DNA from: Acidobacteriota bacterium
GTDB taxonomy: Bacteria > Acidobacteriota > UBA6911
NCBI GenBank assembly: GCA_012719455.1
Contig: JAAYAJ010000002.1
Span: forward strand, 929-64,928
Length of the DNA stretch: 64,000 nucleotides
Reading direction: 5' to 3'
Below the pieces are notes generated by a model. It did no database searches and was not told the DNA's origin. It was given only the letters and a program-made list of their open reading frames with translations. The translations under genes were made by a program, and so were the position numbers. How positions within the stretch are numbered: position 1 is the stretch's first letter; the number at the start of each line of letters is the position of its first letter. Shown one piece after another: positions 1-64,000 of the stretch.

Positions 1-517
1 TCGTGAGATCGACCTTGCCTCCGCGCAACCGTACACGGTCACTGAACCAGGCATGTTCATACCATATCTCGGTGAGCCTGACGCTTTGATCGTCATCCGC
101 GTCATCGTTGAAGCCTGAAAGGGTCGGGATGTCGCCGTCGATACCATCGCCCGCCCCGGCCTCGAACAGCGTGTAGAATTTGCCGTGCTTTGCAACCGGC
201 AAGGTCAATTCCAAATCGAACGACATGGAGCCATCGGTTACGTCACCCCCGGGGCCCAGGAGCTCCTCGGCCCCGGGGGAACCCTGGAGCACACCGGTCG
301 CTCCAAGTGCGATTTCGATCTTTTCGTACCATCGCTTTTCTTCTTCGGCTTTTGAAGCGTGCGCAGCCCGTTGTTCGACGGCCTTATCCATGCTTTCATT
401 ATCGGTTTTAACGGCGGCCGTTTCTGGCCGCGTTACGCCGTGCTCCTGGCCAAACACCGAGCCGGCGACAAGCAGGGTCACCAATCCGCCCGTCACCAAC
501 CTTCCGACTAGGTTCAT
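1..517 (-). CDS. Secreted outer-membrane porin-like protein (OprB/carbohydrate-porin-like). N-terminal part only; the gene runs off the window start.
   Basis: Reverse-strand translation from ATG at 517-515 gives MNLVGRLVTGGLVTLLVAGSVFGQEH, a signal peptide. It continues ...FYTLFEAGAGDGIDG...SVRLTEIWYEHAWF..., which resembles porin N-termini. The + strand ORF 180..545 has no recognisable content. Confidence 0.4.
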   Translation of the reverse strand, partial: MNLVGRLVTGGLVTLLVAGSVFGQEHGVTRPETAAVKTDNESMDKAVEQRAAHASKAEEEKRWYEKIEIALGATGVLQGSPGAEELLGPGGDVTDGSMSFDLELTLPVAKHGKFYTLFEAGAGDGIDGDIPTLSGFNDDADDDQSVRLTEIWYEHAWFSDRVRLRGGKVDLT

Positions 518-544
518 CTCTTCATTCTCCTTCCAGTTTTTGTG

Positions 545-600
545 ACCAAAAAAAAAGGGCGTAACGAGTCCGGCATCACATGCCGACCTCGTCACGCCCT
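545..600 (-). terminator. Rho-independent terminator for the minus-strand feo operon.
   Basis: Imperfect inverted repeat GGGCGTAACGAG (557-568) / CTCGTCACGCCC (588-599) with a nested GGCAT/ATGCC mini-hairpin. An A-run at 548-556 on + gives a U-run after the stem on the minus transcript. It lies between the feo operon end (654) and the porin gene start (517). Confidence 0.55.
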
Positions 601-653
601 CACTTCCCGACTCCCAGCGCCGGGCCGTAGGACCTATGTTTTCACCTTCAGGG

Positions 654-920
654 TCAGGCGGTTTCCGCCAAGACCCCTATCAACTTCTTCCTCAACTCCT
701 CCAGTTGCCTGGACTTGAAGGCCCTTTTTGACTCCTCCAGCACCTGGATGGTTTCAAGCAGCGTTTCCTTAAGCTTCCGCTTGTGGGGACACGACGAAAC
801 ACACCGGCGCAGGACAGGCGCATCGCCCCCTCCCTTCAGGTAATTCAGAAGGCAGCCGTGATCCTTAAGTATCACGTGGATGTCTTCGAGATTCTTAGTC
901 AACAATTCGTAAGCCGTCAT
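654..920 (-). CDS. Small Cys-containing hypothetical protein (88 aa), last gene of the feo operon. Possibly a FeoC-like accessory protein.
   Basis: MTAYELLTKNLEDIHVILKDHGCLLNYLKGGGDAPVLRRCVSSCPHK... Its ATG overlaps the stop of the upstream Cys-rich gene (ATGA). It is a sub-part of listed ORF 654..1436. Confidence 0.4.
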   Translation of the reverse strand: MTAYELLTKNLEDIHVILKDHGCLLNYLKGGGDAPVLRRCVSSCPHKRKLKETLLETIQVLEESKRAFKSRQLEELRKKLIGVLAETA

Positions 921-1092
921 TTGTCGGCATCCCGTCCTTGATAAGCCCCGGGGAAATCCTTGTAGGCGCAACCCCGGCAGTTGACGCCGCATCCGCACCC
1001 GTCGTTCTTGCCCGGCATGGTCCGGTAGAACGATCTTCCCGCCATGAGTGCAACGGTGGCTACAATTACAACGACAATGATGTTCTCCAGCA
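917..1092 (-). CDS. FeoB-associated Cys-rich small membrane protein (58 aa).
   Basis: Reverse translation MLENIIVVVIVATVALMAGRSFYRTMPGKNDGCGCGVNCRGCAYKDFPGAYQGRDADK gives one TM helix plus a CGCGxxCxGC motif. It starts 11 nt after the feoB stop. Confidence 0.55.
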
Positions 1093-1102
1093 TGCAAGCC
1101 TC

Positions 1103-3316
1103 CTATCCAATCCCGATGCCAAGCAGCCTGCCCGCCTGGTAGACGAACACGGTCACCACATAAGCCAGAAGAGTGAGCCCCCCGAGCTGGAACAACGCCC
1201 ACCGCCACGAGTTGCTTTCCCGCCTTGTCACGGCGATGGTTGCCATGCACGGCGCGCTGATGAGGCAGAAGAGCATGATGCAGAAACCGACCAATGGGGA
1301 ATACGTGTTCTTGAGCTTGTCCCTGAGCGTTTCGGATTCCTCGTCCGCCTCGCCCACGGAGTAGACGATCCCCATTTGCGCCACGAAGACTTCCTTGGCG
1401 GCAAAGGCGCCGATGAGCGCGGTGCCGATCTTCCAATCGAACCCCATGGGTTTCAGGACGGGCTCCATCGCGTGGCCGATGCGTCCCGCGAGGCTGTGAA
1501 CGAGCTTCGCTTCAGCTTCTTCGTTGTCGACGACGGCCAAGCGTTCGTCCTTTTCATCCTGCCCCGCGTTTTCCGTTTCAATGGCCTGCCTCGCCGTCTC
1601 GAACCTTGCGGCTTCTTCTTTAGACAGGCCCGGGAACACCATCATGGCCCATAAAAGAATGGAAATACCGAGGATGATGGTCCCGGCCTTTTTTAGGTAC
1701 AGCCAGCCACGCTCCCACATGTGGATGAGCACGCCCTTCATTGTCGGCATCCGATACGGAGGCAGTTCCATCAAAAACGGCACCGATTCACCCTTGAGGA
1801 TTGTGCTGCGAAGCAGCTTGGCGCTCGCGACGGCAAGGAGAATGCCGATTACATAGATAATCCAAAGCATGGATGCATGCCATGCCTGCGGGAAGAACGC
1901 TGGAATAATGAGTGCGTAAATCGGCAGCCTGGCGCCGCAACTCATGAGGGGGGTCACAAGCATCGTCGTCAGCCTGTCCCGCCGGTTTTCCAGTGTGCGG
2001 GTGGCCATGATCGCCGGAACGGAGCAACCGAACCCGATAAGCATCGGGATAAAGCTTTTGCCGTGTAATCCGATCTTGTGCATCAAGCGATCCATGATGA
2101 AGGCCGCCCGGGCCATGTAGCCGGAATCCTCGAGAATCGCTATGGCCAAAAACAACAGCAGAATGTTCGGCAGGAACACGACCACACCGCCGACACCACC
2201 GATAATGCCATCCACCAGGAGGGATTTCAGGAGGCTTTCCGTCCCTTCCGGCCACCAGCCTTCAACCACCCCGCCCAACCATCCAAAGGCTCCTTCAATC
2301 CATTCCATGGGCGGAATTCCCAGGGTGAAAGTCAGGTGGAAGACGAGGTACATCAGGACGAGAAACAGCGGGATGCCGAGAACGCGGTTGGTGACTACGG
2401 AGTCTATCCTGTCCGAAATCGTATGGCGAATCTCTATGGTGGAACGTACCGCTTCCTGGCAAGCACCGGAGATGAATCCATACCTTGCCCCGGCGATAGC
2501 GGTTTCAGCGGATTCGCCGAGTACCTTCTCGATGTGCGCGGCGCTTTTCTCGATCTGCTCGTTGACTTCGGAGGATGCGATCGTTGCCCGCAACTCCTTG
2601 TCGTTCTCAAGAAGTTTCACGGCCAGCCACCGAGCATCGTAATTGCCCGCGACCGTACTGTCCGCCCGGATGATGGACTCTATTTTGGCTATTTCATCCT
2701 CGACTTCCCGTCCATAGTTGATCGCCGGCACCTTGTGGTAGGATTTTTGAATGCCAGTTTTGGAGGAAAGATCGTCGGTTGATGCCTTTTCAAGGTTTTG
2801 GTCCGCCTTCAGCGCGCCCTCGTTCGCCGTTAAGACGATTGCGTCGAGAAGTTCTTTCATTCCCTTACCCTTATTGCCGACGGTCTCCACGATGCGTGCC
2901 CCGAAGAACCTTGAGAGTTTTTCGGTGTCGAACTCGTACCCGCGCGCCCTGGCCATATCACTCATGTTAAAGGCCAGCACGAGCGGTACGCCGAGTTCCA
3001 TGAATTGAACCGCGAGATAAAGGTTTCTCTCAAGGTTCGAGGCATCAACGATGTCGACGACCACGTCCGGCTTTTCATCGATGATGACGTTCCTGGCCAC
3101 CACTTCCTCCGCCGAGTAGGCGGTCAAGCTGTATGTTCCGGGCAAGTCAACGATCTGAAGTTCCGTGTCGCCGTGCCTGCGGAACCCCTCCTTGCGTTCC
3201 ACGGTCACACCGGGGTAATTGCCCACGTGCTGGCGGGCCCCGGTTAATTCATTGAATATGGTTGTTTTCCCGGAATTCGGGTTACCCGCGAGGGCGACCA
3301 CTACCTTGGGCTTCAT
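1103..3316 (-). CDS. feoB: Ferrous iron transporter FeoB (N-terminal GTPase plus membrane permease).
   Basis: MKPKVVVALAGNPNSGKTTIFNELTG G1 motif, DLPGTYSL, and a long polytopic C-terminal domain. 737 aa. Confidence 0.95.
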   Translation of the reverse strand: MKPKVVVALAGNPNSGKTTIFNELTGARQHVGNYPGVTVERKEGFRRHGDTELQIVDLPGTYSLTAYSAEEVVARNVIIDEKPDVVVDIVDASNLERNLYLAVQFMELGVPLVLAFNMSDMARARGYEFDTEKLSRFFGARIVETVGNKGKGMKELLDAIVLTANEGALKADQNLEKASTDDLSSKTGIQKSYHKVPAINYGREVEDEIAKIESIIRADSTVAGNYDARWLAVKLLENDKELRATIASSEVNEQIEKSAAHIEKVLGESAETAIAGARYGFISGACQEAVRSTIEIRHTISDRIDSVVTNRVLGIPLFLVLMYLVFHLTFTLGIPPMEWIEGAFGWLGGVVEGWWPEGTESLLKSLLVDGIIGGVGGVVVFLPNILLLFLAIAILEDSGYMARAAFIMDRLMHKIGLHGKSFIPMLIGFGCSVPAIMATRTLENRRDRLTTMLVTPLMSCGARLPIYALIIPAFFPQAWHASMLWIIYVIGILLAVASAKLLRSTILKGESVPFLMELPPYRMPTMKGVLIHMWERGWLYLKKAGTIILGISILLWAMMVFPGLSKEEAARFETARQAIETENAGQDEKDERLAVVDNEEAEAKLVHSLAGRIGHAMEPVLKPMGFDWKIGTALIGAFAAKEVFVAQMGIVYSVGEADEESETLRDKLKNTYSPLVGFCIMLFCLISAPCMATIAVTRRESNSWRWALFQLGGLTLLAYVVTVFVYQAGRLLGIGIG

Positions 3317-3410
3317 GTGTCCTCCTGCTCCATCCTCGATGGAATCCCACAGATATTTTTGGATTGCCTTACTTTTTTAGTCTTGCCGAAACTTTGCCGC
3401 AAAAAAAAAT

Positions 3411-3659
3411 TTATTCCACAATGATCCTCTGGGCCATGCCCCGACCCAACACTATCCGGCTGCCCTTTACAGCTATAATAAACGGTCCATGGAGGGAGTT
3501 CCGAAGCACTTCGATCTCCACGCCCGGCACCAGCCCCATCGAGGCCAACCTGCCCTGGAACCCATGCCCCGCATTCACGGCGACAAATCGTACTCGCCTA
3601 CCCGCTTGTACAATTGTTAACGGCATTGCATAAACCTCGTTACCGGACTTGATTGCCAT
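3411..3659 (-). CDS. feoA: FeoA (SH3-like ferrous iron transport protein A).
   Basis: 82-aa ORF ...LASMGLVPGVEIEVLRNSLHGPFIIAVKGSRIVLGRGMA..., typical of FeoA. It starts directly at the upstream stop codon. Confidence 0.8.
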   Translation of the reverse strand: MAIKSGNEVYAMPLTIVQAGRRVRFVAVNAGHGFQGRLASMGLVPGVEIEVLRNSLHGPFIIAVKGSRIVLGRGMAQRIIVE

Positions 3660-4418
3660 CTACAACACTTCGATCTCGATCCCATCGGCCTCGTCTTTCC
3701 GCATGGAGAGATGATAGCCTTTCACCTTGATATCTATGGGGTCTCCCAGGGGAGCCACTCGCTTCACCTCAACGACGGCCCCCGGCGTGACGCCCATCTC
3801 GACCATCCTTTTATTTGCTCCTTCCCGGGCATTGACTTTCAGCACTTTGCCTCTTTGCCCCGGTTTCAAATCCTTCAACTTCACTGCTGTCATCGCTTTC
3901 GGACCTCCTTGCCGTCTCCTTCGCTTCACGTCTTCAAGAGTCGCCGAAATGCATCTTTCGCAATTCTCCCGAGTGTCATCATGATCACAGTGGTAACCGA
4001 AACCCGCAATCCACTTGGATCCTCCACGCGGGCAAACCTCGATGAATTCGGCGAATTGGATGAACCGCTCCAGGATAATCTTGGGAATGGAGTGCTCCAT
4101 TTGACAGGCGGCCTTATCGGCGTCACACTCGTCCACCGCAAGAACCTTGACGAAGAAATCACTGAGAACCTCGTGGCGACGGACCACATCCTTGGCGGCA
4201 ACCGTCCCGGCGGGTGTCAGGGAAATCACGTCGTAAGGGGCGTAGTTGATTAGTTCCCTATCGGCAAGTGAGCGAAGCGCGCCTGTCACCGACGAGCTGC
4301 TGACCTTCAGCCGCGTTGCAATATCCTTTGGCCTCACCGCCTGTTTCTCCGCGATGATGTGAAAGATCGCCTCGAGATAATCTTCCAGGCTCGCTGTTAA
4401 CGTTTCAGCCGCTGTCAT
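3660..4418 (-). CDS. DtxR/IdeR-family metal-dependent transcriptional regulator fused to a C-terminal FeoA domain.
   Basis: N-terminal LEDYLEAIFHI...SSSVTGALRSLADRELI matches a DtxR HTH. A Cys-rich insert follows (CPRGGSKWIAGFGYHCDHDDTRENCERC), then a C-terminal FeoA-like KLKDLKPGQRGKVLKV...VKGYHLSMR domain. Confidence 0.8.
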   Translation of the reverse strand: MTAAETLTASLEDYLEAIFHIIAEKQAVRPKDIATRLKVSSSSVTGALRSLADRELINYAPYDVISLTPAGTVAAKDVVRRHEVLSDFFVKVLAVDECDADKAACQMEHSIPKIILERFIQFAEFIEVCPRGGSKWIAGFGYHCDHDDTRENCERCISATLEDVKRRRRQGGPKAMTAVKLKDLKPGQRGKVLKVNAREGANKRMVEMGVTPGAVVEVKRVAPLGDPIDIKVKGYHLSMRKDEADGIEIEVL

Positions 4419-5060
4419 TTTTCACCCCTCAGCCCATTTAGTTTCATCATGCCAAACTTTTTACGGCGTGCCGAAACTTATGTCAAGCATTTTTTCCCGC
4501 CGTCAAATTCCCAATCCGACACCTCCAGGCGGGCGATCAATTATCGCTTGGCGGAAAAAGAACATGCCGTATCGCTTGCGGCGGCCGGGCCCGTCTTCGA
4601 CGCAAGCCCGACGGGCGATGAACCCATCCAGGATTTCGAGGGCTCATGATCGATGAGGGGACCATGGCACGCTTACGTTTGTCGGAAACGACGCCATCAC
4701 GCCAGAACACCCGATTGGTTTCCAGCCGCAGCGCCCCTCGCCCCGGCTTCTTTTGGCCTTCCAACGCCATTTGAGAGCGGCCCCGGCATCGGGGAACCAG
4801 GCCGTTGATGCAATGCCGTACGATATTCGGCAATGGCTTCATCCAGCCTGCCTTTAAAACCAAGCGCGGCGCCCAGGTCGACGAGAGCGCCCGCCGATGT
4901 CAACCAGGCCCTGGCGGCCCCGGCCGGCGCAGCCCGCGAGAAACTCATATTCAACACAACCCTTTTTCTGCTATTTTGGTGTTTCTCGACAAACAGGCGG
5001 CCGTCCCGCAGATCGCCCCGGGCGTTTATAATCACGAATTTTGGGAGAGCGACGAAACCG

Positions 5061-6236
5061 ATGAAGATCATCCACAGCGCCGACTGGCAGGTCGGCAAGC
5101 CGTTTGCGGGGATCGAGGACGATTACAAGCGCGCGCTCGTGCAGAGGGCGCGCATCGAGGCCGTCGACCGGATCGCGGAGGTCGCGCGGGAAGAAGGCGC
5201 CGGGGTGGTGCTCGTCGCCGGGGATCTTTTCGATTCGCCGAGCGCGGACAAGTCCACGGTCGCCGAGGCGGCGAGCGCCATCGGCCGGATCGGGGTGCCC
5301 GTGGTGGCGATCCCGGGCAACCACGACCATGGCGGGCCGGGGAGCGTGTGGGAGCAGGATTTCTTCCGGCGCGAGAGCGCCCGCCTCGCCCCGAACCTGA
5401 CGATCCTGCTTGACACCGAGCCGTTCGAACTCGACGAGGTTGTGTTGTTTCCCTGTCCCCTGCTCCGCCGGCTGGAGGCCGGGGACCGGACCGAATGGCT
5501 GCGTGACCCGGCGGTGTTTCAGAATTTCCCCCCCTCCAAGGCCCGCGTCGTTTTGGCCCACGGCAGCGTCCACGGCTTCACGGGGGGCGGGGACGACGAG
5601 GAGGAGGACGGGATGGAACCGAACCGCGTGGACCTTGCGCTCCTCCCGATGGACGAGATCGACTACGTCGCCCTGGGGGACTGGCACGGGGCGAAGCAGG
5701 TGGGACCCAAGGCTTGGTATTCCGGGACCCCCGAGAGCGACCGGTTCCAGAAGGGGGAGGAGCAGAAACCGGGCCATATCCTGCTGGTGGAGCCGCGGCG
5801 CGGGGAGCAGCCCGAAGTGCGGATGATCCCCACCGGCCGGCTGCGGTGGTCGGAGGCCTCGTTCGAGTTCGCCGACGACGCCGGCGTGGATCACTGCGCG
5901 GGTCGGCTTGACGAATTGCTGGGCCGGCGGTCCAACGAGGACCTGCTCCGCCTCTCCCTCGGCGGGAGTCTCGGCATCGAGGCCTCGAGCCGGCTCGAGA
6001 CGCTCCTCGATTCGCTCCGGGCCCGGCTGTTGCGGCTCAAAATAGACGACCACACCACCATCGCCCCCACCGACCGGGAAGTGGAGGCTCTCACCATGCA
6101 GGCGGGCGATCCCCTCATCGCCACCGTGGCGCGCCGCCTGGCGGCCATGGCCCGCTCCGCCGGCGACGAAGCGGAGGTCGCGGCCGTGGCGCTGCGCGAA
6201 CTGCACGCCGCCTGCCGGCGGGAGGGGGAGGCATGA
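5061..6236 (+). CDS. sbcD: SbcD/Mre11-family DNA-repair nuclease subunit.
   Basis: MKIIHSADWQVGKPF...VVLVAGDLFD...IPGNHDHGG...LAHGSVHG are calcineurin-like phosphoesterase motifs. Start chosen at internal M77 of ORF 4833..6236. Confidence 0.85.
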   Translation: MKIIHSADWQVGKPFAGIEDDYKRALVQRARIEAVDRIAEVAREEGAGVVLVAGDLFDSPSADKSTVAEAASAIGRIGVPVVAIPGNHDHGGPGSVWEQDFFRRESARLAPNLTILLDTEPFELDEVVLFPCPLLRRLEAGDRTEWLRDPAVFQNFPPSKARVVLAHGSVHGFTGGGDDEEEDGMEPNRVDLALLPMDEIDYVALGDWHGAKQVGPKAWYSGTPESDRFQKGEEQKPGHILLVEPRRGEQPEVRMIPTGRLRWSEASFEFADDAGVDHCAGRLDELLGRRSNEDLLRLSLGGSLGIEASSRLETLLDSLRARLLRLKIDDHTTIAPTDREVEALTMQAGDPLIATVARRLAAMARSAGDEAEVAAVALRELHAACRREGEA

Positions 6237-9235
6237 AACTTCTGTCGGCGACGGTGCGCAACTACCGCATTCACCGGGAGACCCGGGTGGACTTCGATTC
6301 AGCGCTCACCCTGATCGCGGGGCCGAACGAGTCGGGCAAAAGCACATTCATCGAGGCCGTCCACCGGGGACTCTTTCTCAAGTCCAGGATCACCGGCGAT
6401 GGGCGGCAGGGGATGGTCTCGAACCTGTACCCCGGCCACCCGGAAGTCGAGATCGCCTTCATCGCCGGCAAGAACGAATACCGGCTGTTGAAACGTTTCA
6501 GCGGGGCGGGGGGAACGACGACGCTCACCTCGGCCGAGGGCGCCTCGTGGCATGGGGACGAGGCCGAATCGATCCTCAACGCGCTTTTGCAGGTGGAGGA
6601 GGTGGGGGGCGGGCGCAACCTCGCCGACCGGACCCTGCAGCAATGGGCCCATCTCTGGGTGTGGCAGGGCAAGAGCGGGCAGGACCCTGCGCCCGACACG
6701 GCGTCGGAACAAAATGCGCTCCTCGAGCGGCTGCAGCAGGAAGGGGGCGCCGTCGCCCTGCAGTCCCCGCGCGACGCGGAGGTGGCCGGCCGCTTCGCCG
6801 AACGCTCCGCCGCCCTCTTCACGAGCGCCGGGAAACCGAAGGCGGGGTCCGAACTGCAACAGGCCGAGGCCCGGCTCCAGGACGCCGAGACCAAGAGGCG
6901 GAATGCGGCCGAGAGGCGGCAACGGTTGCTCGACGCCGCTACCGGTTTCGAGCAGGCCGAGGAGACGGTCCGGCGCACCACGGATGACCTGGACGCACTC
7001 GACGCCGAGCTCCGGAAAGTCACGGAACAACTGGCCGCGGCGCAGGCCTTCAAGGCGCGGGAGGAACAGCAGGCGCTTGCCTCCGCCCGGACGGAGGAGA
7101 AGCTTGCCGACTTCCGGAAGGCTGACGGGCAGATCCGCAACCTCCGCCGGGAGATCGCCACCCTGGAAGAGGCGCTTGCCCCCGGGCGGGAAGAGACCAA
7201 ACTGGCCCGCACCCGGAGGGAGGAGCGGCAGGCACAGGCGCAGCTTGCGGCCCGGGCCCACGAGGAGGCCGCCGAACGGGCGCGCCGCGTCCGCCGGCGG
7301 CGCGAACTGGCCCGCGCCCGGGTGGAAAGCTTCGACCGCGAGTCCCGGTGCCGGGAACTGGCCGGGCGGCTGGAGGACGCTCAAAAGATCCGGGACTCCA
7401 TCCGCGCCCTGCGCGACGAACTGGCGCCGTTGCCCCCGGTGGACGCGGACTCCCTGGGTCGCCTGCGCCGGCTCCAGTCGCGCGCGGACCAAGCCGCGGC
7501 CGCCCTCGAAGCCATGGCCGCCGGCATCGAGGTGGTCGCATCCGGCCGGCCGGTGCGGATCGGGGACCGCGAGGCGGCGCCGGGGAGCGCGCACAGGGTG
7601 ACGGAGGCGGTCGATATCTTCGTAGGGGATGATGTTCACCTGCGCGTCCGGCCGGGCGGCGGCAACAGTCTCGCCGAAGCCCGGGCTGCCCTCCGGGCGG
7701 CGGGCGACGCGCTCCGGGAGGCGCTCGACCGGCTCGGGGTGGATTCACTCGCCGGGGCGGCGGAGATCGCAAACATGCGCGCGAACCTCGAATCGGGGCT
7801 CGAACGGGAGGAGTCCAGGCTCGGGGATCTTGACGACGGCAGCCTCGAAGGGGCCCTGGCCGAAGCCCGGGAAGCCCTGGCCGCCGCCAAAGGCGAGGCG
7901 GAGCGCCGCTCGCAGCTGGTCCCCGACGCCCCGGAACCTTCCAACCGGGAGGAGGCGGAGGCCTGGCGCCGGGCGGAGGAGCAGGCGCTCGAACAGGCCG
8001 ACGAGGAGGAGACCGCCAAGAAGGCCGCCGGGCAGGCCGCACAAGCGGATTTCGATGAGGCCGAAAAGGCCCTGGTGCAAATCGCCGCCGCCATCGGCGC
8101 GCAGGAGGCGCGCCTCGACGAGCTGCAGGCCCAGGCGCGCCTCCTCCTCGCAAACCACGGCGAGGACCAATTGCGCCTGGAGGCCTTGCGCGCGGCCGAG
8201 GAAGAGACCGCGGAGGCCCGTACGGCGCTCGAACAGACCCGGGCGCAGCTGGAGCAACTGCAGCCCGACCAGCTGCAACGGGACCGGGTGCGGCTCGAAA
8301 GGGCCATCCAGGCCCAGGAGGAGCAGCGCCAGCAGGCGCGCGAGCGGCGCGCCGCCAGTCGCGCCGCGCTCACCCTCGACGGCAGCGACGACCCCCGGGC
8401 GGAACTCACCCGGGCCCGGGTGCGCGAGCGGACGGCCCGGGAATACCACGAAAGCGTCCGCCGCCGGGCGGAAGCCGTGCGGCTCCTCGGGCGGCTCTTC
8501 GAGGAGGAACGGCGCGTCCTGGCCGACCGGTTCACCCAGCCGCTGGCGGAGCGGATATCGGACTACCTCGTGGGGGTCTTCGGCCCCGGCGCCCGGGCCG
8601 AGGTCACTTTCGACGGCACCGTTTTCAAAGGTATCCGCCTGGTCCGGTCCGGGGCGGCCTTCCCCTTCGACGCCCTGAGCGGCGGCACGCGCGAGCAGCT
8701 GGCTGCGGCGGTGCGGCTGGCCACGGCCGAACTGCTGGCTGAGAACCATGGCGGCTCGTTGCCCGTGATCTTCGACGACTCCTTCGCCTTTTCCGACCCG
8801 GACCGGGTGCGCGACCTGCAGCGCATGCTGGATCTTGGCGCCGCGCGCGGGCTGCAGGTCATCGTGCTGACGTGCACCCCCTCGGACTACGCCCCCCTCG
8901 GCGCCCGGCAGGTCCTCCTGTCCCCTGCCCCGACGCGGGCCGGCATGAATGACATGGCGTCAGCCGGCGACTCCGCGGAGGAGGCTCCTTCGGCCGGGGA
9001 AACCGCAGAGGCTCCGGAAACAACGGCGGAAACAATAATGGAAACAACAGAAGCAGACTGCAAAGCGTTCCTTGCCGCCCTGCAGGAACCGGGCGGGAAA
9101 TCGGGTAACCAGGCGCTCCGTAAACACCTGGGCTGGACCGAAGAGCGTTACGCCGCGACCCGGGCCCGCCTCATCGGAGAGGGGCGCATCCTCCCCGGAA
9201 GAGGAAGGGGCGGGAGCGTGATGCTGCCGACGTAG
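6233..9235 (+). CDS. sbcC: SbcC/Rad50-like AAA ATPase with coiled coil and a C-terminal winged-helix-like extension.
   Basis: Walker A LIAGPNESGKSTFIEAV. Long Ala/Glu/Arg-rich coiled coil. C-terminal signature/Walker B LSGGTREQLAAAVRLA...VIFDDSFAFSD. ATGA overlap with sbcD. Confidence 0.8.
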   Translation: MKLLSATVRNYRIHRETRVDFDSALTLIAGPNESGKSTFIEAVHRGLFLKSRITGDGRQGMVSNLYPGHPEVEIAFIAGKNEYRLLKRFSGAGGTTTLTSAEGASWHGDEAESILNALLQVEEVGGGRNLADRTLQQWAHLWVWQGKSGQDPAPDTASEQNALLERLQQEGGAVALQSPRDAEVAGRFAERSAALFTSAGKPKAGSELQQAEARLQDAETKRRNAAERRQRLLDAATGFEQAEETVRRTTDDLDALDAELRKVTEQLAAAQAFKAREEQQALASARTEEKLADFRKADGQIRNLRREIATLEEALAPGREETKLARTRREERQAQAQLAARAHEEAAERARRVRRRRELARARVESFDRESRCRELAGRLEDAQKIRDSIRALRDELAPLPPVDADSLGRLRRLQSRADQAAAALEAMAAGIEVVASGRPVRIGDREAAPGSAHRVTEAVDIFVGDDVHLRVRPGGGNSLAEARAALRAAGDALREALDRLGVDSLAGAAEIANMRANLESGLEREESRLGDLDDGSLEGALAEAREALAAAKGEAERRSQLVPDAPEPSNREEAEAWRRAEEQALEQADEEETAKKAAGQAAQADFDEAEKALVQIAAAIGAQEARLDELQAQARLLLANHGEDQLRLEALRAAEEETAEARTALEQTRAQLEQLQPDQLQRDRVRLERAIQAQEEQRQQARERRAASRAALTLDGSDDPRAELTRARVRERTAREYHESVRRRAEAVRLLGRLFEEERRVLADRFTQPLAERISDYLVGVFGPGARAEVTFDGTVFKGIRLVRSGAAFPFDALSGGTREQLAAAVRLATAELLAENHGGSLPVIFDDSFAFSDPDRVRDLQRMLDLGAARGLQVIVLTCTPSDYAPLGARQVLLSPAPTRAGMNDMASAGDSAEEAPSAGETAEAPETTAETIMETTEADCKAFLAALQEPGGKSGNQALRKHLGWTEERYAATRARLIGEGRILPGRGRGGSVMLPT

Positions 9236-9298
9236 CACCGGCGCCCAATGAACGGGCGCAACATGATCCAGCCGGACGGAAGAAAGAGGAGAAGAGAA

Positions 9299-10045
9299 AT
9301 GGAAGTGATCGCCCTCCCCGCCCTGGGGGACAACTACATCTACATGATCTGCGGCGACGAGCCTGACCGGGCGACGGCGGTGGACCCGGGCGACGCCCGG
9401 CCCGTCATCGACTGGCTCCGGAAATCGGGCCGCCGACTCGAGGCGATTCTCGCCACCCACCATCACGCCGACCACACGGGGGGCATCCCGCGCCTGCTGG
9501 AACTCTTCCCCGGCATCGAGGTCTCCGCGGGAGCGGGGGACCGGGGACGGGTTCCGGGCCAGACCCGGTTCCTCTCCGAGGGGAACACCGTTTGCGGCGG
9601 CGCGGGCCGGGTGCTGGACGTTCCCGGGCACACCCGCTCCCACGTCGCCTATTTCTTCGACGACGGTCGCGGGGGCGGAGACCTGTTTTCGGGCGATACC
9701 ATCTTCGGCGGCACCATCGGGAACCTGTTCGAGGGAACCCCCGAGGACATGTTCGCCTCGATGCGCAAGATCCGCGCGCTCCCGGACGGCACCCGCATCT
9801 GGTGCGCCCACGAATACACCCTCGAGTTCGTGCGGGAGGCGGCGCGGGTGGACCCGGAGAACACGCTCCTGCAACGGCGGCTGCGGCGGCTGGAATCAGC
9901 CGCGGGCACGCCCACGGTGCCGCTGACGCTCGCGGAGGAGCGGGCCACGAACCCCTTTCTCCGCTGGGACGATCCTGAGCTTACGGCCCGTTTCGGGACC
10001 ACTCCGGGGATCGCGACCTTCCGCCACCTGTGCGCCGTCGCCTGA
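9299..10045 (+). CDS. gloB: Hydroxyacylglutathione hydrolase (glyoxalase II, metallo-beta-lactamase fold).
   Basis: MEVIALPALGDNYIYMI...ATHHHADHTGG (THxHxDH). RBS-like aggagaagagaa upstream. Start chosen at internal M18 of ORF 9248..10045. Confidence 0.8.
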   Translation: MEVIALPALGDNYIYMICGDEPDRATAVDPGDARPVIDWLRKSGRRLEAILATHHHADHTGGIPRLLELFPGIEVSAGAGDRGRVPGQTRFLSEGNTVCGGAGRVLDVPGHTRSHVAYFFDDGRGGGDLFSGDTIFGGTIGNLFEGTPEDMFASMRKIRALPDGTRIWCAHEYTLEFVREAARVDPENTLLQRRLRRLESAAGTPTVPLTLAEERATNPFLRWDDPELTARFGTTPGIATFRHLCAVA

Positions 10046-10108
10046 CGGCCGAATCCTTTTGGGGATGGCGGGATCATCCGCCGGGGTTCGATCAGGCGAC
10101 GTCCGTGG

Positions 10109-10139
10109 CCCGGCCGGGAAGGAACGCTTCCCGGCCGGG
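10109..10139 (+). terminator. Perfect 13-bp GC-rich hairpin downstream of gloB. Candidate intrinsic terminator or attenuator with no U-tract.
   Basis: CCCGGCCGGGAAG gaacg CTTCCCGGCCGGG, 64 nt after the gloB stop. Confidence 0.3.
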
Positions 10140-10363
10140 ATGGATGGGAGCGAAAGCAGGAGGAGGAACGGGGCGATTATACCCCCGCCTTGCATTTCGG
10201 GAGAGCGGGGTTCAAAAAATCGCCAACCGGGAATGATTGACTTTGCCCAAGCTATATCCTAACCTTCCGGAAGCGGCGCTGAGAAGGAGAGCTGTTTCTG
10301 AAAGCGCCGCTCACGCGCGCCGCCCCGGCCCGGGCGGAAAGCCGAGTTTGACAAGGGAGACCC

Positions 10364-11308
10364 ATGGATAGACGCAGATTCCTCGGAATGGCCGGATTGG
10401 CTTGCGGCGGCGCAGCGCTCGCCGGGTGCGGAAAAGGCCCCGGCCCGGGCGACCCCGGATCGGGAGGGACGCCCCCCCAGGGACGCGGCTCGCTTACGGC
10501 GGGTAGGGGAAGAGGGGAGGTGTACGTGGGGAAGGCGGCCGACCCCACGAGCGCCCTCCGGTCGGCGCTGGCCGCGGCCGGGGGCCTTGCCTTCATCCGG
10601 CCCGGAAGCCGCGTCGTGCTCAAGCCGAACGCCGCCTGGTCCCGCACCCCGGCGCAGGCGGCCAACACCGACCCCAGGCTGCTCACCGCCATGATCCAGC
10701 TGTGCCGGGAGGCGGGGGCGGGGAAAATCACCGTCTTCGAGCATACGATCGACCGCCCGGCGGCGCAGGTGCTCGCCGTTTCCGGCATCGCGGCCGCCGC
10801 GCGCCAGGAGGGGGCCGAGCTGATCTACGGCGCCACCGAGGGGGATTTCGCCCCGATCATGGTGCCCCGGGGCAAGATGATGAAGCAGGACACGCTGGCG
10901 CGCGCGGTGCTGGAGGCCGACGTCTTCATCAACATGCCCAAGGCCAAGCACCATTCCCAGACGCAGCTGACGCTCGGGCTGAAGAATCTCATGGGGGTCA
11001 ATTTCAACCGCCAGGCATGGCACTCGGGTCCCGACCTGGCCCAGTACATCGCCGACTACGCCAGCGCCGTGGCCGTCGACCTCACCGTCATGGACGCGTC
11101 CCGCATCCTGGTCACCAACGGGCCGAAGGGGCCCGGCACGATACGTGAGCCGGAGGAAGTGATCGTGTCCTTCGACCCGGTCGCCGCGGACGCCTACGCC
11201 TGCCGCCTGTTCGACCTGGAGCCGTCGTCGGTCGCCTATATCGGGAAAGCGGTGGAACTGGGCCTGGGAGAAGGCAATCCCTCGAACATCGTCGTCAAGC
11301 GGGCCTGA
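10364..11308 (+). CDS. DUF362-domain protein with a Tat signal and lipobox (predicted exported lipoprotein).
   Basis: MDRRRFLGMAGLACGGAALAGCGKGP has twin-arginine RRRFLG followed by LAGC. The body (VVLKPNAAW...VFINMPKAKHH) resembles DUF362. Confidence 0.7.
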   Translation: MDRRRFLGMAGLACGGAALAGCGKGPGPGDPGSGGTPPQGRGSLTAGRGRGEVYVGKAADPTSALRSALAAAGGLAFIRPGSRVVLKPNAAWSRTPAQAANTDPRLLTAMIQLCREAGAGKITVFEHTIDRPAAQVLAVSGIAAAARQEGAELIYGATEGDFAPIMVPRGKMMKQDTLARAVLEADVFINMPKAKHHSQTQLTLGLKNLMGVNFNRQAWHSGPDLAQYIADYASAVAVDLTVMDASRILVTNGPKGPGTIREPEEVIVSFDPVAADAYACRLFDLEPSSVAYIGKAVELGLGEGNPSNIVVKRA

Positions 11309-11332
11309 TCCCCCGCCACCGGAACCGACTAT

Positions 11333-12943
11333 ATGAAAACCGTGCGCAGGACCAGCCAGATCTTTTTCCTCCTCCTCTTTCTCGTGCTCTTCTTCCAGAC
11401 CGCACACCACATCGACTGGGCGGACGGCGGGATGAGCGTATCGGCCTTCCTCCCCGCCGATTTCTTCCTGCGCATCGACCCGCTGCTCGGCTGGACCGCC
11501 ATTGTCGCATCGAGAAGCTTTCCCCTTGCGGTCGCGCTCTGGACCGTGCCCGTGCTCCTTTTAACCCTTCTCTTCGGCCGGGCCTTCTGCGGTTGGGTCT
11601 GTCCGCTCGGGACCTTGGTCGACTGCGCGGACCGCGCCGTGCGCCCGAAGCGGGAGCGCCGCACCAAGCTGGAGCGTTCCCGGCCCCGGCTGAAGTATTA
11701 CGTGCTCGGGGCGGTGGCCGCGAGCGCCCTGCTGGGATCCCAGCTGGTCTGGCTGCTTGACCCGATCGCCCTCACCTTCCGGAGCCTGACGCTCGGGTTC
11801 TTCGCCCCCCTGCAACGGGCGATCCAGTGGCTTCCGGGAACGGGCCGGCTCCAATCGTGGGGGATCTTTCCCGACCAGCAGGCGGCGTACGGAAGCGGGT
11901 TCGCCGCGGCGCTCCTGCTGGGGGCCATCCTTGCCGGCGGGTTCCTCTCCCGCCGGTTCTGGTGCCGCAGCCTCTGCCCGCTGGGGGCGCTGCTGGGCCT
12001 CATCGCCCGCGTCCCCTTCTTCCGCCGCAGGGTCGGAAGCGCGTGCAACGAATGCACCCTCTGCCGGCTCGAATGCAAGATGGACGCGATCGGGGAAAAG
12101 GGGAAGCGCACCTCCACGGCCGAATGCATCCAATGCCAATCCTGCGCCGAACTGTGCCCGCAGGAGGCGATCCGCATGTCCCCCGGGAGACCGGAACCGG
12201 GCCCCAAGCTCAACCTCGACCGGAGGCGCCTCCTCGCCGGCGTCGGCGTGGGCACCGCCTGGGGACTGGGCGCGGCTTCGGCCCTGGCCCGGCGCCCCAC
12301 GCGCGACGGCGAAAGCCGCATCACCGGCAAACGCCTCATCCGCCCCCCCGGGTCGGTCGCCGAGGAGCTCTTCACCGAGCGCTGCGTCCGCTGCGGCGCC
12401 TGCATGAAGGTATGCCCGACCAACGGCTTGCAGCCGGCGATCGTCGAAGGGGGCCTGGGCGCGATCTGGACTCCCGTGTTGACGCCCAGGGTGGGGGAAT
12501 GCAGCCAGAACTGCAACCTGTGCGGCGAGGTGTGCCCCACGGACGCCATCGAACCCTTCACCATCCCCGAAAAGGAGCACCTGTTCATCGGGCGCGCCGT
12601 CATCAACCGCTCTTCGTGCGTCGTCTGGGAATCTGGCAAACAGTGTCTCGTCTGCGACGAGGTGTGCTCCTACAGCGCCATCTACTGGCTGGACAAAAAC
12701 GGCTCCGCCGTCCCGTACCCGGCCGACGGGGGCGATGCCGAACCGCTCCAGGGGTTCCCCTACGTGGATCCCGCCCGCTGCGTGGGTTGCGGCATCTGTG
12801 AGTACAACTGCCCCGCCGGCGGCCCCGACGCCGCCATCCGCGTGACGCGCGACGGGGACAAGCGGCACCTGTCCCGCGCGGAACAGGAGGCGTGGCAGGC
12901 GGCCAACTGGACCGAGCGCGAGGGAAAACCTTCCCTCCGTTAG
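11333..12943 (+). CDS. Membrane-bound polyferredoxin (NapH/MauN-type 4Fe-4S binding protein).
   Basis: N-terminal TM helices carry a CGWVCPLG motif. Several CxxCxxCxxxCP ferredoxin motifs follow: CNECTLCRLEC, CIQCQSCAELCP, CVRCGACMKVCP, CNLCGEVCP, CVGCGICEYNCP. Confidence 0.7.
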   Translation: MKTVRRTSQIFFLLLFLVLFFQTAHHIDWADGGMSVSAFLPADFFLRIDPLLGWTAIVASRSFPLAVALWTVPVLLLTLLFGRAFCGWVCPLGTLVDCADRAVRPKRERRTKLERSRPRLKYYVLGAVAASALLGSQLVWLLDPIALTFRSLTLGFFAPLQRAIQWLPGTGRLQSWGIFPDQQAAYGSGFAAALLLGAILAGGFLSRRFWCRSLCPLGALLGLIARVPFFRRRVGSACNECTLCRLECKMDAIGEKGKRTSTAECIQCQSCAELCPQEAIRMSPGRPEPGPKLNLDRRRLLAGVGVGTAWGLGAASALARRPTRDGESRITGKRLIRPPGSVAEELFTERCVRCGACMKVCPTNGLQPAIVEGGLGAIWTPVLTPRVGECSQNCNLCGEVCPTDAIEPFTIPEKEHLFIGRAVINRSSCVVWESGKQCLVCDEVCSYSAIYWLDKNGSAVPYPADGGDAEPLQGFPYVDPARCVGCGICEYNCPAGGPDAAIRVTRDGDKRHLSRAEQEAWQAANWTEREGKPSLR

Positions 12944-13008
12944 GAGCCTGTCCCCCGCCCAGTGCTTTTCTGCTATAGTTCGGGCGCACGCATGCAAAAG
13001 GAGTGGGT

Positions 13009-14514
13009 ATGTCCGGCATTTTCGGCGCAGCATCCAGGAAGGGGAACTGCATTCAATCCCTCTATTACGGCCTCGACTATCACAGCCACCTCGGCACCGA
13101 TTACGCCGGGATGGCCGTCTACCGCGACCGGGGGATCGAGCGCAAGATTCACGACATCCGCGGGGAGAACTTCCGGCCGAAGTTCCGGCACGCTTACGAA
13201 AAGATGAGCGGCCCCTACGGCATCGGCGTGATCGGCTACGACATCCAGCCGGTGGTGCTCTCCTCGCGTCTCGGCGTCTTTTCCGTGGTGATGAACGGCT
13301 ATATCCATAACCTCGACGCGATCATCGCCCGGCTCCAGTCCGAGGGGTCGACGTTTGCCGAGATCCAGCCCGATTCCACCATCAGCCCCGCCGAGGTGGT
13401 CGCCGAAATCATCAGCCGGGCCGACAGCCTCGAAGCAGGAATCCTCTCCGTCTTCGCCCTGATCGAAGGCTCGGTCTCGCTGCTCGTGATGACCAAGGAC
13501 GGCGTGTACGCCGCGCGCGACCGCGAGGGGCATTCGACCCTGGTCATCGGAGAGAACGGCGACGGGTTCGCCGTGACCACCGAGACCACGGCTTTCCCCA
13601 ACCTGGGGTACCGGACCATCGCCGAACTCGCCCCGGGCGACATCTTCCTGATCTCGGGGCAGGGGATCTCCCGGCGTTGCGGGGCCGACCCGCGCCTGGG
13701 CCGACCCTGCGCCTTTCTCTGGATCTACACCAGCTTCCCCGCCAGTTCCATCGAGGGGATCAACGTGGAACAGGCGCGTTACCGCAGCGGGGCGCTGCTG
13801 GCGCGGCGCGACCGGGCCGCAGGCTTCACGGCCGACATCGTTTCCGGGGTTCCCGACAGCGGCGTGGGACACGCCATCGGCTACGCCAACGAGTCGGGAA
13901 TCCCTTACGCCCGCCCGCTGGTCAAGTACACCCCCTCCTGGCCCCGGAGCTACATGCCCTCGGTGCAGACGACGCGTGACCTGATCGCCAGCATGAAGTT
14001 GATTGCGATTCCCGAGATCATCCGGGACAAGCGCATCGTCCTCTGCGACGATTCGATCGTGCGCGGCACCCAGATCCGGAGGATGGTCAAGGAAAAACTC
14101 CTGGTCAACGGCGCCCGCGAGGTGCACATCCGGATCGCCTGCCCGCCGCTCCTGTTCCCCTGCATCTACAACGAGTCTACGCGCACGACCCGGGAACTGG
14201 CCGCGCGCAAGGCGATCCGCATCCTGGAAGGGAGCGACATCCCCGACATCTCCGGCTACCTTGCGACCGGATCGGCCCCTTACCGCAGGATGGTCGCCGC
14301 GATCGCACAGGGAATAGGGGCCCATTCCCTGCTGTACCAGGATCTCGAGGACATGGCCGAGGCCATCGGACGGCCCTTGGAAGGGGTCTGCACCTACTGC
14401 TGGACCGGGCTGTCAGGGGAGCGCCGCGAACACCCGGTAGGAATGGGGCTTGATCTCGACCGGAACCATCGTGCGCCTCACCCCCCCCACACCGAAGGGC
14501 CCGAAGCCGCCTGA
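13009..14514 (+). CDS. Amidophosphoribosyltransferase-family protein (PurF paralogue) with Ser in place of the N-terminal catalytic Cys.
   Basis: PRPP-binding RIVLCDDSIVRGTQI and FeS-ligand-like CPPLLFPCIY...CTYCWTG motifs are present. The N-terminus is MSGIFG instead of the canonical MCGI. Confidence 0.8.
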   Translation: MSGIFGAASRKGNCIQSLYYGLDYHSHLGTDYAGMAVYRDRGIERKIHDIRGENFRPKFRHAYEKMSGPYGIGVIGYDIQPVVLSSRLGVFSVVMNGYIHNLDAIIARLQSEGSTFAEIQPDSTISPAEVVAEIISRADSLEAGILSVFALIEGSVSLLVMTKDGVYAARDREGHSTLVIGENGDGFAVTTETTAFPNLGYRTIAELAPGDIFLISGQGISRRCGADPRLGRPCAFLWIYTSFPASSIEGINVEQARYRSGALLARRDRAAGFTADIVSGVPDSGVGHAIGYANESGIPYARPLVKYTPSWPRSYMPSVQTTRDLIASMKLIAIPEIIRDKRIVLCDDSIVRGTQIRRMVKEKLLVNGAREVHIRIACPPLLFPCIYNESTRTTRELAARKAIRILEGSDIPDISGYLATGSAPYRRMVAAIAQGIGAHSLLYQDLEDMAEAIGRPLEGVCTYCWTGLSGERREHPVGMGLDLDRNHRAPHPPHTEGPEAA

Positions 14515-16311
14515 AGTTCCCTCCTTGCCCGCCAGGGTCTCCCCGGTGGTCAGCTCCCGCACCCCCGTGTAGCGGGAATCGAGTGACAGCGTGACGGCGA
14601 CCGGTTCGGGCCGGAACGACTCCACGATGAAGGTGCCGTTGTCGTAGACGAAGAGGGCCACGTCGCCCGGCGCCTCCACCCGCACTTCCATCTCCCTGAG
14701 CAGGACGTTGCGGATCTGCGTGAGCACCCCGGGCGGGAAGCTGTATAGGTCGCTGAAGTTGTCCGGGATCACCAGGACGTACAGGGTCCCCCCGCCGTAG
14801 GCGGCCTGGACCAGGAGCGGGTACCCGAGGTCGTTTTGGGTCATGGCGCTGGCCAGTTCCCAGGCGTCGTTGGTGAGGTATTGGATCTGCGGGATGAGGA
14901 TGGAAAGACCGGGGGGGAGATCGGGCTGGCCGCGGAAATTCTTGATGACGGCCCTCCGCCCGGTGTCGCGGATCTCGGCAATGTGCCTGATCCCCTTCCC
15001 CTCGAGCGCCCGCAGCAGCCCCGAGGTGATGGTCACCGATTTTCCCGCCCTCAGCTGGCGTTCGATCTTGGCCACAATCCCGGGATCGAAGGCGGCCGAC
15101 TCCGTCAGCAGCACCATGGGCGCGTCTTCGGGAAACCGGGGGAGAAGGTCGATCGGGATGCCGATCATCCCCAGGTAGTTGTGCAGGAAATCCTCGCCGG
15201 TGGAATGAAAAGGCTTGTAGCTGGGAAGCCCGACGGGACGGCCGAGTTCGTGGAGGAACCGGTCCACCTCCTCGAGCGTGTAACCCGCCGCGCGCGCGAA
15301 CGTGACCGGCGGTTTTCCTTCCCCCCCCGACGCGGCGACCGAGGCGGTCATGGCGTCGAAATCGAAGCTGGGCCCGTACTCCTGCCATGGCGCCCGGTCG
15401 GTGGGGCGGATCGGGCGCTCGAGCTGGAGGAAATCGAAGAGGGTGATCTCCGGCGCCCGGGCGAACAGGGTGAGCCAGATCTGTTCGGCATAGCGGTCGG
15501 GGTAGCGCCCCCCGTAGGTGTCGACCCAGCCGCCGCCGTTGTGCCCGGGACGCAGGTTCTCGAAGTATCGGAAGATCGAATAGCCGAGGTATTCCTGCAG
15601 GTGCTGGTCCCCGGTCCGGTCGCGCGTCTCCGTGCCGGTGTAGACGCCGTCAAAGAGCAGCGGCCCCCGCTCGAGGTCGAAGCCGAGCCCCTGGAAGTGC
15701 TCGTACCAGTTCGGGTACTTGATCACCATGCGGACCCGGGGATTCACCCGTTTCGCCGGCCCGATGACCAGGTTGCGGGCGGCTTCGTCCATCAGACCGA
15801 GGCGGAAATCGGTCCAGCTCTTCTCCCCCTTCGCCCGGATGCAGCGCTCGCACTTGCAGTTGGTGAAAAAGAAGTCGTCGAGGATGATTTCGTCGAACAG
15901 GCCGGCCGTGAACTCGACCACCTGCCGGACCTTGTCCCGGTGCTCGGGGTTACTGTAGCAGTAGGTCTCGAAGCGGTTGCTCTCGTCGACCGTCAGGGTG
16001 ATGCCGCCCGCGACCTCGAGCCCCCGTTTCCGGAAAAATTCCGCGGCGTTTTTCACCGTCTCCGCATCCGCGACGATCGTGTCCCGGTGCGTTTCCAGGT
16101 AAATCTTGTCGACCTTCACCTGGCGCGCGATCGCGTCCCAGTGGGCCTGCAGCCATTCGGGATCGGCCATCCGCCGCACCTCGTAGACGCGGGCGTAGAC
16201 GGAAACGGCGAAATTGCGGTAGTGCCCCGGGGCCGGGAGGGCGTCCGGGAGTGAGGAGAAGATGGCCGCGACAGAGATCAGCACGGCGCGGAGCAATGAG
16301 GACCGTCGCAT
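14413..16311 (-). CDS. Secreted protein, putative glycoside-hydrolase-like TIM-barrel family (GHL/DUF4015-like).
   Basis: Signal peptide MRRSSLLRAVLISVAAIFSSLPDALPA; 632 aa. Motifs include DDFFFTNCKCERC. Family assignment is tentative. Confidence 0.45.
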   Translation of the reverse strand: MRRSSLLRAVLISVAAIFSSLPDALPAPGHYRNFAVSVYARVYEVRRMADPEWLQAHWDAIARQVKVDKIYLETHRDTIVADAETVKNAAEFFRKRGLEVAGGITLTVDESNRFETYCYSNPEHRDKVRQVVEFTAGLFDEIILDDFFFTNCKCERCIRAKGEKSWTDFRLGLMDEAARNLVIGPAKRVNPRVRMVIKYPNWYEHFQGLGFDLERGPLLFDGVYTGTETRDRTGDQHLQEYLGYSIFRYFENLRPGHNGGGWVDTYGGRYPDRYAEQIWLTLFARAPEITLFDFLQLERPIRPTDRAPWQEYGPSFDFDAMTASVAASGGEGKPPVTFARAAGYTLEEVDRFLHELGRPVGLPSYKPFHSTGEDFLHNYLGMIGIPIDLLPRFPEDAPMVLLTESAAFDPGIVAKIERQLRAGKSVTITSGLLRALEGKGIRHIAEIRDTGRRAVIKNFRGQPDLPPGLSILIPQIQYLTNDAWELASAMTQNDLGYPLLVQAAYGGGTLYVLVIPDNFSDLYSFPPGVLTQIRNVLLREMEVRVEAPGDVALFVYDNGTFIVESFRPEPVAVTLSLDSRYTGVRELTTGETLAGKEGTSGGFGPFGVGGVRRTMVPVEIKPHSYRVFAALP

Positions 16312-16396
16312 CAGGCGTGCCCCGCCGGGGTAGATGGAGCGAGCCCCTGGCCCTGCCCCATCCATCCCGGCCGGATTCATTTCGGACTATATCGGA

Positions 16397-16954
16397 CTAT
16401 TTGCTGCCGAAATGAAACACCACGCCCGTGGAGAAGCGCAGGTTGTCGGTCCATCCGAAATCAGTCCGGGTGGTCAGGTAATCGAGCTGGATCGCACGCA
16501 CGGACACCTTGTCGTTGACCTTGACATCCACCCCGCCGCCGAACGCCATGGCGAGATTGTTCTGTATGAGATCCATCTCTTCGGGGTTGACGTGGTTGAT
16601 CCCGAAGAGCGCGTGGAGGAAGGGCGTGACTTTTTCAGTCCTTATCTTGTAGCGCGGTCCGAACAGGAAGTTGTGCGACTTGACATCGTACCACGGATAG
16701 ACGCCCGAGCCCGTGACAACGGGACCGTCCAGGTACCCGTAGTGGCCGGTGAAATCCATGACGGCGCTCCATCTTTCGGTAGCGTTGAAATCAACCGCAA
16801 CGTTCCACCCGTTCAGGTTGCAGGAAATGTCCTCCCCCGCATCACAGCGGTAAAAGGAATACCCCCCGAACACGTCTGCGACCGGGACATCCTGCGCCAC
16901 TGCCATTCCCGCAAAGCCCAACAACAAAATCACTGCAAACCCAAGCTTTTTCAT
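16397..16954 (-). CDS. Outer-membrane beta-barrel protein (OmpW/OmpA-like small porin family).
   Basis: Signal peptide MKKLGFAVILLLGFAGMAVAQ. Alternating hydrophobic beta-strand pattern, C-terminal ...GVVFHFGSK. Start at internal M28 of ORF 16397..17035. Confidence 0.6.
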   Translation of the reverse strand: MKKLGFAVILLLGFAGMAVAQDVPVADVFGGYSFYRCDAGEDISCNLNGWNVAVDFNATERWSAVMDFTGHYGYLDGPVVTGSGVYPWYDVKSHNFLFGPRYKIRTEKVTPFLHALFGINHVNPEEMDLIQNNLAMAFGGGVDVKVNDKVSVRAIQLDYLTTRTDFGWTDNLRFSTGVVFHFGSK

Positions 16955-17232
16955 CAGTCGTACCTCTTCAAGTGTAGTTATGTTTGTGTGACTGCGATCT
17001 TTTTCAGTGTGCGCGCCTTCCAAACCAAAAGTCAAATCCTATTATCCGAAGAGTTCGTTGTCGCTTCTCGTCCAAGACGGCTAAATATTATCTAAACACA
17101 GCTTTTATTGTCAACAGATATTGAAGATATCCCGAAACATGGTTTTCCGCCGCGTCGGTGGGAATCTTTGACTTGGCGGCAGGAAGCATCTAACATGCCC
17201 CTGTCTGGAACCTGATTCGGGAGATCGCGCCC

Positions 17233-17640
17233 ATGCCCCGGGACGAAAAGGAAAAAACCAAACCCGGCGACGGGAAACCATCTCTTTCACGCAGGGAGTT
17301 CGCCCTCGCCTCGCTGGCCGTGCTGGGGGCTCAACCGCTCTCCACGGCCGAGGATCCGCCGCCGCTGTCGGATGAGGCGCGGGCGATGAAGCTGGTCCTG
17401 GACGAAGGGGTGCGGGAGCGGCTCGAGGAGCGCCACATCACCGAGGAGGACATGCGGCGCGTCCTCTGCCACGCGGAGCAATCGGGCGAAAAACTGTGCC
17501 GCCCCCAGGGGGGGCGATTCCTGGCCAAGCTCCGCATGGCCGAGACCTACTTTTACGTCGAATACGAGCCCCGGGATGGTGCTTTCCGCGTCCGGACGGC
17601 CTACGCGCACCGACTGCTGCTCGAAGGAGACCCCGGATGA
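17233..17640 (+). CDS. Small hypothetical protein; N-terminal Tat-like segment plus a DUF4258-like C-terminal half.
   Basis: SRREFALASLAVLGAQPLSTA resembles a twin-arginine signal. C-terminal ...HITEEDMRRVLCHAEQSGE...YFYVEYEPRDGAFRVRTAY resembles small toxin-like DUF4258 proteins. First gene of a four-gene operon. Confidence 0.45.
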   Translation: MPRDEKEKTKPGDGKPSLSRREFALASLAVLGAQPLSTAEDPPPLSDEARAMKLVLDEGVRERLEERHITEEDMRRVLCHAEQSGEKLCRPQGGRFLAKLRMAETYFYVEYEPRDGAFRVRTAYAHRLLLEGDPG

Positions 17641-17822
17641 CTGATTGGTTCTGCTGCAAGGACAAGGTCGCCATGGAGGAAAAGGAGCTGCTCGTCAGCT
17701 ACATGCTGCTGCGCCAGTTCGTCCCCGGGATGAAGTGCCCCGTCTGCGGCGTGGAGTACCTCACCGAGGAGGTGGTGACCACCATCGTCAACGAGGCTGA
17801 AGACGCCCTCGAACAGAAATAG
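17637..17822 (+). CDS. YgiT/MqsA-type zinc-finger small protein (61 aa).
   Basis: MTDWFCCKDK...GMKCPVCGVEYLTEEV carries CxxC...CPVCG motifs. ATGA overlap with the preceding gene. Start at internal M48 of ORF 17496..17822. Confidence 0.45.
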   Translation: MTDWFCCKDKVAMEEKELLVSYMLLRQFVPGMKCPVCGVEYLTEEVVTTIVNEAEDALEQK

Positions 17823-17829
17823 GACCCGC

Positions 17830-19167
17830 ATGGCCGAAGTCGTTTCGCGAACCGAGAGCCTCTGTCCCCACTGCCTGCGGCGCGTCCCCGCCGAGCGGGT
17901 GGCCGTGGGGGACGAGCTGTTCCTCCGCCGCAGCTGCCCGGAGCACGGCGAGGTGGAGCCCGTGCTGCTCTGGCGCAACCGCACCATCCCCTACTCCCTC
18001 TGGAGCCGCCCCGGGGACCCTTCGGCTCTTCCCCCACCCGATCCGCCCGGAGACTGCCCGCGCCTTTGCGGCATCTGCGCCGGGCACCGGCAGAGCACCT
18101 GCAGCGCCATCGTGGAAATCACCGCCCGCTGCGACCTCCGCTGCCCCGTCTGCTTCGCCGCCTCCGGGCCCGCGGCCGGCCCCGACCCCGACCTGGCCGG
18201 GCTGGAGCGCCTCCTCGGGCGGACGTTCGCGCGGGCCGGGAACTGCCCCCTGCAGCTGAGCGGCGGGGAACCCACCCTCCGGGACGACCTGCCCCTCATC
18301 GTGCGCCGGGCGCACGAGATCGGTTTCGATCATGTCCAGGTCAACACCAACGGCCTGCGTCTCGGGCGCGACCCGGAATTCGCCCGCGCGCTGGCCGATG
18401 CGGGGGTCACCGATTTTTTTCTCCAGTTCGACGGGGTCAGCGACGACGTCTTCCGCCGCCTGCGGGGAGCGCCGCTCCTGGACCTCAAGCTCGGGGCCCT
18501 CGAGCGCTGCCGGGAACTGCAGGTAGGCGTCATCCTCGTCCCGACCCTCGTCAAGGGAGTGAACGACGCCCAAATCGGCGAACTCATCGAGTTCGCCAAG
18601 GCGTGGATGCCGGTCGTGAAGGGGATCCACTTCCAGCCCCAGGCCTGGCTCGGCCGCTACCCGCATTCGCCCCGCAACAACGACCGGGTGCTGATCCCCG
18701 ACATCCTCGAGGCGATCGAGCGCCAGACAGGGGGGGAAATCGAGACAGGGAATTTCATCCCCCCCGGTTGAGAGGAACCCCACTGCTCCTTTTCCGCTCT
18801 CTCCGTGCTGAGAGACGATGGGAGGCTGGTGGCGACCACGCGTTTCGAGCGCGCCGGACCGGCCGGGGACGACGCCGCCGAAAAATCGCGCGCCTACGTG
18901 CGGCGCCACTGGAAATTCGCCGAACCCGGACCCGCTTCCGCCGCCCCGCCGCCCGGTCCGGACAACCTCTTCGAGCGGGTCCGCACCCATGTGCTCTGCA
19001 TCTCCGGCATGGCGTTCCAGGATGCCTGGAACATCGACCTCGAGCGGCTCCGGCGCTGCTGCATCCATGTCGCGAGTCCAACCCGGGGTCTGGTCCCCTT
19101 CTGCGCCTGGTACCTGGTCGACACGCACGGACGCCGACTTTACGGGGAAACCGCCCATGTTCCTTGA
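17830..19167 (+). CDS. Radical-SAM enzyme with an N-terminal zinc-ribbon-like motif and a C-terminal Cys-rich extension. It contains a single in-frame TGA at 18769-18771, so it is either a selenocysteine candidate or a disrupted gene.
   Basis: CPHCLRR...SCPEHG; radical SAM CDLRCPVC; GGEPTL. ORFs 17830..18771 and 18805..19167 are in the same frame. The only stop between them is TGA, and the downstream codons EEPHCSF... are open. Confidence 0.6.
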
Positions 19168-20542
19168 ACAGTGGCTGCACGGCGTCATCCGGTCCGGCCT
19201 TGAAAACGACCCCGGTCCCCGCGCGCGCGTGCAGGCCGGACCCGCCCCGGGGCGCGCCGAGGTGGTGCGGTACCAGGGGGCGTTGCTGGCCCGGGCGGTG
19301 CGCTACGCGGCGGCGCACAGCTCCTTTTACAGGGATCTCTTCCGAAAAAGCGGCATCCGCCCGGAGGAGATCCGCGGGTGCGCCGACCTCGGGCGCCTCC
19401 CATTCACCAGGCAGGAGGATGTGGCCCGCGCCCCCTACCGTTTCCTGTGCCTTTCCCGGGCGCAAATCGAGCGGGTCCATACCTTCGTCACCTCCGGCAC
19501 GACGGGACCCCGGAAGAAGGTTTTCTGGACCCGGGGGGATCTCGGGCGCATCGTCCGTTTCATGGCCGCCGGCATCGGGACGGTGGCCGGCAGGCAGGAC
19601 GTCGTACACATCTGCCTTCCCGACGGCCCTCCTTACAGCCAGGCGGACCTGCTCGGACGCGGGGTGGCCGCCGTCGGCGCCCGGGCGCTGGTGGCCGGCA
19701 CCGGCCGCTCCGCGCCCGAGCACCTGGAGTGGATCCGGCGGCACGGCAGCACGGTGCTGTTCGGCTGCGCCGGTCCCCTCTACCGGCTCACGCGCGAACT
19801 GGAGGCGCTGTGCGACCCGTCCCGGTGCGGGGTGCGCGTCCTCTTTCTCACCGCCGAGTATGTCCCCGCAGCGCGCAGGCGGGAGTTGGAAAGAACCTGG
19901 AAATGCCGGGTGCGGACGCACTACGGGCTCACCGAAATGGGGCTCGGGGTGGCCGTGGAGTGCGAGGCCGGGCACGGTTACCACTTCAACGAAGCCGACC
20001 TCCTGCTTGAGATCATCGATCCCGTGACGCTCGAGCCGGCGGCGCCCGGCGAGGAGGGGGAACTGGTGTTCACCACCCTCAACCGCGAGGCGATGCCCCT
20101 TTTGCGCTACCGCACCGGCGACATCTCCCGCTGGATCCCGGGGCCCTGCCCCTGCGGCGCCCGGAGCCTGCTCCGGTTCGACGCGGTCCGAAAACGCCGG
20201 GAATCGATAGTGACGATCGGCGCGGGAGAGGAGATTCACCCAACGCTGTTCGACGACGTCCTCTACGCCCTCCCCGGGGTGCTGGACTACCGGGTGGAGG
20301 TGACGCGGGACGGGGAACGGCCGCGCCTCGATTTCGGGATCGAGCTGCTTCCGAAAGCGGGGGACACGGCGCACGCCATCGCCGCGCGCCTCCACGGGCA
20401 CCCCCTCGTCCGGCGGCTTCTCCACCGGGGGGAGATGGCGCCCCCGGGGGTGAGCCTCCTGCCGCCGGGAGCGCTGAAAACGGCGGACCGGGCCAAGAAA
20501 CTGGTCGTGGACCGCCGCGACCGACTCAAAGCGCGGGCTTGA
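19157..20542 (+). CDS. Phenylacetate-CoA ligase / coenzyme F390 synthetase-like (PaaK-family) adenylate-forming enzyme.
   Basis: TSGTTGPRKKVFWTRGDL AMP-binding motif; YGLTEMG; C-terminal domain. 11-nt overlap with the radical-SAM gene. Start at internal M114 of ORF 18818..20542. Confidence 0.8.
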   Translation: MFLEQWLHGVIRSGLENDPGPRARVQAGPAPGRAEVVRYQGALLARAVRYAAAHSSFYRDLFRKSGIRPEEIRGCADLGRLPFTRQEDVARAPYRFLCLSRAQIERVHTFVTSGTTGPRKKVFWTRGDLGRIVRFMAAGIGTVAGRQDVVHICLPDGPPYSQADLLGRGVAAVGARALVAGTGRSAPEHLEWIRRHGSTVLFGCAGPLYRLTRELEALCDPSRCGVRVLFLTAEYVPAARRRELERTWKCRVRTHYGLTEMGLGVAVECEAGHGYHFNEADLLLEIIDPVTLEPAAPGEEGELVFTTLNREAMPLLRYRTGDISRWIPGPCPCGARSLLRFDAVRKRRESIVTIGAGEEIHPTLFDDVLYALPGVLDYRVEVTRDGERPRLDFGIELLPKAGDTAHAIAARLHGHPLVRRLLHRGEMAPPGVSLLPPGALKTADRAKKLVVDRRDRLKARA

Positions 20543-21263
20543 CCGCCATGATCGAGGCGCTCCCCCATTTCCGGTCGACGTGCGGGACCATGCTCCCGAT
20601 GTCCCACCCCTTTTCTTCCAGGAACCCGAGGACCTCCCGGGCCCGATAGAGGTGCGTCACCTCCACCTGGATCCGCTCGAAACCGGCCCCGGCGAGCGCG
20701 CGGGCGTATTCCCGCTCCTCGAGCGCCCCTCCGAGACACCCCACCCAGCGGCCCACCCCCGCGCGGATCCCCGCGGGGATGTCGCCCCGGGTGACGATAT
20801 CACAGGCAGCCAGCCGCCCGCCGGGCGCCAGGACGCGGAAAGCCTCGGCCAGCACCCGGCCCTTGTCGACGGAAAGGTTGATGACGCAGTTGGAAATGAC
20901 GACATCGACCGTGCCGTCCCGGAGCGGAATGCGCTCGATTTCGCCCCTGACCAGTTCGACGCCGGCCGTGCCCTTAAGGTTGCGGGCGGCCAGGGCGATC
21001 ATCTCCTCCGTCATGTCCAGGCCGTAGACCCTGCCCCCCGGCGCCACCCGCCGGGCCGCCAGCAGGCAGTCGCGCCCCCCGCCGCTTCCAAGATCCAGCA
21101 CCACGTTCCCGGGCCCGAGCCCGGCCAGGGACACGGGGTCGCCGCAACCGAGCGACACCTGCACGGCCGCCCCCCCCTCCCGCCGGCTCCTCTGGAGCGC
21201 CCGCGCGGCGATCGCCCCGTACCTGCGCCGCACTTCCCCGCCGACATCCATGCCGTCCTCCAT
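20526..21263 (-). CDS. Class I SAM-dependent methyltransferase, arsenite methyltransferase (ArsM)-like.
   Basis: SLGCGDPV...VLDLGSGGGRDC...VYGLDMTEEM...VISNCVINLSVDKGRVLAEAFRVLAPGG carries ArsM-type Cys/SAM motifs. Confidence 0.6.
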   Translation of the reverse strand: MEDGMDVGGEVRRRYGAIAARALQRSRREGGAAVQVSLGCGDPVSLAGLGPGNVVLDLGSGGGRDCLLAARRVAPGGRVYGLDMTEEMIALAARNLKGTAGVELVRGEIERIPLRDGTVDVVISNCVINLSVDKGRVLAEAFRVLAPGGRLAACDIVTRGDIPAGIRAGVGRWVGCLGGALEEREYARALAGAGFERIQVEVTHLYRAREVLGFLEEKGWDIGSMVPHVDRKWGSASIMAVKPAL

Positions 21264-21480
21264 CCGGAGCCGCCGCCAATCCCCGCGGCCCCTTTGGATG
21301 AAACGTTACCATCATGGAGGACGTAATTAAAAGCGATAGGATTGAATGGTTGACAACCTGTCCCCGTTTGTTCCACAGTGGTAGCCGTCCACCCGCACGC
21401 GGATGACGAGGCAATGTTTGTCCATGGGTCAACCCCGAAGACGACACTCATTACATAATATCGAGCGAAGGAGTAACGCC

Positions 21481-22290
21481 ATGTCCGGAGGCAAGAAAAC
21501 CGACAGCACGGAAACGGCTGCCAAAAAGAAATTTACAAGACGCGATTTTCTGGTCACCGGCGGAACCGTGGTCGCGGTCGATGCCCTGATAGCCACGACT
21601 CCCGCCGCTGCGGTCGCCGCGTCCCCCGCGCCACCGCCTGAAAAAGTCCAGGCCTACCCTGCATCCAAGGGGTACCTGGTCTACGACAGCAAGAAATGCA
21701 TCGGGTGTACGACCTGCATGCTCAGCTGCTCGCTGACCCACTACGGGGTGCAGAGCCTCTCGCTGGCGCGCATCCAGATCATACAGGACTCCTTCGGAAA
21801 ATTTCCGACCGACCTGGAGATGGCCCCCTGCCGCCAGTGCAAGTACCCCCCTTGCGTGCAAAGCTGCCCGGTCCAGGCCTGTTTCGTCGACGAGGCCAAT
21901 GGCAACGTCCGCAGGATCGACACCGACAAATGCATCGGCTGCAAGACCTGCCTCAAGATGTGCCCCCAGCAGCCGCACCGGACCGTCTGGAACCACGAAA
22001 TCAAGAAATCCACCAAGTGCGACCTCTGCCTCGAGACCCCTTACTGGAACGAAAAGGGGGGGATCGGCGGCAAGCAGGCGTGCGTGGAATCGTGTCCTAT
22101 GAAAGCCATCAAGTTCGTCAGCGAAATGCCCGACCAGAAGGAAACCGATGGCTATAACGTCAACCTACGCAACGAACATTGGCTCAAGCTGGGGCTGGTG
22201 GACGACAGCAGAATCGTACCGCCTGGATCGCGCAGCATGGGCGGCGGCGCACCGAAAGCCAAAATGCAGGCGCCCAAAGCGAAAGCATAA
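21481..22290 (+). CDS. Tat-exported four-cluster [4Fe-4S] ferredoxin-type subunit (DmsB/YdhX-like).
   Basis: TRRDFLVTGG twin-arginine motif. Four CxxCxxCxxxCP-type motifs. RBS aaggag at 21467-21472. Start at internal M27 of ORF 21403..22290. Confidence 0.8.
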   Translation: MSGGKKTDSTETAAKKKFTRRDFLVTGGTVVAVDALIATTPAAAVAASPAPPPEKVQAYPASKGYLVYDSKKCIGCTTCMLSCSLTHYGVQSLSLARIQIIQDSFGKFPTDLEMAPCRQCKYPPCVQSCPVQACFVDEANGNVRRIDTDKCIGCKTCLKMCPQQPHRTVWNHEIKKSTKCDLCLETPYWNEKGGIGGKQACVESCPMKAIKFVSEMPDQKETDGYNVNLRNEHWLKLGLVDDSRIVPPGSRSMGGGAPKAKMQAPKAKA

Positions 22291-22304
22291 GGAGGAGACA
22301 TATC

Positions 22305-24407
22305 ATGCCAGGCGGATACACAGGTAAGATCTTAAGAGTCAATCTCACGACCAAGCAGGTCAGCACCATTCCCACGGAGAAGTACGTGGAATTCGGCGGC
22401 GGCCACGGCATCGGTTCGGCCGTCTTCTTCGACCTGGTCGGCGACCAGCTCCCGTTCGACGCCTTCGATCCCCGCAACCTCATCATCATGATGGCGTCCC
22501 CCTTCTCGGGCACCTTCATGCCGGGCAGCGGACGGTGCGAAGTCCAGGGGCTGGGGCCGATGCTCTACCCGATCGAGTGGTTCGGCCACAGCAACTTCGG
22601 GGGGCGGTTCACCGCCCAGATGAAATTCGCCGGCTGGGACGGCATCGTCGTGGAAGGCGCCTCGGACAGTCCGGTCTACATCGACGTCATCAACGACCAG
22701 GTGAAGATCGAGGACGCCACCAACGGCGTCTGGGGAATGGACACCTGGGACGCGCAGCAGGAAATCTCGCGCCGTGCCGTCCCCGGCCTCAAGCAGGGCG
22801 AATGGGCCGAACTGGCCCAGAATTGCTTCACCACCCAGATCCCCGCGGTCGTGGCCTGCGGTCCCGCGGGCGAACGCAAGAGCCGGCTGGGTGCGCTGCT
22901 TCACGGCCCGGGCTCCCAGGCCGCCCTGTGCGGATTCGGCGGCGTCTTCGGGTCCAAGAACCTCAAGGCCATCAGCTTCCTCGGCACCGGCAGCGTCCCT
23001 ATCGCCGACCCCAAGGCCTTCATGGACGCCCGGCTCTGGTTCCGCCAGTTCCAGTGGGACGTGGATAACCCGCGCGACGCCGAGATTTTCGAAGGGGGGG
23101 GGTATTCCCTGATCAACGGCGCCCCGAGCGGCGGCAACGTGACCAACGGCGGGCCCAACCGGGTGCCCGCGCGCGCGGCCGCCTGCGCTTCCTGCCCCAG
23201 GGGATGCAAGATGCGGCTTGCCACCGGCGACAGCAACGAGGCGGTATGCGCCGGGACCATGGTGGCCAACGTCGGCGGCGGCGGCATGTTCGCCGCCTTC
23301 GGCCGCAAGCCGGACCCGAACGCCATGCCCACGGCGCTCAGCCAGAAGCTGACGCGGCAGGCCAACGATCTCATGCACCGCTACGGTCTCGGCCATTGGC
23401 AGGTAATGGCCACCCGCGGCTACATCGAAGCCCTGGTGCGCGAAGGCGTCATCGGCAAGGGAAAGCAGATCGATTTCGAGCTGCCCCCCGCGGGAAGCTT
23501 CGCCTACCACGAAACGATGTTCCGGACCATCGCCCTGCGCGAGGGGCCTCTCGGCGCCTTGGCGGCCGAGGGGGCGGCCCGGATGGCCGAAAAGCTGGGG
23601 CGCTACCAGAAGGACGTCTCGAGCGGCATGCTGAGGTTGACCTACTACGGGACCCAGGAGCACTACGATTCCGCCACCCAGGTGGAATGGGGCTACGGCT
23701 CCATCCTGGGGGAGCGCGACCTGATGCTGCACCAGATGGCCAACTACCCGCTGCACTGGATGGCGCAGTCGGGCAACCCCTACCTCGACGCCGAACAGGC
23801 CTCCAAGCTTTACGCCGAGGCGATGGTCCCCTACGAGGACGACCGCTACCTGGTCGATTACGGGGAAGGACCGACGGGGATCTACTCCGATTCCAAGGTC
23901 AAGCAGGTGGCCTGGGTCAAGCACTACGAGAAGTTCTGGATCGGCGCGGGCGGGTTCTGCGGATGGCGCTGGCCGCAGTGCATCACCAACAACACCGCCG
24001 ACCGGCGGGGGGCCACCCCTCATGCGGAGCCGAGGTTCTGGAACGCCGTGACGGGCCAGAACAAGACCTTCGCCGACTACATGGAACTGGGGCACAAGAT
24101 CTTCACCCTCGACCGGGCCATCTGGGCGTTGCAGGGCCGGACGCGGGACATGGAGGTCTTCCCCGACTACGTGTACGACCAGGAAAGCAGGGGCAGCGTC
24201 CAGCCGATGGTGGTCGACGGCAAGTGGACATACGCCACGGGGCAGGGACGCAAGCTGGACCGTGCCAAGGTCGAGGACTGGAAGACCCGCTTCTACAAGT
24301 TCGAGGGGTATAATCCCGCCACCGGGATCGCCACCCGGGAGACGCTTGAGAAGATGGGGATGAAGAAGGTAGCCGACACCCTCGAGAAGCGGGGCAAGCT
24401 GGGCTAG
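22305..24407 (+). CDS. Aldehyde:ferredoxin oxidoreductase family (W/Mo-pterin) enzyme, YdhV-like, 700 aa.
   Basis: MPGGYTGKILRVNLTTKQV...GGGHGIG AOR N-terminal domain. No signal peptide of its own. RBS aaggagg upstream. Start at internal M43 of ORF 22179..24407. Confidence 0.85.
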   Translation: MPGGYTGKILRVNLTTKQVSTIPTEKYVEFGGGHGIGSAVFFDLVGDQLPFDAFDPRNLIIMMASPFSGTFMPGSGRCEVQGLGPMLYPIEWFGHSNFGGRFTAQMKFAGWDGIVVEGASDSPVYIDVINDQVKIEDATNGVWGMDTWDAQQEISRRAVPGLKQGEWAELAQNCFTTQIPAVVACGPAGERKSRLGALLHGPGSQAALCGFGGVFGSKNLKAISFLGTGSVPIADPKAFMDARLWFRQFQWDVDNPRDAEIFEGGGYSLINGAPSGGNVTNGGPNRVPARAAACASCPRGCKMRLATGDSNEAVCAGTMVANVGGGGMFAAFGRKPDPNAMPTALSQKLTRQANDLMHRYGLGHWQVMATRGYIEALVREGVIGKGKQIDFELPPAGSFAYHETMFRTIALREGPLGALAAEGAARMAEKLGRYQKDVSSGMLRLTYYGTQEHYDSATQVEWGYGSILGERDLMLHQMANYPLHWMAQSGNPYLDAEQASKLYAEAMVPYEDDRYLVDYGEGPTGIYSDSKVKQVAWVKHYEKFWIGAGGFCGWRWPQCITNNTADRRGATPHAEPRFWNAVTGQNKTFADYMELGHKIFTLDRAIWALQGRTRDMEVFPDYVYDQESRGSVQPMVVDGKWTYATGQGRKLDRAKVEDWKTRFYKFEGYNPATGIATRETLEKMGMKKVADTLEKRGKLG

Positions 24408-24432
24408 AGTCCGTCTCCGGCCTCGAGTTCCG

Positions 24433-24476
24433 GGGGCCGCGGGTCGCGAGTGCGACCCGCGGCCCCTTTTTTATTT
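24433..24476. terminator. Bidirectional rho-independent terminator between the AOR gene (+) and nifS (-).
   Basis: Perfect 15-bp stem GGGGCCGCGGGTCGC gagt GCGACCCGCGGCCCC followed by TTTTTTATTT. Confidence 0.7.
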
Positions 24477-25691
24477 CGCTTCGAGCATCCCGAGCGCATC
24501 CGGATGGGGGGCGTTGACGGCGTTGTCCCAGTAGGGGGAAAGCGTGCGCAGGTTGGCTACGATGCCCGGGAACACTTCGAGCACCCGGTCGATCTCCGCG
24601 TCGGTGGTATAGCGGCTCAGGCTGAAGCGGACCGAGCCATGCACCGCCGTGAAGGGCACTTTCATCGCCCGCAGCACGTGCGAAGGCTCGAGCGACCCGG
24701 AGGTGCAGGCCGACCCGCTCGAGGCGCAGATCCCGTACTCGCCGAGCTGAAACAGCATCCCCTCCCCCTCGATGAAGTGAAAGGAGATGTTCAGGGTGTT
24801 CGGCAGGCGCGGGGCCCCGCCGCCGTTGATCTCGACCGAAGGGATCCTCTCCACCAGGCCCCGCTCCAGCCGGTCGCGGAGGCGCCCGATCCGGGCCTCG
24901 TCCCCCGGCGCGTTGGCCGTCGCGAGGCTGAAGGCCCGGCCGAGGCCCACGATGTAAGGGACGTTTTCGGTCCCCCCGCGCCGGCCCGCCTCCTGGTGCC
25001 CCCCGAGTAGAAACGGACGCATCCGGGTGCCGCGGCGCAGGTAGAGGACGCCCACCCCCTTGGGTGCGTGCAGCTTGTGCCCCGAAAAGGAGAGAAGGTC
25101 CACGTAAGGAAACCCCCGCACCATATCGATGGGCAGCTTCCCCACCGTCTGGGTGGCGTCGGTGTGAAAGACGATGCCCGGGTCGGTCTCCTTGACGATG
25201 CGCGACAGCTGGTCGATGGGAAACACCACGCCGGTCTCGTTGTTGGCGTGCATGATCGACACCAGCAGGGTCTCCGGCGAGAGCGCGCGGATGAACCCCG
25301 GCATGTCGAGATTACCGTTCCGGTCCACCTCCACGTACGTCACCCGGCAGCCGTTTCGTTCCATCTCCCGGCAGACCTCCAGCACGGCCGGATGTTCCAC
25401 CGTGGTCGTGATGATATGTTTCCGGTTCGGGTTGGCGCGCACGACCCCCTGGATGGCGGTGTTGTTGCTTTCAGTCGCGCACCCGGTGAAAAGGATCTCG
25501 CTCGGTTCCACCCCCCCGAGGCAGTCGGCGATCGTCCGGCGCGCGGCGGCGACCGCCTGGCTCGTCCGCCCGGCGGGTTCGTACATTGAACTGGGGTTGA
25601 AATAGTCTTCGGTGAAAAACGGGATCATCGCCTCGTAGACTTCCGGGGCGATCCGCGTCGTGGCGTTGTTGTCAAGATAGATAATATCCAT
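24471..25691 (-). CDS. nifS: Cysteine desulfurase (NifS/IscS, class V aminotransferase).
   Basis: MDIIYLDNNATT...SFSGHKLHAPKGVG (PLP lysine)...SSGSACTSG active-site Cys loop. Confidence 0.9.
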   Translation of the reverse strand: MDIIYLDNNATTRIAPEVYEAMIPFFTEDYFNPSSMYEPAGRTSQAVAAARRTIADCLGGVEPSEILFTGCATESNNTAIQGVVRANPNRKHIITTTVEHPAVLEVCREMERNGCRVTYVEVDRNGNLDMPGFIRALSPETLLVSIMHANNETGVVFPIDQLSRIVKETDPGIVFHTDATQTVGKLPIDMVRGFPYVDLLSFSGHKLHAPKGVGVLYLRRGTRMRPFLLGGHQEAGRRGGTENVPYIVGLGRAFSLATANAPGDEARIGRLRDRLERGLVERIPSVEINGGGAPRLPNTLNISFHFIEGEGMLFQLGEYGICASSGSACTSGSLEPSHVLRAMKVPFTAVHGSVRFSLSRYTTDAEIDRVLEVFPGIVANLRTLSPYWDNAVNAPHPDALGMLEAK

Positions 25692-25697
25692 GCCCGC

Positions 25698-26666
25698 CTA
25701 TACCTCGATCACCCGGATCCGCTCGTCCACCCGTTCCCTCAGGATCCGCTCCACCATCTTTTTCAGCGTCCGGGAGGCGCCGGAGCAGTGGGCGCAGGCT
25801 CCCTGGAGCCGACAGTAGACGATCATCCCCTTGATGTCCACGATCTCGATGTCCCCGCCGTCGAGCTTCAGGGAGGGACGGACGAACTCCTCCACCACCT
25901 TCTCCACCTTCTTCGAAAACTGGTAGGGGGAGAATTCGGCGGGAGGCGGCGCCTCGAGCGATACCAGCGGAAACACCGGCGCCGCCGGGGTGTCGCTCGC
26001 AGCCGCCGTGCTTTCCCCCTGCCAGGCCCGGTCGAGCAGGTCCTGCAGCCCGCCGGGGACATGGTGGCAACTGCTGCAAGCGCCGCCGGCCTTGATGGCG
26101 TTGGTGATCTGCGGGATCGTCCGCAGGTTGAGCTCCTTGATCTTGCGCAGGATGTAGGGTTCGGTCAGGGAAAAGCACTTGCACACCATGCGCCCCTCCT
26201 CGGTATCCCGACCCTGCAGGTCGATACCCAGCGCTTCCAGGTCCACCCCGCGCCGCTGCGCCCAGTTGAAGACCGCCGCTTCCAGCGCTTCCGCGCCCAT
26301 GACGGAGCAGTGGATCTTCTGCTCCGGGAGCCCCCCGAGGTATTCCACGATGTCGCTGTTCTGGATGCTCAGCGCGGAGATCGGGGTGTACTCCCCCTGC
26401 TCGATGATGGAGCACAGCGCCTCCGAAGCGGCGATGGCGGAAGTGCAACCGAAGGTCAGGTATTTCGCCTCGGTGATGATGTCCTGGGTTGGATCGCTGG
26501 GATGGCGCTTGACACGGAAGGTGAACCGCATCGCATCCCCGCAGGCTATCGATCCGTGCTCGCCCATCCCGTCGGGGTTCTCGATTTCGCCCAGGTGGGT
26601 GCCCGGCCTGCCGTGCACCGCGTCCATGAACAGCTGCTTGGTCTTATCGCTGTATTCCCAATCCAT
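25698..26666 (-). CDS. nifU: NifU (IscU-like N-terminal domain, BFD-like [2Fe-2S] middle domain, NifU C-terminal domain).
   Basis: MDWEYSDKTKQLFMDAVHGRPGT...GSIACGDAMRF...C-terminal CxxC motifs. Start at internal M27 of ORF 25698..26744. Confidence 0.9.
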   Translation of the reverse strand: MDWEYSDKTKQLFMDAVHGRPGTHLGEIENPDGMGEHGSIACGDAMRFTFRVKRHPSDPTQDIITEAKYLTFGCTSAIAASEALCSIIEQGEYTPISALSIQNSDIVEYLGGLPEQKIHCSVMGAEALEAAVFNWAQRRGVDLEALGIDLQGRDTEEGRMVCKCFSLTEPYILRKIKELNLRTIPQITNAIKAGGACSSCHHVPGGLQDLLDRAWQGESTAAASDTPAAPVFPLVSLEAPPPAEFSPYQFSKKVEKVVEEFVRPSLKLDGGDIEIVDIKGMIVYCRLQGACAHCSGASRTLKKMVERILRERVDERIRVIEV

Positions 26667-26854
26667 CGTCCGACTCCGCGTGATTGCCAGTAGTTCCGGC
26701 CCGGGCGGCGCCCGGCGTGACACCCATCGGCGACGCCCCACCACCTCAGGCCGGAGGAACTTTATAATATAGCGCTTCGGCGGGCTTCAGGCAAACGTGC
26801 AGGTGGAGGGGAAGCGGCGGGAGTGTGGTAGAATGCCCCAAGCGGGCGGCCCCT

Positions 26855-27211
26855 ATGACACAGCGGGAATTCGAGGAGATCGTCGAGCGCGCCCTGCGCG
26901 GGGTGCCCCGGCGGTTCCGGGACATCCTGGAGCGGGAGGGGATCCCGGTGCTGGCGCGCAACCGGGTCCCGCGGGCGCTCCGGGAAGAGGACCGGGTGCT
27001 GTTCGGGCTTTTCGTGGGCGTACCCTACACGGAGCGCTCCATGTTCGACCTCGAGCTGGAGCCCACGCGCATCGAACTCTACCGGGAAAGCTTCGAAGAG
27101 ATGTTTTCAGACCGCGCCGAAATGGAGGCCGAGATCGTGAAAACCGTCATCCACGAAATCGGCCACTACTTCGGATTCTCCGAGCCTGAACTCGAGCGCC
27201 ACGGCCTCTGA
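26855..27211 (+). CDS. Small zincin-like metallopeptidase-family protein (Zincin_1/DUF1025-like).
   Basis: 118 aa with HEIGHYFGFSE (HExxH). TGgTAGAAT extended -10-like sequence just upstream. Confidence 0.65.
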   Translation: MTQREFEEIVERALRGVPRRFRDILEREGIPVLARNRVPRALREEDRVLFGLFVGVPYTERSMFDLELEPTRIELYRESFEEMFSDRAEMEAEIVKTVIHEIGHYFGFSEPELERHGL

Positions 27212-27231
27212 CCGGTCTTGCCGGGGGGAGC

Positions 27232-28290
27232 CTACGGGTGCTGGGGCGCCAGGTCCAACCCCATCGTCTCCGGCAGGAGGAACATGGCGTTCATGTTCTG
27301 CAGCGCCGACCCCGCCTGCCCCTTGACCAGGTTGTCGATATGGCTGATGACGCGGAAGACGCCCGTGCGTTCGTCGGTGGCCACGGTGACGATGACGCGA
27401 TTGGAGCCGCGCACGTCGCTCGTCCCGGCCGGTTCAGTGTAGTCGCGCACCTGGAAAAAGGGCTCCCCGGCAAAGGTGTCCCGGTAGGCTTCCAGGACCT
27501 TCCGGTGGGTCACCCCTGTGGGCAGGCGCCCGTAGAGGGTGGAGAGAATGCCGCGCACCATCGGCACCACCTGGGGGGTGAAGGTGACGCGCACCTCGCG
27601 GCCCGCCAGCAGGCCGAGTTCGCGCTCGATCTCCATCACGTGTTGATGCCCGGTAAGGCGGTAGGCGTTGGTGTTCTCGTACCGCTCGGGGAAATGGAAG
27701 CCGGCCGCCGGCTTCTTTCCCCCGCCCGACACGCCGGTCTTGCAGTCGCAGCAGATTCCCTCCGTTTCCACCAGCCCGTGTTGTACCGCGGGCCACAGCC
27801 CGCAGATGCAGCTCATGGCGAAGCACCCGGGGTTCCCTACCACGCGCGCCTTCCGCACCCTGTCGCGGTGCAGCTCGGTCAGACCGTAGACGCTCTCCCC
27901 GAGCAGCCCGGGGGCCTTGTGCACCGGGTCGCGTGCGATGCGGGTGGCGTATTCGCGATAGAGCGCCTCGGAGTTGAACCGGAAATCGCCCGAGTAGTCG
28001 ACCACCCTGCGGCCGGCCGCCACCTCGACGGGGGCCACCGTCTGCCCGACCCCGTCGGGGGTCGCGCAGAACACGACGTCGACTTCGGTCTCCCGCGCCT
28101 CGGCCGAATCGGGCGCGACGATGACCTGGTCGCAGTACCCCCTCAGGTAGGGCCACATGTCACTCAGCGGGCTCCCCACCCCCTGCACATCGACCAGGAC
28201 CTCCAGGGAGACCTCGGGGTGCCGCAGCAGCAGCTCCACCAGCCCGATTCCCCCGTACCCGCCCGCTCCCACCAGCTTCACTCGTACCAT
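27232..28290 (-). CDS. argC: N-acetyl-gamma-glutamyl-phosphate reductase.
   Basis: MVRVKLVGAGGYGGIGLVELL...VGNPGCFAMS active-site Cys...SHIDNLVKGQAG. Start at internal M25. Confidence 0.9.
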   Translation of the reverse strand: MVRVKLVGAGGYGGIGLVELLLRHPEVSLEVLVDVQGVGSPLSDMWPYLRGYCDQVIVAPDSAEARETEVDVVFCATPDGVGQTVAPVEVAAGRRVVDYSGDFRFNSEALYREYATRIARDPVHKAPGLLGESVYGLTELHRDRVRKARVVGNPGCFAMSCICGLWPAVQHGLVETEGICCDCKTGVSGGGKKPAAGFHFPERYENTNAYRLTGHQHVMEIERELGLLAGREVRVTFTPQVVPMVRGILSTLYGRLPTGVTHRKVLEAYRDTFAGEPFFQVRDYTEPAGTSDVRGSNRVIVTVATDERTGVFRVISHIDNLVKGQAGSALQNMNAMFLLPETMGLDLAPQHP

Positions 28291-28391
28291 TCCACCATCC
28301 TCCATCGCGTCGTCACGGCCCGGCCGTGCCACTGTGTCTATAACACGACCGGGCGCCGACATCGAGCCCGAATCGTCGCGCCCCGAGGGCG

Positions 28392-29384
28392 TCAGGGGCG
28401 GAGCAGTTCCCGCGCCGAGAGGAGGATTTCAATCTTGCCCTTCTCCCGGAGCCTTTCGACGAGGGCCTGAAGTTCGTTGTCGGCCTTGAATTGCCGCAGG
28501 CGCTCCCCGAGCTGCGGCCGCACGTCGTCGTAGCTGAACCTCCCCCGGGGCCGCCGCTCGGTCACCTCCATGACGTGATACCCGAGACGGGTCCGGACCA
28601 GGCCCACCTCCCCTACGGGGAGCGAAAAAGCCGCCTCCGAGTATTCGGGCAGGAGGCTTTCCCGGGTGCCGTACCCCATGTCGCCCCCGCGGGCGCCCGA
28701 AGGGTCCGTGGAATGTTCGGCCGCCAGCCGGGCGAAATCCTCCCCCCGGCGCACCCTGTCCAACAGGCTCTCCCCGAGCCGGCGGGCCTCCTCCTCCGTT
28801 CTCCCTTCGGCCCGGACGAGGATCTGGCGCGTCCGGGCGATCTCCGGGTGCTCCAGCTCCTCCGGGTGGGCCGCGAAATGTTCCCTCATCTCCGCTTCGG
28901 ACACGACCACCTTTTTGTGGATCGTCCCCTCGATATACCGGCTCACCAGCAGGTTCCTCCGCAGGATCTCCTTGTGGGAGGCGCGGTCGAGGTTCTGGCG
29001 GGCCAATTCCGCGTCCATCGCCGCGTCGTCCTTGAACAACTTCCGGAATGTCTCCATTTCAGCGGCCGCATCCTCCTCCGACACCCGCATACCGGCGGCG
29101 GCGGCCTCCTGCCGAATCAGCTCGGTGTTGACGAGCGCGGTAAGCTTGCCCAGGACCAGTTCACCGCGGTACTCGGGGCGCAGGTCCTGCCATTCAGGGT
29201 CGCCGATGGCGGCGAGTTCCCGGCGCACTTCGAGCTCCAGGTCCCCGCCCCGAATCTCCGCTCCATTCACCCGGGCCACCACATCCGGGAACAGCCTCTC
29301 CGAGCCGGAACCATCCTGTGCGGCAACGCCCGCGACGGCCAGGAGCGCCGCCAGGGCGGCCGCCACCATATCAGGCAGTTTCAT
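28392..29384 (-). CDS. Periplasmic parvulin-type peptidyl-prolyl isomerase (SurA/PpiD-like chaperone).
   Basis: Signal peptide MKLPDMVAAALAALLAVAGVAAQ. PpiC domain ...FARLAAEHSTDPSGARGGDMGY...GYHVMEV. RBS aaggagag. Confidence 0.7.
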   Translation of the reverse strand: MKLPDMVAAALAALLAVAGVAAQDGSGSERLFPDVVARVNGAEIRGGDLELEVRRELAAIGDPEWQDLRPEYRGELVLGKLTALVNTELIRQEAAAAGMRVSEEDAAAEMETFRKLFKDDAAMDAELARQNLDRASHKEILRRNLLVSRYIEGTIHKKVVVSEAEMREHFAAHPEELEHPEIARTRQILVRAEGRTEEEARRLGESLLDRVRRGEDFARLAAEHSTDPSGARGGDMGYGTRESLLPEYSEAAFSLPVGEVGLVRTRLGYHVMEVTERRPRGRFSYDDVRPQLGERLRQFKADNELQALVERLREKGKIEILLSARELLRP

Positions 29385-29516
29385 GGGCCCTCTCCTTGCA
29401 TCCATTCATGGAACGTAACCTAGCACAGAGCTCCCCCGTTTTCATGGTATAATGCGCCCCCGGCGGGCATCCGACGCAGCCCCCCGAGAGCGGCGCCGGG
29501 CGCCCTGCGGAAACAA

Positions 29517-29544
29517 CCGAGGCTCAACCGCCGAGGCTCAACCG
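29517..29544. repeat. Perfect tandem duplication of the 14-bp CCGAGGCTCAACCG in the PPIase/VKOR divergent intergenic region.
   Basis: ccgaggctcaaccg ccgaggctcaaccg read directly, ~40 nt upstream of the VKOR-fusion start. Confidence 0.5.
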
Positions 29545-29584
29545 ATTGAAGCGACCAACCATGCCGCAGAGGATGCACAACCCT

Positions 29585-30865
29585 ATGAAGCGACTCCACC
29601 ATAATCTCTGGATCCCCGCCCTGGCAGCATTGGCCCTCCTGCCCGCGGTCTGCCCGGCGCAGACCGAACTCCCGGTGGTGCGGGCGGTCCTGTTCAGTTC
29701 CCCCACCTGCTTGCATTGCGCCGATGTCCGGGAGAACGTGCTCCCCCCGCTTGCCGCCCGCTACGGTCCCCAACTGCAGGTGGCCGTCATCAGCACCGCG
29801 ACCGAGAACGGGCAGGAGTTGTTCCTCTCCGCCTGCTTGCAACACGGGCTCCTGAAGATGTCGGTGCCGTTGCTGGTGGTGGGGAACTCCGCCTTGGTCG
29901 GGAGCGTGGATATCCCGGACAAATTCCCGGGCCTCATCGACCGGTACCTGGAAGCCGGGGGGGCGGACTGGCCCCCGATCCCCGGACTCAGGACGATGAT
30001 CGCATCGGCCCCGCTCCCCGCCGGGTCGGCCCGGCCGCCTGCATCCAAATCCCCCGCACCGGCGCCCCCCGCGGCGGCACCCGAGAAAACCACGGCATCC
30101 GCCCCACCCGAGGCGGCGCCGGCCGCACCGGCGCCCCCCGAGCCCGCCGCGCCGGCTATCGCGGAACCAGTGCCGGCGCCGACGTCCGCTCCCACACCGG
30201 AGTCCGAGCCGCCGGCTCCCGCGGCTCCAGCAGCTCCCGCCTCGGGCATCCTCGACCTGACCGGAGAGGAAGAAAACCCGGGCATCCTGGCAAAGATCCG
30301 GCGCGATCCGTACGGCAACGGCCTGGCGATCCTGATGCTCGTCGTCATGATCGCCGTGCTGGCGGCCTCTCCGAAAATCGCGGGACGGGCCGGGTCGGGA
30401 AAGGGAGACCTGCGCCGGCCGCGCCTGGACGCCTGCGTCCCGATCCTCGTGCTGGCGGGGTTCGTCGTCGCCGGCTACCTGTCCCACGTGGAACTGAGGG
30501 AGGTCGAGGCCGTCTGCGGTCCCGTGGGGGACTGCAACACCGTGCAGCAGAGCTCCTACGCGAAGCTGTTCGGCATCCTTCCCATCGGGGTGCTGGGACT
30601 CGGCGGTTTCCTGACCATCCTGGCCGCATGGGCGCTGCGCCGCTTCGGCCCCGCCCGGATTTCCCTCCAGGCGGCGGTGGCGATGCTGGCGCTGACGGCC
30701 TTCGGGGTGCTCTTTTCGATCTACCTGACGTTCCTCGAGCCCTTCGTCATCGGCGCCACCTGTCTCTGGTGCCTCAGTTCGGCCGCGATCATGACGCTGC
30801 TGTTTCTGCTCGCGCTCAGGCCCGGAGTCGGAGCCTGGAAGAAGCTCAGGAACGGTCCAGGCTAA
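29585..30865 (+). CDS. Thioredoxin-like domain fused to a vitamin K epoxide reductase (VKOR) membrane domain through a Pro/Ala-rich linker. Disulfide-bond formation.
   Basis: Signal/TM MKRLHHNLWIPALAALALL; CLHC thioredoxin-type motif; PAPAPPAAAPE... linker. VKOR C-terminal domain carries CGPVGDC and CLWC. Confidence 0.75.
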   Translation: MKRLHHNLWIPALAALALLPAVCPAQTELPVVRAVLFSSPTCLHCADVRENVLPPLAARYGPQLQVAVISTATENGQELFLSACLQHGLLKMSVPLLVVGNSALVGSVDIPDKFPGLIDRYLEAGGADWPPIPGLRTMIASAPLPAGSARPPASKSPAPAPPAAAPEKTTASAPPEAAPAAPAPPEPAAPAIAEPVPAPTSAPTPESEPPAPAAPAAPASGILDLTGEEENPGILAKIRRDPYGNGLAILMLVVMIAVLAASPKIAGRAGSGKGDLRRPRLDACVPILVLAGFVVAGYLSHVELREVEAVCGPVGDCNTVQQSSYAKLFGILPIGVLGLGGFLTILAAWALRRFGPARISLQAAVAMLALTAFGVLFSIYLTFLEPFVIGATCLWCLSSAAIMTLLFLLALRPGVGAWKKLRNGPG

Positions 30866-30866
30866 G

Positions 30867-32024
30867 TCACTCGCCGGCCGCGTCCGCGACGGCGCCGAAG
30901 ATGACGACACTCCGCCCGGCGACCGCCGCCGCCGCGTGCCGCGTCCAGTCCAGGTCGACCGTCCCCTCCGGCAGCGGGTGGACCCGCAGGGCTACGACAG
31001 CCTTGACGCAGTAATCGGAATTCTTCTCGTAATCCCGGTTGAAGCGGTGGCGCTCCGGGACCCGCGCCACGCAGGCCTCGGTGGCCCGGCTGGAGATGTC
31101 GGGGATTCCCGGGTTTTTCATCTGGGGGGCGACGACGCGCAGCGGCCCGCTCCCCACCAGCCGCCCTTCGGCCGAGATGGAGGCGGCGGGATAGGGCTCC
31201 CCGTTGACGGAGAAGGAGAGCAGGATGTCGGCGTCGGGCAACGGCACCCCCTCCTTCAGCCCCCGGGCGCCGTAGCGCACCCAGCCGCATTCCCCCAGGG
31301 TCTCCTCGTCCAGGCCCATGACCGGGGCCGCCTGCGGATATTTCCTCCGCAGCTGCTCGATCGAAAAGGTCGTGGTATAGCCGTCGAGGCTGATGACGTC
31401 GACGGCCGTCGCCCCCTTGCGCAACCCGGCGGCCTCGAGCACGTCGATGAGGCGGAAGCCGCCGATGTCCGAATAGCTGTCGCCTTCCCTGGATTTGCTC
31501 ACGTTGACGAACAGGGCCTGCTCGAACAGCGGAAGACCGCGCCGTTTCAGCTCATCCAGGGAAAGGAGGACGTGCGGCGCCTCGGGGTAACCGGGACGGC
31601 TCGCGGCATCCCCGGGGTGGGTCGCCGCCCGGATCTCCTCGGCGTTGGAAAACCCGTCCCGGTCGGAATCTAACGCGGCGATGGCGGCGAACGCCCCGGC
31701 GTTGCGCCCCGACCCGAGGTAGTCTTTTCCAAAGGAATTGAGAGTGTCCGCCTTCCTGCGGCCGTAATCGGTCACCTGGTGGCAGGAATCGCAGCTGCTG
31801 AGCACCACGGCGTCCTTCGCCCCGGGGGGCGGCGCCGAAATCCGGCTGTGACAGACATCGCACGTGTCCATCCGGGTCCCCTCAAGGTGCGGATAAGCGC
31901 CGACGAAGATTTCCGAGTCCTGTTCCTGGTGGGTCCGGTAGGCGGCCGTTCCGGCGCCGGCCACGAGGAGGAGCGCCGCACCCAGCACGGCCGTTGCAGG
32001 TTTGATTTTGCGGAGGAAATGCAT
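30867..32024 (-). CDS. Dihaem c-type cytochrome fused to a sulfite-oxidase-family (Oxidored_molyb-like) domain.
   Basis: Signal peptide MHFLRKIKPATAVLGAALLLVAGAG. Two CxxCH motifs (CDVCH, CDSCH). DSDRDGFSNAEE Ca-loop-like segment. C-terminal ...SLDGYTTTFSIEQL...NGEPYPAASISAEGRLVGSGPLRVVAPQM. Confidence 0.55.
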   Translation of the reverse strand: MHFLRKIKPATAVLGAALLLVAGAGTAAYRTHQEQDSEIFVGAYPHLEGTRMDTCDVCHSRISAPPPGAKDAVVLSSCDSCHQVTDYGRRKADTLNSFGKDYLGSGRNAGAFAAIAALDSDRDGFSNAEEIRAATHPGDAASRPGYPEAPHVLLSLDELKRRGLPLFEQALFVNVSKSREGDSYSDIGGFRLIDVLEAAGLRKGATAVDVISLDGYTTTFSIEQLRRKYPQAAPVMGLDEETLGECGWVRYGARGLKEGVPLPDADILLSFSVNGEPYPAASISAEGRLVGSGPLRVVAPQMKNPGIPDISSRATEACVARVPERHRFNRDYEKNSDYCVKAVVALRVHPLPEGTVDLDWTRHAAAAVAGRSVVIFGAVADAAGE

Positions 32025-32397
32025 ACTCTCTTCTCCCGGTAGCGGCCCTGCGGCCGATAATGTCCGCGCGTCCATGCGCGGGAAGATCTTACCTAAAGCC
32101 ACCGCCGCTTACAACTATGGCGCCAATAGGACAAAATAACACCTAAAAACGCTATTTGACCTGGATCACGACCAAAATCTCCAGCAGAGCGATCCGATCG
32201 CCTCCTGTTCCCCTCCCGCTTGCGTTCTGGACAATCCTTCACGGAAGAAATAGTACTACTAGCATGGATCCTATTGCCAACGACGGAACACCCGCACCCG
32301 ACAAAACCTGTTGCCGCCGCGGCGCGGCTGTGCGATGGTGGGGCCTGCGGTGGCGCCTCCGGACTCCCGCCAGCGTCGCCGACACGGGGACTGACCG

Positions 32398-33672
32398 ATG
32401 GAATGGGTGACTCTTCGGGATTTCGCGATCGCGCTGCTGATCGGCGCCCTGGTGGGCGCCGAGCGCGAAAACCACAAGCGCGCGGAAGACCCCGCCAGCA
32501 ACAGCGGCCTGCGCACCTTCATCCTGTTCGCCATGGCCGGGGCGGTCTCTGCCTGGATCGGCGCCCGCATGGGCTCCCCGTGGCTCTTCGTCGCCACCCT
32601 GGCTGTCGCGGGCGGGACCCAGATCGCCAGCTACGTGATGCACGGGCGCCAGCGGCCGCAATCGATGGGCATGACCACCGAGGCGGCGGTGCTGTGCGTG
32701 TGCCTGCTCGGCGGGATGACGACGCTGGGGTACCCCGAACTGGCGGTGGGCCTGGGCATCGTCACCACCGCCATCCTCGCCTACAAGGACCCGATGCACA
32801 GCTGGGTCAGCCGGTTGGGGCGGGACGACATCTACGCCGGCCTGAGGCTGCTCTTCGCCTCGTTCATCGTGCTCCCCCTTCTCCCGAACCGGACCGTGGA
32901 CCCCTGGAACACGCTCAACCCTTACAAGCTCTGGCTTCTCGTCATCCTGATCTCCGCGCTCTCGCTGATCGGCTATATCGCCGTCCGCTGGCTCGGGCCG
33001 GGACGGGGCACCGCCCTGACCGGGTTGGCGGGAGGATTGGTGTCCTCGACCGCCGTCACCCTCTCCTTCGCCCGCGGCGACCGGGAGTCCGACCAGCCTG
33101 CCGCGCGCGATCTCCTCGCCCTGGGCATCCTGATCGCCTGGGGGATGATGTTTCCGCGGGTGATGGTGGAAGTGGCGGTGGTGTACCCCCCGCTCCTTTC
33201 CCGGCTGGCGTCCCCCTTCCTGGCCATGGGGCTGGCTGCGCTCGGCGCGGCCGCCTTCTTCTACCGCCGCAGCCTTCGCAGCCGGGCCGGGGACCGGGGG
33301 CACATGCAGGACGTCGCCCTGAAGAACCCCTTCAGCCTCACCCGGGCCGTCAGTTTCGGCCTGGTATTCGCCCTGGTGCTGGTGGCGGTCAGCATCGCCG
33401 AGGAACGCTTCTCATCCCGAGGCCTTTACCTGGTCGCTTTCCTGGCCGGCCTGACCGACGTGGACGCCATCACCCTGTCGATGGCCGACTTCGCCCGGAG
33501 CGGGGGCGCCGAGAACACGGCTGTTGCCGCCATCACCCTGGCCGCGCTGGCCAACACCTTCGCCAAATGCGGCTTTGTCCTCCTCTTCAGCAGCCGGGGC
33601 CTGAAAAAAAGGATACTGCCGGCGACGTTGGCCATCGCACTGGCGGGCGGCGCCGCGCTCCGGTTCCTCTGA
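32398..33672 (+). CDS. MgtC/SapB-family membrane protein with a DUF4010 domain.
   Basis: ALLIGALVGAEREN is the MgtC N-terminal signature. Polytopic, 424 aa. Confidence 0.75.
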   Translation: MEWVTLRDFAIALLIGALVGAERENHKRAEDPASNSGLRTFILFAMAGAVSAWIGARMGSPWLFVATLAVAGGTQIASYVMHGRQRPQSMGMTTEAAVLCVCLLGGMTTLGYPELAVGLGIVTTAILAYKDPMHSWVSRLGRDDIYAGLRLLFASFIVLPLLPNRTVDPWNTLNPYKLWLLVILISALSLIGYIAVRWLGPGRGTALTGLAGGLVSSTAVTLSFARGDRESDQPAARDLLALGILIAWGMMFPRVMVEVAVVYPPLLSRLASPFLAMGLAALGAAAFFYRRSLRSRAGDRGHMQDVALKNPFSLTRAVSFGLVFALVLVAVSIAEERFSSRGLYLVAFLAGLTDVDAITLSMADFARSGGAENTAVAAITLAALANTFAKCGFVLLFSSRGLKKRILPATLAIALAGGAALRFL

Positions 33673-33696
33673 AGGGGCGCGCAACCAACGGGCGGC

Positions 33697-34695
33697 CTAT
33701 TCGCTCTTGAGCGACCGCTCCATCAGCGCGTCGATGGCCTCCCGGGGGGAGATCGCTCCGCGGAGGAGGAGGCCGACCATCGTCGCGATCGGCATGTCCA
33801 CCCCGAGGCGCCGCGAGAGCTCGAGCACGGCTTCGGTCGTCTTCACCCCTTCGGCCACCTCGTGCATCGAGCGCAGGATGTCGTCGAGCCTCCTCCCCTT
33901 GCCCAGTTCGACCCCCACGCGGCGGTTCCGGCTCTGCGCCCCCGTGCAGGTGAGCACGAGGTCCCCCATCCCGGCCAGCCCGGCCAAGGTATCCTGGCGT
34001 CCCCCGCAGGCCTCGGCGAGGCGGGAGACCTCGGCCAGGCCCCGGGTGACGAGCGCGGCCATGGGGTTGTGCCCCAGGCCCAACCCCTCCACGACGCCGG
34101 CGGCGATGGCGATGACGTTCTTGACCGCGCCCCCCAGTTCTACCCCCACCACGTCGTCGGAAGCGTACAGGCGCAGCGTCCGGGAGGAGAATTCCCGCTG
34201 GATCCGCCCCGCGAGGTCCGGGGAAGCGGAAGCCGCCACGATCGCCGTCGGCTCCCCGCGCGCCACTTCGCGCGCGAAGCTCGGCCCCGACAGGACCGCC
34301 ACCCGGGGCTCGAAGCGGGGGGAGAGGACGGCGCGGATGACCTCGCTCATGCGCATCAGCGTCCCCTCCTCCAGCCCCTTGGTGGCGCTCACGAGAACCA
34401 TGTCCGACCGGAGGAGGGGCGCCATGCGCTCGTACAGGGCGCGGCAGACGTGCGACGGCATCACGCTGAGCACGATTTCCGCCGGGGCGAGCGCCTCCTC
34501 GAGGTTCGAGGTGGCGCCCACGGCGGCGGGAAGGACGATATCGGGCAGGAAAAGCCGGTTGCGCCCCTCCTCCCGGATGGAGGCGACCACCTCCTCTTCG
34601 CGCGCCCAGAGCCGGACGCCGTGCCCCATCCCCGCCAGCGCCCCCGCAAGCGCCGTCCCCCAGCTCCCCGCCCCGATAACGGCGACCTCCGCCAT
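33697..34695 (-). CDS. gpsA: NAD(P)H-dependent glycerol-3-phosphate dehydrogenase.
   Basis: MAEVAVIGAGSWGTALA...GAVKNVIAIAAGV. Start at internal M8. Confidence 0.9.
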   Translation of the reverse strand: MAEVAVIGAGSWGTALAGALAGMGHGVRLWAREEEVVASIREEGRNRLFLPDIVLPAAVGATSNLEEALAPAEIVLSVMPSHVCRALYERMAPLLRSDMVLVSATKGLEEGTLMRMSEVIRAVLSPRFEPRVAVLSGPSFAREVARGEPTAIVAASASPDLAGRIQREFSSRTLRLYASDDVVGVELGGAVKNVIAIAAGVVEGLGLGHNPMAALVTRGLAEVSRLAEACGGRQDTLAGLAGMGDLVLTCTGAQSRNRRVGVELGKGRRLDDILRSMHEVAEGVKTTEAVLELSRRLGVDMPIATMVGLLLRGAISPREAIDALMERSLKSE

Positions 34696-34820
34696 ACCCC
34701 CTCCTTCCGATGTCAAAATATCACAGCGGCGCGGGGGGACCGGGGAAGAAGTCCCAAAAATTTCCGCCTTGCGGGCGATTGTGAATTCCCAAACCGGCCG
34801 CTTGCCTTCATAATGTCCCC

Positions 34821-35642
34821 ATGCTGAAACGACAGAAGACAGGATCGGTGCTTTGCCCCTCGTGCGGCAAGCTGGTCGGGGTGGGGGACGACGCCTGTTT
34901 CCACTGCGGCCGGCCGAACCCGGGGATGTGGGGTTTTGCCGGGGTGCTGCGCCGGATGGGGGGAAACCTCGGGTTCGTCCCCGTAGTCATCTACGGGTGC
35001 GCCCTGCTGTATGTGGCCACCCTTATCATGGACCCGCAGGGAATCCGGATGTCGGGGCTCTCCATCCTCTCCCCGAGCACGCGGAGCCTGCTGGCCTTCG
35101 GCGCCAGCGGCGCCCTCCCCGTGTTCCGCCTGAACCGCTGGTGGACCGTCCTGTCCGCCGGGTGGCTCCACGGCGGGCTGCTGCACATCGCCTTCAACCT
35201 GCTCTGGATCCGCCAACTGGCGCCGGCGGCGGCGACGCTGTACGGGGCCTCCCGCGCCGCCATCATCTACACGGTCGCCTCCGTCACCGGGTTCCTGCTG
35301 AGCACCCTCTGCGGCATCCAGTTGACGGTAGGGGCCAGCGCCCCGATCTTCGGACTCCTGGGGGCGCTGGTGGCCTACGACCGGCGCACCGGGAGCCGCC
35401 AGGTCGGCAGCCAGGCGCTGACCTACGCCGCTGTCCTTTTCGTGTTCGGGCTCCTGATGCCCAACGTCGACAACTTCGCCCACCTGGGGGGGTTCGCGGG
35501 GGGCTTCGTCGCGGGGCGGGTGTTCAATCCCCTCCTCCCCGAGCGGGTGGGGCACACGATCGGGGCCCTGGCCTGCCTGGGAATGACGGCCCTGTCCGTC
35601 ATCGCGTCGGTGGCGACTTCGGGGATTTTCTTCGCACGGTGA
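34821..35642 (+). CDS. Rhomboid-family intramembrane serine protease with an N-terminal zinc-ribbon.
   Basis: CPSCG...CFHCG zinc ribbon; GASAPIFG catalytic Ser motif; AHLGGFAGG catalytic His. Confidence 0.8.
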   Translation: MLKRQKTGSVLCPSCGKLVGVGDDACFHCGRPNPGMWGFAGVLRRMGGNLGFVPVVIYGCALLYVATLIMDPQGIRMSGLSILSPSTRSLLAFGASGALPVFRLNRWWTVLSAGWLHGGLLHIAFNLLWIRQLAPAAATLYGASRAAIIYTVASVTGFLLSTLCGIQLTVGASAPIFGLLGALVAYDRRTGSRQVGSQALTYAAVLFVFGLLMPNVDNFAHLGGFAGGFVAGRVFNPLLPERVGHTIGALACLGMTALSVIASVATSGIFFAR

Positions 35643-35664
35643 TAGGCGGCCCGACGGCCGGTTT

Positions 35665-36702
35665 TCAGCCGCCGATGCTGATCATCTCGATTTTCCTGCG
35701 CGAACCGGGCTCGTACTCACCCGCCTTCATCGCCTCCAGGCGCTCCTCGGAATAGCGGTCGGCCCTCGCTTCCCAGGCGGACCGGATGGTCGCCAGGATC
35801 TCCCGGTCGTCGGCCCCCGTGCGCAGCAGCCGCTTCAGGTCGACACTCCGGTCGGAGAAGAGGCAGAGGACGAGCCTGCCGTCGGCCGTCAGGCGCGCGC
35901 GCGTGCAGCCGATGCAGAAGGGCTCCGTCACCGAGGCGATGACGCCGATGTCGCCCCCCCGGTCGACGTAGCGGTAATTGACCGCGGGTGCGCTCGGGTC
36001 GCTCCGGCCGGCCTCTTCGAGGGGATAGCGCGCGTGGATGATCTCCAGGATCTCCCGCTTGGACATCATCCGCTCCGACACCCACTGGTTGGAGTTGCCC
36101 ACGTCCATGAACTCGATGAACCGGAGCCAGAACCCGTTCCGGCGCGCGAAATCGACCAGGGGAAGGATGTCGTCGTCGTTGACACCGCGCTGGACGACGG
36201 AATTGATCTTGATGGGCGCGAGCCCCAGGAGCCGGGCGGTCATCAGCCCTTCCAGGACGCTGGCCAGGTTGTCACGCTTCGTCAGGGCGCGGAACCTGGC
36301 GGGATGGATCGTGTCGAGGCTCACGTTGATCCGTCGTAGGCCGGCGCGCATCAGCCGCGCCGCCTGATTCTTCAGGTGGGAGGCGTTGGTCGTCAGGGAA
36401 AGGTCCCTGAGCCCCTCGAGACCGGCGAGGGCGGAAACCAGGGTGTCCAGCCCGTGCCGGAGCAGCGGCTCCCCCCCGGTGATCCGGATCTCCTCGACCC
36501 CCGATCGGAGGAAGAGCCCGGCCAGGCGCGTGATCTCCTCGAAGGTGAGGATCTCCCTCCGGTCGATCCACTCGTACTGCTCGAGCGGCATGCAGTAGCT
36601 GCAGCGGAAGTTACACCGGTCGGTGACCGATATCCTCATCTCCCTCAGTTCGCGCCCGAGGGTGTCCTTGATGCCGACGATGCCGACGCGATCGACTTCC
36701 AT
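35665..36702 (-). CDS. moaA: GTP 3',8-cyclase MoaA (molybdenum cofactor biosynthesis, radical SAM).
   Basis: ISVTDRCNFRCSYCMP; GGEPLL; C-terminal CIGCTRARLTADGRLVLCLF motifs. Start at internal M17. Confidence 0.9.
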   Translation of the reverse strand: MEVDRVGIVGIKDTLGRELREMRISVTDRCNFRCSYCMPLEQYEWIDRREILTFEEITRLAGLFLRSGVEEIRITGGEPLLRHGLDTLVSALAGLEGLRDLSLTTNASHLKNQAARLMRAGLRRINVSLDTIHPARFRALTKRDNLASVLEGLMTARLLGLAPIKINSVVQRGVNDDDILPLVDFARRNGFWLRFIEFMDVGNSNQWVSERMMSKREILEIIHARYPLEEAGRSDPSAPAVNYRYVDRGGDIGVIASVTEPFCIGCTRARLTADGRLVLCLFSDRSVDLKRLLRTGADDREILATIRSAWEARADRYSEERLEAMKAGEYEPGSRRKIEMISIGG

Positions 36703-36863
36703 TCGCTTGCCACTCCGGGGCGATTCGGGCCGCCCCCTGCCCCCGCCCATGATACCATGGGCGATCTTTCAGTATCGCACCTCATGGGATCCAAGGCAAC
36801 CCGGGGCCGAAAAGACGCTCCGCCCCTCGCCGGGACGGGCCGCTTGGGGTATGATGCCTCCTT

Positions 36864-37553
36864 ATGAAGAAGAAGTACCGCGGATACCTCCGGGAAACCC
36901 GGCGGCCGGTCTACTCGGCCGCCCTGGTTTTTCCCTTTCTGCTGGTGTACCACGCCGGGACGTTCCTTGCCGACACCACGCACATCAACGGCGCCGACGC
37001 GTTGATCCTCCGGATCCTCGGCGCACTCGGCATCTATTCCGTCTACGCCTCCGCCCTGGTACTGGCCGCGATGCTGGCGGCCTGGCAATGGCGCACGCGC
37101 GCGCCCGGCAGGATCCGCCCCCGCCTGCTGGCGCTCTGCCTGCTCGAGAGCGCCTGTTTCGCCCTCGTGCTCCTGGCCCTGTTCGGCTGGCTCGGCCCGC
37201 GTCTTCCCCTGGCGGCCGGGGGCCCCGGGATCAGTAACTTCATCCTCTACTGCGGCGCCGGCGTATACGAGGAGTTGCTCTTCCGGTGGATCCTCGTCGG
37301 CTTCCTCCTCTGGCTTTTCCGTAAAGTCCTGCCTCCCGCCGCGGCGACGGCGGCTGCCGTCCTCTCGGCGGCGCTGGTATTCGCGGCCTTTCACTACCTC
37401 GGCCCCGGCGGAGACCCGTTCTCCCCGGGAAGTTTTGCCCTGCGGACGGCGGGCGGGTTATATTTCGGCGTGATTTTCATCGCCCGGGGGTTCGGCGTGG
37501 CCGCGGCGTCCCATGCCCTGTACGATATCTTTCTCGGGATCGCCGCCTGTTGA
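36864..37553 (+). CDS. CPBP-family intramembrane metalloprotease (CAAX protease self-immunity family).
   Basis: EELLFRWIL, FAAFHY and HALYD motifs in a polytopic protein. Confidence 0.7.
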   Translation: MKKKYRGYLRETRRPVYSAALVFPFLLVYHAGTFLADTTHINGADALILRILGALGIYSVYASALVLAAMLAAWQWRTRAPGRIRPRLLALCLLESACFALVLLALFGWLGPRLPLAAGGPGISNFILYCGAGVYEELLFRWILVGFLLWLFRKVLPPAAATAAAVLSAALVFAAFHYLGPGGDPFSPGSFALRTAGGLYFGVIFIARGFGVAAASHALYDIFLGIAAC

Positions 37554-37578
37554 ACCCGCGGATTGCGGAAGGGATTCC

Positions 37579-38262
37579 ATGATGCAGAGGATCGGATACG
37601 TCATCTTCGACAACGACGGGCTCCTGCTCGACACGGAGCCTTTTTACACCCGCGCCCACGAGGTGGTCGCCGCCCGCTTCGGCAAGGTGTTCGACTGGAC
37701 GGTTAAATCCCGGATGATCGGGCTCCGCGCCGAGGACTCCGCCCGGGTGATGATCGAGAGCCTGGGGATCCCCCTGTCGGTTCCCGAGTACCTCGAGGCG
37801 CGCCAGGGAATGCTCGACGAGCTCTTCCCCGGGGCGGAACCGTTGCCCGGGGCGGTGCGCCTCAGCCGCCACCTCCACCGGCACGGCATTCCCATGGCGG
37901 TGGCCACGAGCTCCAACCGCCGCCATTTCGACCTGAAAATCACCCGGCACCGGGAGTGGTTCCGCATCTTCTCCTCGGTTGTCACCGGCGACGACCCGGA
38001 GGTCGGCCGCGGCAAGCCCGCGCCCGATATCTTCCTGCTGGCGGCCCGGAATCTCGGGGCCGACCCGGAGCGCTGCCTGGTCTTCGAGGACTCCCCCGCC
38101 GGGGTCGCCGCGGCGCGCGCCGCCGGGATGTACGTTGTCGCGGTCCCCGACCCGCACATGGAGGAAAGCGCCTACGGCGCGGCGCACCAGGTCCTCCGCA
38201 GCCTCGTCGACCTGGATTTGCCCGCCTGGGGGCTCCCGCCGCTCGGAGAGGAGGAAGAATGA
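37579..38262 (+). CDS. HAD-superfamily hydrolase (subfamily IA, beta-phosphoglucomutase-like).
   Basis: [15 protein letters not shown] motif I; VATSSNRR motif II; GRGKPAPD...[16 protein letters not shown]. Start at internal M23. Confidence 0.75.
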
Positions 38263-38681
38263 AAAGCCACCGCAAGGTACTCGAAGTTTTCATCCCGGAC
38301 CGCATGGCGTTCCGCAACATCACCCCGGAGGTCCAGGCCGCGCTCGACGAGAGCGGCGTCCGTGAAGGCCTCGTCCTCGTCAACGCCATGCACATCACCG
38401 CCAGCGTTTTCATCAACGACGACGAGCCGGGCCTGCACGAGGATTACGCCCGCTGGCTGGAACGGCTGGCCCCCTTCGACGCGGGGACCAAGGTCTACCG
38501 CCACAACCTCACCGGCGAGATCAACGGCGACGCCCACCACAAGCGGCAGATCATGGGACGCGAAGTGGTCGTGGCCGTCACCGGCGGGGCGCTCGATTTC
38601 GGCCCCTGGGAACAGATCTTCTACGGCGAGTTCGACGGCGGGCGCAAAAAGCGGATCCTGATCAAGATCATCGGGGAATGA
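38259..38681 (+). CDS. yjbQ: YjbQ/UPF0047-family protein (secondary thiamine-phosphate synthase family).
   Basis: 140 aa with [22 protein letters not shown]...[18 protein letters not shown] overlap with the HAD gene. Confidence 0.75.
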
Positions 38682-38688
38682 AACATCG

Positions 38689-39771
38689 TCAGAGGTATTG
38701 CGCGATGCGGGCCGCGGCGATTTCGTCCCCGCCCCCCGTCAGCCGCTCCGCCGGTCCCGCGCTCAGCTCGAGCCGGTCGAGAAACGGGCCCAGGTTGCCC
38801 CGGTAGAGCTCTTCGGCGGGGATGTGGACGTGCTTGAGGTAACGGCCGACGGCGGCCTCGAGCACCGGGTATTCCCTGAAATCGCTCCGCTCGGCGTAGG
38901 CCAGCGGCTTATGGTTGACGACGCAGTCGGACAGGATCCCGAAGCCGGGCTTGGAAACCACCGCGTCGACCGAGGCGACCACGTCGGAAAAGGGGACGCG
39001 CTCCCGGTCCAGGGCATGGAAGTGGGGCGACTCCCACCGGAGCGGCAGGACGGTGAAAAACTCGCGATCCCCGTTCTCTGCGGCGCGGGCCAGGGCCCCG
39101 TCGTCCCATTCGAGCGTCGTGAAGGAGAGGAGGACCCATTCCCGGTCCGGGTCGCACCCCGCGATCCGCGCGATCTCCTCCCGCCGGCACCGGCCGGGGG
39201 TCGCGACCAGGGGAATTTCCTCGCTGCGGGGAAAGGAGTCCATCGCGGGGGAAAACGGAAGGCGCAGGAGCATGTCTGTCCGGGCGTACCCGGCGGCGAA
39301 GATATCGACCACCGCCCGCCACCGGGGACTGCGGTCGAGGAATCCGGCGTAAATCCAGTCCCAGGAAAAGTTGCCGACCGCCAGCGCGGGGACGCCCATC
39401 CCGGCGGCCGCCTCGATGGGAAACGCCGGGATGTCCGCCACCACGACGCCGATCCTCCGCTCGCGGAGAAACACGCTCTCCGCGTCGATGAGCTCCCGGC
39501 GCCGGGAGCACAGCCGCTCCACCCGATCCAGCGTGGCCTCGACATCCACCCGGATCGAGTCGAGCTGGACCATCCCGACATCGAAGGATCCCGGGCGCAG
39601 GGCGTACCCGCCGGGCCCGAGCTGGCTGCGCACGAACGCCTCGTCGAGCCCGCTCACCACCCAGACCGGCACCTCCGGCCGCAGGCGCCGGAAGGCCCGG
39701 ATGATATCGCACGACCGGCGGCCGTGCCCGTAGCCGTGGGCCGTGATGTAGTAAGCGACTCCCCGTTCCAT
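38689..39771 (-). CDS. GT-B glycosyltransferase-like protein (MJ1255/UDP-glycosyltransferase-like).
   Basis: AYYITAHGYGHGRRS N-terminal signature. 1-nt stop/start overlap (TGATG) with trxB upstream. Confidence 0.5.
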   Translation of the reverse strand: MERGVAYYITAHGYGHGRRSCDIIRAFRRLRPEVPVWVVSGLDEAFVRSQLGPGGYALRPGSFDVGMVQLDSIRVDVEATLDRVERLCSRRRELIDAESVFLRERRIGVVVADIPAFPIEAAAGMGVPALAVGNFSWDWIYAGFLDRSPRWRAVVDIFAAGYARTDMLLRLPFSPAMDSFPRSEEIPLVATPGRCRREEIARIAGCDPDREWVLLSFTTLEWDDGALARAAENGDREFFTVLPLRWESPHFHALDRERVPFSDVVASVDAVVSKPGFGILSDCVVNHKPLAYAERSDFREYPVLEAAVGRYLKHVHIPAEELYRGNLGPFLDRLELSAGPAERLTGGGDEIAAARIAQYL

Positions 39772-40700
39772 CAGGCCGGGTTGGCCCCCAGCCAGCGTTC
39801 AGCGCGGAGCGCCGCCATGCAGCCGAAAGCGGCGGCCGTGACCGCCTGCCGGTAGTTGGGGTCGTGCACATCCCCGGCCGCGAAAACACCCTCCACGCTC
39901 GTTTCCACGTCGTTGCGGGTGACGATGTAACCCTGTGGGTTCAGTTCCAGCGCACCCCCGAGGAATTCGGTGGCCGGCTGGTGCCCGATCCCCATGAACA
40001 CCCCCCCGATCGCCACCCTGCGCTCCTGGCCGGTCCTGACGTCCTTGACGGTGACCGCCTCGAGCGCCTCCGCCCCGTGATAGGCGGTGAGCACGCTGTT
40101 CCAGAGAAAGTCGATCTTCGGCTCCCGCTCCGCCCGCTCTTGCATGATCCGGCTGGCGCGCAACTCATCCCGGCGGTGCACCACGGTCACCTTCGAGGCG
40201 TGGTGTGCCATCGTCAGCGCCTCCTCCAGGGCGGTGTCCCCGCCCCCCACCACCATGACCTCCTGGTTGCGGAAGAACATCCCGTCGCAGACGGCGCAGG
40301 CCGAAAGTCCCCGGTTGCGGAACCGGTCCTCGTCCGGCAGGTCGAGCCACCGGGCCCTGGCCCCGGTGGCGACGATCACCGTGCGCGCCTCCACCCATCC
40401 CGACCGGGAGCGGACGCGCAACGGACCCCGGAAGTCGACCTCCTCGGCGTCCTCCTCGAGCATCTCCACGTCGAACCGGAGCACCTGTTGTTTCATCCGC
40501 TCCATGAGGTCGGGCCCCTGGACCCCTTCGGGAAACCCGGGGAAATTCTCCACCTCGCTCGTGTACATGAGCTGGCCCCCCGGCATCTGCAGCCCCCTGG
40601 GTTCGGAAGCGAGCAGGAGCGGGGCCAGACCCGCCCGCGCCGCGTAGATGGCCGCGGTGTATCCCGCGGGTCCGGAACCGATGATGACGACGTTTCTCAT
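39771..40700 (-). CDS. trxB: Thioredoxin reductase.
   Basis: MRNVVIIGSGPAGYTAAIYAARAG; redox-active CAVCDG; GGGDTALEEA NADPH site. Confidence 0.9.
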   Translation of the reverse strand: MRNVVIIGSGPAGYTAAIYAARAGLAPLLLASEPRGLQMPGGQLMYTSEVENFPGFPEGVQGPDLMERMKQQVLRFDVEMLEEDAEEVDFRGPLRVRSRSGWVEARTVIVATGARARWLDLPDEDRFRNRGLSACAVCDGMFFRNQEVMVVGGGDTALEEALTMAHHASKVTVVHRRDELRASRIMQERAEREPKIDFLWNSVLTAYHGAEALEAVTVKDVRTGQERRVAIGGVFMGIGHQPATEFLGGALELNPQGYIVTRNDVETSVEGVFAAGDVHDPNYRQAVTAAAFGCMAALRAERWLGANPA

Positions 40701-40757
40701 AAACGCACCCGTATGGTTAAGAGTTGAATAGCGCCGAATATAGCAGAACGGTTCCGG

Positions 40758-42401
40758 TCAGGTCACCACCGTGGGACCGGTGCGACCGAAGCGCTCCCGG
40801 AGCCGGAACAGGTCGTGCGCGGCCTCGACCAGGGGCGCGAGCGTCTCCCCCTCGCCCAGTCCCCCGTCCCCAAGGACCCTTTCGAAGTAGAGCCGCAGCG
40901 TCGCCCCCTCCGTCCCCGTCCCCGAGAGCCGGGCCACGATGCGCGACCCGTCGTCGCCGAGGACCCGGATCCCCTGCCTCCGGCTGACGCTGCCGTCGAC
41001 CGGGTCGGTGTAGCTGAAGTCGTCGGCGTGCCGCACCACGGCGCCCGCCAGCCGCGTGCCGGCAAGCGCGGACACCCGGTCCCTCCACTCGCCCATGGCC
41101 CCGTCGGCCGCCCCGGTGTCAAGCCCCTCGTAGTCGTGCCTCTGGAAATAGCTGCGTCCGAAGCGGCGCCAGTGGCTGATGAGCGTCTCCCCCACCGAGA
41201 CGCGGGTGACGGCCAGGATCGAGAGCCAGCAGAGGACGGCCCAGAGCCCATCCTTTTCCCGCACGTGGTCCGACCCCGTGCCGAAGCTCTCCTCCCCGCA
41301 CAACGTGCATTGCCCCGAATCCATCAGGTTGCCGAAGAACTTCCACCCGGTCGGCGTCTCGTGGCAGGGGATCCCCAACGCCCGGGCCACTCGGTCCACG
41401 GCCGTGCTGGTGGGCATCGAACGCGCCACCCCCCGCAGCCCGGAGCGGTAGCCGGGGATGCACCCGGCCGCGTGCTCGGCAAGGACCGCGAGCGAATCCC
41501 CCGGGCTCACGTAAATCCCCCGCCCCATGATCATGTTGCGGTCGCCGTCCCCGTCGCAGGCGGCGCCCATGTCCGGGGCGTCGCTAAGCGACATCCGCCG
41601 CACCAGTTCGCGGGCGTGCCGCTGGTTGGGATCGGGAGGCTCCCCGCCGAAGTCCTCGAGCGGCGTCCCGCGGATGACGGTGCCCTCGGGGGCGCCCAGC
41701 ATCCCTTCCAGGATGGTCCGCGCGTATGGTCCCGTAACCCCGTGCATGGCATCGAACAGGAGCCGGAAGCCGGACCGGAAGAGTTCCCGGAGGACCTCGA
41801 AGTCGAACAGCCCCTCGAGGACCGCGATGTAATCGGAGGTCGGGTCGATGACGACCACCTCGGCGCCGCCCAGCCGGACGGCGCCCTCCCGGTCCAGGTC
41901 CACTCCGGGCGCCTCGAGCGAAAGGTAGCGCCCGAGCACGCGCGAGTGCGCATAGATCCTTTCAGTGACTTTCTCGGGGGCCGGGCCGCCGTTGTGGGTA
42001 TTGAACTTGATCCCGAAATCGGCCTCGGCCCCACCGGGGTTGTGGCTTGCCGTCAGCAGGATCCCCCCGACGGCCCCCCGGCGGCGGATGACGGCCGACA
42101 TCGCCGGCGTCGACAGCAGGCCGCCGCGCCCGACCAGGATGCGCCCGAAACCGTTGGCCGCGGCGATCTTCAGGATCGACTGGATCGCTTCCCGGTTGTG
42201 GTAGCGACCGTCGCCGCCGACGACGAGGGTCTTCCCGGAAAAATCGGGAACCTCCTCGCGCACCGCGTCGAAGATCGCCTGCGTGAAATTCTCGACGTAA
42301 TGGGGCTGCATGAAGCGCCGCGTCTTCCTGCGCAGTCCCGAGGTACCGGGACGCTGGTCGTCGAAGGGGGTGGTCCGCACACTCACACTTTTACTTTCCA
42401 T
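40758..42401 (-). CDS. pgm: Phosphoglucomutase (alpha-D-glucose phosphate-specific).
   Basis: TASHNPGG active-site Ser loop; DGDGDRNM metal-binding loop; GEESFG sugar-binding loop. Start at internal M7. Confidence 0.85.
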   Translation of the reverse strand: MESKSVSVRTTPFDDQRPGTSGLRRKTRRFMQPHYVENFTQAIFDAVREEVPDFSGKTLVVGGDGRYHNREAIQSILKIAAANGFGRILVGRGGLLSTPAMSAVIRRRGAVGGILLTASHNPGGAEADFGIKFNTHNGGPAPEKVTERIYAHSRVLGRYLSLEAPGVDLDREGAVRLGGAEVVVIDPTSDYIAVLEGLFDFEVLRELFRSGFRLLFDAMHGVTGPYARTILEGMLGAPEGTVIRGTPLEDFGGEPPDPNQRHARELVRRMSLSDAPDMGAACDGDGDRNMIMGRGIYVSPGDSLAVLAEHAAGCIPGYRSGLRGVARSMPTSTAVDRVARALGIPCHETPTGWKFFGNLMDSGQCTLCGEESFGTGSDHVREKDGLWAVLCWLSILAVTRVSVGETLISHWRRFGRSYFQRHDYEGLDTGAADGAMGEWRDRVSALAGTRLAGAVVRHADDFSYTDPVDGSVSRRQGIRVLGDDGSRIVARLSGTGTEGATLRLYFERVLGDGGLGEGETLAPLVEAAHDLFRLRERFGRTGPTVVT

Positions 42402-42529
42402 GCGCATATGATAACCCATTTCGGCGGGATGCCCCGCAGGTTTTTGCGCCCGCGACGGCTGCCGAAACCCCCTCCCCTGTGGTACTCTGGTCAGGCCAGG
42501 AAACCACCATTCCTCGAGGAGGAGATCTC

Positions 42530-42991
42530 ATGAAAAAAGACGACTTTTACCAGTACGCGGTGGACGGCTACCGTCCGGTCGAAAACATGATGAAGATGAT
42601 CCCGGCCGACAAGCTGGACTGGAAACCGGGCGACGGCTTCATGACGCTCGGGCAGCTCATCCGCCACCTCGGCGACGGCATCGGCACCGAACTGGAGATG
42701 CTGGTCCATAACAGCTGGGCGACACCGGCCGAGGGGATGCCCTCCTGCGATGTCGCCGATGCCCTGTCCCGGCTGGAACGGGACAAGGGTACGCTGCGCG
42801 CCGTGCTGGACGGCCTGACCGAGGAGGAGTTCGCCAACAAGGTGGCCTCCACCCCCTGGGGCGCCGCGGGCACGCTGGAGAAGATGGCCTTCTCCTTCCA
42901 GGAGCACTTCACCAACCACAAGATGCAGCTCTTCACCTATCTCAAGCTGCTCGGGTTCCCCGTCAACACGCAGACCCTGTACGGGGGATAG
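42530..42991 (+). CDS. DinB/YfiT-like (DinB_2 superfamily) four-helix-bundle protein.
   Basis: 153 aa. LGQLIRHLGD...EEF...HFTNHKMQLFTYLKLLG histidine pattern. RBS gaggaggag. Confidence 0.6.
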   Translation: MKKDDFYQYAVDGYRPVENMMKMIPADKLDWKPGDGFMTLGQLIRHLGDGIGTELEMLVHNSWATPAEGMPSCDVADALSRLERDKGTLRAVLDGLTEEEFANKVASTPWGAAGTLEKMAFSFQEHFTNHKMQLFTYLKLLGFPVNTQTLYGG

Positions 42992-43036
42992 GCCGACGGC
43001 CGGTCCTCCAACCGCCCCCTGTTCGAGCGCACAAAA

Positions 43037-45661
43037 ATGTTTCGAAAACCCTTACCAACGCTTTTCCCCCGCCCGGTGGTCCTCCTGCTCGGGTTCTGGC
43101 TCACAGCCACCGCCTTCCAGGGCGCCCCGGAGGACGCCTGGGCGGAGCGGACGCTCGCCGGGCTCTCCCTCAGGGACAAGATCGCGCAGCTGGTGCAGAT
43201 CCGGGTCCCGGGAACGTTCCTCAACCGCCGGGGCCCCGAATTCCTGAAGATTGCGGCGGAGATCCGGGAGCACCACGTCGGAGGGGTGGTCCTGTTCGCG
43301 GGCCATGTCCACGAATCGGCCGTACTGCTGAACGAACTGCAGGGCATGTCCCGGCTGCCGCTGCTGGTCGCCTCCGATTTCGAGCGTGGGGCGGCTTTCA
43401 GGATTTCGGATACGACCCCCTTCCCCTGGACGATGGCGCTCGGCGCGGCGGGGGACGAATCCCTGGCCTACCGGCAGGGCCGCGTCACGGCCCGCGAGGC
43501 GCGCGCCCTGGGGGTGCACTGGATCTTCGCTCCCGTGGTGGACATCAACAGCAATCCCGAAAACCCCGTCATCAACATCCGGTCGTTCGGGGAGGACCTG
43601 GAAACCGTCGCCCGCCTGGGCGCCGCTTTCATCCGCGGGGCGCGCGAGGGGGGGGTGCTGACCACGGCGAAGCATTTTCCCGGGCATGGGGACACGGCGG
43701 TCGATTCCCACCTCGGCCTGCCGGTGATCAGGGCGGATGCCCGGCGGCTGCGCTCGCTGGAATTCGTCCCCTTCCAAAGCGCCATCGCGGCGGGGGTGGA
43801 CTCCATCATGACGGCTCATGTCGCGGTCCCCGGAATAACGGGAGACGCGGGGGTTCCCGCCACCCTTTCCGCCAGGGTGCTTACCGACGCCCTGCGCGGA
43901 GAACTGGGGTTTGAGGGACTGGTCGTCACCGACGCCCTGGAAATGGCCGGGGTCACCGGCCGCTACTGGGGCGGCCGCGCGGCCGTGGCCGCGCTCGCGG
44001 CCGGGGCCGATATCCTGCTTTTGCCCACCGACGCGCTCGTGGCCATCAACGAGGTCGAGCGCGCCGTCGGGCGCGGGGAGATTTCCGAAGCCCGCATCGA
44101 CGCCTCGGTCCTGAAGATCCTCAAGGCCAAGAGCCGGCTGCGGCTCCATCTTCACCGGCGGGTCGAGCTCCCCTCCATCGGCTCCGACGTGGCCGCGCCG
44201 GAAAGCCTCGCCCTGGCCCAGGAAATCGCCGATCGCGCCGTCACCGTCGTCAGGGACGATGCACGGCGGCTGCCGCTCGACCCAGTCGCGGAACCGAGGA
44301 TCTACAGCCTCGTGCTGACCCCCGGCCTCGATTCTTCCCCCGCGTCCGTTTTCCAGGCCGAACTGCGCCGCCGGTTTCCCACCGTGACCACGGCCTGGGC
44401 CAACGCCCGCATCCCCGCCGATCAGGAGGAGGCGATCTTGAAAAGCGCGGCGAACGCGGACGTCGTCCTCTGCTCCATCGTGATGCGGCTGGCGACCGGC
44501 CAGCCGTCCCAGTCGATCCCGGCCGCGCAGCGCCGGATCCTGGCACGGCTGGCCGCGTCCCCCCGGCCGGTGATCTGGATCGCGCTGGGAAGCCCCTACG
44601 TACTTGAAATGGCGCCCCCGTCGGTCACATCCCTGTGCACCTTCAGCACCTCCGAATCCTCGCAGATCGCCGCCGCAAAAGCGCTCTCGGGCGCCGTCCG
44701 GGTCGCGGGGAGGCTCCCCGTCTCGATCCCGCGCTATGCCGGCGCCGGCTCCGGGATCGAGATCCCGCGGCTCAAAATGGTGCTCGAGCCTGCAGACGCG
44801 CTCTCGATGGGGCTTTCCCCGGACGCTTTCGATCCCACCCGCCGCTCTATCCGTGACCTGACCGGGGCCGGGGTGCTGCCCGGCGTCCAGCTCGTCGTCG
44901 GGCTCCGCGGAAAGATCGTGTTCGAAGCCTCCGCCGGTCGCGGTGGCCCCGATCCCGACGCCCCCGCCGTCCTGCCGGAAACGGTCTTCGACCTGGACAC
45001 CCTGTCGCTCCCGGCGGCGGCCACCATGGCGGCCGCCCCGGCGATGGAAGAAAGGGCGTTCGACCTCCGTTCCCCCCTCGCCGACTATGTCCCCGAGGCC
45101 GCGGACCGGGCGCCCGGAGCCGGGGCCATCCTGGACCTCCTCGGTCCCCTCTCGGGCCCGTCACCGGGCGAAGAGCCCGCGGAGCTCTTCACGGAAGCGG
45201 TTTCACGCTCGCTCGGAGTCCCCTGGCACCGCTTCGTCTCGGAAAACCTCTTTGCGCCGCTCGGTATGAAGCACACGTCCCACACCCCCCCGGCCCGGCT
45301 GCACACAGCGGGACGCCCGACGCCGCTCTCCCTGTACGGCACGGCCCGCGACCTGGCGGTGTGGGCGCAGATGCTGCTCAACCGCGGCCTGTACGACCAT
45401 CGCCGCCATGCGCGCGCCGCCACGATCACGGCGCTCACCGGCTCGCGGGGGCCCTGGTCGAAGCCGTCCGGGGCGGACTGGACCGCGGGCCTGGGGCGCT
45501 CCGCCTACGGGCACAACGCGCCCAACGGCTCCTTTTTCTGGGTGGACCCGGAACGGAAGCTCTTCGTCATCCTGCTTGCCAACGGACGAAAGGGGGACGC
45601 CGCGGTGCTCGAGGCCCAGCGGGTCCTGGCGGAATCGGTCCTCGCGGCGCTCTCCAAGTGA
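43037..45661 (+). CDS. Secreted GH3 beta-N-acetylhexosaminidase (NagZ-like) fused to a C-terminal beta-lactamase/serine-hydrolase-like domain.
   Basis: Signal peptide. GH3 motifs KHFPGHGDTAVDSH, ITDALEMAG. C-terminal domain ...FDLDTLSLP...YGHNAPNGSFFWVDPERKLFVILLANG is beta-lactamase-like but lacks the SxxK lysine. Confidence 0.75.
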   Translation: MFRKPLPTLFPRPVVLLLGFWLTATAFQGAPEDAWAERTLAGLSLRDKIAQLVQIRVPGTFLNRRGPEFLKIAAEIREHHVGGVVLFAGHVHESAVLLNELQGMSRLPLLVASDFERGAAFRISDTTPFPWTMALGAAGDESLAYRQGRVTAREARALGVHWIFAPVVDINSNPENPVINIRSFGEDLETVARLGAAFIRGAREGGVLTTAKHFPGHGDTAVDSHLGLPVIRADARRLRSLEFVPFQSAIAAGVDSIMTAHVAVPGITGDAGVPATLSARVLTDALRGELGFEGLVVTDALEMAGVTGRYWGGRAAVAALAAGADILLLPTDALVAINEVERAVGRGEISEARIDASVLKILKAKSRLRLHLHRRVELPSIGSDVAAPESLALAQEIADRAVTVVRDDARRLPLDPVAEPRIYSLVLTPGLDSSPASVFQAELRRRFPTVTTAWANARIPADQEEAILKSAANADVVLCSIVMRLATGQPSQSIPAAQRRILARLAASPRPVIWIALGSPYVLEMAPPSVTSLCTFSTSESSQIAAAKALSGAVRVAGRLPVSIPRYAGAGSGIEIPRLKMVLEPADALSMGLSPDAFDPTRRSIRDLTGAGVLPGVQLVVGLRGKIVFEASAGRGGPDPDAPAVLPETVFDLDTLSLPAAATMAAAPAMEERAFDLRSPLADYVPEAADRAPGAGAILDLLGPLSGPSPGEEPAELFTEAVSRSLGVPWHRFVSENLFAPLGMKHTSHTPPARLHTAGRPTPLSLYGTARDLAVWAQMLLNRGLYDHRRHARAATITALTGSRGPWSKPSGADWTAGLGRSAYGHNAPNGSFFWVDPERKLFVILLANGRKGDAAVLEAQRVLAESVLAALSK

Positions 45662-45678
45662 CCCCGGGCCCGCGTGTC

Positions 45679-48231
45679 ATGCAGCCGCAGCCGGAACCGC
45701 TCCCCATCGACCCCCATCTCCCGGAAATCGGCGCGGCTCTCGACGCCGCCGGAGCCCTGGTCCTGACGGCGCCTCCGGGGGCAGGAAAGACGACGCGCAT
45801 CCCCCCCTTTCTCCATCTCCGGGGAACCACCGCCAGCGGTGAAATCCTGGTCCTGGAACCGAGGCGGCTGGCGGCCCGGATGGGCGCGCTGCGGGTGGCC
45901 GCCGAACTCGGGGAACGACCGGGGCGGACCGTGGGCTATTCGATCCGGTTCGACACGGTGGCCGGCCCGCACACGCGCATCCGCTTCCTGACCGAGGCGG
46001 TCCTGGTGCGGCAAATGCTGGAGGATCCCGACCTGGAGGGGGTGGGCACCGTCATCCTGGACGAGTTCCACGAACGGAGCCTCGCAACCGATCTCGCGCT
46101 CGCCCTGCTCCGCCGGCTGCAGCGGCGCGTCGGGCGCCCACGGCTCCTCGTCATGTCGGCGACCATGGACCCCCAACCGGTCGCCGCCTTCCTGGACGGC
46201 GCACCCGTCATTGCGCTCGGGGAAACCCGCTACGACCTCGACATCTCCTACGAGGAGAAAATCGACCGCCGGCCGCTCGAGAAGAGGGTGGCGGGCGCGG
46301 TCCTTGGACTCTTCCGCTCGGGCCTGGAGGGCGACATCCTGGTCTTCCTCCCCGGCGCCGCCGAAATCCGCCGCGCGGCCGCGGCACTCCGGCCTACAGC
46401 GGATCGGCTGGGGTTACGGATCCAGCCCCTGCACGGCGACCTCCCGGCGGGAGAACAGGCACTCGCGCTCCAGCCGGGGGACGCGCCCCGGGTGATCCTG
46501 TCCACCAACGTGGCCGAGACTTCGATCACCATCCCCGGCATCGGCGCCGTCGTCGACAGCGGCCTGGCCCGCATCTCCGCTCACTCCGCCTGGAGCGGGC
46601 GTCCCACGCTCACCACCGCCAGGATCTCCAAGTCCTCGGCCGCACAACGCGCCGGGCGGGCCGGCCGCACCCGTTCCGGCCGCGTCGTCCGCCTCTACAC
46701 CCGCCACGATTTCCTCGCGCGCCCCGACGCCGATCCCCCCGAAATCCGCCGGGCCGACCTTGCCGAAGCCCTCCTGGCGCTCCACGGAGCCGGCATCCGC
46801 GACACGGGTGACTTCCCCTGGTTCGAGCCTCCGCCCCAGGCGGCGCTCGACGCCGCCCGCCGCCTGCTCACACGGCTGGGGGCGGTCGACTCCTCCGGCC
46901 TCATCACCGACTCGGGGCGGCGCATGCTCCGCTTTCCGGTCCACCCCAGGATCGCCCGGATGATCGTGGAGGGGGAAGCGCTGGGGGTGGGACGGGACGC
47001 CGCCCTGCTCGCGGCCCTGCTCGGCGAGCGGGACATCCGCCTGGACGCCCGCGCGGGCGTCGGCGGCGCGGGGGGACCGGCGCGGGAGCCGGCTTCGGGC
47101 CCGTCCGACCTGCTCGAACTGATCGACCGCTTCCGGGAGGCGGAGACGGCCCGTTTCGTCCCGGAACGGCTCCGGGAGCTCAGCCTCGATCCGCGTGCCG
47201 TCGCCGCCGCACGGCAGGCCTTCCGCCAGATCGGACGCCTCTCTTCCGGGGGCGCGGGCTCCTCCGCGCCTCCAGGGGAGCGGGAAGAGGCGCTGCTCCT
47301 GGCCATACTCCGCGCCTTCCCCGACCGGGTGGCCCGCCGGCGCCGGCCCCACGCGCGCGAGCTCCTGCTCGCCGGAGGCGGCGCGGCGCGCCTCTCGGAC
47401 CGGAGCGTAGTGCGGACAGCCCCCTTCCTGGTCGCGGTGGACATCGAGGAGCGCCTGGACCCCGTGGATGCCCGGGCGGCCGTGCCCCTGGTCCGGCTGG
47501 CCTCCGCCGTCGAGATCGAGTGGCTGGCCGCGCTCTACCCGGATGCGCTGGAGGAAAGGACAGAGCGGGTGTGGAACGAGGCCGCCGGGCGGGTGGACGA
47601 AGTCCGGCGGACCCTGTTCGAAGGGATCACGCTCGAGGAATCGGTCCGGCCCGCCCCCCCGTCGGAGGAGAGCGCGCGGCTGCTGGCGGCGGCCGCGGCC
47701 GGGCGCGGGATCGGGCTGTTCGCGGACCATGCCTCGGTCCCCGGGCTCGAGGTCCGCGCGGCGCTTCTGGCCCGCTGCTTCCCCAATCCCCCCTTCCCCC
47801 CGCTCGGCGCCGACGCCGTCGCCGAGGCGGTCGCGCGCCTCTGCCGCGACCGGTGCACCCTCGCCGAACTCGCCGCCGTTTCGCTTGTCGCCGCCCTCCT
47901 GGAGCCCCTCTCCGCACGCCAGCGCGCCCTGCTCGAACGGGAAACGCCCGAACGCATCCGGCTCGCGGGGGGACGGATGGTACGGGTGCATTACGAACCG
48001 GGGCGCCCCCCATGGATCGAATCGAGGCTGCAGGATTTTTTCGGCATGGCGGCGGCGCCGACGATCTGCGGCGGGCGGGTGCCCCTGACAGCGCACCTGC
48101 TGGCCCCCAACGGGCAGGCAGTCCAGGTCACCCGGGACCTCGCCGGCTTCTGGACCAACCACTACCCCGCCATCCGGCGCAAACTCGCCCGGCGCTACCC
48201 GAAACACGCCTGGCCGGAGCGGCCGGCGTGA
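45679..48231 (+). CDS. hrpB: ATP-dependent RNA helicase HrpB (DEAH-box).
   Basis: LVLTAPPGAGKTTRIPPFL motif I; ILDEFHERS DEFH box; SATMD; C-terminal HrpB domain. Start at internal M107. Confidence 0.85.
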   Translation: MQPQPEPLPIDPHLPEIGAALDAAGALVLTAPPGAGKTTRIPPFLHLRGTTASGEILVLEPRRLAARMGALRVAAELGERPGRTVGYSIRFDTVAGPHTRIRFLTEAVLVRQMLEDPDLEGVGTVILDEFHERSLATDLALALLRRLQRRVGRPRLLVMSATMDPQPVAAFLDGAPVIALGETRYDLDISYEEKIDRRPLEKRVAGAVLGLFRSGLEGDILVFLPGAAEIRRAAAALRPTADRLGLRIQPLHGDLPAGEQALALQPGDAPRVILSTNVAETSITIPGIGAVVDSGLARISAHSAWSGRPTLTTARISKSSAAQRAGRAGRTRSGRVVRLYTRHDFLARPDADPPEIRRADLAEALLALHGAGIRDTGDFPWFEPPPQAALDAARRLLTRLGAVDSSGLITDSGRRMLRFPVHPRIARMIVEGEALGVGRDAALLAALLGERDIRLDARAGVGGAGGPAREPASGPSDLLELIDRFREAETARFVPERLRELSLDPRAVAAARQAFRQIGRLSSGGAGSSAPPGEREEALLLAILRAFPDRVARRRRPHARELLLAGGGAARLSDRSVVRTAPFLVAVDIEERLDPVDARAAVPLVRLASAVEIEWLAALYPDALEERTERVWNEAAGRVDEVRRTLFEGITLEESVRPAPPSEESARLLAAAAAGRGIGLFADHASVPGLEVRAALLARCFPNPPFPPLGADAVAEAVARLCRDRCTLAELAAVSLVAALLEPLSARQRALLERETPERIRLAGGRMVRVHYEPGRPPWIESRLQDFFGMAAAPTICGGRVPLTAHLLAPNGQAVQVTRDLAGFWTNHYPAIRRKLARRYPKHAWPERPA

Positions 48232-48240
48232 CGCTGGTTC

Positions 48241-48424
48241 CTAGCCCGGATTATTCATGAAGCTCCTGCTGCGTCGGTGCAATCGAGCATGTCTACATCG
48301 TTGCGCTTGGTCGGATTCCTCGACGTACCGTCGAGTACGCCTGCGGAATTCTCCCGGCGCGCGCCTTGTATCCACGCCCGCCTGCGCCGCCTCGCAACGT
48401 ATCCTCATGAATAATCCGGACTAG
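48241..48424. mobile_element. 184-bp non-coding element bounded by 20-bp terminal inverted repeats (MITE-like or IS remnant), inserted between convergent hrpB and the NusG-like gene.
   Basis: Left CTAGCCCGGATTATTCATGA (48241-48260) versus right TCATGAATAATCCGGACTAG (48405-48424): 19 of 20 complementary. The interior has lower GC than its surroundings. The right repeat overlaps the TAG stop of the NusG-like gene. Confidence 0.45.
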
Positions 48425-48957
48425 AGCGGCCGGACGTCGGAGGCGTCGATGTCCACGGCGACCGCCTGGCGGATCAGGTCCACCTGGAGCACGAAGCGCA
48501 AGTGCCTCCGTTTTTCGACCAGGACGCCGACGACGCCCTTGAGCGGACCGGCCGTGACCTCCACCCGGGTCCCCAACCGTACGTAAGGATAGGGATCGGC
48601 TGAAAGGCCGGCTTCCAGGAAGCGCCGGATGGCGTCGATCTGGCTGTCGGGAACCGGTTCGGCGCTCCCCCCGAATCCCACGAAACGGACCGCGCCCGGA
48701 AGGTTCAGAACGCGGTAGCGGTTTTCCGGGGTGTCCTCGTGGTGGACGAACAGGTAGCCGGGAAAGAGCGGGAGCCAGACCTTCTTCTTGCGGTCCTTCC
48801 AGCGGCTGACCACCTCGCGCATCGGCAGGAAGACTTCGATCCCGCGCTCCGACAGCGCGGCCAGCATCTTCTTTTCAAAACGGCTCCGGGTATAGAGGGC
48901 GTACCACCGCGGCGGTGAAGACGGATCGAAGGAGAGTGGGTCTTGAGGTTGTACCAT
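48421..48957 (-). CDS. NusG-family transcription antitermination paralogue (UpxY/LoaP-like; NGN plus KOW).
   Basis: WYALYTRSRFEKKMLAAL...GIEVFLPMREV...LPLFPGYLFV is an NGN domain. C-terminal GTRVEVTAGPLKGVVGVLVEK is a KOW motif. Confidence 0.7.
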   Translation of the reverse strand: MVQPQDPLSFDPSSPPRWYALYTRSRFEKKMLAALSERGIEVFLPMREVVSRWKDRKKKVWLPLFPGYLFVHHEDTPENRYRVLNLPGAVRFVGFGGSAEPVPDSQIDAIRRFLEAGLSADPYPYVRLGTRVEVTAGPLKGVVGVLVEKRRHLRFVLQVDLIRQAVAVDIDASDVRPL

Positions 48958-49237
48958 AAATCCCGGGCACCATGGAAACCATACGCGCCTCCTGCAAGGA
49001 GGGACTTTCGAATATAACCGCCCTGCCGCGGCATGTCAACCGCCCCCGGCGGGCACGGCCGGGGCGCGCCCCGTGCCGCCGAAAAGACGGCCCGCATTCA
49101 GATTTCTTAACTTGATTCATGGACATTTCGTATATCATGGTGGCCATGAACACCACAGCCAACTGAACCGGGACTCCCCGCACTCCAGGCGGAAAGGGTC
49201 CGAGCATTAAGCCTATTGCCCGAAACAGGAGGATCCG

Positions 49238-51640
49238 ATGCATGCGCCGAAAAGGTTTCACCTCCATGGTCCCCTCTCCGTCCTGATCCTGTGCTCCGTG
49301 CTCTTTGCCTTCCAGTCCCCGGCCCAGGACGCCGCCCCGACCGAAGGCCGCGCTCTCTACGAAGTCCTGAAGGGATTCGATCTCCAGGGGAAAGCGTCCG
49401 TGAGCAACCTCACGCTCAAGAAAGACCGCGCCGAAATGGTCTTCACCGGCGATTTCTATTTCGCCGCCCCGGCCAACGGCCGGGTCACCGGCGCGGTCTT
49501 CATCGGCAGCGGGAGTTTCAAGGCGGCCGCGCCCCCCATCTCCTATGAAAAAGAGGCCATGGTGCGCTTCATCAACACCGATACGGCCGAGAGCGATTTC
49601 CGCACCGCCGTGCTGCGCTTCAGCGACGACACCTTCGAGCAGATCGGGAAGGGGATGGAGGCGGGGGCCGCGGCCCCCGACGACGCCCGGAAGCTGGCGG
49701 CCGAACTCGAACCAAGGCTGCTCAAGGAGACGGGGGCCAACATCTCCGCGCGCCTGCTGGTTTCCCTGGCAAACGCCGAATCCCCGGGCGTTTTCCTCGC
49801 GCAGTTCGACAAGGGGAGCCGCGGACGGTTCACCTACCTCGTCGACCCGCAGACGCGCCTTCCCAGCTCGGTCTTCGGCATCAACGGGGGGGAAAAGGTG
49901 CTCCTGTTCTCCTACGCCCCGTACTCGTACACCAACGACATGTGGATCGCCACCTATTCCGAGGAGAATTTCGCCAAGAACCAGGCCAGCTATTCCGACA
50001 GCTTCGACCTGGTCGCCCCGCTCCACTACGACATGGAAATCGACGTGCGCAACGCGCGCAAGGTCCTGCGCACCCGGATGCGGATCGATTTCCAGTCGCT
50101 GGCCGACGGACTGCGGGCGATCCCGATGGACGTCAACGAGGGTTTGACGGAGTTCGACAACATCCGGCTCAAGGAGGCGATGCGGGTTACGTCCGCCCGT
50201 TACGAAGGCAGGGACATCCCCTGTCTCCAGGAGGACTGGGAGTCGGGGCTGACGATCCTGCTGCCGAAGGCGATGAAGAAAGGGGAGAAATTCAGCGTCG
50301 AGGTGGCGCTCGAAGGCGATTTCATCGACAACCAGGACACCTTCTTGAACTGCTACTACCCCCAGGACAACAACGGCTGGTACCCGAAGTACGGCTACCT
50401 CAAGCGCTCCACCTTCAACGCCCTGTTCCGCCACGACAAGAACGACCGCGTGGCCAGCATCGGCAAGCTGGTGCGCGAAGGGACCTGGCCCGATTCCACC
50501 GACGGCCTGACCGAATTCCGGATGGAAATCCCGGTGTCTTTCATCTCCTTCGCGGCCGGGAAACTCGTCCGCCACAGCGATCACCGCAAGCTGCAGTTCG
50601 GGGAGATCGATCTCGATTTCTATTCGGTCCCCTCCTCGGTCAGCAGCGTCAAGGAGGATTTCATCCTCGCCGAGATGGGGAACGTCCTGAACTATTTCAG
50701 CGAATATTTCGGCGCGTACCCCTACCCCTCTTTCAAGGCCACCATCCATCCCTTCAACTTCGGCCAGGGATTCCCCACCCTGCTGATGATCCCCAGGACG
50801 GACCAGGCCAACTACGCGGTCTTTTCCTTCATCGCCCATGAAACCGCGCACCAGTGGTGGGGCAACATCGTCGCCTGGCGCTCCTACCGCGACCAGTGGC
50901 TGAGCGAGGGGTTCGCCGAATACTCCGGCATGCTCTACACCGGGTTCCGCGACAGCATGAAAAACCAGCGGGAGCTGATCGACGACGCCCGCTACGTACT
51001 CCCCTTCCGCCCGAAAACCGACCGGGGGATCGGCAAGGAAAAGCTGGCCGAAATCGGGCCCCTCATCCTGGGACATCGGCTGAGCACCCGGAACACGATG
51101 AACGTCTACAGCAACCTGATCTACAGCAAGGGGGCGCTGGTGCTGCGCATGCTCCACTTCCTCTTCTCGGACCCCAACACCGGGTCGGGCCAGCCGTTCT
51201 TCGACATGATGTCCGATTTCGTCAAGCAGTACCAAAACCAGGCGGCCTCCACCGAGGACTTCATGCGCGTGGCCGGAGCGCACTTCGCCAACACGCCGCT
51301 CGGGAAGATGTTCGGGCTGAAGGATCTCGGCTGGTTCTTCCAGCAGTGGGTGTTCGAGGCGAAACTACCCAGCTACCGGATGGAATACAGGATCGAGCCG
51401 GGCGACAACAACTCCGCCGTGGTCACCGGGACCATCCTCCAGGCGAACGCCGGCCCCAGCTGGTTCATGCCGCTCCCCGTCGTCTTCAAGTTCCCGGGGA
51501 ACCAGATGGGGCGCGCGGTGATCTATGCCAACGGGCCGGAAACCGCTTTCAAGATCCCCCTGCCGATGAAACCCAACTCGGTGGAACTGGACCCCGACCT
51601 GTGGATCCTGTCGGAGAAAACCGAAACCAAGAAGAAGTAG
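49238..51640 (+). CDS. Secreted M1-family zinc aminopeptidase.
   Basis: Signal peptide. HETAHQWWGN (HExxH) and WLSEGFAEY (third zinc ligand Glu). 800 aa. Confidence 0.85.
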   Translation: MHAPKRFHLHGPLSVLILCSVLFAFQSPAQDAAPTEGRALYEVLKGFDLQGKASVSNLTLKKDRAEMVFTGDFYFAAPANGRVTGAVFIGSGSFKAAAPPISYEKEAMVRFINTDTAESDFRTAVLRFSDDTFEQIGKGMEAGAAAPDDARKLAAELEPRLLKETGANISARLLVSLANAESPGVFLAQFDKGSRGRFTYLVDPQTRLPSSVFGINGGEKVLLFSYAPYSYTNDMWIATYSEENFAKNQASYSDSFDLVAPLHYDMEIDVRNARKVLRTRMRIDFQSLADGLRAIPMDVNEGLTEFDNIRLKEAMRVTSARYEGRDIPCLQEDWESGLTILLPKAMKKGEKFSVEVALEGDFIDNQDTFLNCYYPQDNNGWYPKYGYLKRSTFNALFRHDKNDRVASIGKLVREGTWPDSTDGLTEFRMEIPVSFISFAAGKLVRHSDHRKLQFGEIDLDFYSVPSSVSSVKEDFILAEMGNVLNYFSEYFGAYPYPSFKATIHPFNFGQGFPTLLMIPRTDQANYAVFSFIAHETAHQWWGNIVAWRSYRDQWLSEGFAEYSGMLYTGFRDSMKNQRELIDDARYVLPFRPKTDRGIGKEKLAEIGPLILGHRLSTRNTMNVYSNLIYSKGALVLRMLHFLFSDPNTGSGQPFFDMMSDFVKQYQNQAASTEDFMRVAGAHFANTPLGKMFGLKDLGWFFQQWVFEAKLPSYRMEYRIEPGDNNSAVVTGTILQANAGPSWFMPLPVVFKFPGNQMGRAVIYANGPETAFKIPLPMKPNSVELDPDLWILSEKTETKKK

Positions 51641-51651
51641 ACACGACGTCC

Positions 51652-51680
51652 GGCCGCGGCGGGCGGCATCCGCCGCGGCC
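51652..51680 (+). terminator. GC-rich hairpin downstream of the M1 peptidase gene (candidate terminator; no U-tract).
   Basis: GGCCGCGGCGG gcggcat CCGCCGCGGCC, 11-bp perfect stem, 12 nt after the stop codon. Confidence 0.4.
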
Positions 51681-51828
51681 CCCTTCCCCCTCGCCCTTTC
51701 CATCAATTCTTGCCACTCCCTCCCCCTTCTGTGGTACAAAGTGCGACAAGGGCCCGGGGCGCAGCCCGACCGTTCGGCGACGGCGCCCCGGTCACGGAAT
51801 GCAGCCACCAAAGGAAAGTCGGAGACCC

Positions 51829-53541
51829 ATGGACAAGAAACTGGCGCCGTTGCTCGATCCGCGCGGGCACCAGGAACGGCCGACCGTTCCCCTGGCGCCC
51901 CGCGGCGGCATCGAGAATCTCAGGCGGGGAAAGATCCTCTTTTACGACAACACCAAACTGGGCTTCTGCAACTACGGCGAAGTCTTCGTCCGCATCCGGG
52001 AGCGCCTGCGCGGACTGGGGATATCGAATTTCGTCGACTACCGGGAAACCGTCCGCGGCAAGGACACCCGGGAACTGGAGGCGTACGCGGCGATGCTCGC
52101 CCGGGAAAAGCCGGCGGCCGCCGTCGTGGCCCTCGGCGACATGGGCACCTCCCCCGCGACCTGCATCGTCACCATCGCGCTGGAGAAGCTGGGCATCCCG
52201 AGCGTCTACATCACCGCCCCCCCCGGCGGGGACCTGGTCGAGGGGGTCGCGGCCTACCGCGCCGGGAACCTCTGCCTGTGCAAGATCGATATCTACCAGG
52301 CGAGCACCCGGGAAGAGGTGCGTGCCCAGGTAGACCTCAAGTGGGACTTCATCATGGAATCGCTCGCGGGGACGCCCGAGCAGGTCCGCGAGGCCGCCCG
52401 CATCGATTTCAAGATGGACCTGGCGCCCCCCGCCGCCGACGGGCTGCTTCCCGTCACCGCGGGGATCGAGCCGAGCGAGGAGAGGGTGTACGAACCTGGT
52501 TGCTACATGGAAGAAATCATGGAGTACCTCGACCGGGAACACCTGGGGGACGGCCTGCCGGTCATTCCCCCGACCGCGGCGCGCCTCGAAAGGATGTTTT
52601 CCTGCTGCCCCTTCGCGCCGGAAACCCCCCTGTGGCACGAGGTCGGACCCGCGGGCAAGGACGTCACTGTCCGCGACGTCGCCATCGCGGCGGTGATGGC
52701 CGGGTGCCGACCGGAGGCGATGCCGGTCCTGGTGGCCGCGTTCCGGGCGATGGCCGACCCCCGGTACAACCTGCTGCAGTCGGTGACGACGTCCCACCCC
52801 GGGGGGAACCTGGTCCTGGTCAGTGGCCCGATCGCCCAGGAGATCGGGATCTCGGGCCGGCAGGGGTGCCTGGGCCCCGGGTATCCCGCCAACGCCACCA
52901 TCGGGCGGGCGGTCAACCTCGTCATCCTGAACGTGTGCCGGGCTGTCCCCGGCGTCTGCGACCTCGACTGCCTCGCCTCGCAAGCGGAATTCACCTACTG
53001 CTTCGCCGAGGAGCCCTCCCTGGCCCAGTGGCCGATGATCAACGAGGAGCGCTGCGACGCCCGGACCACGACCGTCTACGTGCTCAAGGCGGAGCCGCAG
53101 CACGACATCATCGACTTCCTGAGCCTGAACGGCCATGACCTGCTCGACACCCTGATCGACTGCTGCACGACGCTCGGGACCAACAACGCCTACATCCCGG
53201 GGCCGCTGGTGCTGGTCCTGACCCCGGATCACGGGATGATGCTGAAAAATTCGGGGTATACCAAGGACGCCATCCGCGAGCAGGTCCACCTGAGGGCGAC
53301 CCACGACGTACCCATGGTGCGCAACCGCGGGCTGGTCCCGGTGCGCCCCCCGGAATTCGCCCATCGCCACCCGATGCCGGTGACCCGGTCACCCCGGGAC
53401 ATCGAGGTGGTCGTCGCCGGAGGGCGCGGGGGGCATTCGGGCGTCATCCTGCCCTGGGCGTTGCACAGCGAGGGGATCGTCCTGCCGGTGACCCTGCCCG
53501 ACGGCACCCCGGCGCACAGCATCGACCAATTCAGGAAGTGA
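51829..53541 (+). CDS. Conserved hypothetical protein (570 aa), first gene of an operon with an FAD oxidoreductase and a Mo-hydroxylase large subunit.
   Basis: RBS aaggaaag..ggaga before ATG at 51829. Multiple Cys (CC pairs at 259/260 and 445/446). No family recognised with confidence. Confidence 0.5.
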   Translation: MDKKLAPLLDPRGHQERPTVPLAPRGGIENLRRGKILFYDNTKLGFCNYGEVFVRIRERLRGLGISNFVDYRETVRGKDTRELEAYAAMLAREKPAAAVVALGDMGTSPATCIVTIALEKLGIPSVYITAPPGGDLVEGVAAYRAGNLCLCKIDIYQASTREEVRAQVDLKWDFIMESLAGTPEQVREAARIDFKMDLAPPAADGLLPVTAGIEPSEERVYEPGCYMEEIMEYLDREHLGDGLPVIPPTAARLERMFSCCPFAPETPLWHEVGPAGKDVTVRDVAIAAVMAGCRPEAMPVLVAAFRAMADPRYNLLQSVTTSHPGGNLVLVSGPIAQEIGISGRQGCLGPGYPANATIGRAVNLVILNVCRAVPGVCDLDCLASQAEFTYCFAEEPSLAQWPMINEERCDARTTTVYVLKAEPQHDIIDFLSLNGHDLLDTLIDCCTTLGTNNAYIPGPLVLVLTPDHGMMLKNSGYTKDAIREQVHLRATHDVPMVRNRGLVPVRPPEFAHRHPMPVTRSPRDIEVVVAGGRGGHSGVILPWALHSEGIVLPVTLPDGTPAHSIDQFRK

Positions 53542-53573
53542 AAACCGCGACGGGCGGAACGGAGAGAGCGTGC

Positions 53574-55004
53574 ATGGAAATATACGGTGAATACGATGTC
53601 GTCATAGCCGGCGGGGGGACCTCGGGGGTCGCCGCCGCCATCGCCTCCGCGCGCACCGGCGCGCGTACCCTCCTCGTCGAGCGGCTCGGCACCCTCGGGG
53701 GGCAGATGAACGTGTCCGGGCCGCCGGGGTTCGCCTACGCCTACATGTTCAACCCGCGCCGGGAACAGATCATCGCCGGGATCCTCGAGGAAACGCACCG
53801 GCGGCTGCTCGAGGCGGGGCACGCCCTTCCCCATACCACCCCCGATTTCCGCGTCGGCTACAGCTTCTCCCTGGTGGACCCCGATTACTGGGGCCTCCTC
53901 GTCTTCCAGATGATGCAGGAGAACGACGTCGAACTACTGCTCCATTCCCTGGTCGTGGACGCGGTCATGGAAGGGGACGCGATCCGCGGGGTGATCGTGG
54001 AAAACCCCTCCGGCCGGCAGATCGTGCTCGGCAAGATCGTCATCGACTGCACCGGGGAGGGGGAACTCGCCGCGCGCGCGGGCGCGCCCTATGAACAGGC
54101 TCCAAAGGAGGACCTGGAGCCGCACACGGTCTCCTTCACCGTCGACGGGGTCGACTGGGACAAGGTCCTCGCCTACGTCAAGGAGAACGCGGCCTACGAG
54201 TTCAATGCCATGACCCATCCCTACCTCGGCTGGAGCGAAGAGGAGATCATCGAGAGGATCCGGCGGGTCGAGGATGTGCGGGAGATCTCCAACTTCATGG
54301 GTTATTACACCCTGCGGGACCGCGCGGTGGCCGCCGGGGAGTACCACCCCTACAGCGGCGTCGGCTTCTTCATCCTGCCCCGCGACCACGGGGTTCTGCA
54401 GGCGCACTTCCAGCACTCGTCGCAGGTGGGGAACGCCGACCCCACCGACGTCCGCGACCTGACCCGGTGCGAAATCGAGTGCCGGGCGCAGATCCGGATG
54501 GCCCTGGGCTTCATCCGGCGCTACATGCCGGGGTTCGAGAACTCCTACCTGACGCGCGTCTGCCCGGAGCTGAGGATCCGGGAGAGCCGGCGCATAGTGG
54601 GGGACTACGTCCTGTGCAAGCAGGACGTGGCCGAGGCGCGCAAATTTCCCGACGTGATCGGCAAGAGTTCCTTCGCCAGCGGGGCCAAGCATGTAGCCAC
54701 GGCCGACACCATCTCCTACGAGGGGATCGTCTACCCGAAGGACGGCGGTTCCTACGACATTCCCTACCGCTGCCTGGTCCCCCGGAAAGTTGAAAACCTG
54801 CTGGTGGCCGGAAAGGCGATCTCAACCGACCGGGCCTCCTATGCGCGCTTTCTGCAGCTGACCATGGTCACGGGCCAGGCCGCCGGCGTCGCCGCCGCCC
54901 TCTCGGCCCGGGAAGGGATCACTCCCAGGCAGCTCGAGGCCGATGTCACGGAACTCCAGCGGGTCCTCCAGCAGCAGGGAGCGATCCTGTTCGGAACCCA
55001 TTAG
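53574..55004 (+). CDS. FAD-dependent oxidoreductase (FAD_oxidored/PF12831-like).
   Basis: YDVVIAGGGTSGVAAAIASARTGARTLLVERLGTLGG dinucleotide-binding motif; C-terminal GKAIS...VTGQAAGVAAA. Confidence 0.75.
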   Translation: MEIYGEYDVVIAGGGTSGVAAAIASARTGARTLLVERLGTLGGQMNVSGPPGFAYAYMFNPRREQIIAGILEETHRRLLEAGHALPHTTPDFRVGYSFSLVDPDYWGLLVFQMMQENDVELLLHSLVVDAVMEGDAIRGVIVENPSGRQIVLGKIVIDCTGEGELAARAGAPYEQAPKEDLEPHTVSFTVDGVDWDKVLAYVKENAAYEFNAMTHPYLGWSEEEIIERIRRVEDVREISNFMGYYTLRDRAVAAGEYHPYSGVGFFILPRDHGVLQAHFQHSSQVGNADPTDVRDLTRCEIECRAQIRMALGFIRRYMPGFENSYLTRVCPELRIRESRRIVGDYVLCKQDVAEARKFPDVIGKSSFASGAKHVATADTISYEGIVYPKDGGSYDIPYRCLVPRKVENLLVAGKAISTDRASYARFLQLTMVTGQAAGVAAALSAREGITPRQLEADVTELQRVLQQQGAILFGTH

Positions 55005-55014
55005 CGAGGTTGCC

Positions 55015-57426
55015 ATGGACTACAGGCCCTGGACCTGGAAGGTGCCCGAAAATTACCGGGAAACGCAGCCGTCCATCCGCCGCCAGGACGCCTGGGAGAA
55101 GGTGAGCGGGAGCGCGGTCTACACCCGCGACATTACGCTGCCGGGAATGCTGTACGCCAAGATCCTGACCTCTCCTTACGCCCACGCGCGGATCACGCGC
55201 ATCGACAGCACGCGCGCCGAGGCGCTGCCGGGCGTCCGGGACGTGCTCCGGTTCACCGACCCGGACATCGCCCATGACAGCGCCACCGGGGCCTGGTACG
55301 AGATTTCGGGGAACTACGATATCCTGACCCTCCCCGGCACGGCCGACTTCTTCCAGCACCCCATGGGGGTCGCGATCACGGCCGACAGCGAGGAGGTCTG
55401 CGACCGCGCCCTGCGCCTCCTCGACATCGAATGGGAGGAGATCCCCTTCATCCTGGACATGGAGGAGTCGATCCGTCCGGACGCGCCCAAGATCATGGCC
55501 GACGTCCGGCGCACCAACGCCCATGCCCGCGAACCCAATACCATCCTGACGGAGAGTTTCACCCTCGGCGATCCGGACGGGGGATTCGCCGCGGCCGACC
55601 GGGTCCTCCGGTACAAGATCACCCGCGAGATGAACGCGCCGGTCGCAGCCGAACCCGCCGTCTGCATCGCCCAGTGGCGCGGGGATTTTCTCGACCTCTG
55701 GGTCCACCACCACGACATCCCGCACTGGTTCCTCGTCAACCCTACAGAGGCCCGGGAGCAAACGGTCCCCCCCCTCGCCGAGTGGTCCAAAATCACAGCC
55801 ACCCTTCCCTACCAGGGGTGCATGTTCGGCGGCTTCGCCTGGCTCGCCTACTCCGCCTGCTTCACCCGGCTGGCCGTCATCCTCGCCCGCCGGGCGGGCG
55901 GACGGCCCATCAAGCTCCTGTACGACGAGAGCGCCCATTACTGCCTGGGGGACGACGGCGGCACCTACAGCTGCACGGTAGGCGCGAAAAAGGACGGCAC
56001 CATCACTTCCGCCGCCTGGCACGTCGTCGGCCCGCGCAACGCCCTGGCCGAGAAGACCTACGAGGGGACGGCGATCCCCAACTTGCGCGCCACCTGCGAG
56101 TGGGGGCTCGTCAACCGGGGGCACCAGATGTGCTTCCGCCATGGGGCCAACAGCTGCGTCCCCCATGGCGTCATGTTCGACCGGGTGGCCGCGGAGTTCG
56201 GGCTCGACCCCACCGAGGTGGCGCTCCGCAACGACGGCTGCCGGGGGCACGACTGGGACTGGGTCACGCGCTACCAGAGGGAGAACGGCTTCCCCGAACG
56301 CTGGAGCCTGCGCGAGGTGATCGAGAAGGGGAAGGCGGCCATCGACTGGGACCGGAAATGGCACCCGCCGGGAACGCGAAAACTCCCGGACGGGAAAATG
56401 CACGGGATGGGCTTCATGCAAGTGCTCGAATGGACCTGGCAGGCTCCGGCGAGCGCGATGTCCTGGGCCTGCCTGATGCTGCGCAACGGCATCGTGGCCA
56501 TCGTGGGGGTCCGCAGCGACATCGGCTCCGACACCGAATCGGGCGCCCGGCACATCGTCGCCTCGGAACTGGGGCTGAAATACGAGGACACCGTAATCCA
56601 GGAGCGCCGCTCGGACAACTCGAGCTTCTACATGTGGCAGCCCGGCGGTTCCTTTTCCACCGCCTATATCAACACCCAGCTGGTCATGGCCGCCCGCGAG
56701 CTGAAGCGGAAGATCCTCGAGTACGCCGTAAGCCCCACTCCCGCCTACAACTCGAGCCACTTCTTCAAGACCGCCGGCCCCCCGGCTTTCCCCGGCCTGC
56801 GCCCGGAAGAACTCGACATCCGCGACAGCTTCGTTTTTGAAAGGGCCCGCCCGGAAAACAGGAAGACGCTGCGGGAGGTGGCCGACATCTTCTGGGACGC
56901 CGACCCGGCCCTGGCTCATCCCGTAGTCGGAACCGTCTCCGGCCTGACCATGGACGGCAATCCCGATCCGACGATGTACGTCATGGGGCGCCAGGCCCAT
57001 TTCATCGAGGCCGCGGTCGACACCGAAACGGGGATGGTCGACATCATGCGCATCGTCTGCGTCAACGACGTAGGGCACCTGTTCAACCCGCGCGGAGCCC
57101 AAGCCCAGCAGTACGGCGGGGCCCTGATGGGGCTCGGCCGGAGCGCCACGGAGGAGCAGGTCTGGTGTCCACGCACCGGGGTGGGTCTGAATTTCGACCT
57201 GGCCCAGTACCACATCGGGACGATGAACGACTACCCGCCGGCCGAGTGCCTCGTCGTCGAGAGCCACCTGGGGTACGCCGCCTTCGGCGCCTTCGGCATA
57301 GGGGAGAACGTGGGGGCGGCCATGTCGGGCATCACCGCCTCGGCCATCTACAACGCGACCGGGAAATGGGTCTCGGACTACCCGACCACCCCCGACCGGG
57401 TGCTGCGGGCGCTCGGCAGGATCTGA
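55015..57426 (+). CDS. Xanthine dehydrogenase/aldehyde oxidase-family molybdopterin-binding large subunit. No adjacent FeS or FAD small subunits.
   Basis: N-terminal a/b-hammerhead ...WEKVSGSAVYTRDITLPGMLYAKILTSPYAHARI. 803 aa Ald_Xan_dh_C-type body. Confidence 0.85.
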   Translation: MDYRPWTWKVPENYRETQPSIRRQDAWEKVSGSAVYTRDITLPGMLYAKILTSPYAHARITRIDSTRAEALPGVRDVLRFTDPDIAHDSATGAWYEISGNYDILTLPGTADFFQHPMGVAITADSEEVCDRALRLLDIEWEEIPFILDMEESIRPDAPKIMADVRRTNAHAREPNTILTESFTLGDPDGGFAAADRVLRYKITREMNAPVAAEPAVCIAQWRGDFLDLWVHHHDIPHWFLVNPTEAREQTVPPLAEWSKITATLPYQGCMFGGFAWLAYSACFTRLAVILARRAGGRPIKLLYDESAHYCLGDDGGTYSCTVGAKKDGTITSAAWHVVGPRNALAEKTYEGTAIPNLRATCEWGLVNRGHQMCFRHGANSCVPHGVMFDRVAAEFGLDPTEVALRNDGCRGHDWDWVTRYQRENGFPERWSLREVIEKGKAAIDWDRKWHPPGTRKLPDGKMHGMGFMQVLEWTWQAPASAMSWACLMLRNGIVAIVGVRSDIGSDTESGARHIVASELGLKYEDTVIQERRSDNSSFYMWQPGGSFSTAYINTQLVMAARELKRKILEYAVSPTPAYNSSHFFKTAGPPAFPGLRPEELDIRDSFVFERARPENRKTLREVADIFWDADPALAHPVVGTVSGLTMDGNPDPTMYVMGRQAHFIEAAVDTETGMVDIMRIVCVNDVGHLFNPRGAQAQQYGGALMGLGRSATEEQVWCPRTGVGLNFDLAQYHIGTMNDYPPAECLVVESHLGYAAFGAFGIGENVGAAMSGITASAIYNATGKWVSDYPTTPDRVLRALGRI

Positions 57427-57435
57427 CAGCCGGCG

Positions 57436-58650
57436 TCAGCGCCCGCCGCGGAAGCCCGGGAAGGGGGAGAGCGCCCGGTCGAGCACCCCGAGGGAGTAGG
57501 TGATCGCCACGCCGTAGTTGGTGATCGGGACCCCGGCTTCGCGGCAGCGCAGGATGCGCGAGAGCACCTCCCGGCGGTTGAGCATGCAGGAACCGCAGTG
57601 GATGACCAGTTGGTAGGCGCCGATCTCCTCGGGGAAATCGTGCCCCTGCAGGTGGACGAATTCCAGGTCGGCCCCCGTGTACTGACGGATCCAGCGCGGG
57701 ATCTTGACCCTGCCGATGTCCTCGCCGATGGGGTGGTGGGCGCACGATTCCAGGACCAGGACCCGGTCCCCCGCCCGCAATCGGTCGACCGCCTTTACCC
57801 CGCGCACGAACTCCGCCAGGTCCCCCTTGAGCCGGGCGAAGAGGATGGAAAAGGAGGTCAACGGGACCCCGTCGGGCACGTCCCCGGCCACCCGCAGGAA
57901 GACCTGGGAATCGGTCACGACCAACGCCGGGGACTCACGGAGCCGGCCGAGCGCGGTGCGCAGCTCCCGCTCCTTGACCACCAGGCAGCAGGAGTCGTGG
58001 TCCAGAACGTCACGGATCGACTGCACCTGGGGGAGGATGAGCCGGCCGCGCGGAGCTTCCAGGTCGATGGGGACCACGAGCACGACCATGGACCCCGGCG
58101 CGATCAGGTCCCCCAGGATCGGCGGAGCCTCCAGGAACTCTTCAGGGGCCGACCGGACCAGGGCTTCGCGCAACCCGCCGATTCCGCGCCCGAGGCCGGC
58201 GGCCGTGACCACCACCGGGATCTTCCTCTTTTCGAGGTCCCGCAGGGTTGCGGGAGCGGGAGCGCCCAGGTCGGACTTGTTGAACACGACGATGACGGGG
58301 ATCTTCCGCCGCTCGAGTTCCCCGAGGACCCCCTCCTCGAACGAGCCCCAGTCCGCCCCCGCCGCCACGAGGATCCCCAGGTCGGTCCGCTCGAACACCT
58401 GCCGCGTGCGCCCCGCACGTACCTCCCCGAGCGCGCCCTCATCGTCGATCCCCGCGGTGTCGATGAACAGGACCGGGCCGAGCGGCGGCAGTTCCATCGG
58501 CTTTTCCACCGGGTCGGTCGTGGTTCCGGGAACGTCGGAAACGATCGACACCTCCTGGCGCGTGAGCGCGTTCAGGAGCGAGGACTTCCCCACGTTGCGG
58601 CGGCCGAACAGGCCGATGTGCACTCGCATCCCCTTGGGCGTAGCTTTCAT
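57436..58650 (-). CDS. hydF: [FeFe]-hydrogenase maturation GTPase HydF.
   Basis: G1 LFGRRNVGKSSLLNAL; G3 DTAGID; NKSD G4. C-terminal cluster-binding CAHHP...HCGSCMLNRRE (CxH...HCxxC) and a ...YGVAI-type C-terminus. Start at internal M83. Confidence 0.85.
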   Translation of the reverse strand: MKATPKGMRVHIGLFGRRNVGKSSLLNALTRQEVSIVSDVPGTTTDPVEKPMELPPLGPVLFIDTAGIDDEGALGEVRAGRTRQVFERTDLGILVAAGADWGSFEEGVLGELERRKIPVIVVFNKSDLGAPAPATLRDLEKRKIPVVVTAAGLGRGIGGLREALVRSAPEEFLEAPPILGDLIAPGSMVVLVVPIDLEAPRGRLILPQVQSIRDVLDHDSCCLVVKERELRTALGRLRESPALVVTDSQVFLRVAGDVPDGVPLTSFSILFARLKGDLAEFVRGVKAVDRLRAGDRVLVLESCAHHPIGEDIGRVKIPRWIRQYTGADLEFVHLQGHDFPEEIGAYQLVIHCGSCMLNRREVLSRILRCREAGVPITNYGVAITYSLGVLDRALSPFPGFRGGR

Positions 58651-58753
58651 TCCTTTTCCTCCGGCGGAGGGCACCCCGCCCGCATGATACAGTCGGGGGT
58701 GCGCTCGGCGCCTCGAACTCCACGCGGAAGATCTGCTCCCGGGGCTCGCAGCT

Positions 58754-60178
58754 TCAGAAAATGAGGTCCCTCTCCCCGGCAGCCCGTATGCGCGCAAGGC
58801 GATTCTCGATCTCGTCCCGGTCGGCCGCCGGTCCAAGACGCTCGAGCTCGGCGCGGATGAGGGCTTCCCCGGCGGCGCGGGTCCCGGGCGAGGCATAATC
58901 GGCCAGGTACTCCTGGAGCGTCATCAGGGCGTTGGGGGTGCAGTAGCGCTTGATGAACCCCGGGACGGCAAACTCCATGAAGTGTTCGCCCGTCCGGCCG
59001 AGCCGGTAGCAGGCGGTGCAGAAGCTGGGGAGGTAACCGTCCTCGATCAGCTCGCGCATCACCGCGTCGAGGCTGCGGGTGTCCCCCAGTTCGAACTGTT
59101 CCCGGTCCCTGACCTGGCGGGCGTCCCGGTAGGTGTAGCCGCCGATCTCGATACGGCTGCCGGCGTCGATCTGGGAGACGCCGAGAGCCAGGAGCTCGCG
59201 CCGGAGCCTGGCCGGCTCCCGCGCGGTCAGGATCAGCCCGGTATAGGGGACCGCCAACCGGAGGGTGGCGATCACCCGGCGGAAATCGTCGTCCGCGATC
59301 GACCCCATTCCGGCCGGCTCCACGCCGCTGGCGGGCCGCAGTCGCGGGAAACTGATGGTGTGGGGGCCGACGCCGTACCGCCCGCGCAGGTACACGGCGT
59401 GCGCCACGAGCCCCAGGACCTCGAAGCGCCAGTCGTGCAGGCCGAACAGGACGCCGATGCCGACATCGTCGCACCCGGCCTCCAGCGCCCGGCTCAGGCC
59501 GTCGAGGCGGTAGGCGTAGTCCCCCTTCCGGCTGCCGCGGGCGTGTACGCGACGGTAGGTGCCGTGGTGATAGGTCTCCTGGAAGATCTGGTAGGTGCCG
59601 ATCCCCGCGGCCTTGATGGTGCGGTAGCCCTCCACGTCCATCGGGGCCGCGTTGATGTTGACCCTGCGGATCTCCCCGCGCCCCTTCCTCACCCCGTAGA
59701 CCGTGCGCACCTGCTCGGCGATGAATTCCGCATCGTATTTCGGGTGCTCTCCGAAGACCAGGATGAGGCGCTTGTGTCCCGCGTCTTCCAACCGTTCCAC
59801 CTGATCGCGCAGCTCGTCGGGAGTGAGGGTGCGGCGCACCGCCAGCGGGTTGCTGCGCCGGAAGCCGCAGTAGACGCAGTCGTTAACGCAGTCGTTGCCG
59901 ACGTAGAGCGGGGCGAAGAGCACGATGCGGTTGCCGTAGACAGTTTCCTTCAGGGTCCGGGCGGCGCCGAAAATCATCTCGAGCAACCCGGGGTCCTCCG
60001 TCCGCAGGAGCGCGGCCGTCTCTTCGACCGTGAGCGGCTCCTTTTCAAGGCTCTTGGCGATGACGTCCTGGACCGTTTCCCGATCGGGCGCGGGCCCCTC
60101 GAGCAGCGAGGAAAGGTAGGCGTCGTCGATGAAATCGACCGCGCCCGGGCTGGTTTTCAATGCAGGCAATCCAGACAT
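58754..60178 (-). CDS. hydG: [FeFe]-hydrogenase H-cluster radical-SAM maturase HydG (ThiH-like with a C-terminal auxiliary-cluster motif).
   Basis: Radical SAM CVNDCVYCGF. ThiH/BioB-like body. C-terminal SFCTACYRLGRTGEHFMEFAVPGFIKRYCTPN (CxxCx22C) distinguishes HydG from ThiH. Confidence 0.85.
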   Translation of the reverse strand: MSGLPALKTSPGAVDFIDDAYLSSLLEGPAPDRETVQDVIAKSLEKEPLTVEETAALLRTEDPGLLEMIFGAARTLKETVYGNRIVLFAPLYVGNDCVNDCVYCGFRRSNPLAVRRTLTPDELRDQVERLEDAGHKRLILVFGEHPKYDAEFIAEQVRTVYGVRKGRGEIRRVNINAAPMDVEGYRTIKAAGIGTYQIFQETYHHGTYRRVHARGSRKGDYAYRLDGLSRALEAGCDDVGIGVLFGLHDWRFEVLGLVAHAVYLRGRYGVGPHTISFPRLRPASGVEPAGMGSIADDDFRRVIATLRLAVPYTGLILTAREPARLRRELLALGVSQIDAGSRIEIGGYTYRDARQVRDREQFELGDTRSLDAVMRELIEDGYLPSFCTACYRLGRTGEHFMEFAVPGFIKRYCTPNALMTLQEYLADYASPGTRAAGEALIRAELERLGPAADRDEIENRLARIRAAGERDLIF

Positions 60179-60189
60179 GCAAAACCCCG

Positions 60190-61329
60190 TTATCGGGAAG
60201 CATTCGCGGAACCCGGGCGCAGCACCACGCTGAAGGTGCTGCCGACGTCGGGGCGGCTCTCCACGGAAATGTCACCATCGTACAGCGTGACAATTTTTTT
60301 GAGCGTCGACAAACCGAGCCCGCTTCCCGAGATGTGCCGGGTCTTGTCGTTCTTGATGCGAGAGAAATCGCGGAACAGCCGCTGACATTCTTCGGGGGTC
60401 ATGCCGATGCCCGAATCTTCCACGTCGAGGCGGATCTCGTCTTCCACCTCCTGGACCCGAACGCCGACCCGGCCCCCGTCCCGGTTGTATTTCACGGCGT
60501 TGGATACGAGGTTGTTGAAGATCATCTCGATCTCGGCCCGGTCGGCCTCTATCCCGGCTCCCTCCGGCAGGTCCAGGTCGATCGTGATGCCGCGCCGCGC
60601 GGCTTCGGCCTTCACGTTTTCCACCGCCTGGCGGGCGATCTCGCCCAGGTCCACCGTCGCGATCACCCGCTGGCGCTGCCCGGATTCAATGGAGGTCATG
60701 TCGAGCAGGTCCGATATGAGCTTACGCATCCCCTCGATGCGCACGAGGCAACGGTCCACGATGTGGTCATAATCCGCGAGCGTTTCACCGACCGCGCGCT
60801 CGCGCATCATCTGCAGGTAACCCTCGATGGCGGAGATGGGCGCCTTCATCTCGTGCGCCAGGACGCTGACGAACTGGAACCGGACCTGGCGCTTTTCCTC
60901 CGCCAGGCGCCGCGCCTGGCGCTGCAGGATCAGGTGCCGCGCCGCCTTCCGGACCGCGCCCCGGAGTTCTTCCGGCGTAAAGGGTTTGGCGAGAAAATCA
61001 TAGGCCCCCCGCCGCGTGGCGGTCACCGCCGTGTCGAGCGATGCGTACGCGGTGATCATGATGACCAGCAGGTCCAGGGGCTGTTTCATGAGCCGGTCCA
61101 GGATGTCGAGTCCCGTCGTATCCGGCAGCTTGTAGTCGAGGATCACGATGTCGGGCTGCTCCTCGGCCATCCTCTCGTCGAATTCCCTGCCGTCGGCCGC
61201 CGTGCGGATGTTGAAACTGACGTCGCCGTTGATGTCGTGCAGGTGCAGGTGCATTTTGCGCAGGGCGCGCTCCGCCCCCCGGCGCATCCCGTATTCGTCG
61301 TCCACGATGAGAATATTGAGGAGATCCAC
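60190..61329 (-). CDS. Hybrid sensor: N-terminal response-regulator receiver fused to a histidine kinase (HisKA plus HATPase_c). Probable GTG start.
   Basis: Receiver ILIVDDEYGMRR...DIVILDYKLPDTTGLDIL; H-box SVLAHEMKAPI; N/G boxes NLVSNAVKYN, GSGLGLST. Confidence 0.8.
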   Translation of the reverse strand: MDLLNILIVDDEYGMRRGAERALRKMHLHLHDINGDVSFNIRTAADGREFDERMAEEQPDIVILDYKLPDTTGLDILDRLMKQPLDLLVIMITAYASLDTAVTATRRGAYDFLAKPFTPEELRGAVRKAARHLILQRQARRLAEEKRQVRFQFVSVLAHEMKAPISAIEGYLQMMRERAVGETLADYDHIVDRCLVRIEGMRKLISDLLDMTSIESGQRQRVIATVDLGEIARQAVENVKAEAARRGITIDLDLPEGAGIEADRAEIEMIFNNLVSNAVKYNRDGGRVGVRVQEVEDEIRLDVEDSGIGMTPEECQRLFRDFSRIKNDKTRHISGSGLGLSTLKKIVTLYDGDISVESRPDVGSTFSVVLRPGSANASR

Positions 61330-61345
61330 TACCGGCGCCTTTCCG

Positions 61346-61729
61346 CTACTGGACTTCTTTCAGGAGACGGTCCACCTCATCGGCCAGGATGCGGGGATTG
61401 ACCGGCTTGTTCAGGAACGTGCTCACCGGCAGCCAGGTCTCGTCGGGCGTAAAACCGAACTGCAGGTCCATCTCCTTGCTGATGCCCGTCAGCATGACCA
61501 GCGGCATCTTGGGATAGCTCGCGTGGAGCTCGCGCGCGAGCTCGAAACCCGCGGTCTTGTCCTCCATCATGACGTCCAGCACCGCCAGGTCCGGGACCTC
61601 GGCCGCCACCGCCCGCCTCGCTTCGGCCGCCGAGAAGGAGACCGTGACCCTGTGCCCGCGCTGGGCGAGAACCGTCCGATTCATCTCGATAATGTCCTGG
61701 TCGTCGTCGACCAACAGAATGTGAGCCAT
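61346..61729 (-). CDS. Single-domain (CheY-like) response-regulator receiver.
   Basis: MAHILLVDDDQDII...DLAVLDVMME...LVMLTG...KP. RBS aggagg. Confidence 0.8.
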   Translation of the reverse strand: MAHILLVDDDQDIIEMNRTVLAQRGHRVTVSFSAAEARRAVAAEVPDLAVLDVMMEDKTAGFELARELHASYPKMPLVMLTGISKEMDLQFGFTPDETWLPVSTFLNKPVNPRILADEVDRLLKEVQ

Positions 61730-61759
61730 TGCAGCCTCCTTTTCAGAAACACGCCCGGC

Positions 61760-63760
61760 CTACTCGTCCCGCGACCTCCGCGGAAGCCTGACCGTGAATT
61801 GAGTTCCCGTCGGTCCCGCTGACGGATCGCTGTTGGACACCATGGTAATGTCCCCCCTGTGCATCTTAACAATTCCGTAGGTTACGGCAAGTCCCAGGCC
61901 GGTCCCCTTCCCGATCTGCTTGGTGGTGAAGAAGGGCTCGAAGATCTTGGCCTGGTTGTCCTTGGGCACGCCGATGCCGGTGTCGGCGACCGCGAAGCGG
62001 ACCGCGTCGGCGTCCCCTTCGGCCGTCACCAGGACGCTCCCCCCGTCCGGCATCGCTTCGCAGGCGTTGCCGAACAGGTTGGTGAGGACCTGGTTGATCT
62101 GGTCGGGATCCAGGTCGACCACCGGGTCCTCGATCCGGAGCTCCACCCGCGCTTCGATGTTGGCGGGAAAGGGGTAGGCCTTGACCGCGTGCCGCAGCAG
62201 TTCACCCAAATCGACGGTCCGCAGCACGGCCTTGTTCTGGCGGGCGAAGTGGAGCAGCCGGACCACGATCTTCTTGCAGCGGTCCGCCTGCTCGGCGATC
62301 ATGTCCAGGTCTTCCTTCCACTCCGGGTGTTCCCCTGCCTCCTCGAGCAGCATGTGGGCGTGCATCAGGACGATCCCGAGCGGGTTGTTGACCTCGTGGG
62401 CCACCCCGGCGGCCAGCTGCCCCATGCTGGCGAGCCTTTCGGAGTGCATCAGCGCCTCCTGCGTGCTGATGAGCTGCTCGTGGGACTCCTCCAGCTGCTG
62501 GTTGATGTCCCGGAGCTTCTCGATCGTGTACGGAAGGCACATCTCCGTTTCGGCCAGGTGGCGGTGGATGGCGATGGCGTGTTCCACGCAGGTGTCGTAG
62601 CCGCAGGCGCCGCAGTTCAGTTCATCCTCGGACCGCAGCTTCCCCATGCGCGCGAGGATGGCCGTCACCTCCTCCCGCGAGGGCTGGGAGATGCGCTGGT
62701 CGTAGGGGCTGAATTTCCGCCTTAAATCGACATCGCGGAAGCGCTCCATGTCGGCCTCCCAGCGCTTCCGCCGCTCCTCATCCCGGCAGCGGTCCCTGAC
62801 GTACCGGCCCACCAGGCTCCGGCGCCAGAAGAGGCTCGTATCCACCGTCATGCCGGCCCCCATGATGCAGCCGTTGCAGCAGAGGACCTCGAGCAGGCGC
62901 ACGTCCAGGCTGCTCGATTCCGCCGCCTGGATCGCCTCGACGAAATTGGTCCGCCCGTCCGTGGCCAAGATCTCCCCCTGCATCAGGTCTTCCCTGATGT
63001 CGGCCGCCTGCAGCAGCCCCCGGCTGATGGGGAAAAGCCCCCCGGAGCCGCTCCAGGGCGGGTCGAAATCCCCGCCCGTCACGGTGTCCGGCGCGATCCC
63101 GGCGCCGGAGAACATCTGGCGCAACTCGGCGAACGTCAGCACCGCCGCGACCTCGCCGTCGAGCTCCTTGCTGGCCGCCTCCCCCTTCTTGGCGATGCAG
63201 GGACCGATAAAAACCACGGGGACCCCGGGCCCGTACAGCCGCTTCAGCACGCGGGCGGCGGCCACCATCGGGGAGACGATGGGGGCCAAGCGGGGAACCA
63301 GGTCCGGGTAGTACCTCTCGACGTAGCCCACCAAGGCAGGGCAGGTGGAAGCAATGTAGTGGCTGTAGGGGGGGTGTTCCAGGAGCTCCCGGTAACCCCG
63401 GGCCACCAGGTCGGCGGCAAAGCCGACCTCGTGCACGTAGCGGAAACCCAGGGCCCGGATCATCCCGACGACGGCCTCGGGGGGACACTCCTCGAACTCG
63501 GCGGCGAAACTCGGGGCGACGATGGCGGCAACGGCGGCGTGGCGTCCGAAAAGGGCCTCCACGTCATGGGTCCCGTCGAGCACCTGCTTGGCACCCTGGC
63601 TGCACACGCTGGCGCAGTTTCCGCACCCGATGCACCGTTCGGGGATCACGCGGGCCTGGCCCTCGGAAATGCCTATGGCCTTGGCGGGGCATTCGCGCAC
63701 GCACGTGTAGCATACGCGGCAGCGCTCCTTGATCGTTTGTACGAAACATGCCGCCTGCAT
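61760..63760 (-). CDS. Sensory (HydS/Group-C-like) [FeFe]-hydrogenase domain fused to a histidine kinase.
   Basis: N-terminal 2x[4Fe-4S] motifs CRVCYTCVRECP / CIGCGNCASVCS. H-cluster-like motifs ASTCPALV (L1), IGPCIAKKGE (L2), EVLCCNGCIMG (L3). Accessory C-x2-C-x4-C-x16-C (NCGACGYDTCVEH...EMCLPY). H-box GVAHEVNNPLG; HATPase GTGLGLAVTYG. Confidence 0.8.
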   Translation of the reverse strand: MQAACFVQTIKERCRVCYTCVRECPAKAIGISEGQARVIPERCIGCGNCASVCSQGAKQVLDGTHDVEALFGRHAAVAAIVAPSFAAEFEECPPEAVVGMIRALGFRYVHEVGFAADLVARGYRELLEHPPYSHYIASTCPALVGYVERYYPDLVPRLAPIVSPMVAAARVLKRLYGPGVPVVFIGPCIAKKGEAASKELDGEVAAVLTFAELRQMFSGAGIAPDTVTGGDFDPPWSGSGGLFPISRGLLQAADIREDLMQGEILATDGRTNFVEAIQAAESSSLDVRLLEVLCCNGCIMGAGMTVDTSLFWRRSLVGRYVRDRCRDEERRKRWEADMERFRDVDLRRKFSPYDQRISQPSREEVTAILARMGKLRSEDELNCGACGYDTCVEHAIAIHRHLAETEMCLPYTIEKLRDINQQLEESHEQLISTQEALMHSERLASMGQLAAGVAHEVNNPLGIVLMHAHMLLEEAGEHPEWKEDLDMIAEQADRCKKIVVRLLHFARQNKAVLRTVDLGELLRHAVKAYPFPANIEARVELRIEDPVVDLDPDQINQVLTNLFGNACEAMPDGGSVLVTAEGDADAVRFAVADTGIGVPKDNQAKIFEPFFTTKQIGKGTGLGLAVTYGIVKMHRGDITMVSNSDPSAGPTGTQFTVRLPRRSRDE

Positions 63761-63812
63761 GATGGCTCCGTCCGGCTCCGACCGGCCCGCCCGGAGGCGG
63801 ATCCGCCTTGGT

Positions 63813-64000
63813 TTAGGCGTGCCCGCCGCCCGCGTCGGCGGCTTCCTGCAGCAACCGGTGCACCTCGTTCCTCAACTGCTCCGGGCGCACCGGCTTGTCC
63901 ATGATCCGGTTCGCCTTGATCCAAGACTGGGCCTCCGGGTAGAGCGCGGAAAACGACAGCCCCGTCTCCCCCGCGACCGCAGTCAGGAGAAGGATGGGGA
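63813..64000 (-). CDS. Response-regulator receiver domain protein. C-terminal part only; the gene runs off the window end.
   Basis: Reverse translation ...PILLLTAVAGETGLSFSALYPEAQSWIKANRIMDKPVRPEQLRNEVHRLLQEAADAGGGHA* looks like a receiver alpha4-beta5-alpha5 region. Confidence 0.55.
   Translation of the reverse strand, partial: PILLLTAVAGETGLSFSALYPEAQSWIKANRIMDKPVRPEQLRNEVHRLLQEAADAGGGHA

Follow-up and report, generated by a model that had tools for sequence, protein, structure and literature searches.

A predicted minimal TrsS cluster in an acidobacterium encodes a putative selenocysteine-containing, Tes-related radical SAM enzyme

Gene content and layout of the locus

We analyzed a four-gene locus in a stretch of 64,000 nucleotides of DNA from an Acidobacteriota bacterium (the window), and compared it with the 80 best-scoring TrsS loci, which come from many anaerobic phyla (L001-L080), and with additional acidobacterial loci (L081/L082 and L083). 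The features of the locus, by position in the window, are as follows.

17168-17196, + strand: sigma-70-like promoter candidate, TTGACT-17-TAACAT, a consensus match only
17233-20542, + strand: predicted four-gene operon g1-g2-trsS-ligase
17233-17640, + strand: g1, 135 aa
17287-17355, + strand: twin-arginine motif S19-R20-R21-E22-F23 of g1, uncharged h-region and putative cleavage region between STA and ED, from alignments
17368-17622, + strand: RelE-like alpha-alpha-beta4 domain of g1, residues 46-130, from an AF2 model and Foldseek
17637-17822, + strand: g2, 61 aa
17830-19167, + strand: trsS, predicted Tes-related radical SAM selenoprotein, 445 codons (NF045646, 7TOL, TrsS homologue alignment)
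17863-17946, + strand: rubredoxin-like motif C12-x2-C15-x20-C36-x2-H39 of TrsS, invariant in the homologue alignment
18055-18087, + strand: N-terminal auxiliary [4Fe-4S] motif of TrsS, C76, C80, C83, H86, from the homologue alignment
18130-18153, + strand: radical SAM CX3CX2C motif of TrsS, C101, C105, C108, invariant in the homologue alignment
18769-18771, + strand: in-frame UGA, predicted selenocysteine 314, between NFIPPG and EEPHCSF, five residues before the cluster residue C319
18784-19104, + strand: C-terminal auxiliary-cluster segment of TrsS, C319, M394, C410, C425
18799-18814, + strand: SECIS candidate, hairpin CUCUC-CGUGYU-GAGAG, its stem beginning 27 nt past the UGA
19157-20542, + strand: PaaK-type adenylating ligase (DVU_1553 family), 461 aa (NF045666, PaaK structures)
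20526-21263, - strand: convergent ArsM-like methyltransferase (ArsM subfamily 245 bits, cutoff 263)

The g2 ATG at 17637 overlaps the g1 stop codon (TGA, 17638-17640) to form an ATGA, a 7-nt gap precedes the trsS start at 17830, and trsS, which ends at 19167, overlaps by 11 nt the ligase starting at 19157. These junctions agree with the sequence-only reading, which had described one tightly coupled operon, with the proviso that both the 11-nt overlap and a single 445-codon trsS exist only if the in-frame UGA is decoded; a mechanical ORF list cuts the gene in two (17830-18771, 313 aa, and 18805-19167). The promoter candidate lies ~37 nt 5′ of g1, inside a 197-nt divergent intergenic region. An identical order of g1, g2, radical SAM gene and ligase, with the same TGA, is found in the acidobacterial loci L001-L005, L081/L082 and L083, and an overlap between trsS and the ligase gene is seen in other phyla as well. 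Judged from sequence, the four genes appear to form a real operon, in an arrangement that is not due to chance and in which trsS would be co-transcribed and translationally coupled with the PaaK-type ligase and with a putatively domesticated RelE-like/zinc-ribbon pair, g1 and g2.

TrsS and its in-frame UGA

The radical SAM protein scores 534 bits against NCBIfam NF045646, “radical SAM (seleno)protein TrsS” (cutoff 490), and matches the Pfam families PF23545 (Zn_ribbon_HMPTM) and PF04055, as expected of the zinc-ribbon radical SAM protein first proposed. It also matches PDB 7TOL (GDGT-MAS) with 260 bits, while its score of 321 bits against the Tes HMM, over model positions 2-318 of 486, is below the cutoff of 450 and rules out membership in Tes itself. 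Of the suggested MJ0619/GDGT-MAS (Tes)-type lipid enzyme, the relationship to Tes is therefore retained, whereas family membership gives the lipid role no support.

TrsS appears to keep all four metal sites of GDGT-MAS (MJ0619; 7TOL/7TOM), namely the rubredoxin-like iron (C9X2C12X20C33X2H36 in GDGT-MAS, the same pattern), the N-terminal [4Fe-4S] cluster (corresponding to C73/C77/C80 plus a His), the SAM-binding [4Fe-4S] cluster at CX3CX2C, and the C-terminal [4Fe-4S] cluster with its labile Met, M394 being the equivalent of Met439 (PMC9433317). The two enzymes probably share the same logic of radical capture at a cluster. They differ in that TrsS has no match to the C-terminal half of the Tes model, that Tes has Ser at the position of Sec/Cys314, and that the genomic context of TrsS is not one of lipid biosynthesis.

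The sequence-only reading had made no mention of the UGA, and the enzyme is in fact predicted to be a selenoprotein, in which UGA 18769-18771 specifies selenocysteine 314. This position is Cys in 46 of the 80 best-scoring loci, and its codon is TGA in all five Acidobacteriota among them as well as in L081/L082 and L083. The TGA occupies the same codon in eight of eight acidobacterial orthologues examined (55-83% identity), with the frame staying open for 117-142 codons thereafter, and the 131 codons past the UGA in the window gene are under purifying selection (dN/dS 0.16-0.32 vs five orthologues). In the eight Sec-type sequences the SECIS-candidate hairpin is invariant but for one Y in the loop, and its five third-codon positions do not vary, in contrast to those on either side; across the window and L001-L080, the 16-mer is confined to the six Sec-type genes, in each case starting 30 nt 3′ of the T of the TGA. 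Alignment with Cys, conservation of the TGA, the invariant hairpin and the purifying selection together argue for a Sec codon.

The hairpin shows no covariation, its folding energy does not stand out (z = 0.3), and neither Sec machinery nor tRNA-Sec is present in the 64-kb window, in which no other in-frame TGA is credible. The nearest database entries are without exception annotated as truncated proteins of 311-313 aa that stop at PPG. TrsS is named among selenoprotein families in a review (PMC13188914, citing Haft & Tolstoy 2025). In 29 of the 80 loci, Gly, Ala, Arg or another residue stands at position 314, indicating that Sec/Cys314 is not essential to the core chemistry of the family.

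Partner proteins and the wider TrsS neighbourhood

In g1, a twin-arginine leader at the N-terminus precedes a domain resembling RelE and DUF4258. The earlier suggestion of a Tat-like leader proved well founded, as S19, R20, R21, E22 and F23 are all invariant in an alignment of g1 with nine database homologues, and the motif is also kept in L001, L002, L004, L005, L082 and L083. The AF2 model of g1 reaches pLDDT 83-92 over residues 45-130, and Foldseek returned RelE, HigB and MqsR as its top matches (probability 0.96-0.99, E ~0.01-0.05). The likeness to DUF4258 was borne out in part: a Pfam search with the g1 sequence alone gave no match, but DUF4258 is weakly matched in 12 of 28 members of the g1 family (best E 6e-4), across which the Colicin_E5 HMM also gives weak matches. 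In most phyla the g1 domain is the C-terminus of a ~770-aa flavoprotein, NF045663, whose C-terminal domain g1 matches at model positions 673-757 (E 2e-20, below cutoff).

The small zinc-ribbon protein g2 matches PF24292 (DUF7479) with 44 bits (cutoff 27), scores 32 bits against NF045645 (DVU_1557 family; cutoff 60), and has the ligand pattern CxxD...CxxC in Acidobacteria, not CxxC...CxxC. It had been called a YgiT zinc finger; the ribbon is YgiT/MqsA-like, but the YgiT finger model stays below threshold (18.5 bits, cutoff 20.2). The modelled resemblance of g1 to RelE, HigB and MqsR and the near-threshold YgiT match of g2 indicate that the two descend from a toxin-antitoxin-type pair, as had been proposed, yet they are not a free-standing module. 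Unlike RelE/MqsR-MqsA/YgiT pairs, they lie within an operon of biosynthetic or redox character, the g1 domain being flavoprotein-fused in most lineages and bearing a Tat-type leader in the window, and the g2 ribbon having no attached HTH domain; g1-g2 fusions (L067, L070, L077) and flavoprotein-g1-g2 fusions also exist.

The PaaK-like adenylating enzyme, whose pairing with a Tes/MJ0619-related radical SAM protein holds, matches PF00501 and NF045666, “DVU_1553 family AMP-dependent CoA ligase” (334 bits, cutoff 300). Among proteins of solved structure, the best relatives are PaaK enzymes (4R1L, 2Y4O and 2Y27; 131-160 bits), which it resembles over the full length, in the AMP-binding core and in having a TSGTTG-type P-loop, but at 164-180 bits against PaaK equivalog cutoffs of 646-700 it belongs to its own DVU_1553 family.

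Lack of conservation of the neighbourhood had been named beforehand as a ground against the sequence-only reading; the neighbourhood is conserved across loci. The ligase adjoins TrsS in 76 of the 80 loci, from diverse phyla, 72 contain the g1 domain, 73 a g2-like protein (profile search) and 57-66 a methyltransferase, and in 44 a MOP-type aldehyde oxidoreductase is no more than ~6.6 kb away. Usual further neighbours are an ArsM-like methyltransferase, a C-GCAxxG-C-C protein, an HdrD/GltD-like flavoprotein and the MOP-type molybdenum enzyme, and the acidobacterial loci have an 814-aa Mo-hydroxylase or a W-type AOR at their flanks. This cluster is already catalogued, as families NF045645, NF045646 and NF045663-NF045669 with names from D. 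vulgaris DVU_1551-DVU_1557 (Haft & Tolstoy 2025, cited through PMC13188914), and we mapped its canonical form to NF045663-NF045669 in the Acetobacterium locus L010. The gene set carries NCBIfam names (NF045646, NF045666); in line with the sequence-only reading, it corresponds to no characterised pathway.

The acidobacterial operon is a trimmed copy of this cluster. Both have the order g1-g2-...-TrsS-ligase and translational coupling, with the window radical SAM protein and ligase above the curated cutoffs and g2 and the g1 domain homologous but below them. In the acidobacterial form there is neither the body of the ~770-aa flavoprotein nor a DVU_1556-type methyltransferase, and the C-GCAxxG-C-C protein and the XdhC-like and MocA-like genes are missing too; g1 there is free-standing, with a twin-arginine leader, g2 has CxxD for CxxC and scores below the family cutoff, and residue 314 of TrsS is predicted to be Sec, against Cys in most of the 80 loci used for comparison. 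The window operon is a reduced acidobacterial core of a cluster of up to ~10 genes, a point that the sequence-only reading had missed.

The convergent methyltransferase (89 bits against NF045667, cutoff 155) is similarly placed in L003, L005 and L081/L082, and is more distant in L083 and a JGI contig, where it adjoins an ArsR-type regulator. It is possibly a stand-in for the DVU_1556-family enzyme, and its membership in the operon is uncertain. Radical SAM proteins and ArsM-type methyltransferases also act in pairs in organoarsenical synthesis, ArsS/ArsM yielding arsenosugars and ArsL/ArsM arsinothricin, and ArsS is itself a (seleno)protein (TIGR04167). TrsS clusters likewise pair a radical SAM (seleno)protein with an ArsM-like enzyme; DVU_1556-family methyltransferases retain two of the three As(III)-binding cysteines (94% and 90%), and the window enzyme retains all three Cys motifs. 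However, TrsS is related to ArsS and ArsL through the radical SAM core only, no arsenic resistance genes are conserved in TrsS clusters, the ArsR-type regulator adjoins the methyltransferase in only two acidobacterial loci, and the window methyltransferase is on the opposite strand.

Proposed mechanism and alternatives

We consider it probable that the locus is an acidobacterial minimal TrsS cluster, in which a Sec-containing, Tes-related enzyme works with the ligase and g1/g2 along the following lines, a mechanism that, taken on its own, is tentative. The ligase would convert a carboxylic acid to an acyl-AMP or acyl-CoA, and the 5′-deoxyadenosyl radical of TrsS would take a hydrogen off an unactivated carbon of this substrate. 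The carbon radical would be captured at the C-terminal cluster, as in Tes, and Sec/Cys314 could help to form a C-S, C-Se or C-C bond, be it as an additional soft nucleophile, as a ligand or as a radical partner. Together, g1 and g2 would be an adaptor, in other phyla covalently joined to the NAD(P)H/FAD/FeS/CCG flavoprotein, probably an electron or thiol-disulfide partner. A cytoplasmic adaptor would hardly be expected to carry a twin-arginine leader like that of g1, and, given the genes missing from the acidobacterial form, the proposed electron partner is absent there.

Alternatively, the cluster could be a maturation or accessory system for Mo/W aldehyde oxidoreductases, with TrsS, ligase and methyltransferase modifying the pterin cofactor or delivering a sulfur/selenium ligand and flavoprotein-g1-g2 as redox partner, which we judge unlikely. 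The canonical genes sit between the MOP-type oxidoreductase NF045668 and the XdhC-like NF045664 and MocA-like NF045665 factors, the full set being present in 30 of the 80 loci, and next to acidobacterial loci lie the 814-aa Mo-hydroxylase, a YdhV-like AOR accompanied by a Tat FeS subunit, or both. Yet XdhC and MocA are accounted for by MOP itself, at least 13 loci (e.g., Dehalococcoidia) have the core of g1, g2, methyltransferase, TrsS and ligase with no Mo-hydroxylase within 5.5 kb, and the nearest one in the window is 37 kb off. The pterin-methylating role formerly assigned to MJ0619, which persists in the JGI annotation of homologues, was not reproduced (PMC9433317).

More doubtful still is a bacterial tetraether or membrane-spanning lipid synthase that couples two lipid tails like Tes, uses fatty acids activated by the ligase and possibly contributes to acidobacterial branched GDGTs. 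The host is an acidobacterium, bacterial Tes homologues have been reported (PMC13459092), and TrsS is homologous to GDGT-MAS over its N-terminal 310 residues and keeps the C-terminal motifs and labile Met. Against this stand the sub-cutoff, partial Tes match, a shorter and poorly conserved region between the two C-terminal GDGT-MAS matches, a neighbourhood of redox, methyltransferase and cofactor proteins with no lipid-biosynthesis genes, and a family common in Desulfovibrio, Clostridium, Acetobacterium and Dehalococcoidia. We give hardly any credence to a TGA that is a true stop (in a truncated or split protein or a pseudogene) beside an independent toxin-antitoxin or secreted-toxin/immunity pair: gene callers do give a 313-aa protein and a 110-120-aa fragment that the GTG at 18805 could initiate, and g1 joins a RelE-like fold to an export signal next to an MqsA/YgiT-like g2, but the 11 codons between TGA and GTG encode a conserved HCSFSA motif with Cys319 and must be translated, the shared TGA, open frame and dN/dS speak against a stop, and TrsS is accompanied by g1 and g2 in 72-73 of 80 loci from different phyla, with g1 usually flavoprotein-fused, unlike any free toxin.

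For the minimal-cluster reading that we prefer, the linkage to aldehyde oxidoreductases may be plain synteny; the recurrence of the cluster beside Mo or W enzymes of this kind suggests a substrate or product from aldehyde/carboxylate metabolism, or a part in the maturation of those enzymes.

Operon layout and the TrsS gene set

The sequence-only reading had described an operon of four + strand genes, and each of its junctions was reproduced when the raw sequence and its six-frame ORFs were examined. The features are as follows.

17168-17196, sigma-70-like site in the divergent intergenic region
17233-17640, + strand, g1 (RelE-like), sharing an ATGA overlap with g2
17637-17822, + strand, g2 (zinc ribbon, 61 aa), followed by a 7-nt gap
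17830 (start) to 19165-19167 (stop), + strand, trsS (radical SAM), with an in-frame TGA inside
19157-20542, + strand, PaaK-type ligase, with an 11-nt overlap with the radical SAM stop

With residue 314, encoded by the TGA, entered as cysteine, the radical SAM protein scores 534.1 bits (cutoff 490) against NF045646, "radical SAM (seleno)protein TrsS", its residues 7-438 covering model positions 2-440 of 441, and the required Sec/Cys of the PPG[U/C]E..HCSF site is present. The ligase scores 334 bits against NF045666, "DVU_1553 family AMP-dependent CoA ligase" (cutoff 300), and is homologous to PaaK structures along its full length; orthology to PaaK was rejected, given scores of 164 bits versus 646 and 180 versus 700 for the equivalog cutoffs of TIGR02155 and NF041878, respectively. 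The g2 protein matches PF24292 (DUF7479) above cutoff and is homologous to the DVU_1557 family, with 32 bits against NF045645, below its cutoff of 60; its ligands read CxxD...CxxC in acidobacterial versions versus CxxC...CxxC elsewhere.

Neighborhood conservation had been put forward by the same reading as a check on the operon. We counted partner genes by tblastn and unbiased ORF clustering, with a profile search for g2, over 80 TrsS loci, the best-scoring ones, fetched from species-representative genomes. The ligase is a near-constant neighbor.

Partners of TrsS across the 80 loci
Ligase adjoining TrsS, 76/80
g2-like protein, 73/80
g1 domain, 72/80
ArsM/UbiE-like methyltransferase, 57-66/80
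C-GCAxxG-C-C protein, 55/80
~910-aa molybdenum hydroxylase, 44/80
XdhC-like protein, 40/80

To name the canonical set, the Acetobacterium locus (L010) was scored against NCBIfam. Besides TrsS and the DVU_1553 ligase, it encodes a MOP-type aldehyde oxidoreductase (NF045668), a flavoprotein (NF045663), a small protein of the DVU_1557 family, the DVU_1556 methyltransferase (NF045667), the DVU_1555 C-GCAxxG-C-C protein (NF045669), an XdhC-family maturation factor (NF045664) and the DVU_1551 NTP transferase (MocA-like, NF045665). Since all these genes are named by NCBIfam, the gene set is already catalogued, and the view that it had no name does not hold: NF045646, NF045666 and the partner families were already there. 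The acidobacterial loci retain only g1-g2-TrsS-ligase. In the window, tblastn found no homologue of the flavoprotein body or of the C-GCAxxG-C-C, XdhC- and MocA-like proteins; from NF045663 only the C-terminal domain is present, as g1, and the other traces of canonical families are a distant ArsM-like methyltransferase and a distant molybdenum hydroxylase 37 kb off. The acidobacterial operon is thus a reduced, Sec-using form of the already-catalogued TrsS gene set and not a newly discovered system. The earlier interpretation was right on the kinds of enzyme, the resemblance to the tetraether lipid synthase Tes, the toxin-antitoxin-like ancestry of the small proteins and the Tat-like leader, and it missed the Sec codon, the family names and the larger cluster. 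A search of the literature under locus tags DVU1551-DVU1559 returned nothing useful.

The UGA codon and the metal sites of TrsS

An in-frame TGA at 18769-18771 (..NFIPPG*EEPHCSF..) interrupts the radical SAM frame, and mechanical ORF calling splits trsS there into a 313-aa protein and a 120-aa fragment. In this organism TGA normally acts as a stop, since other operon genes terminate with it. In a search with Cys substituted at this codon, the nearest database entries (83-99% identical, from Acidobacteria; P0001-P0004, P0030, P0079 and P0080) were all recorded as 311-313-aa products ending ..PPG, truncated at the UGA, while full-length homologues (44-57% identical) read on across the site. In our TrsS alignment, most full-length sequences have Cys in this column (PPGCE..HCSF), and of the 80 loci, 46 have Cys here, 5 a stop and 29 some other residue. 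All five stops are TGA and all are in Acidobacteriota; three more acidobacterial loci (L081/L082 and L083) have the same TGA. Beyond the TGA, each of the eight sequences continues for another 117-142 codons without a stop and retains the conserved motifs; over the 131 codons past the UGA, comparisons with five orthologues give a dN/dS of 0.16-0.32. Between the TGA and GTG 18805, where translation could first restart, lie 11 codons for the conserved HCSFSA motif, which must therefore be translated. On these three grounds we rejected a pseudogene or split gene, and we read TGA 18769-18771, from its sequence context, as a selenocysteine codon (Sec314). The eight Sec-type loci, all of the reduced form and in one clade, are best counted as a single evolutionary event.

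A scan of the window for other in-frame TGA selenoprotein candidates gave none that was credible, ARAGORN detected neither a tRNA nor a tRNA-Sec in the 64 kb, and no Sec machinery genes were found among the scanned ORFs of the window, which is 64 kb of the genome.

Downstream of the codon lies a short hairpin.

18799-18814, + strand, candidate SECIS hairpin CUCUC-CGUGYU-GAGAG, 16 nt, 5-bp stem and 6-nt loop

Its stem begins 27 nt past the UGA, and it is invariant in all eight Sec-type sequences: the third-codon positions inside it are all fixed (5/5), while flanking ones vary. In the window and L001-L080, the six Sec-type genes are the only places where the 16-mer was found, and in each it starts 30 nt after the first TGA base. 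It contains an AGA Arg codon, which we would expect to be uncommon at the G+C content of this genome. The spacing from the UGA and a G early in the loop agree with the bacterial SECIS model in the literature. No covariation was seen in the hairpin across the Sec-type sequences compared, and the folding energy is ordinary (MFE z-score 0.3, with the same mean MFE in Sec and Cys loci). We accordingly judged the hairpin by its sequence conservation and regard it as a candidate SECIS. In an Rfam scan, no family reached gathering score near the operon.

Two features of the same region may be recorded here. UGAGAG is present twice (18769-18788 and 18809-18814), at the Sec codon and as the 3′ arm of the hairpin, and CUCUC at 18799-18803 could pair with either of them; a small stem containing the UGA, with one compensatory change in L004, is also predicted by RNAalifold. 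Separately, several TrsS sequences with Gly in the Sec column (L015, L036, L055 and L063) have a Cys four residues earlier (..CPPGGEN..), which suggests a shifted cysteine rather than a lost one.

The best solved relative of TrsS is the tetraether lipid synthase GDGT-MAS (MJ0619; PDB 7TOL, 260 bits). TrsS has a rubredoxin-like site (C12-x2-C15-x20-C36-x2-H39), an N-terminal cluster site (C76/C80/C83/H86), the CX3CX2C site (C101/C105/C108) and a C-terminal cluster set (C319/C410/C425 and M394), and Sec314 lies five residues N-terminal of C319. The metallocofactor sites of GDGT-MAS, including a labile Met ligand, have been described from its structure (PMC9433317). All four motifs are also found in TrsS, the labile Met included, M394 aligning to Met439 of GDGT-MAS; the two enzymes differ in that GDGT-MAS has a Ser where TrsS has Sec/Cys314. 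Membership of TrsS in the Tes family (NF045702) was rejected, as it scores 321 bits versus a cutoff of 450 and covers only model positions 2-318 of 486. TrsS appears as a listed selenoprotein family in a table of a 2026 review (PMC13188914), which itself cites Haft & Tolstoy 2025.

The small partners g1 and g2

Window g1 has no Pfam match. Over residues 46-130 it aligns with the final 85 positions of the 759-position NF045663 model, [quoted passage not shown] (E 2e-20), and the AlphaFold model, built on a shallow alignment of database homologues, has a pLDDT of 83-92 over the same residues. In Foldseek, RelE, HigB and MqsR rank on top, with probability up to 0.99, target-normalised TM of 0.44-0.60 and E of ~0.01-0.05. 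Matches of the g1 family to HMMs are weak, with DUF4258 in 12 of 28 members (sub-threshold) and Colicin_E5 in 4 of 28, and no type II toxin family HMM is matched at threshold by window g1, whose predicted fold is RelE-like. The domain occurs in three architectures: at the C terminus of a ~770-aa flavoprotein in most phyla, as a free ~90-aa protein in Dehalococcoidia and some others, and in the acidobacterial form of 131-148 aa with an N-terminal extension. Moreover, L067 and L077 have g1-g2 fusions, and L070 has a fusion of flavoprotein, g1 and g2, which argues for binding between g1 and g2 and for their docking on the flavoprotein. The impression of a DUF4258-like, toxin-antitoxin-type pair thus survives as a statement about ancestry, in view of the fold and the weak HMM matches; an autonomous toxin-antitoxin pair was rejected, because g1 and g2 are always found with TrsS (72-73 of the 80 loci) and g1 is fused to the flavoprotein in most phyla.

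The N-terminal extension of g1 reads KPSLSRREFALASLAVLGAQPLSTA followed by EDPPP, and its twin-arginine leader is SLSRREFALASLAVLGAQPLSTA followed by ED, with an S/T-R-R-x-F-L-K motif, an uncharged h-region and an AxA-type site. The leader had been noticed from the sequence, and comparison bears it out: S-R-R-E-F is invariant in an alignment of window g1 with nine database homologues, and the motif is kept in six further orthologues, down to 39% identity. The length of the h-region differs through LGAHSLP-type repeats, as signal peptides tolerate. Neither TIGR01409 nor Pfam TAT_signal matches window g1, and the L001 orthologue reaches 12.7 bits versus a cutoff of 16.7; TIGR01409 is insensitive here, given that a positive control, the neighboring Tat FeS protein, scores only 11.2 bits, also under the cutoff. 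We accept the motif, by its sequence, as a Tat-type signal, and the acidobacterial RelE-like partner may be exported through the Tat pathway. Export is hard to square with a g1 that partners SAM- and ATP-dependent enzymes. A Tat signal on the neighboring acidobacterial molybdenum hydroxylase, which could have accounted for the leader, was not found. In four of the aligned homologues (P0123, P0124, P0126 and P0128), otherwise 70-86% identical, tandem LGAHSLP/VGAHSLA repeats account for the differing length of the hydrophobic region of the leader.

Surroundings and proposed chemistry

The window derives from an anaerobic Acidobacteriota MAG. Its g1 matches QM330_13055, found on 130 contigs, at 100% identity, and the related L081/L082 are syntenic with the window over ~20 kb. 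The features around the operon are listed below.

20526-21263, - strand, ArsM-like methyltransferase, convergent, with a 17-nt overlap with the ligase 3′ end
21403-24407, + strand, Tat-signal 4Fe-4S protein (NrfC/YdhX-like), then YdhV-like aldehyde oxidoreductase (243 bits, below cutoff)
24471-26744, - strand, NifS cysteine desulfurase (553 bits, above cutoff) and NifU-like scaffold, just past the aldehyde oxidoreductase genes
49238-51640 and 50854-53541, + strand, long ORFs in different frames with a ~790-nt overlap
53538-55004, FAD_oxidored (PF12831) gene preceding the molybdenum hydroxylase
54943-57426, + strand, large subunit of a molybdenum hydroxylase, lacking FeS domains and 37 kb away from the operon
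61760-63760 and 57436-60178, both - strand, [FeFe]-hydrogenase-like/histidine kinase fusion (Fe_hyd_lg_C, HisKA and HATPase_c) with the adjoining HydF and radical SAM/BATS maturase genes

Some of these genes are recorded as observations in their own right. The NifS and NifU-like genes occupy the same place in L081/L082. An M1 peptidase domain is encoded by the first of the overlapping ORFs, and no Pfam family matches the second; the overlap may reflect a shadow ORF or a frameshift. The hydrogenase-kinase fusion looks like the sensor of a sensory hydrogenase two-component system, and its gene adjoins genes for HydF and a radical SAM/BATS (HydG/HydE-like) maturase.

With family membership, metal-site architecture, the Sec codon, operon structure and conserved partners established, we propose the following chemistry. 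The ligase would activate a carboxylate; TrsS would then take hydrogen from an unactivated carbon, and the radical would be captured at the C-terminal cluster in a Tes-like manner. Sec/Cys314 could serve as an extra soft ligand, a nucleophile or a radical partner, and g1/g2 would serve as the adaptor for a redox partner (the HdrD/GltD-like flavoprotein in other phyla). Given that 29 of the 80 loci have neither Cys nor Sec at position 314, this residue would modulate the chemistry and not define it.

Among alternatives, TrsS might act in the maturation of a Mo/W aldehyde oxidoreductase or in an accessory role, which we consider rather unlikely. The genes at 21403-24407 probably encode a periplasmic tungsten/molybdenum aldehyde oxidoreductase pair, and a Tat FeS plus YdhV-like pair is also found downstream of the TrsS operon in L001, L005, L081/L082 and a JGI contig. 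An 814-aa molybdenum hydroxylase is present in L001, L005, L083 and the JGI contig, and the hydroxylase of the window is 39% identical to one flanking the L005 TrsS operon.

The cluster of Tes traps the substrate radical covalently, and coupling of lipids by TrsS in the same way is distinctly improbable: the metal sites are shared, but the score lies below the NF045702 cutoff and the C-terminal lipid-pocket region of that model is unmatched.

A longer shot is that TrsS, the ArsM-like methyltransferase and the PaaK-type ligase form a third radical-SAM/ArsM-type pathway, making a carbon-metalloid or carbon-chalcogen bond (As, Se, S). The substrate would be a ligase-activated carboxylic acid bearing a Tes-like radical on an unactivated carbon; a methylated soft atom on Sec/Cys314, beside the C-terminal cluster, would capture it to give a methylseleno-, methylthio- or dimethylarsino-substituted acid, for instance an arsenolipid-type precursor. 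The convergent methyltransferase falls just under the ArsM subfamily cutoff and has a weak score against the DVU_1556 model. Its N terminus is shortened, and the three Cys motifs with which ArsM binds metalloids (GCG-P, SNCV and GCLGGA) are all present; the DVU_1556 family keeps two of them (94% and 90%). These cysteines, together with an ArsR-type regulator adjoining the methyltransferase in two relatives, make the pathway compatible with the data. The position of the gene is shared with L003, L005 and L081/L082; L083 and the JGI contig carry it several kb off, beside the ArsR-type regulator, so that its membership of the TrsS system is uncertain; no ArsR gene adjoins it in the window. Finally, a truncated gene or pseudogene next to an independent toxin-antitoxin pair is scarcely credible, in view of the open, conserved frame past the UGA and the constant company of g1/g2 and TrsS.

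TrsS is among the few radical SAM selenoproteins, and a close relative makes the C(sp3)-C(sp3) bonds of archaeal tetraether lipids. With its four genes, the acidobacterial version is the smallest natural form of the system, convenient for reconstitution and useful for mending truncated annotations. Once worked out, the product of TrsS and its ligase would widen the known scope of radical capture at a cluster, and it could also explain a gene cluster conserved in many anaerobic phyla beside Mo/W aldehyde oxidoreductases.

Follow-up and report, generated by a model that had tools for sequence, protein, structure and literature searches.

The stretch of DNA analyzed here (64,000 nucleotides, referred to below as the window) carries a radical SAM gene whose reading frame is crossed by one UGA codon (18769-18771, plus strand), and the question raised by this locus is whether that codon terminates the protein or is read as an amino acid. 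An initial annotation had described two ORFs in one frame, split only by this TGA, and had named the gene a selenocysteine (Sec) candidate that might equally be a pseudogene, freshly disrupted, or the product of a sequencing error. From comparison with related genes we find that the internal UGA almost certainly encodes selenocysteine. We consider it highly probable that the whole explanation is a single intact gene, trsS, at 17830-19167 of the plus strand, with UGA314 decoded as selenocysteine, a conserved element serving as SECIS, and a product of GDGT-MAS-like architecture.

Translation of 17830-19167 confirmed the shared frame: the complete coding sequence has 445 codons including Sec314, codon 314 (TGA) is the sole internal stop, AGGA lies 5 nt 5' of the ATG, and the gene ends with TGA at 19165-19167. 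The context of codon 314 is ...IETGNFIPPG*EEPHCSFSALSV..., and the peptide across it reads FIPPG-U-EEPHCSFSALSVLR. The second ORF (18805-19167) is a listing artifact that begins at the first GTG past the UGA; the trsS frame is already open from 18772 and continues to 19164. The 11-nt overlap with the next gene was also found as described, the ATG of that gene (a ligase, discussed below) lying at 19157 and so ahead of the trsS stop. Further C-terminal cysteines, which the initial annotation had pointed out in the motifs CC and FCAW, are present as C319, C390, C410/C411 (the 'CC') and C425 (in 'FCAW'); of these, C319, C410 and C425 do not vary across an alignment of 111 sequences (the query and 110 homologs), and C411 hardly does.

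For database scans of the protein, Cys was placed at codon 314. The protein matches the NCBIfam equivalog model NF045646, 'radical SAM (seleno)protein TrsS', with 534.1 bits (cut-off 490) and aligns with it end to end (residues 7-438 on profile positions 2-440 of 441), so that it agrees with the family in score and length as well as in domain order and in its DVU_1553 ligase and DVU_1557-type neighbors. Pfam matches are to Radical_SAM (PF04055, 76 bits) and, at the amino terminus, to Zn_ribbon_HMPTM (PF23545, 58 bits). The next-best NCBIfam model is that of the archaeal tetraether lipid synthase Tes (NF045702), and assignment of the protein to Tes was rejected: it scores 321.4 bits against a cut-off of 450 and covers profile positions 2-318 of 486 only, leaving the C-terminal part of the Tes profile unmatched. 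RefSeq WP_207648151.1, which shares a 90% cluster with one of our homologs (P0074), is itself named 'radical SAM (seleno)protein TrsS'. Table 1 of PMC13188914 lists TrsS as a one-Sec selenoprotein, credited to Haft & Tolstoy 2025, and that table contains two radical SAM selenoprotein families so far, TrsS and the older TIGR04167. TIGR04167 (GxxU motif) is likewise a radical SAM enzyme with one Sec, but it is a different family in which both the motif and the position of Sec differ, and it is not among the best 25 of the 32 NCBIfam matches to the window's protein. The trsS gene of the window belongs to a selenoprotein family that had already been curated, and the family, its Sec status and its gene neighborhood were all known before; because TrsS has already been catalogued in this way, the novelty of the locus is low. 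What is added here is modest: a recoding element in one clade, a facultative Sec column, and the placement of Sec in a domain whose homolog in GDGT-MAS carries the C-terminal cluster.

We evaluated the UGA column across relatives, since the TrsS family is one with a single Sec that is replaced by Cys in other members, and the Sec column here is assigned by the alignment of the UGA with those Cys residues. From species-representative genomes and metagenomes 159 related loci were collected, of which one (L011, without an HFQP-type motif) was left out of the tally. Among the remaining 158 loci the column holds Cys in 60, TGA in 15, Ala in 13, Gly in six, Pro in three, Arg in two, Val in two and Ser in one, and the motif search assigned no residue in 56, mostly more distant relatives. 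Alignment with full-length homologs, which had been suggested as a check, gave Cys in 81 of 110 database proteins, together with Arg in 24 (all of them a subclade reading PRRR(Q/K)DSHCGFS), Ser in three, Ala in one and Val in one; the full-length proteins with Cys at the UGA column read FIPPGCExxxCSFS. These distributions provide evidence of an apparently facultative Sec column across the TrsS family. The 15 loci with TGA are 54-86% identical to the window's protein, and all of those from labelled genomes are Acidobacteriota metagenome-assembled genomes (MAGs); the Sec forms found thus make up one clade, which is Acidobacteriota wherever a taxon label exists. A local tblastn of the collected loci revealed no other shared in-frame stop in the TrsS family.

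Every public gene call examined for the Sec clade breaks the enzyme in two, giving a fragment of 313 aa plus an orphan ORF of 110-120 aa. The closest relatives in a protein search (61-99% identity) are all called at 311-313 aa, the more distant ones at 445-490 aa, and the exact 313-aa product has entries in 35 blocks of a public sequence collection. The practical value of the present analysis is therefore annotation repair, since split gene calls cause domain-based or length-filtered surveys to mis-count TrsS. TrsS-type proteins would be caught by broad BLAST surveys aimed at 'bacterial Tes homologues'. One survey of bacterial Tes homologs gives its thresholds as identity >20%, with only sequences >400 aa kept (PMC8941075); Sec forms, being called at 313 aa, would therefore be dropped by surveys of this kind.

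The consistent stop of gene callers at residue 313 in every public assembly, with a separate call for the remainder, is what a pseudogene or recent nonsense mutation would give, with the UGA terminating translation and the 3' part decaying, and the lack of Sec machinery in the window would also fit. Against such decay, the frame downstream of the UGA is complete and open in 15 of the 16 UGA-containing genes (117-146 codons), and in the remaining one (L082) it is still open where it runs off the contig. CSFS, YVRRHW and CISGMA are kept in 16 of 16, and FQDAWNIDLERL, CC(I/V)HV and PFC are also kept in the complete UGA-containing genes; C319, M394, C410 and C425 are invariant. Downstream of the UGA these genes share 55-79% of their amino acids with the window's protein, upstream of it 58-86%, and Nei-Gojobori dN/dS is 0.16-0.35 after and 0.14-0.38 before, that is, the same on both sides, in agreement with the earlier suggestion that the frame is maintained by selection; the alignment with GDGT-MAS described below also runs through this part. 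The TGA has been kept at one column across 16 genes as divergent as those described above, and a true singleton disruption looks otherwise: in L035 a TGA stands at a Gly-aligned column, in one genome only. We consequently regard the pseudogene reading, which the initial annotation had held open, as very improbable. A sequencing or assembly error could have made a false stop with a single base change (TGC or TGT to TGA), but four metagenome assemblies made independently (JGI, three; ENA, one) carry trsS unchanged, including the TGA at codon 314, and have 0 mismatches to the window in the 1338 nt of trsS and 8-13 mismatches over 20.9 kb. Base-calling error is therefore excluded, and we assign a negligible probability to this reading.

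A further possibility is that the enzyme is split, its C-terminal domain being translated from an internal start at GTG 18805, or that a near-cognate tRNA inserts Trp or Cys at the UGA, selenium playing no part and the RNA element stimulating read-through. The GTG does exist, and both the Sec machinery and the binding of the element by SelB are presumed. A start at 18805, however, would drop EEPHCSFSALS with the invariant C319, a segment conserved as protein in all Sec forms, and in the relatives no ribosome-binding site or conserved start precedes this position. Selenium-free read-through is opposed by the specific alignment of the UGA with Cys, and both versions by the curation of NF045646 as a Sec/Cys family. 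Genes of the window end in TGA more often than in any other stop codon, indicating that the genetic code is standard and that the codon has not been reassigned. Because the downstream frame is intact and under selection, C319 would be lost from a product starting at GTG 18805, and the code is standard, the pseudogene and split-gene readings fail; to the split or read-through reading as a whole we attach a small probability. Decoding of codon 314 as selenocysteine, which draws on the shared TGA column, the Cys of homologs and the identical assemblies, is the reading followed below. Those refuting conditions named in the initial annotation that were examined all turned out in favor of Sec.

In bacteria the canonical SECIS (E. 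coli fdhF type) is a hairpin that lies within the coding sequence close 3' of the UGA and has a G at one of its first two loop positions, and bSECISearch allows 16-37 nt between the UGA and the loop. The initial annotation had proposed a six-base-pair hairpin, TCTCTC-CGTGCT-GAGAGA, as a minimal SECIS. This hairpin (UCUCUC-CGUGCU-GAGAGA in the RNA) is present at 18798-18815 of the plus strand, and its core is invariant in 16 of 16 sequences, although its folding energy is not significant. It begins 26 nt past the UGA, and its apical loop, with a G at loop position 2, starts 32 nt past the UGA. All Sec forms share an unchanged core, CUCUC-CGUGYU-GAGAG (+31 to +46), which extends to 6 bp in the window. 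A 16-nt motif, CTCTCCGTGYTGAGAG, has a single occurrence in the window (at 18799); among the 159 loci it is confined to the 15 Sec loci, all of which carry it.

The conservation of this region is visible at the level of nucleotides. Positions +14 to +48 after the U of the UGA are near-invariant among 13 distinct Sec-form sequences, with third codon positions varying freely on either side, and the frequency of identical codons at the same amino acid is 0.85 for codons +4 to +15 versus 0.46 elsewhere, the sole peak along the gene. The 3' arm of the hairpin forces AGA for Arg328, AGA being the rarest Arg codon (5 of 611, in 12 genes). Sec forms are fixed at TGC-TCC-TTT for the CSF of CSFS, with TTT the minor Phe codon in this genome (44 vs 280), whereas Cys forms with the same CSFS peptide use TGC or TGT, five different Ser codons, and TTC more often than TTT, and have no hairpin. 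The peptide ALSVLRED, specific to the Sec forms, would thus be partly a shadow of the conserved RNA.

A putative proximal helix pairs GAGAGG (18770-18775) with CUUUUC (18789-18794) on the plus strand (18770-18794); it was predicted by RNAalifold from the 13 distinct sequences and is tentative. It takes in two bases of the UGA itself (+2 to +7 pairing with +21 to +26), and 6 of its 6 pairs are preserved: in two of these a single partner has changed (G-U to A-U or G-C), and no pair shows a compensatory double change. The TCC and TTT codons that are fixed in Sec forms and variable in Cys forms also speak for this helix. Across the element as a whole, which is invariant, no compensatory base-pair changes were found among the 13 distinct Sec-form sequences, and its pairing is thus a prediction. 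Minimum free energy z-scores against shuffled sequences range from -1.9 to +0.9 and are not significant (the hairpin itself has -7 kcal/mol, z = -1.3), and because of this the case for an RNA element rests on conservation. Searches of Rfam found nothing relevant, either with the whole window at the gathering threshold or with 18650-18950 at a permissive E-value. By general description the element is like the fdhF type in its hairpin inside the coding sequence, its loop G and its spacing (32 nt, within 16-37 nt); it differs in that the upper stem is short and AU-rich with no significant stability, in that a possible second helix may sequester the UGA, and in that it matches no curated RNA family. 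We infer that it is a putative bacterial SECIS, with the spacing expected for one. As judged from its conservation, it would recruit SelB with Sec-tRNA(Sec), and a ribosome reading past the UGA would translate 131 more codons and then couple into the overlapping ligase gene.

Neither selA, selB, selD nor tRNA-Sec was found in the 64-kb window or in the collected loci (for tRNA-Sec by ARAGORN), and the window alone is uninformative for the genome in this respect; the Sec-decoding ability of the organism is for this reason assumed. A search of the window for other selenoprotein candidates, as pairs of same-frame ORFs with high GC3 split by one TGA, returned two further cases, both of which are adjacent complete genes. 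The pair at TGA 11306-11308 is an Npun_F2552-like gene followed by a NapH/NapG-like gene, and the pair at TGA 40758-40760 is a phosphoglucomutase gene followed by a thioredoxin reductase gene; neither represents recoding.

The closest solved structure to TrsS is that of the archaeal enzyme GDGT-MAS/Tes (7TOL/7TOM; NF045702), which makes tetraether lipids, and 7TOL is its best PDB sequence match (E = 1.8e-76). As a structural proxy we used an AlphaFold2 model (pLDDT 87.5, pTM 0.91) of a 57%-identical Cys homolog, P0006, for which the best Foldseek matches are 7TOM (TM-score 0.76) and 7TOL (0.70). GDGT-MAS has four metal sites (PMC9433317). One is rubredoxin-like (C9X2C12X20C33X2H36); C73, C77, C80 and a His bind an N-terminal [4Fe-4S] cluster; the radical SAM cluster is the third; and the fourth, a C-terminal [4Fe-4S] cluster whose Met439 ligand is labile, lies across the active-site pocket. 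TrsS shares with it the CX2CX20CX2H site, the CX3CX2C...H N-terminal cluster motif, the CX3CX2C radical SAM motif and the C-terminal cluster with its Met ligand; C12/C15/C36/H39 (CX2CX20CX2H) and C101/C105/C108 (CX3CX2C) are invariant in TrsS homologs, and residues 384-428 align with residues 449-493 of the GDGT-MAS chain, with the invariant M394 corresponding to Met439. Homology thus points to a similar four-cofactor architecture, in which C12/C15/C36/H39 would form the rubredoxin-like site, C76/C80/C83/H86 would bind the N-terminal [4Fe-4S] cluster, C101/C105/C108 would bind the radical SAM cluster, and C319, C410 (or C411), C425 and Met394 would hold the C-terminal [4Fe-4S] cluster. TrsS differs from GDGT-MAS in being approximately 60 residues shorter, and the region that forms the second lipid pocket of GDGT-MAS is short and variable in TrsS.

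Sec314 precedes C319 by five residues and sits in a loop ahead of a beta-hairpin in the P0006 model. In GDGT-MAS an intermediate has been described in which a substrate carbon is bonded to the sulfur of one [4Fe-4S] cluster, and an extended-data legend favors the C-terminal cluster as the partner (PMC9433317). Sec314 would accordingly be placed beside the cluster that captures the substrate radical in GDGT-MAS, a placement based on linear proximity to C319 and a weak local alignment with GDGT-MAS (0.9 bits for the stretch), in which the Sec/Cys column apparently holds Ser in GDGT-MAS. At residue 314 entire subclades have Arg, Ala or Gly, and the residue is therefore not an obligatory cluster ligand. 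Its likeliest role would be in redox chemistry or the handling of radicals, as a selenol or thiol adjoining the C-terminal cluster. A more specific proposal, which we regard as rather doubtful, is that Sec314 (mostly Cys in relatives) is a working partner of this cluster, either as a switchable fourth ligand in competition with Met394 or as the atom that captures the substrate radical as a C-Se intermediate, which would correspond to the C-S(cluster) intermediate described for GDGT-MAS. If this were true, TrsS would be a bacterial enzyme forming C-C or C-chalcogen bonds on a substrate activated as an acyl-adenylate or CoA derivative. The position of Sec in a domain that carries out unusual cluster-sulfur chemistry in the closest characterized relative makes the clade a natural Sec/Cys pair for study.

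The genes around trsS form a cassette whose order (small protein, DVU_1557-type protein, TrsS, ligase and often then methyltransferase) is common to Sec and Cys forms and to many phyla. The first gene of this cassette in the window (17233-17640, plus strand) encodes a 135-aa protein like the C-terminal approximately 85 residues of the 759-aa NF045663, a 'dicluster-binding protein' (model name diclust_near_Sec), with a partial match of 72 bits over positions 673-757 of 759. The cassette is in this respect unlike that of the TrsS family, in which a large NF045663 flavoprotein stands where the window has a protein matching its C-terminal domain only; a homolog of the 135-aa protein adjoins trsS in 12 of 15 Sec-form loci and in 50 of the 60 with Cys. 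It is followed by the gene for a 62-aa zinc-ribbon protein of the DVU_1557 type (DUF7479; 17634-17822, plus strand), for which NF045645 is the best match (32.3 bits, below the cut-off of 60, over 2-60 of 60); PF24292 matches the identical gene, and the gene adjoins trsS in 13 of 15 Sec-form loci.

Downstream of trsS lies the gene for an AMP-dependent (PaaK-like) ligase of the DVU_1553 family (19157-20542, plus strand; NF045666, 334.5 bits, cut-off 300), which neighbors trsS in 10 of 15 Sec-form loci and in 53 of the 60 Cys-form ones. A convergent gene on the minus strand (20526-21263) encodes an ArsM-like SAM-dependent methyltransferase (NF008823, 245.5 bits against a cut-off of 263) that is also a weak match to the DVU_1556 family (NF045667, 88.9 bits against a cut-off of 155); 6 of 15 Sec-form loci have the methyltransferase, as do 38 of 60 Cys-form loci. 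The methyltransferase gene of the window was considered as a UGA-extended selenoprotein, which several stops upstream of its start rule out. The combination of an adenylating ligase and a methyltransferase, with no lipid genes, sets the TrsS cassette apart from Tes, and TrsS would be expected to act together with the small zinc-ribbon protein, the PaaK-like adenylating ligase and the methyltransferase. In the closest relatives sampled (L001, L005, L081 and L099), genes for an NrfC-like Fe-S protein and a tungsten-type aldehyde:ferredoxin oxidoreductase also follow.

The radical SAM (seleno)protein gene trsS is split in every public gene call for the window's clade (loci L160-L167; locus coordinates 10001-11338), giving a radical SAM protein of 313 aa plus a 110-120-aa ORF that has neither an annotation nor a Pfam hit. 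The splitting of trsS across the clade is a systematic mis-annotation. A useful foil to the conserved in-frame UGA of trsS (UGA314) is the TGA at positions 4069-4071 of L035, a Cys-form TrsS homologue from an uncultured Syntrophaceae MAG (contig CAZVOU010000023.1). This stop lies in a variable linker, at a column occupied by Gly in relatives (SLGPWD or SLGGWD, aligned with SL*YWD in L035). Because it occurs in L035 alone, the stop probably reflects either a genuine disruption or a mistake in the assembly.

We also searched the window for other recoding sites by looking for high-GC3 ORFs in the same frame with one TGA between them. Two candidates were examined and rejected, because each proved to separate ordinary neighbours: the TGA at 11306-11308 (forward strand, 10364-12943) lies between an Npun_F2552-like gene and a NapH/NapG-like fusion, and that at 40758-40760 (reverse strand, 39771-42419) between phosphoglucomutase and thioredoxin reductase genes.

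Within the cassette of genes around trsS, the 135-aa protein (17233-17640, forward strand) has a twin-arginine-like N-terminus, SRREFALASLAVLGA, and its last approximately 85 residues match the C-terminus of NF045663, a 759-aa flavoprotein/dicluster family. The window's clade keeps only the C-terminal domain of NF045663, as a separate small protein. Directly 3' of the cassette, at 21403-24407 on the forward strand, are genes for an NrfC-like 4Fe-4S protein and a tungsten-type aldehyde:ferredoxin oxidoreductase (AFOR_N/AFOR_C). This arrangement, found in the window, L001, L005, L081, L099 and L160-L166, is kept in the closest sampled relatives and rare in the other lineages.

The surroundings of the cassette are rich in iron-sulfur and molybdenum/tungsten cofactor genes; the reverse strand carries a NifS/NifU Fe-S assembly pair (24471-26744), a GEGP-motif dihaem protein (30867-32102) and MoaA (35665-36750). 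The molybdenum-binding subunit of a xanthine dehydrogenase family enzyme (54943-57426, forward strand) matches the selenium-dependent molybdenum hydroxylase models TIGR03311 and TIGR03313 only weakly and in part, with scores far below cut-off; as they stand, these matches give no evidence that selenium is used. On the reverse strand, within 57436-63760, two histidine kinases come after the [FeFe]-hydrogenase maturases HydF (57436-58896) and HydG (58754-60178). The N-terminal domain of one kinase (61760-63760) resembles an [FeFe]-hydrogenase, which suggests a fusion of a sensory hydrogenase with a kinase. These [FeFe]-hydrogenase-related genes point to an anaerobic lifestyle for the organism.

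Follow-up and report, generated by a model that had tools for sequence, protein, structure and literature searches.

A putative sensory [FeFe]-hydrogenase/histidine kinase fusion encoded in a hydrogenase gene cluster of an uncultured Acidobacteriota bacterium

Does a hydrogenase-like histidine kinase that is encoded beside two H-cluster maturase genes form a self-contained sensory system, or is it one component of a larger hydrogenase locus? The question is raised by positions 57436-64000 of the window, the whole 64,000-nucleotide stretch of DNA analysed here, whose host is an uncultured member of the Acidobacteriota living in anaerobic digesters. A first-pass annotation, made from the letters alone, had read this region as a sensor equipped with the genes to make its own cofactor. 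That interpretation proves only partly right, because the window edge cuts the locus.

A hydrogenase gene cluster cut by the window edge

The region carries six genes, all on the minus strand and at the positions first assigned to them, separated by 52, 30, 16, 11 and 103 nt, in agreement with the 11-103 nt initially described. The first (63813..64000) comprises, by translation of its frame, the last 61 codons and the stop codon of a 137-residue single-domain response-regulator receiver, REC137, the rest of which lies past the window end at position 64000. It is followed by the gene for HydS::HK (61760..63760), a protein of 666 residues in which a putative sensory [FeFe]-hydrogenase and a histidine kinase are joined, and which was characterized by Pfam, NCBIfam and PDB sequence searches, by an AF2 model compared with Foldseek, and by a family alignment. 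Then come a second single-domain receiver of 127 residues, REC127 (61346..61729); a 379-residue protein, REC::HK, whose receiver, at the N terminus, precedes HisKA and HATPase_c domains (60190..61329); the radical-SAM H-cluster maturase gene hydG (58754..60178; 474 residues); and hydF, encoding the H-cluster scaffold GTPase (57436..58650; 404 residues).

What lies beyond the edge could be read from other assemblies, since positions 51760-64000 match contig L002 at 100% identity and a contig of an Acidobacteriota metagenome-assembled genome (MAG) at 99.98%; full-length REC137 is a 100% tblastn match to L002:9535-9948. In these contigs, rex, hydC, hydB and hydA stand directly upstream of the truncated receiver gene on the same strand, and hydA ends 74 nt before it. 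The region is thus the downstream two-thirds of a single [FeFe]-hydrogenase gene cluster of about 13 kb, with the order rex, hydC, hydB, hydA, REC, hydS::HK, REC, REC::HK, hydG, hydF. The statement that neither a catalytic hydrogenase nor hydE is present holds to the letter, as the 64-kb window contains no other hydrogenase and no hydE, but the missing hydrogenase is an edge artefact: hydA ends about 300 nt past position 64000. Looking for both genes outside the window, as had been advised, brought up hydA in the matching contigs but no hydE in their 22-kb segments. The cluster is probably one transcription unit, to judge from the common strand and the short gaps (at most 103 nt in the window and at most 74 nt upstream). 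Terminator-like sites are not enriched in it (11 found, against 9.6 expected).

By its sequence, the product of the upstream hydA is a group A catalytic hydrogenase. It matches NF040763 with 832 bits (cutoff 765) and Fe_hyd_lg_C at 1e-94, contains an Fe_hyd_SSU domain, and has a P1 motif, TSCSPGW, that matches HydA1 of Acetobacterium woodii, whose structure is solved (PDB 7q4v). HydC is NuoE-like, and HydB, with 1090 residues, combines a NuoF-like part with a GltD/NfnB-like flavoprotein. Rex is recognized by NF003995 (179 bits, cutoff 126). A Rex-box-like palindrome with one mismatch lies 27 nt before rex, where it overlaps the best promoter-like site; this operator-like site suggests a second layer of control, which would respond to the NADH/NAD+ ratio.

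A hydrogenase-like domain joined to a kinase

Pfam assigns to HydS::HK a Fer4 dicluster, an Fe_hyd_lg_C domain, a PF04060 FeS domain, HisKA and HATPase_c. Invariance of its residues was scored over 16 homologs of 60-100% identity, and the motifs of the H-domain were aligned to those of the co-encoded HydA, with the CpI numbering checked on the PDB chain 1c4a/3c8y. The N-terminal ferredoxin-like domain (63590..63733, minus strand; residues 10-57; Fer4_10, Fer4 and Fer4_7) would hold two [4Fe-4S] clusters through Cys 14, 17, 20, 24 and 43, 46, 49, 53, all eight of which are invariant. The H-domain itself (62855..63532, minus strand; residues 77-302; PF02906, 5.3e-47) was delimited by the motif alignment and by Foldseek as well. 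Its P1 motif reads A-S-T-C140-P, with C140 aligning with the second cysteine of TSCCP (CpI C300), and P2 reads G-P-C188-I-A-K191-K-G-E, in which C188 (CpI C355) and K191 (CpI K358) are conserved; C140, C188 and K191 are invariant in the homologs, as are the three cysteines of P3, E-V-L-C294-C295-N-G-C298-I-M-G. In this last motif, C295 and C298 fill the positions of CpI C499 and of the bridging C503, in a loop one residue shorter than the CxxxC of group A; pairing C294 with C298 would restore the CxxxC spacing. The ligand check proposed at the outset finds C140, C188 and C295/C298 in place.

Other positions depart from those of catalytic enzymes. Along the proton pathway (CpI numbering), C299 is replaced by T, E279 by G, S319 by A and R286 by H, with T, S or N found at position 299 within the HydS::HK family, while M353 is changed to G and M497 to L, as in HydS enzymes. 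Downstream of the H-domain, a Cx2Cx4Cx16C motif (62531..62620, minus strand; PF04060, 5.4e-07, and a regular-expression match) comprises Cys 383, 386, 391 and 408, likewise invariant in the 16 homologs; it is the hallmark of HydS proteins according to Land et al. (PMC8163306). The AF2 model has a pLDDT of about 90 over residues 60-240, and its Foldseek matches include CbA5H, HydA and CpI at E values of 1e-17 to 1e-19 over 410-450 columns, together with the ZraS kinase. These features indicate a putative "sensory" [FeFe]-hydrogenase of the group C type, which has kept every cysteine of the H-cluster and of the accessory clusters and has lost the catalytic proton-transfer pathway; a sensory role is plausible.

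The hydrogenase-like part was said to be fused directly to HisKA/HATPase_c, and Pfam searches bore this out: no PAS domain was detected in HydS::HK at E<=0.01, nor any MCP or phosphatase domain. Between PF04060 (381-410) and HisKA (446-508) there are only about 35 residues, which leaves no space for a PAS domain, and the AF2 model places helices at 413-424 and 431-474. One homolog, P0104, differs by an exact 7-residue deletion in this linker, as fits a coiled-coil signalling helix. The linker and the DHp/HisKA domain (62237..62530, minus strand; residues 411-508; HisKA, 2e-13) contain His455, the phospho-acceptor, within H-E-V-N-N-P; this histidine does not vary among the homologs of 60-100% identity. 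The HATPase_c catalytic domain (61775..62110, minus strand; residues 551-662; 3.5e-25) has its N, D/G1 and G2 boxes, with N561, N565 and A566, D593TGIG (D593, G595, G597) and G617KGTGL (G617, G619, G621). The best PDB match of the kinase part is ZraS (9jfj, 6.5e-37). The model thus suggests that the C-terminal [4Fe-4S] module leads through a short helical linker into the kinase dimerization helix, where a PAS domain would normally be expected.

Partners of the sensor and their conservation

Both single-domain receivers retain all their phospho-acceptor residues. REC137 (Response_reg, 7.6e-17) keeps the equivalents of DD, Asp57, Thr87 and Lys109, and REC127 (Response_reg, 1.6e-16) has a conserved acidic pocket, Asp, Thr and Lys and, by Pfam, no output domain. 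REC::HK (Response_reg, 1.1e-25; HisKA, 2.9e-13; HATPase_c, 2.2e-27) has its kinase residues His159, N273, D305 and G335. It had been called a hybrid kinase within a multistep phosphorelay; its receiver is N-terminal to a second complete HisKA/HATPase_c kinase, and none of the four signalling proteins matches an HPt family in Pfam, so the system does not qualify as a phosphorelay in the strict sense. Neither this cluster nor any of eight other loci examined encodes an output domain, DNA-binding or otherwise.

The maturase genes are genuine, as the initial gene identifications had it. HydG scores 491.8 bits against TIGR03955 (cutoff 312) and, against the ThiH model, 276 bits where 380 would be required; it carries the radical-SAM CX3CX2C motif at 97-104 and, at 387-413, the CX2CX22C motif proposed as the feature to look for. 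HydF scores 551.8 bits against TIGR03918 (cutoff 325.6), with HydF_dimer and HydF_tetramer domains, a P-loop at 16-23 and a CxHx(n)HCxxC cluster motif at 303-355. Its open reading frame reaches upstream to 58896, but the start at 58650 is where similarity to the family sets in.

A relative is present in about 594 species genomes. In more than 12 phyla the same order recurs: hydCBA, HydS::HK, REC and REC::HK, followed in some cases by hydE, hydG, an ammonia-lyase gene and hydF; a Hydrogenedentales MAG locus has the same architecture. From a synteny sample of 80 loci of other species, HydA and REC::HK were scored over 61 loci and the maturases over 43. HydA lies directly upstream of HydS::HK in 45/61 loci and a REC::HK homolog at most 1.8 kb downstream in 58/61, whereas maturases follow in only 12/43. 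Fuller versions of the cluster have hydE and the ammonia-lyase gene at the maturase position, as do ordinary hyd maturation clusters. Because hydCBA adjoins the signalling genes upstream, and because the sensor is linked more tightly to HydABC and REC::HK than to the maturases, HydG and HydF are, on genomic grounds, predicted to be the general maturases of the cluster, common to HydA and HydS rather than the sensor's own.

What the sensor may report, and to what

The most probable explanation, in which we have fairly good confidence, is that of a single hydrogenase cluster, in which HydS::HK senses the H2 of the neighbouring HydABC and shares its maturases. Since a catalytic hydrogenase is encoded directly upstream, HydS::HK probably reports the H2 made by that enzyme. 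H2 made or used by HydABC would bind the H-cluster of HydS::HK, and the ensuing change in cluster state or conformation would be transmitted by the helical linker and alter autophosphorylation of His455. A simple redox relay through the C-terminal cluster is unlikely, because that of TamHydS is not reduced by H2 (PMC13104023). The single-domain receivers and the receiver domain of REC::HK might then take over the phosphoryl group, and REC::HK would relay the signal to a target encoded outside the cluster. The unusual spacing in P3 and the doubts raised about H2 sensing by related C1 proteins (PMC11406978) weigh against this reading. HydG and HydF, with a HydE encoded elsewhere, would mature both HydA and HydS.

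The original proposal of a self-contained H2 or redox sensor operon, with no linked catalytic hydrogenase and with hydG and hydF building the sensor's own cofactor, drew on the lack of another hydrogenase and of hydE in the 64-kb window and on the way hydG and hydF trail the signalling genes at 11 and 103 nt. It is now scarcely tenable, given hydCBA on the same strand 74 nt before the first receiver in identical contigs, the rarity of maturases beside the sensor (12/43, against 45/61 for HydA) and the ordinary hyd content of the fuller clusters. It is also very doubtful that the H-domain is degenerate, Nar1/NARF- or NuoG-like, with Fe-S clusters but no [2Fe] subsite, in an Fe-S or O2/redox sensor kinase. 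The P motifs do differ from published signatures (ASTCP, GPC, LCCNGC), the P1-P3 motifs were not recognizable in related C1 proteins, whose authors doubted H2 sensing (PMC11406978), and the match to NCBIfam hydrogenase models does not reach the cutoff (TIGR04105, 172 bits, cutoff 450). But such a score is expected when only two-thirds of the protein is hydrogenase-like; cysteines are invariant at all four ligand positions, Lys191 and the pocket Pro and Ser are kept, M353G and M497L are substitutions known in the H-cluster-binding TmHydS and TamHydS (PMC8163306), and true hydrogenases head the structural matches.

Two further readings accept the hydrogenase context. HydS::HK could sense the cellular redox state, through reduced ferredoxin, or through electron leakage from HydABC, reaching it by way of the N-terminal [4Fe-4S] clusters, the H-cluster being an electron sink or dispensable. 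Electrons usually enter by the two N-terminal clusters, whose cysteines are invariant; a Rex-like redox repressor seemingly acts on the locus as well, the proton pathway is interrupted, and turnover by TmHydS and TamHydS is low (PMC8163306). We consider this unlikely, though worth bearing in mind: every [4Fe-4S]H ligand, Lys191 and the 2Fe-pocket residues are strictly kept across phyla, a sign of selection on the H-cluster itself, and the characterized HydS enzymes react with H2 (PMC8163306, PMC13104023). Alternatively, HydS::HK might be a stoichiometric subunit that tunes HydABC activity, its kinase and receivers acting post-translationally and not on transcription. Its gene follows hydA immediately in 45/61 loci, no DNA-binding output domain is encoded nearby, here or in the eight other loci, and the group C3 hydrogenases of two BfuABC cluster subtypes have been called the T subunit, BfuT (PMC11406978). 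That too seems improbable, as solved HydABC complexes are without such a subunit (PDB 7q4v, 8a6t, 7p5h), and orphan response regulators elsewhere in the genome may provide the output.

HydS::HK belongs to an already known kind of protein, and its novelty had been overstated. HydDB lists a [FeFe] group C1, "histidine kinase-linked (putative)" (PMC5037454), whose functional label, linkage to a kinase, would apply to HydS::HK by virtue of the fusion. In Hydrogenedentota, HATPase_c or histidine kinase domains within the hydrogenase polypeptide (C1/C3), often beside A3 hydrogenase genes, were described in 2024 (PMC11406978). These are likewise putative H2 sensors tied to histidine kinases, but the published descriptions do not report conserved REC and REC::HK partners or placement between hydA and hydEGF. 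TmHydS and TamHydS have been characterized by spectroscopy (PMC8163306, PMC13104023). One part of the novelty claim stands: a literature search retrieved no biochemical test of any kinase-fused form.

TmHydS of Thermotoga maritima (group C/M2f) shares with HydS::HK the N-terminal 2x[4Fe-4S] domain, all H-cluster ligands, the Cx2Cx4Cx16C motif, the loss of the proton-transfer Cys299, the M353 to Gly change and a location beside a group A HydABC (PMC8163306). It differs in having no kinase and, after the C-terminal cluster, a PAS domain, the feature that defines M2f/group C for Land et al. (PMC8163306), where HydS::HK passes directly into HisKA/HATPase_c by way of some 45 helical residues. HydS::HK has Thr at position 299 and Leu in place of M497 (Ser in TmHydS), and its P3 is shorter by one residue and contains an additional, adjacent Cys. 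TamHydS of Thermoanaerobacter mathranii (group D/M2e) resembles HydS::HK in its lack of PAS, its M497 to Leu change, its accessory clusters and its place beside a bifurcating hydrogenase, and a gene for a histidine-kinase-like ATPase is its neighbour (PMC8163306); however, it has no fused output domain and has Ser instead of Gly for M353, whereas in HydS::HK the kinase is covalently attached. Two MAG loci, L080 (Thermovenabulum; HydS-PAS-sigma54 activator) and L084 (Bacillota; HydS-PAS and a PP2C-type phosphatase), also lie beside hydCBA and share with HydS::HK, at 38-39% identity, an H-domain and the C-terminal cluster module "DELNCGACGYD(T/S)C", but their outputs are a PAS-AAA+-HTH enhancer-binding module and a separate PP2C-like protein, respectively, and neither is a fused histidine kinase. 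The [NiFe] regulatory hydrogenases (HoxBC-HoxJ-HoxA; [NiFe] group 2b) offer a functional parallel, a low-activity hydrogenase that signals H2 to a histidine kinase controlling hydrogenase expression (PMC5037454, PMC8163306). Their metal site and fold are unrelated, their sensor and kinase are separate and joined via a PAS-like domain, and their DNA-binding regulator is known, whereas HydS::HK unites sensor and kinase in one polypeptide and its cluster encodes no output regulator.

A more speculative proposal, to which we give little credence, is that HydS::HK, REC and REC::HK, a cassette kept between hydA and the maturase genes in more than 12 phyla and with no DNA-binding output encoded beside it in the loci examined, form an H2-responsive circuit acting post-translationally. 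HydABC, Rex or the maturation machinery, for instance, could be bound by the receivers once these are phosphorylated. If this were true, the circuit would match hydrogenase activity or H-cluster assembly to ambient H2, a mode of control not described for any class of hydrogenase.

The hyd genes and the hydrogenase upstream of them

The six minus-strand genes described in the first-pass annotation are all present, as established by ORF listing and translation. They comprise the last 61 codons of the receiver REC137 (63813-64000; ORF and translation), the 666-residue HydS::HK (61760-63760; ORF and Pfam), which is a putative sensory [FeFe]-hydrogenase fused to a histidine kinase, the 127-residue receiver REC127 (61346-61729) and the 379-residue receiver-kinase REC::HK (60190-61329), both delimited as ORFs, then hydG (58754-60178) and hydF (57436-58650). 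The gaps between them are 52, 30, 16, 11 and 103 nt. HydG scores 492 bits with the NCBIfam model TIGR03955 (curated cutoff 312) and HydF 552 bits with TIGR03918 (curated cutoff 326); the NCBIfam ThiH model scored under its own cutoff on HydG.

An exact-sequence look-up of HydS::HK led to anaerobic-digester metagenome contigs and to the Acidobacteriota MAG GCA_030058655.1. Positions 51760-64000 of the window are 100% identical to contig L002 and 99.98% identical to contigs L001 and L003, which therefore reveal the gene content past position 64000. Upstream of REC137, and on the same strand, lie the genes for Rex (NF003995, 179 bits versus 126), a NuoE-like HydC, encoded between rex and hydB, a HydB of 1090 residues (L002:4424-7696), which joins a NuoF-like module to a GltD/NfnB-like flavoprotein module (Fer4_20 and Pyr_redox_2), and a HydA of 571 residues (L002:7745-9460), which ends 74 nt before the receiver gene. 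HydA matches NF040763, "NADH-dependent [FeFe] hydrogenase, group A6" (832 bits versus 765), and contains Fe_hyd_lg_C (1e-94) and a small-subunit domain. A 589-residue ORF upstream of rex (L002:1395-3164) matches no Pfam or NCBIfam family at the thresholds applied.

The P1 motif of HydA reads TSCSPGW instead of TSCCPGW, while P2 and P3 are canonical. In the numbering of the reference hydrogenase CpI, this places a Ser at the cluster-ligand position C300 and a Cys at position C299. The motif is compatible with a genuine hydrogenase because A. woodii HydA1, whose structure is solved (PDB 7q4v), carries it too, as do about 75% of the HydA genes in the loci of related genomes (L005-L087). That HydA might not be a hydrogenase, as TSCSPGW and a HydB-GltD fusion recalling NfnABC/Stn-type enzymes could indicate, was considered and rejected on account of the canonical P2 and P3, the small-subunit domain, the NF040763 score above cutoff and the motif shared with A. 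woodii HydA1. Since P1 has this precedent and P2 and P3 are canonical, the gene directly upstream of the "sensor" genes is that of a catalytic hydrogenase. The NuoF-GltD fusion in HydB suggests a distinct NAD(P)H-linked subtype. A minority of the related loci have a GltD-like module just upstream of hydA (about 14 in the HydA-motif table, 10 of 68 in the synteny tally), and most loci with this module have a receiver gene between hydA and hydS::HK.

Among the proteins of the cluster, only Rex is a DNA-binding one. The strongest sigma-70-like site in 17 kb, the only one with a 10/12 match, stands just before rex and is overlapped by a Rex-operator-like palindrome, TCGTGAAGGTAATCACAA (L002:3237-3254), 27 nt before the rex start. 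This is the sole one-mismatch match to the Rex-operator palindrome in the 22-kb locus, where 0.18 are expected and 15% of shuffles yield at least one. The scan for promoters and terminators yielded nothing informative beyond this site before rex; Rfam and tRNA scans of the window gave no matches.

The remaining genes of the window are housekeeping genes unrelated to the hyd cluster. They include feoB (1103-3316, minus strand) and, also on the minus strand, a gene that joins a DtxR-like repressor to a FeoA domain (3660-4418); the G+C content of positions 1-4418 is 0.55-0.58, against about 0.67 elsewhere. Other redox and Fe-S genes, which showed no link to the hyd cluster, are those for a DUF362 protein followed by a 536-residue poly-ferredoxin (10364-12943, plus strand), an aldehyde:ferredoxin oxidoreductase (22179-24407, plus strand) and NifS/NifU (24471-26744, minus strand). 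The window also encodes MoaA and a plus-strand 874-residue protein with N- and C-terminal domains of glycoside hydrolase family 3 and a C-terminal beta-lactamase-family domain (43037-45661). A convergent plus-strand set (51829-57426) adjoins hydF at a distance of 9 nt from the hydF stop codon and encodes a 570-residue UGSC-family protein, a 476-residue FAD_oxidored protein and a Mo-hydroxylase (xanthine dehydrogenase/aldehyde oxidase family; about 800 residues), beside which no genes for small Fe-S or FAD subunits were noted.

Family, synteny and the place of the maturases

Relatives were searched in one genome per species; at least 594 were found, and the best 80 loci were mapped with nine query proteins. 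These 80 belong to Acidobacteriota, Planctomycetota, Hydrogenedentota, Myxococcota, Desulfobacterota, Verrucomicrobiota, Actinomycetota, Elusimicrobiota, Melainabacteria, Spirochaetota, Ignavibacteria/Bacteroidota and Clostridia, and the kinase fusion is present in 68 of them. Among the 61 loci with enough flank, HydA is encoded directly upstream in 45 and at another place of the locus in 7 others, a REC::HK homologue lies at most 1.8 kb downstream in 58, and a single receiver follows directly in 41. HydDB already lists a [FeFe] group C1, "histidine kinase-linked (putative)" (PMC5037454), and a 2024 study of Hydrogenedentota described HATPase_c and His-kinase domains within C1/C3 hydrogenases beside A3 clusters (PMC11406978). 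The locus is an ordinary member of a widespread, already-known family; our literature searches turned up no biochemical work on a kinase-fused HydS.

In fuller versions of the cluster, the order is rex-hydC-hydB-hydA-(REC)-hydS::HK-REC-REC::HK-hydE-hydG-(ammonia-lyase)-hydF. At the positions of the REC::HK-hydG spacer (60179-60189, 11 nt) and the hydG-hydF spacer (58651-58753, 103 nt), related genomes carry hydE and an aspartate-ammonia-lyase-like gene, respectively. Neither gene remains in the cluster of this organism, both having been lost; in a 95%-identical sister species the lyase gene still stands between hydG and hydF (L005:15031-16422). Neither the window nor the identical contig segments of 22 kb contain a hydE. 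A homologue search with the HydE of a relative returned about 70% identity across all phyla, so that the organism's own copy could not be distinguished; two candidates, P0133 and P0211, were rejected as both come from other organisms.

The first-pass annotation had taken the maturases as the private equipment of the sensor. This does not hold: just 12 of 43 loci have them downstream on the same strand, and a hydrogenase cluster stands upstream. Given these counts, the varied hydE and lyase content and the lyase gene kept in the sister species, the maturase genes are an optional appendage of the hydrogenase cluster.

A second, more divergent hydC-hydB-hydA-like set (29-46% identity) stands beyond the signalling genes, downstream of REC::HK or hydF, in L022, L025, L026, L040, L041, L049, L052, L054, L060, L063, L077 and L087, loci that come mainly from Ignavibacteria/Bacteroidota and Thermoleophilia. 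A receiver-containing protein is encoded before this set, and another kinase-like gene often comes after it. The nearest non-kinase relatives found are also encoded beside hydCBA: an 889-residue HydS-PAS-sigma54 enhancer-binding protein in a Thermovenabulum MAG (L080:9947-12616) and, in a Bacillota MAG, a HydS-PAS protein followed by a PP2C/SpoIIE-like gene (L084:9995-13044). Both share the module DELNCGACGYD(T/S)C with HydS::HK.

The putative sensor-kinase fusion and its signalling partners

Pfam recognizes in HydS::HK a Fer4 dicluster, Fe_hyd_lg_C (5.3e-47), PF04060 "FeS", HisKA and HATPase_c, with no PAS domain; apart from this missing domain, HydS::HK has the HydS-type hallmarks of Land et al. 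(PMC8163306). It was aligned to the co-encoded HydA, with CpI numbering verified on the PDB chain. The ligands of [4Fe-4S]H are kept, as C140 (CpI C300), C188 (C355), C295 or C294 (C499) and C298 (C503), and so is Lys191 (K358). The proton-transfer residues are changed (C299 to T, E279 to G, S319 to A and R286 to H), as are M353 (to G) and M497 (to L), and P3 lacks one residue compared with group A and has an extra adjacent Cys. All 16 homologues of 60-100% identity retain the eight ferredoxin cysteines, the Cx2Cx4Cx16C motif (383-408) and the H-box His455. The AlphaFold model (mean pLDDT 73, high in the H-domain) matches the true hydrogenases CbA5H, the HydA of HydABC and CpI with E values of 1e-17 to 1e-19 over 410-450 columns, and its C-terminus matches the kinase ZraS.

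These features bear on three other readings of the protein: that it senses redox state instead of H2, that its hydrogenase-like domain is degenerate and carries only Fe-S clusters, or that it is a subunit of HydABC. Doubt about the H-cluster motifs of C1/C3 proteins was voiced by the authors of the Hydrogenedentota study (PMC11406978). All three are less likely than H2 sensing by HydS::HK because the H-cluster pocket is strictly conserved.

The mechanism that we favour starts from what is established, that is gene content, motifs, fold and conserved neighbourhood. HydS::HK would bind an H-cluster made by HydE, HydG and HydF, and H2 from the adjacent HydABC would alter the state of this cluster. 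The signal would then travel through the C-terminal cluster module and a helical linker to the DHp domain. In TamHydS, the characterised HydS of Thermoanaerobacter mathranii, H2 does not reduce the C-terminal cluster, as shown in a 2026 study which concludes that this cluster is not the redox relay and calls for a search for the interaction partners (PMC13104023); for this reason, coupling by conformational change is more likely than a redox relay. Between the last cluster Cys and His455 lie only about 45 residues, for which a helical structure is predicted, and the homologue P0104 has an exact 7-residue deletion, or one heptad, between Cys408 and His455 (alignment A1; about 62396-62539 in the window), consistent with a signalling coiled coil whose register is preserved. 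The monomer model, with pLDDT below 50 at residues 407-459 (linker and DHp), gives little information on coupling geometry.

HydS::HK and REC::HK both have complete H, N, G1 and G2 boxes, and all three receivers retain the acidic pair, the phospho-acceptor Asp, the Thr and the Lys. Since no HPt domain occurs in the signalling proteins of the cluster, the "multistep phosphorelay" first proposed is unsupported in the strict sense. The domain layout reads as a sensor kinase, one or two stand-alone receivers and a second, receiver-controlled kinase. No DNA-binding or other output domain follows REC::HK, here or in eight other loci, where it is followed by unrelated genes or more receivers and, in one, by a REC-Ser/Thr kinase. 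Phosphoryl groups would flow to the receivers and REC::HK, and thence to a target outside the cluster, while Rex would add control by NADH/NAD+.

Putative H2 sensing and a testable output

Group C and D [FeFe]-hydrogenases are putative H2 sensors. The fusion provides a built-in enzymatic read-out, autophosphorylation and phosphotransfer to three co-encoded receivers, and H2 sensing by HydS can therefore be tested directly in vitro; by supplying a measurable output, it makes the locus a convenient test object for the two groups. The family, with its approximately 594 species genomes, is found in fermenters and syntrophs of digesters and sediments. In view of this size and distribution, HydS::HK proteins may be a common means of adjustment to the partial pressure of H2 among anaerobes.
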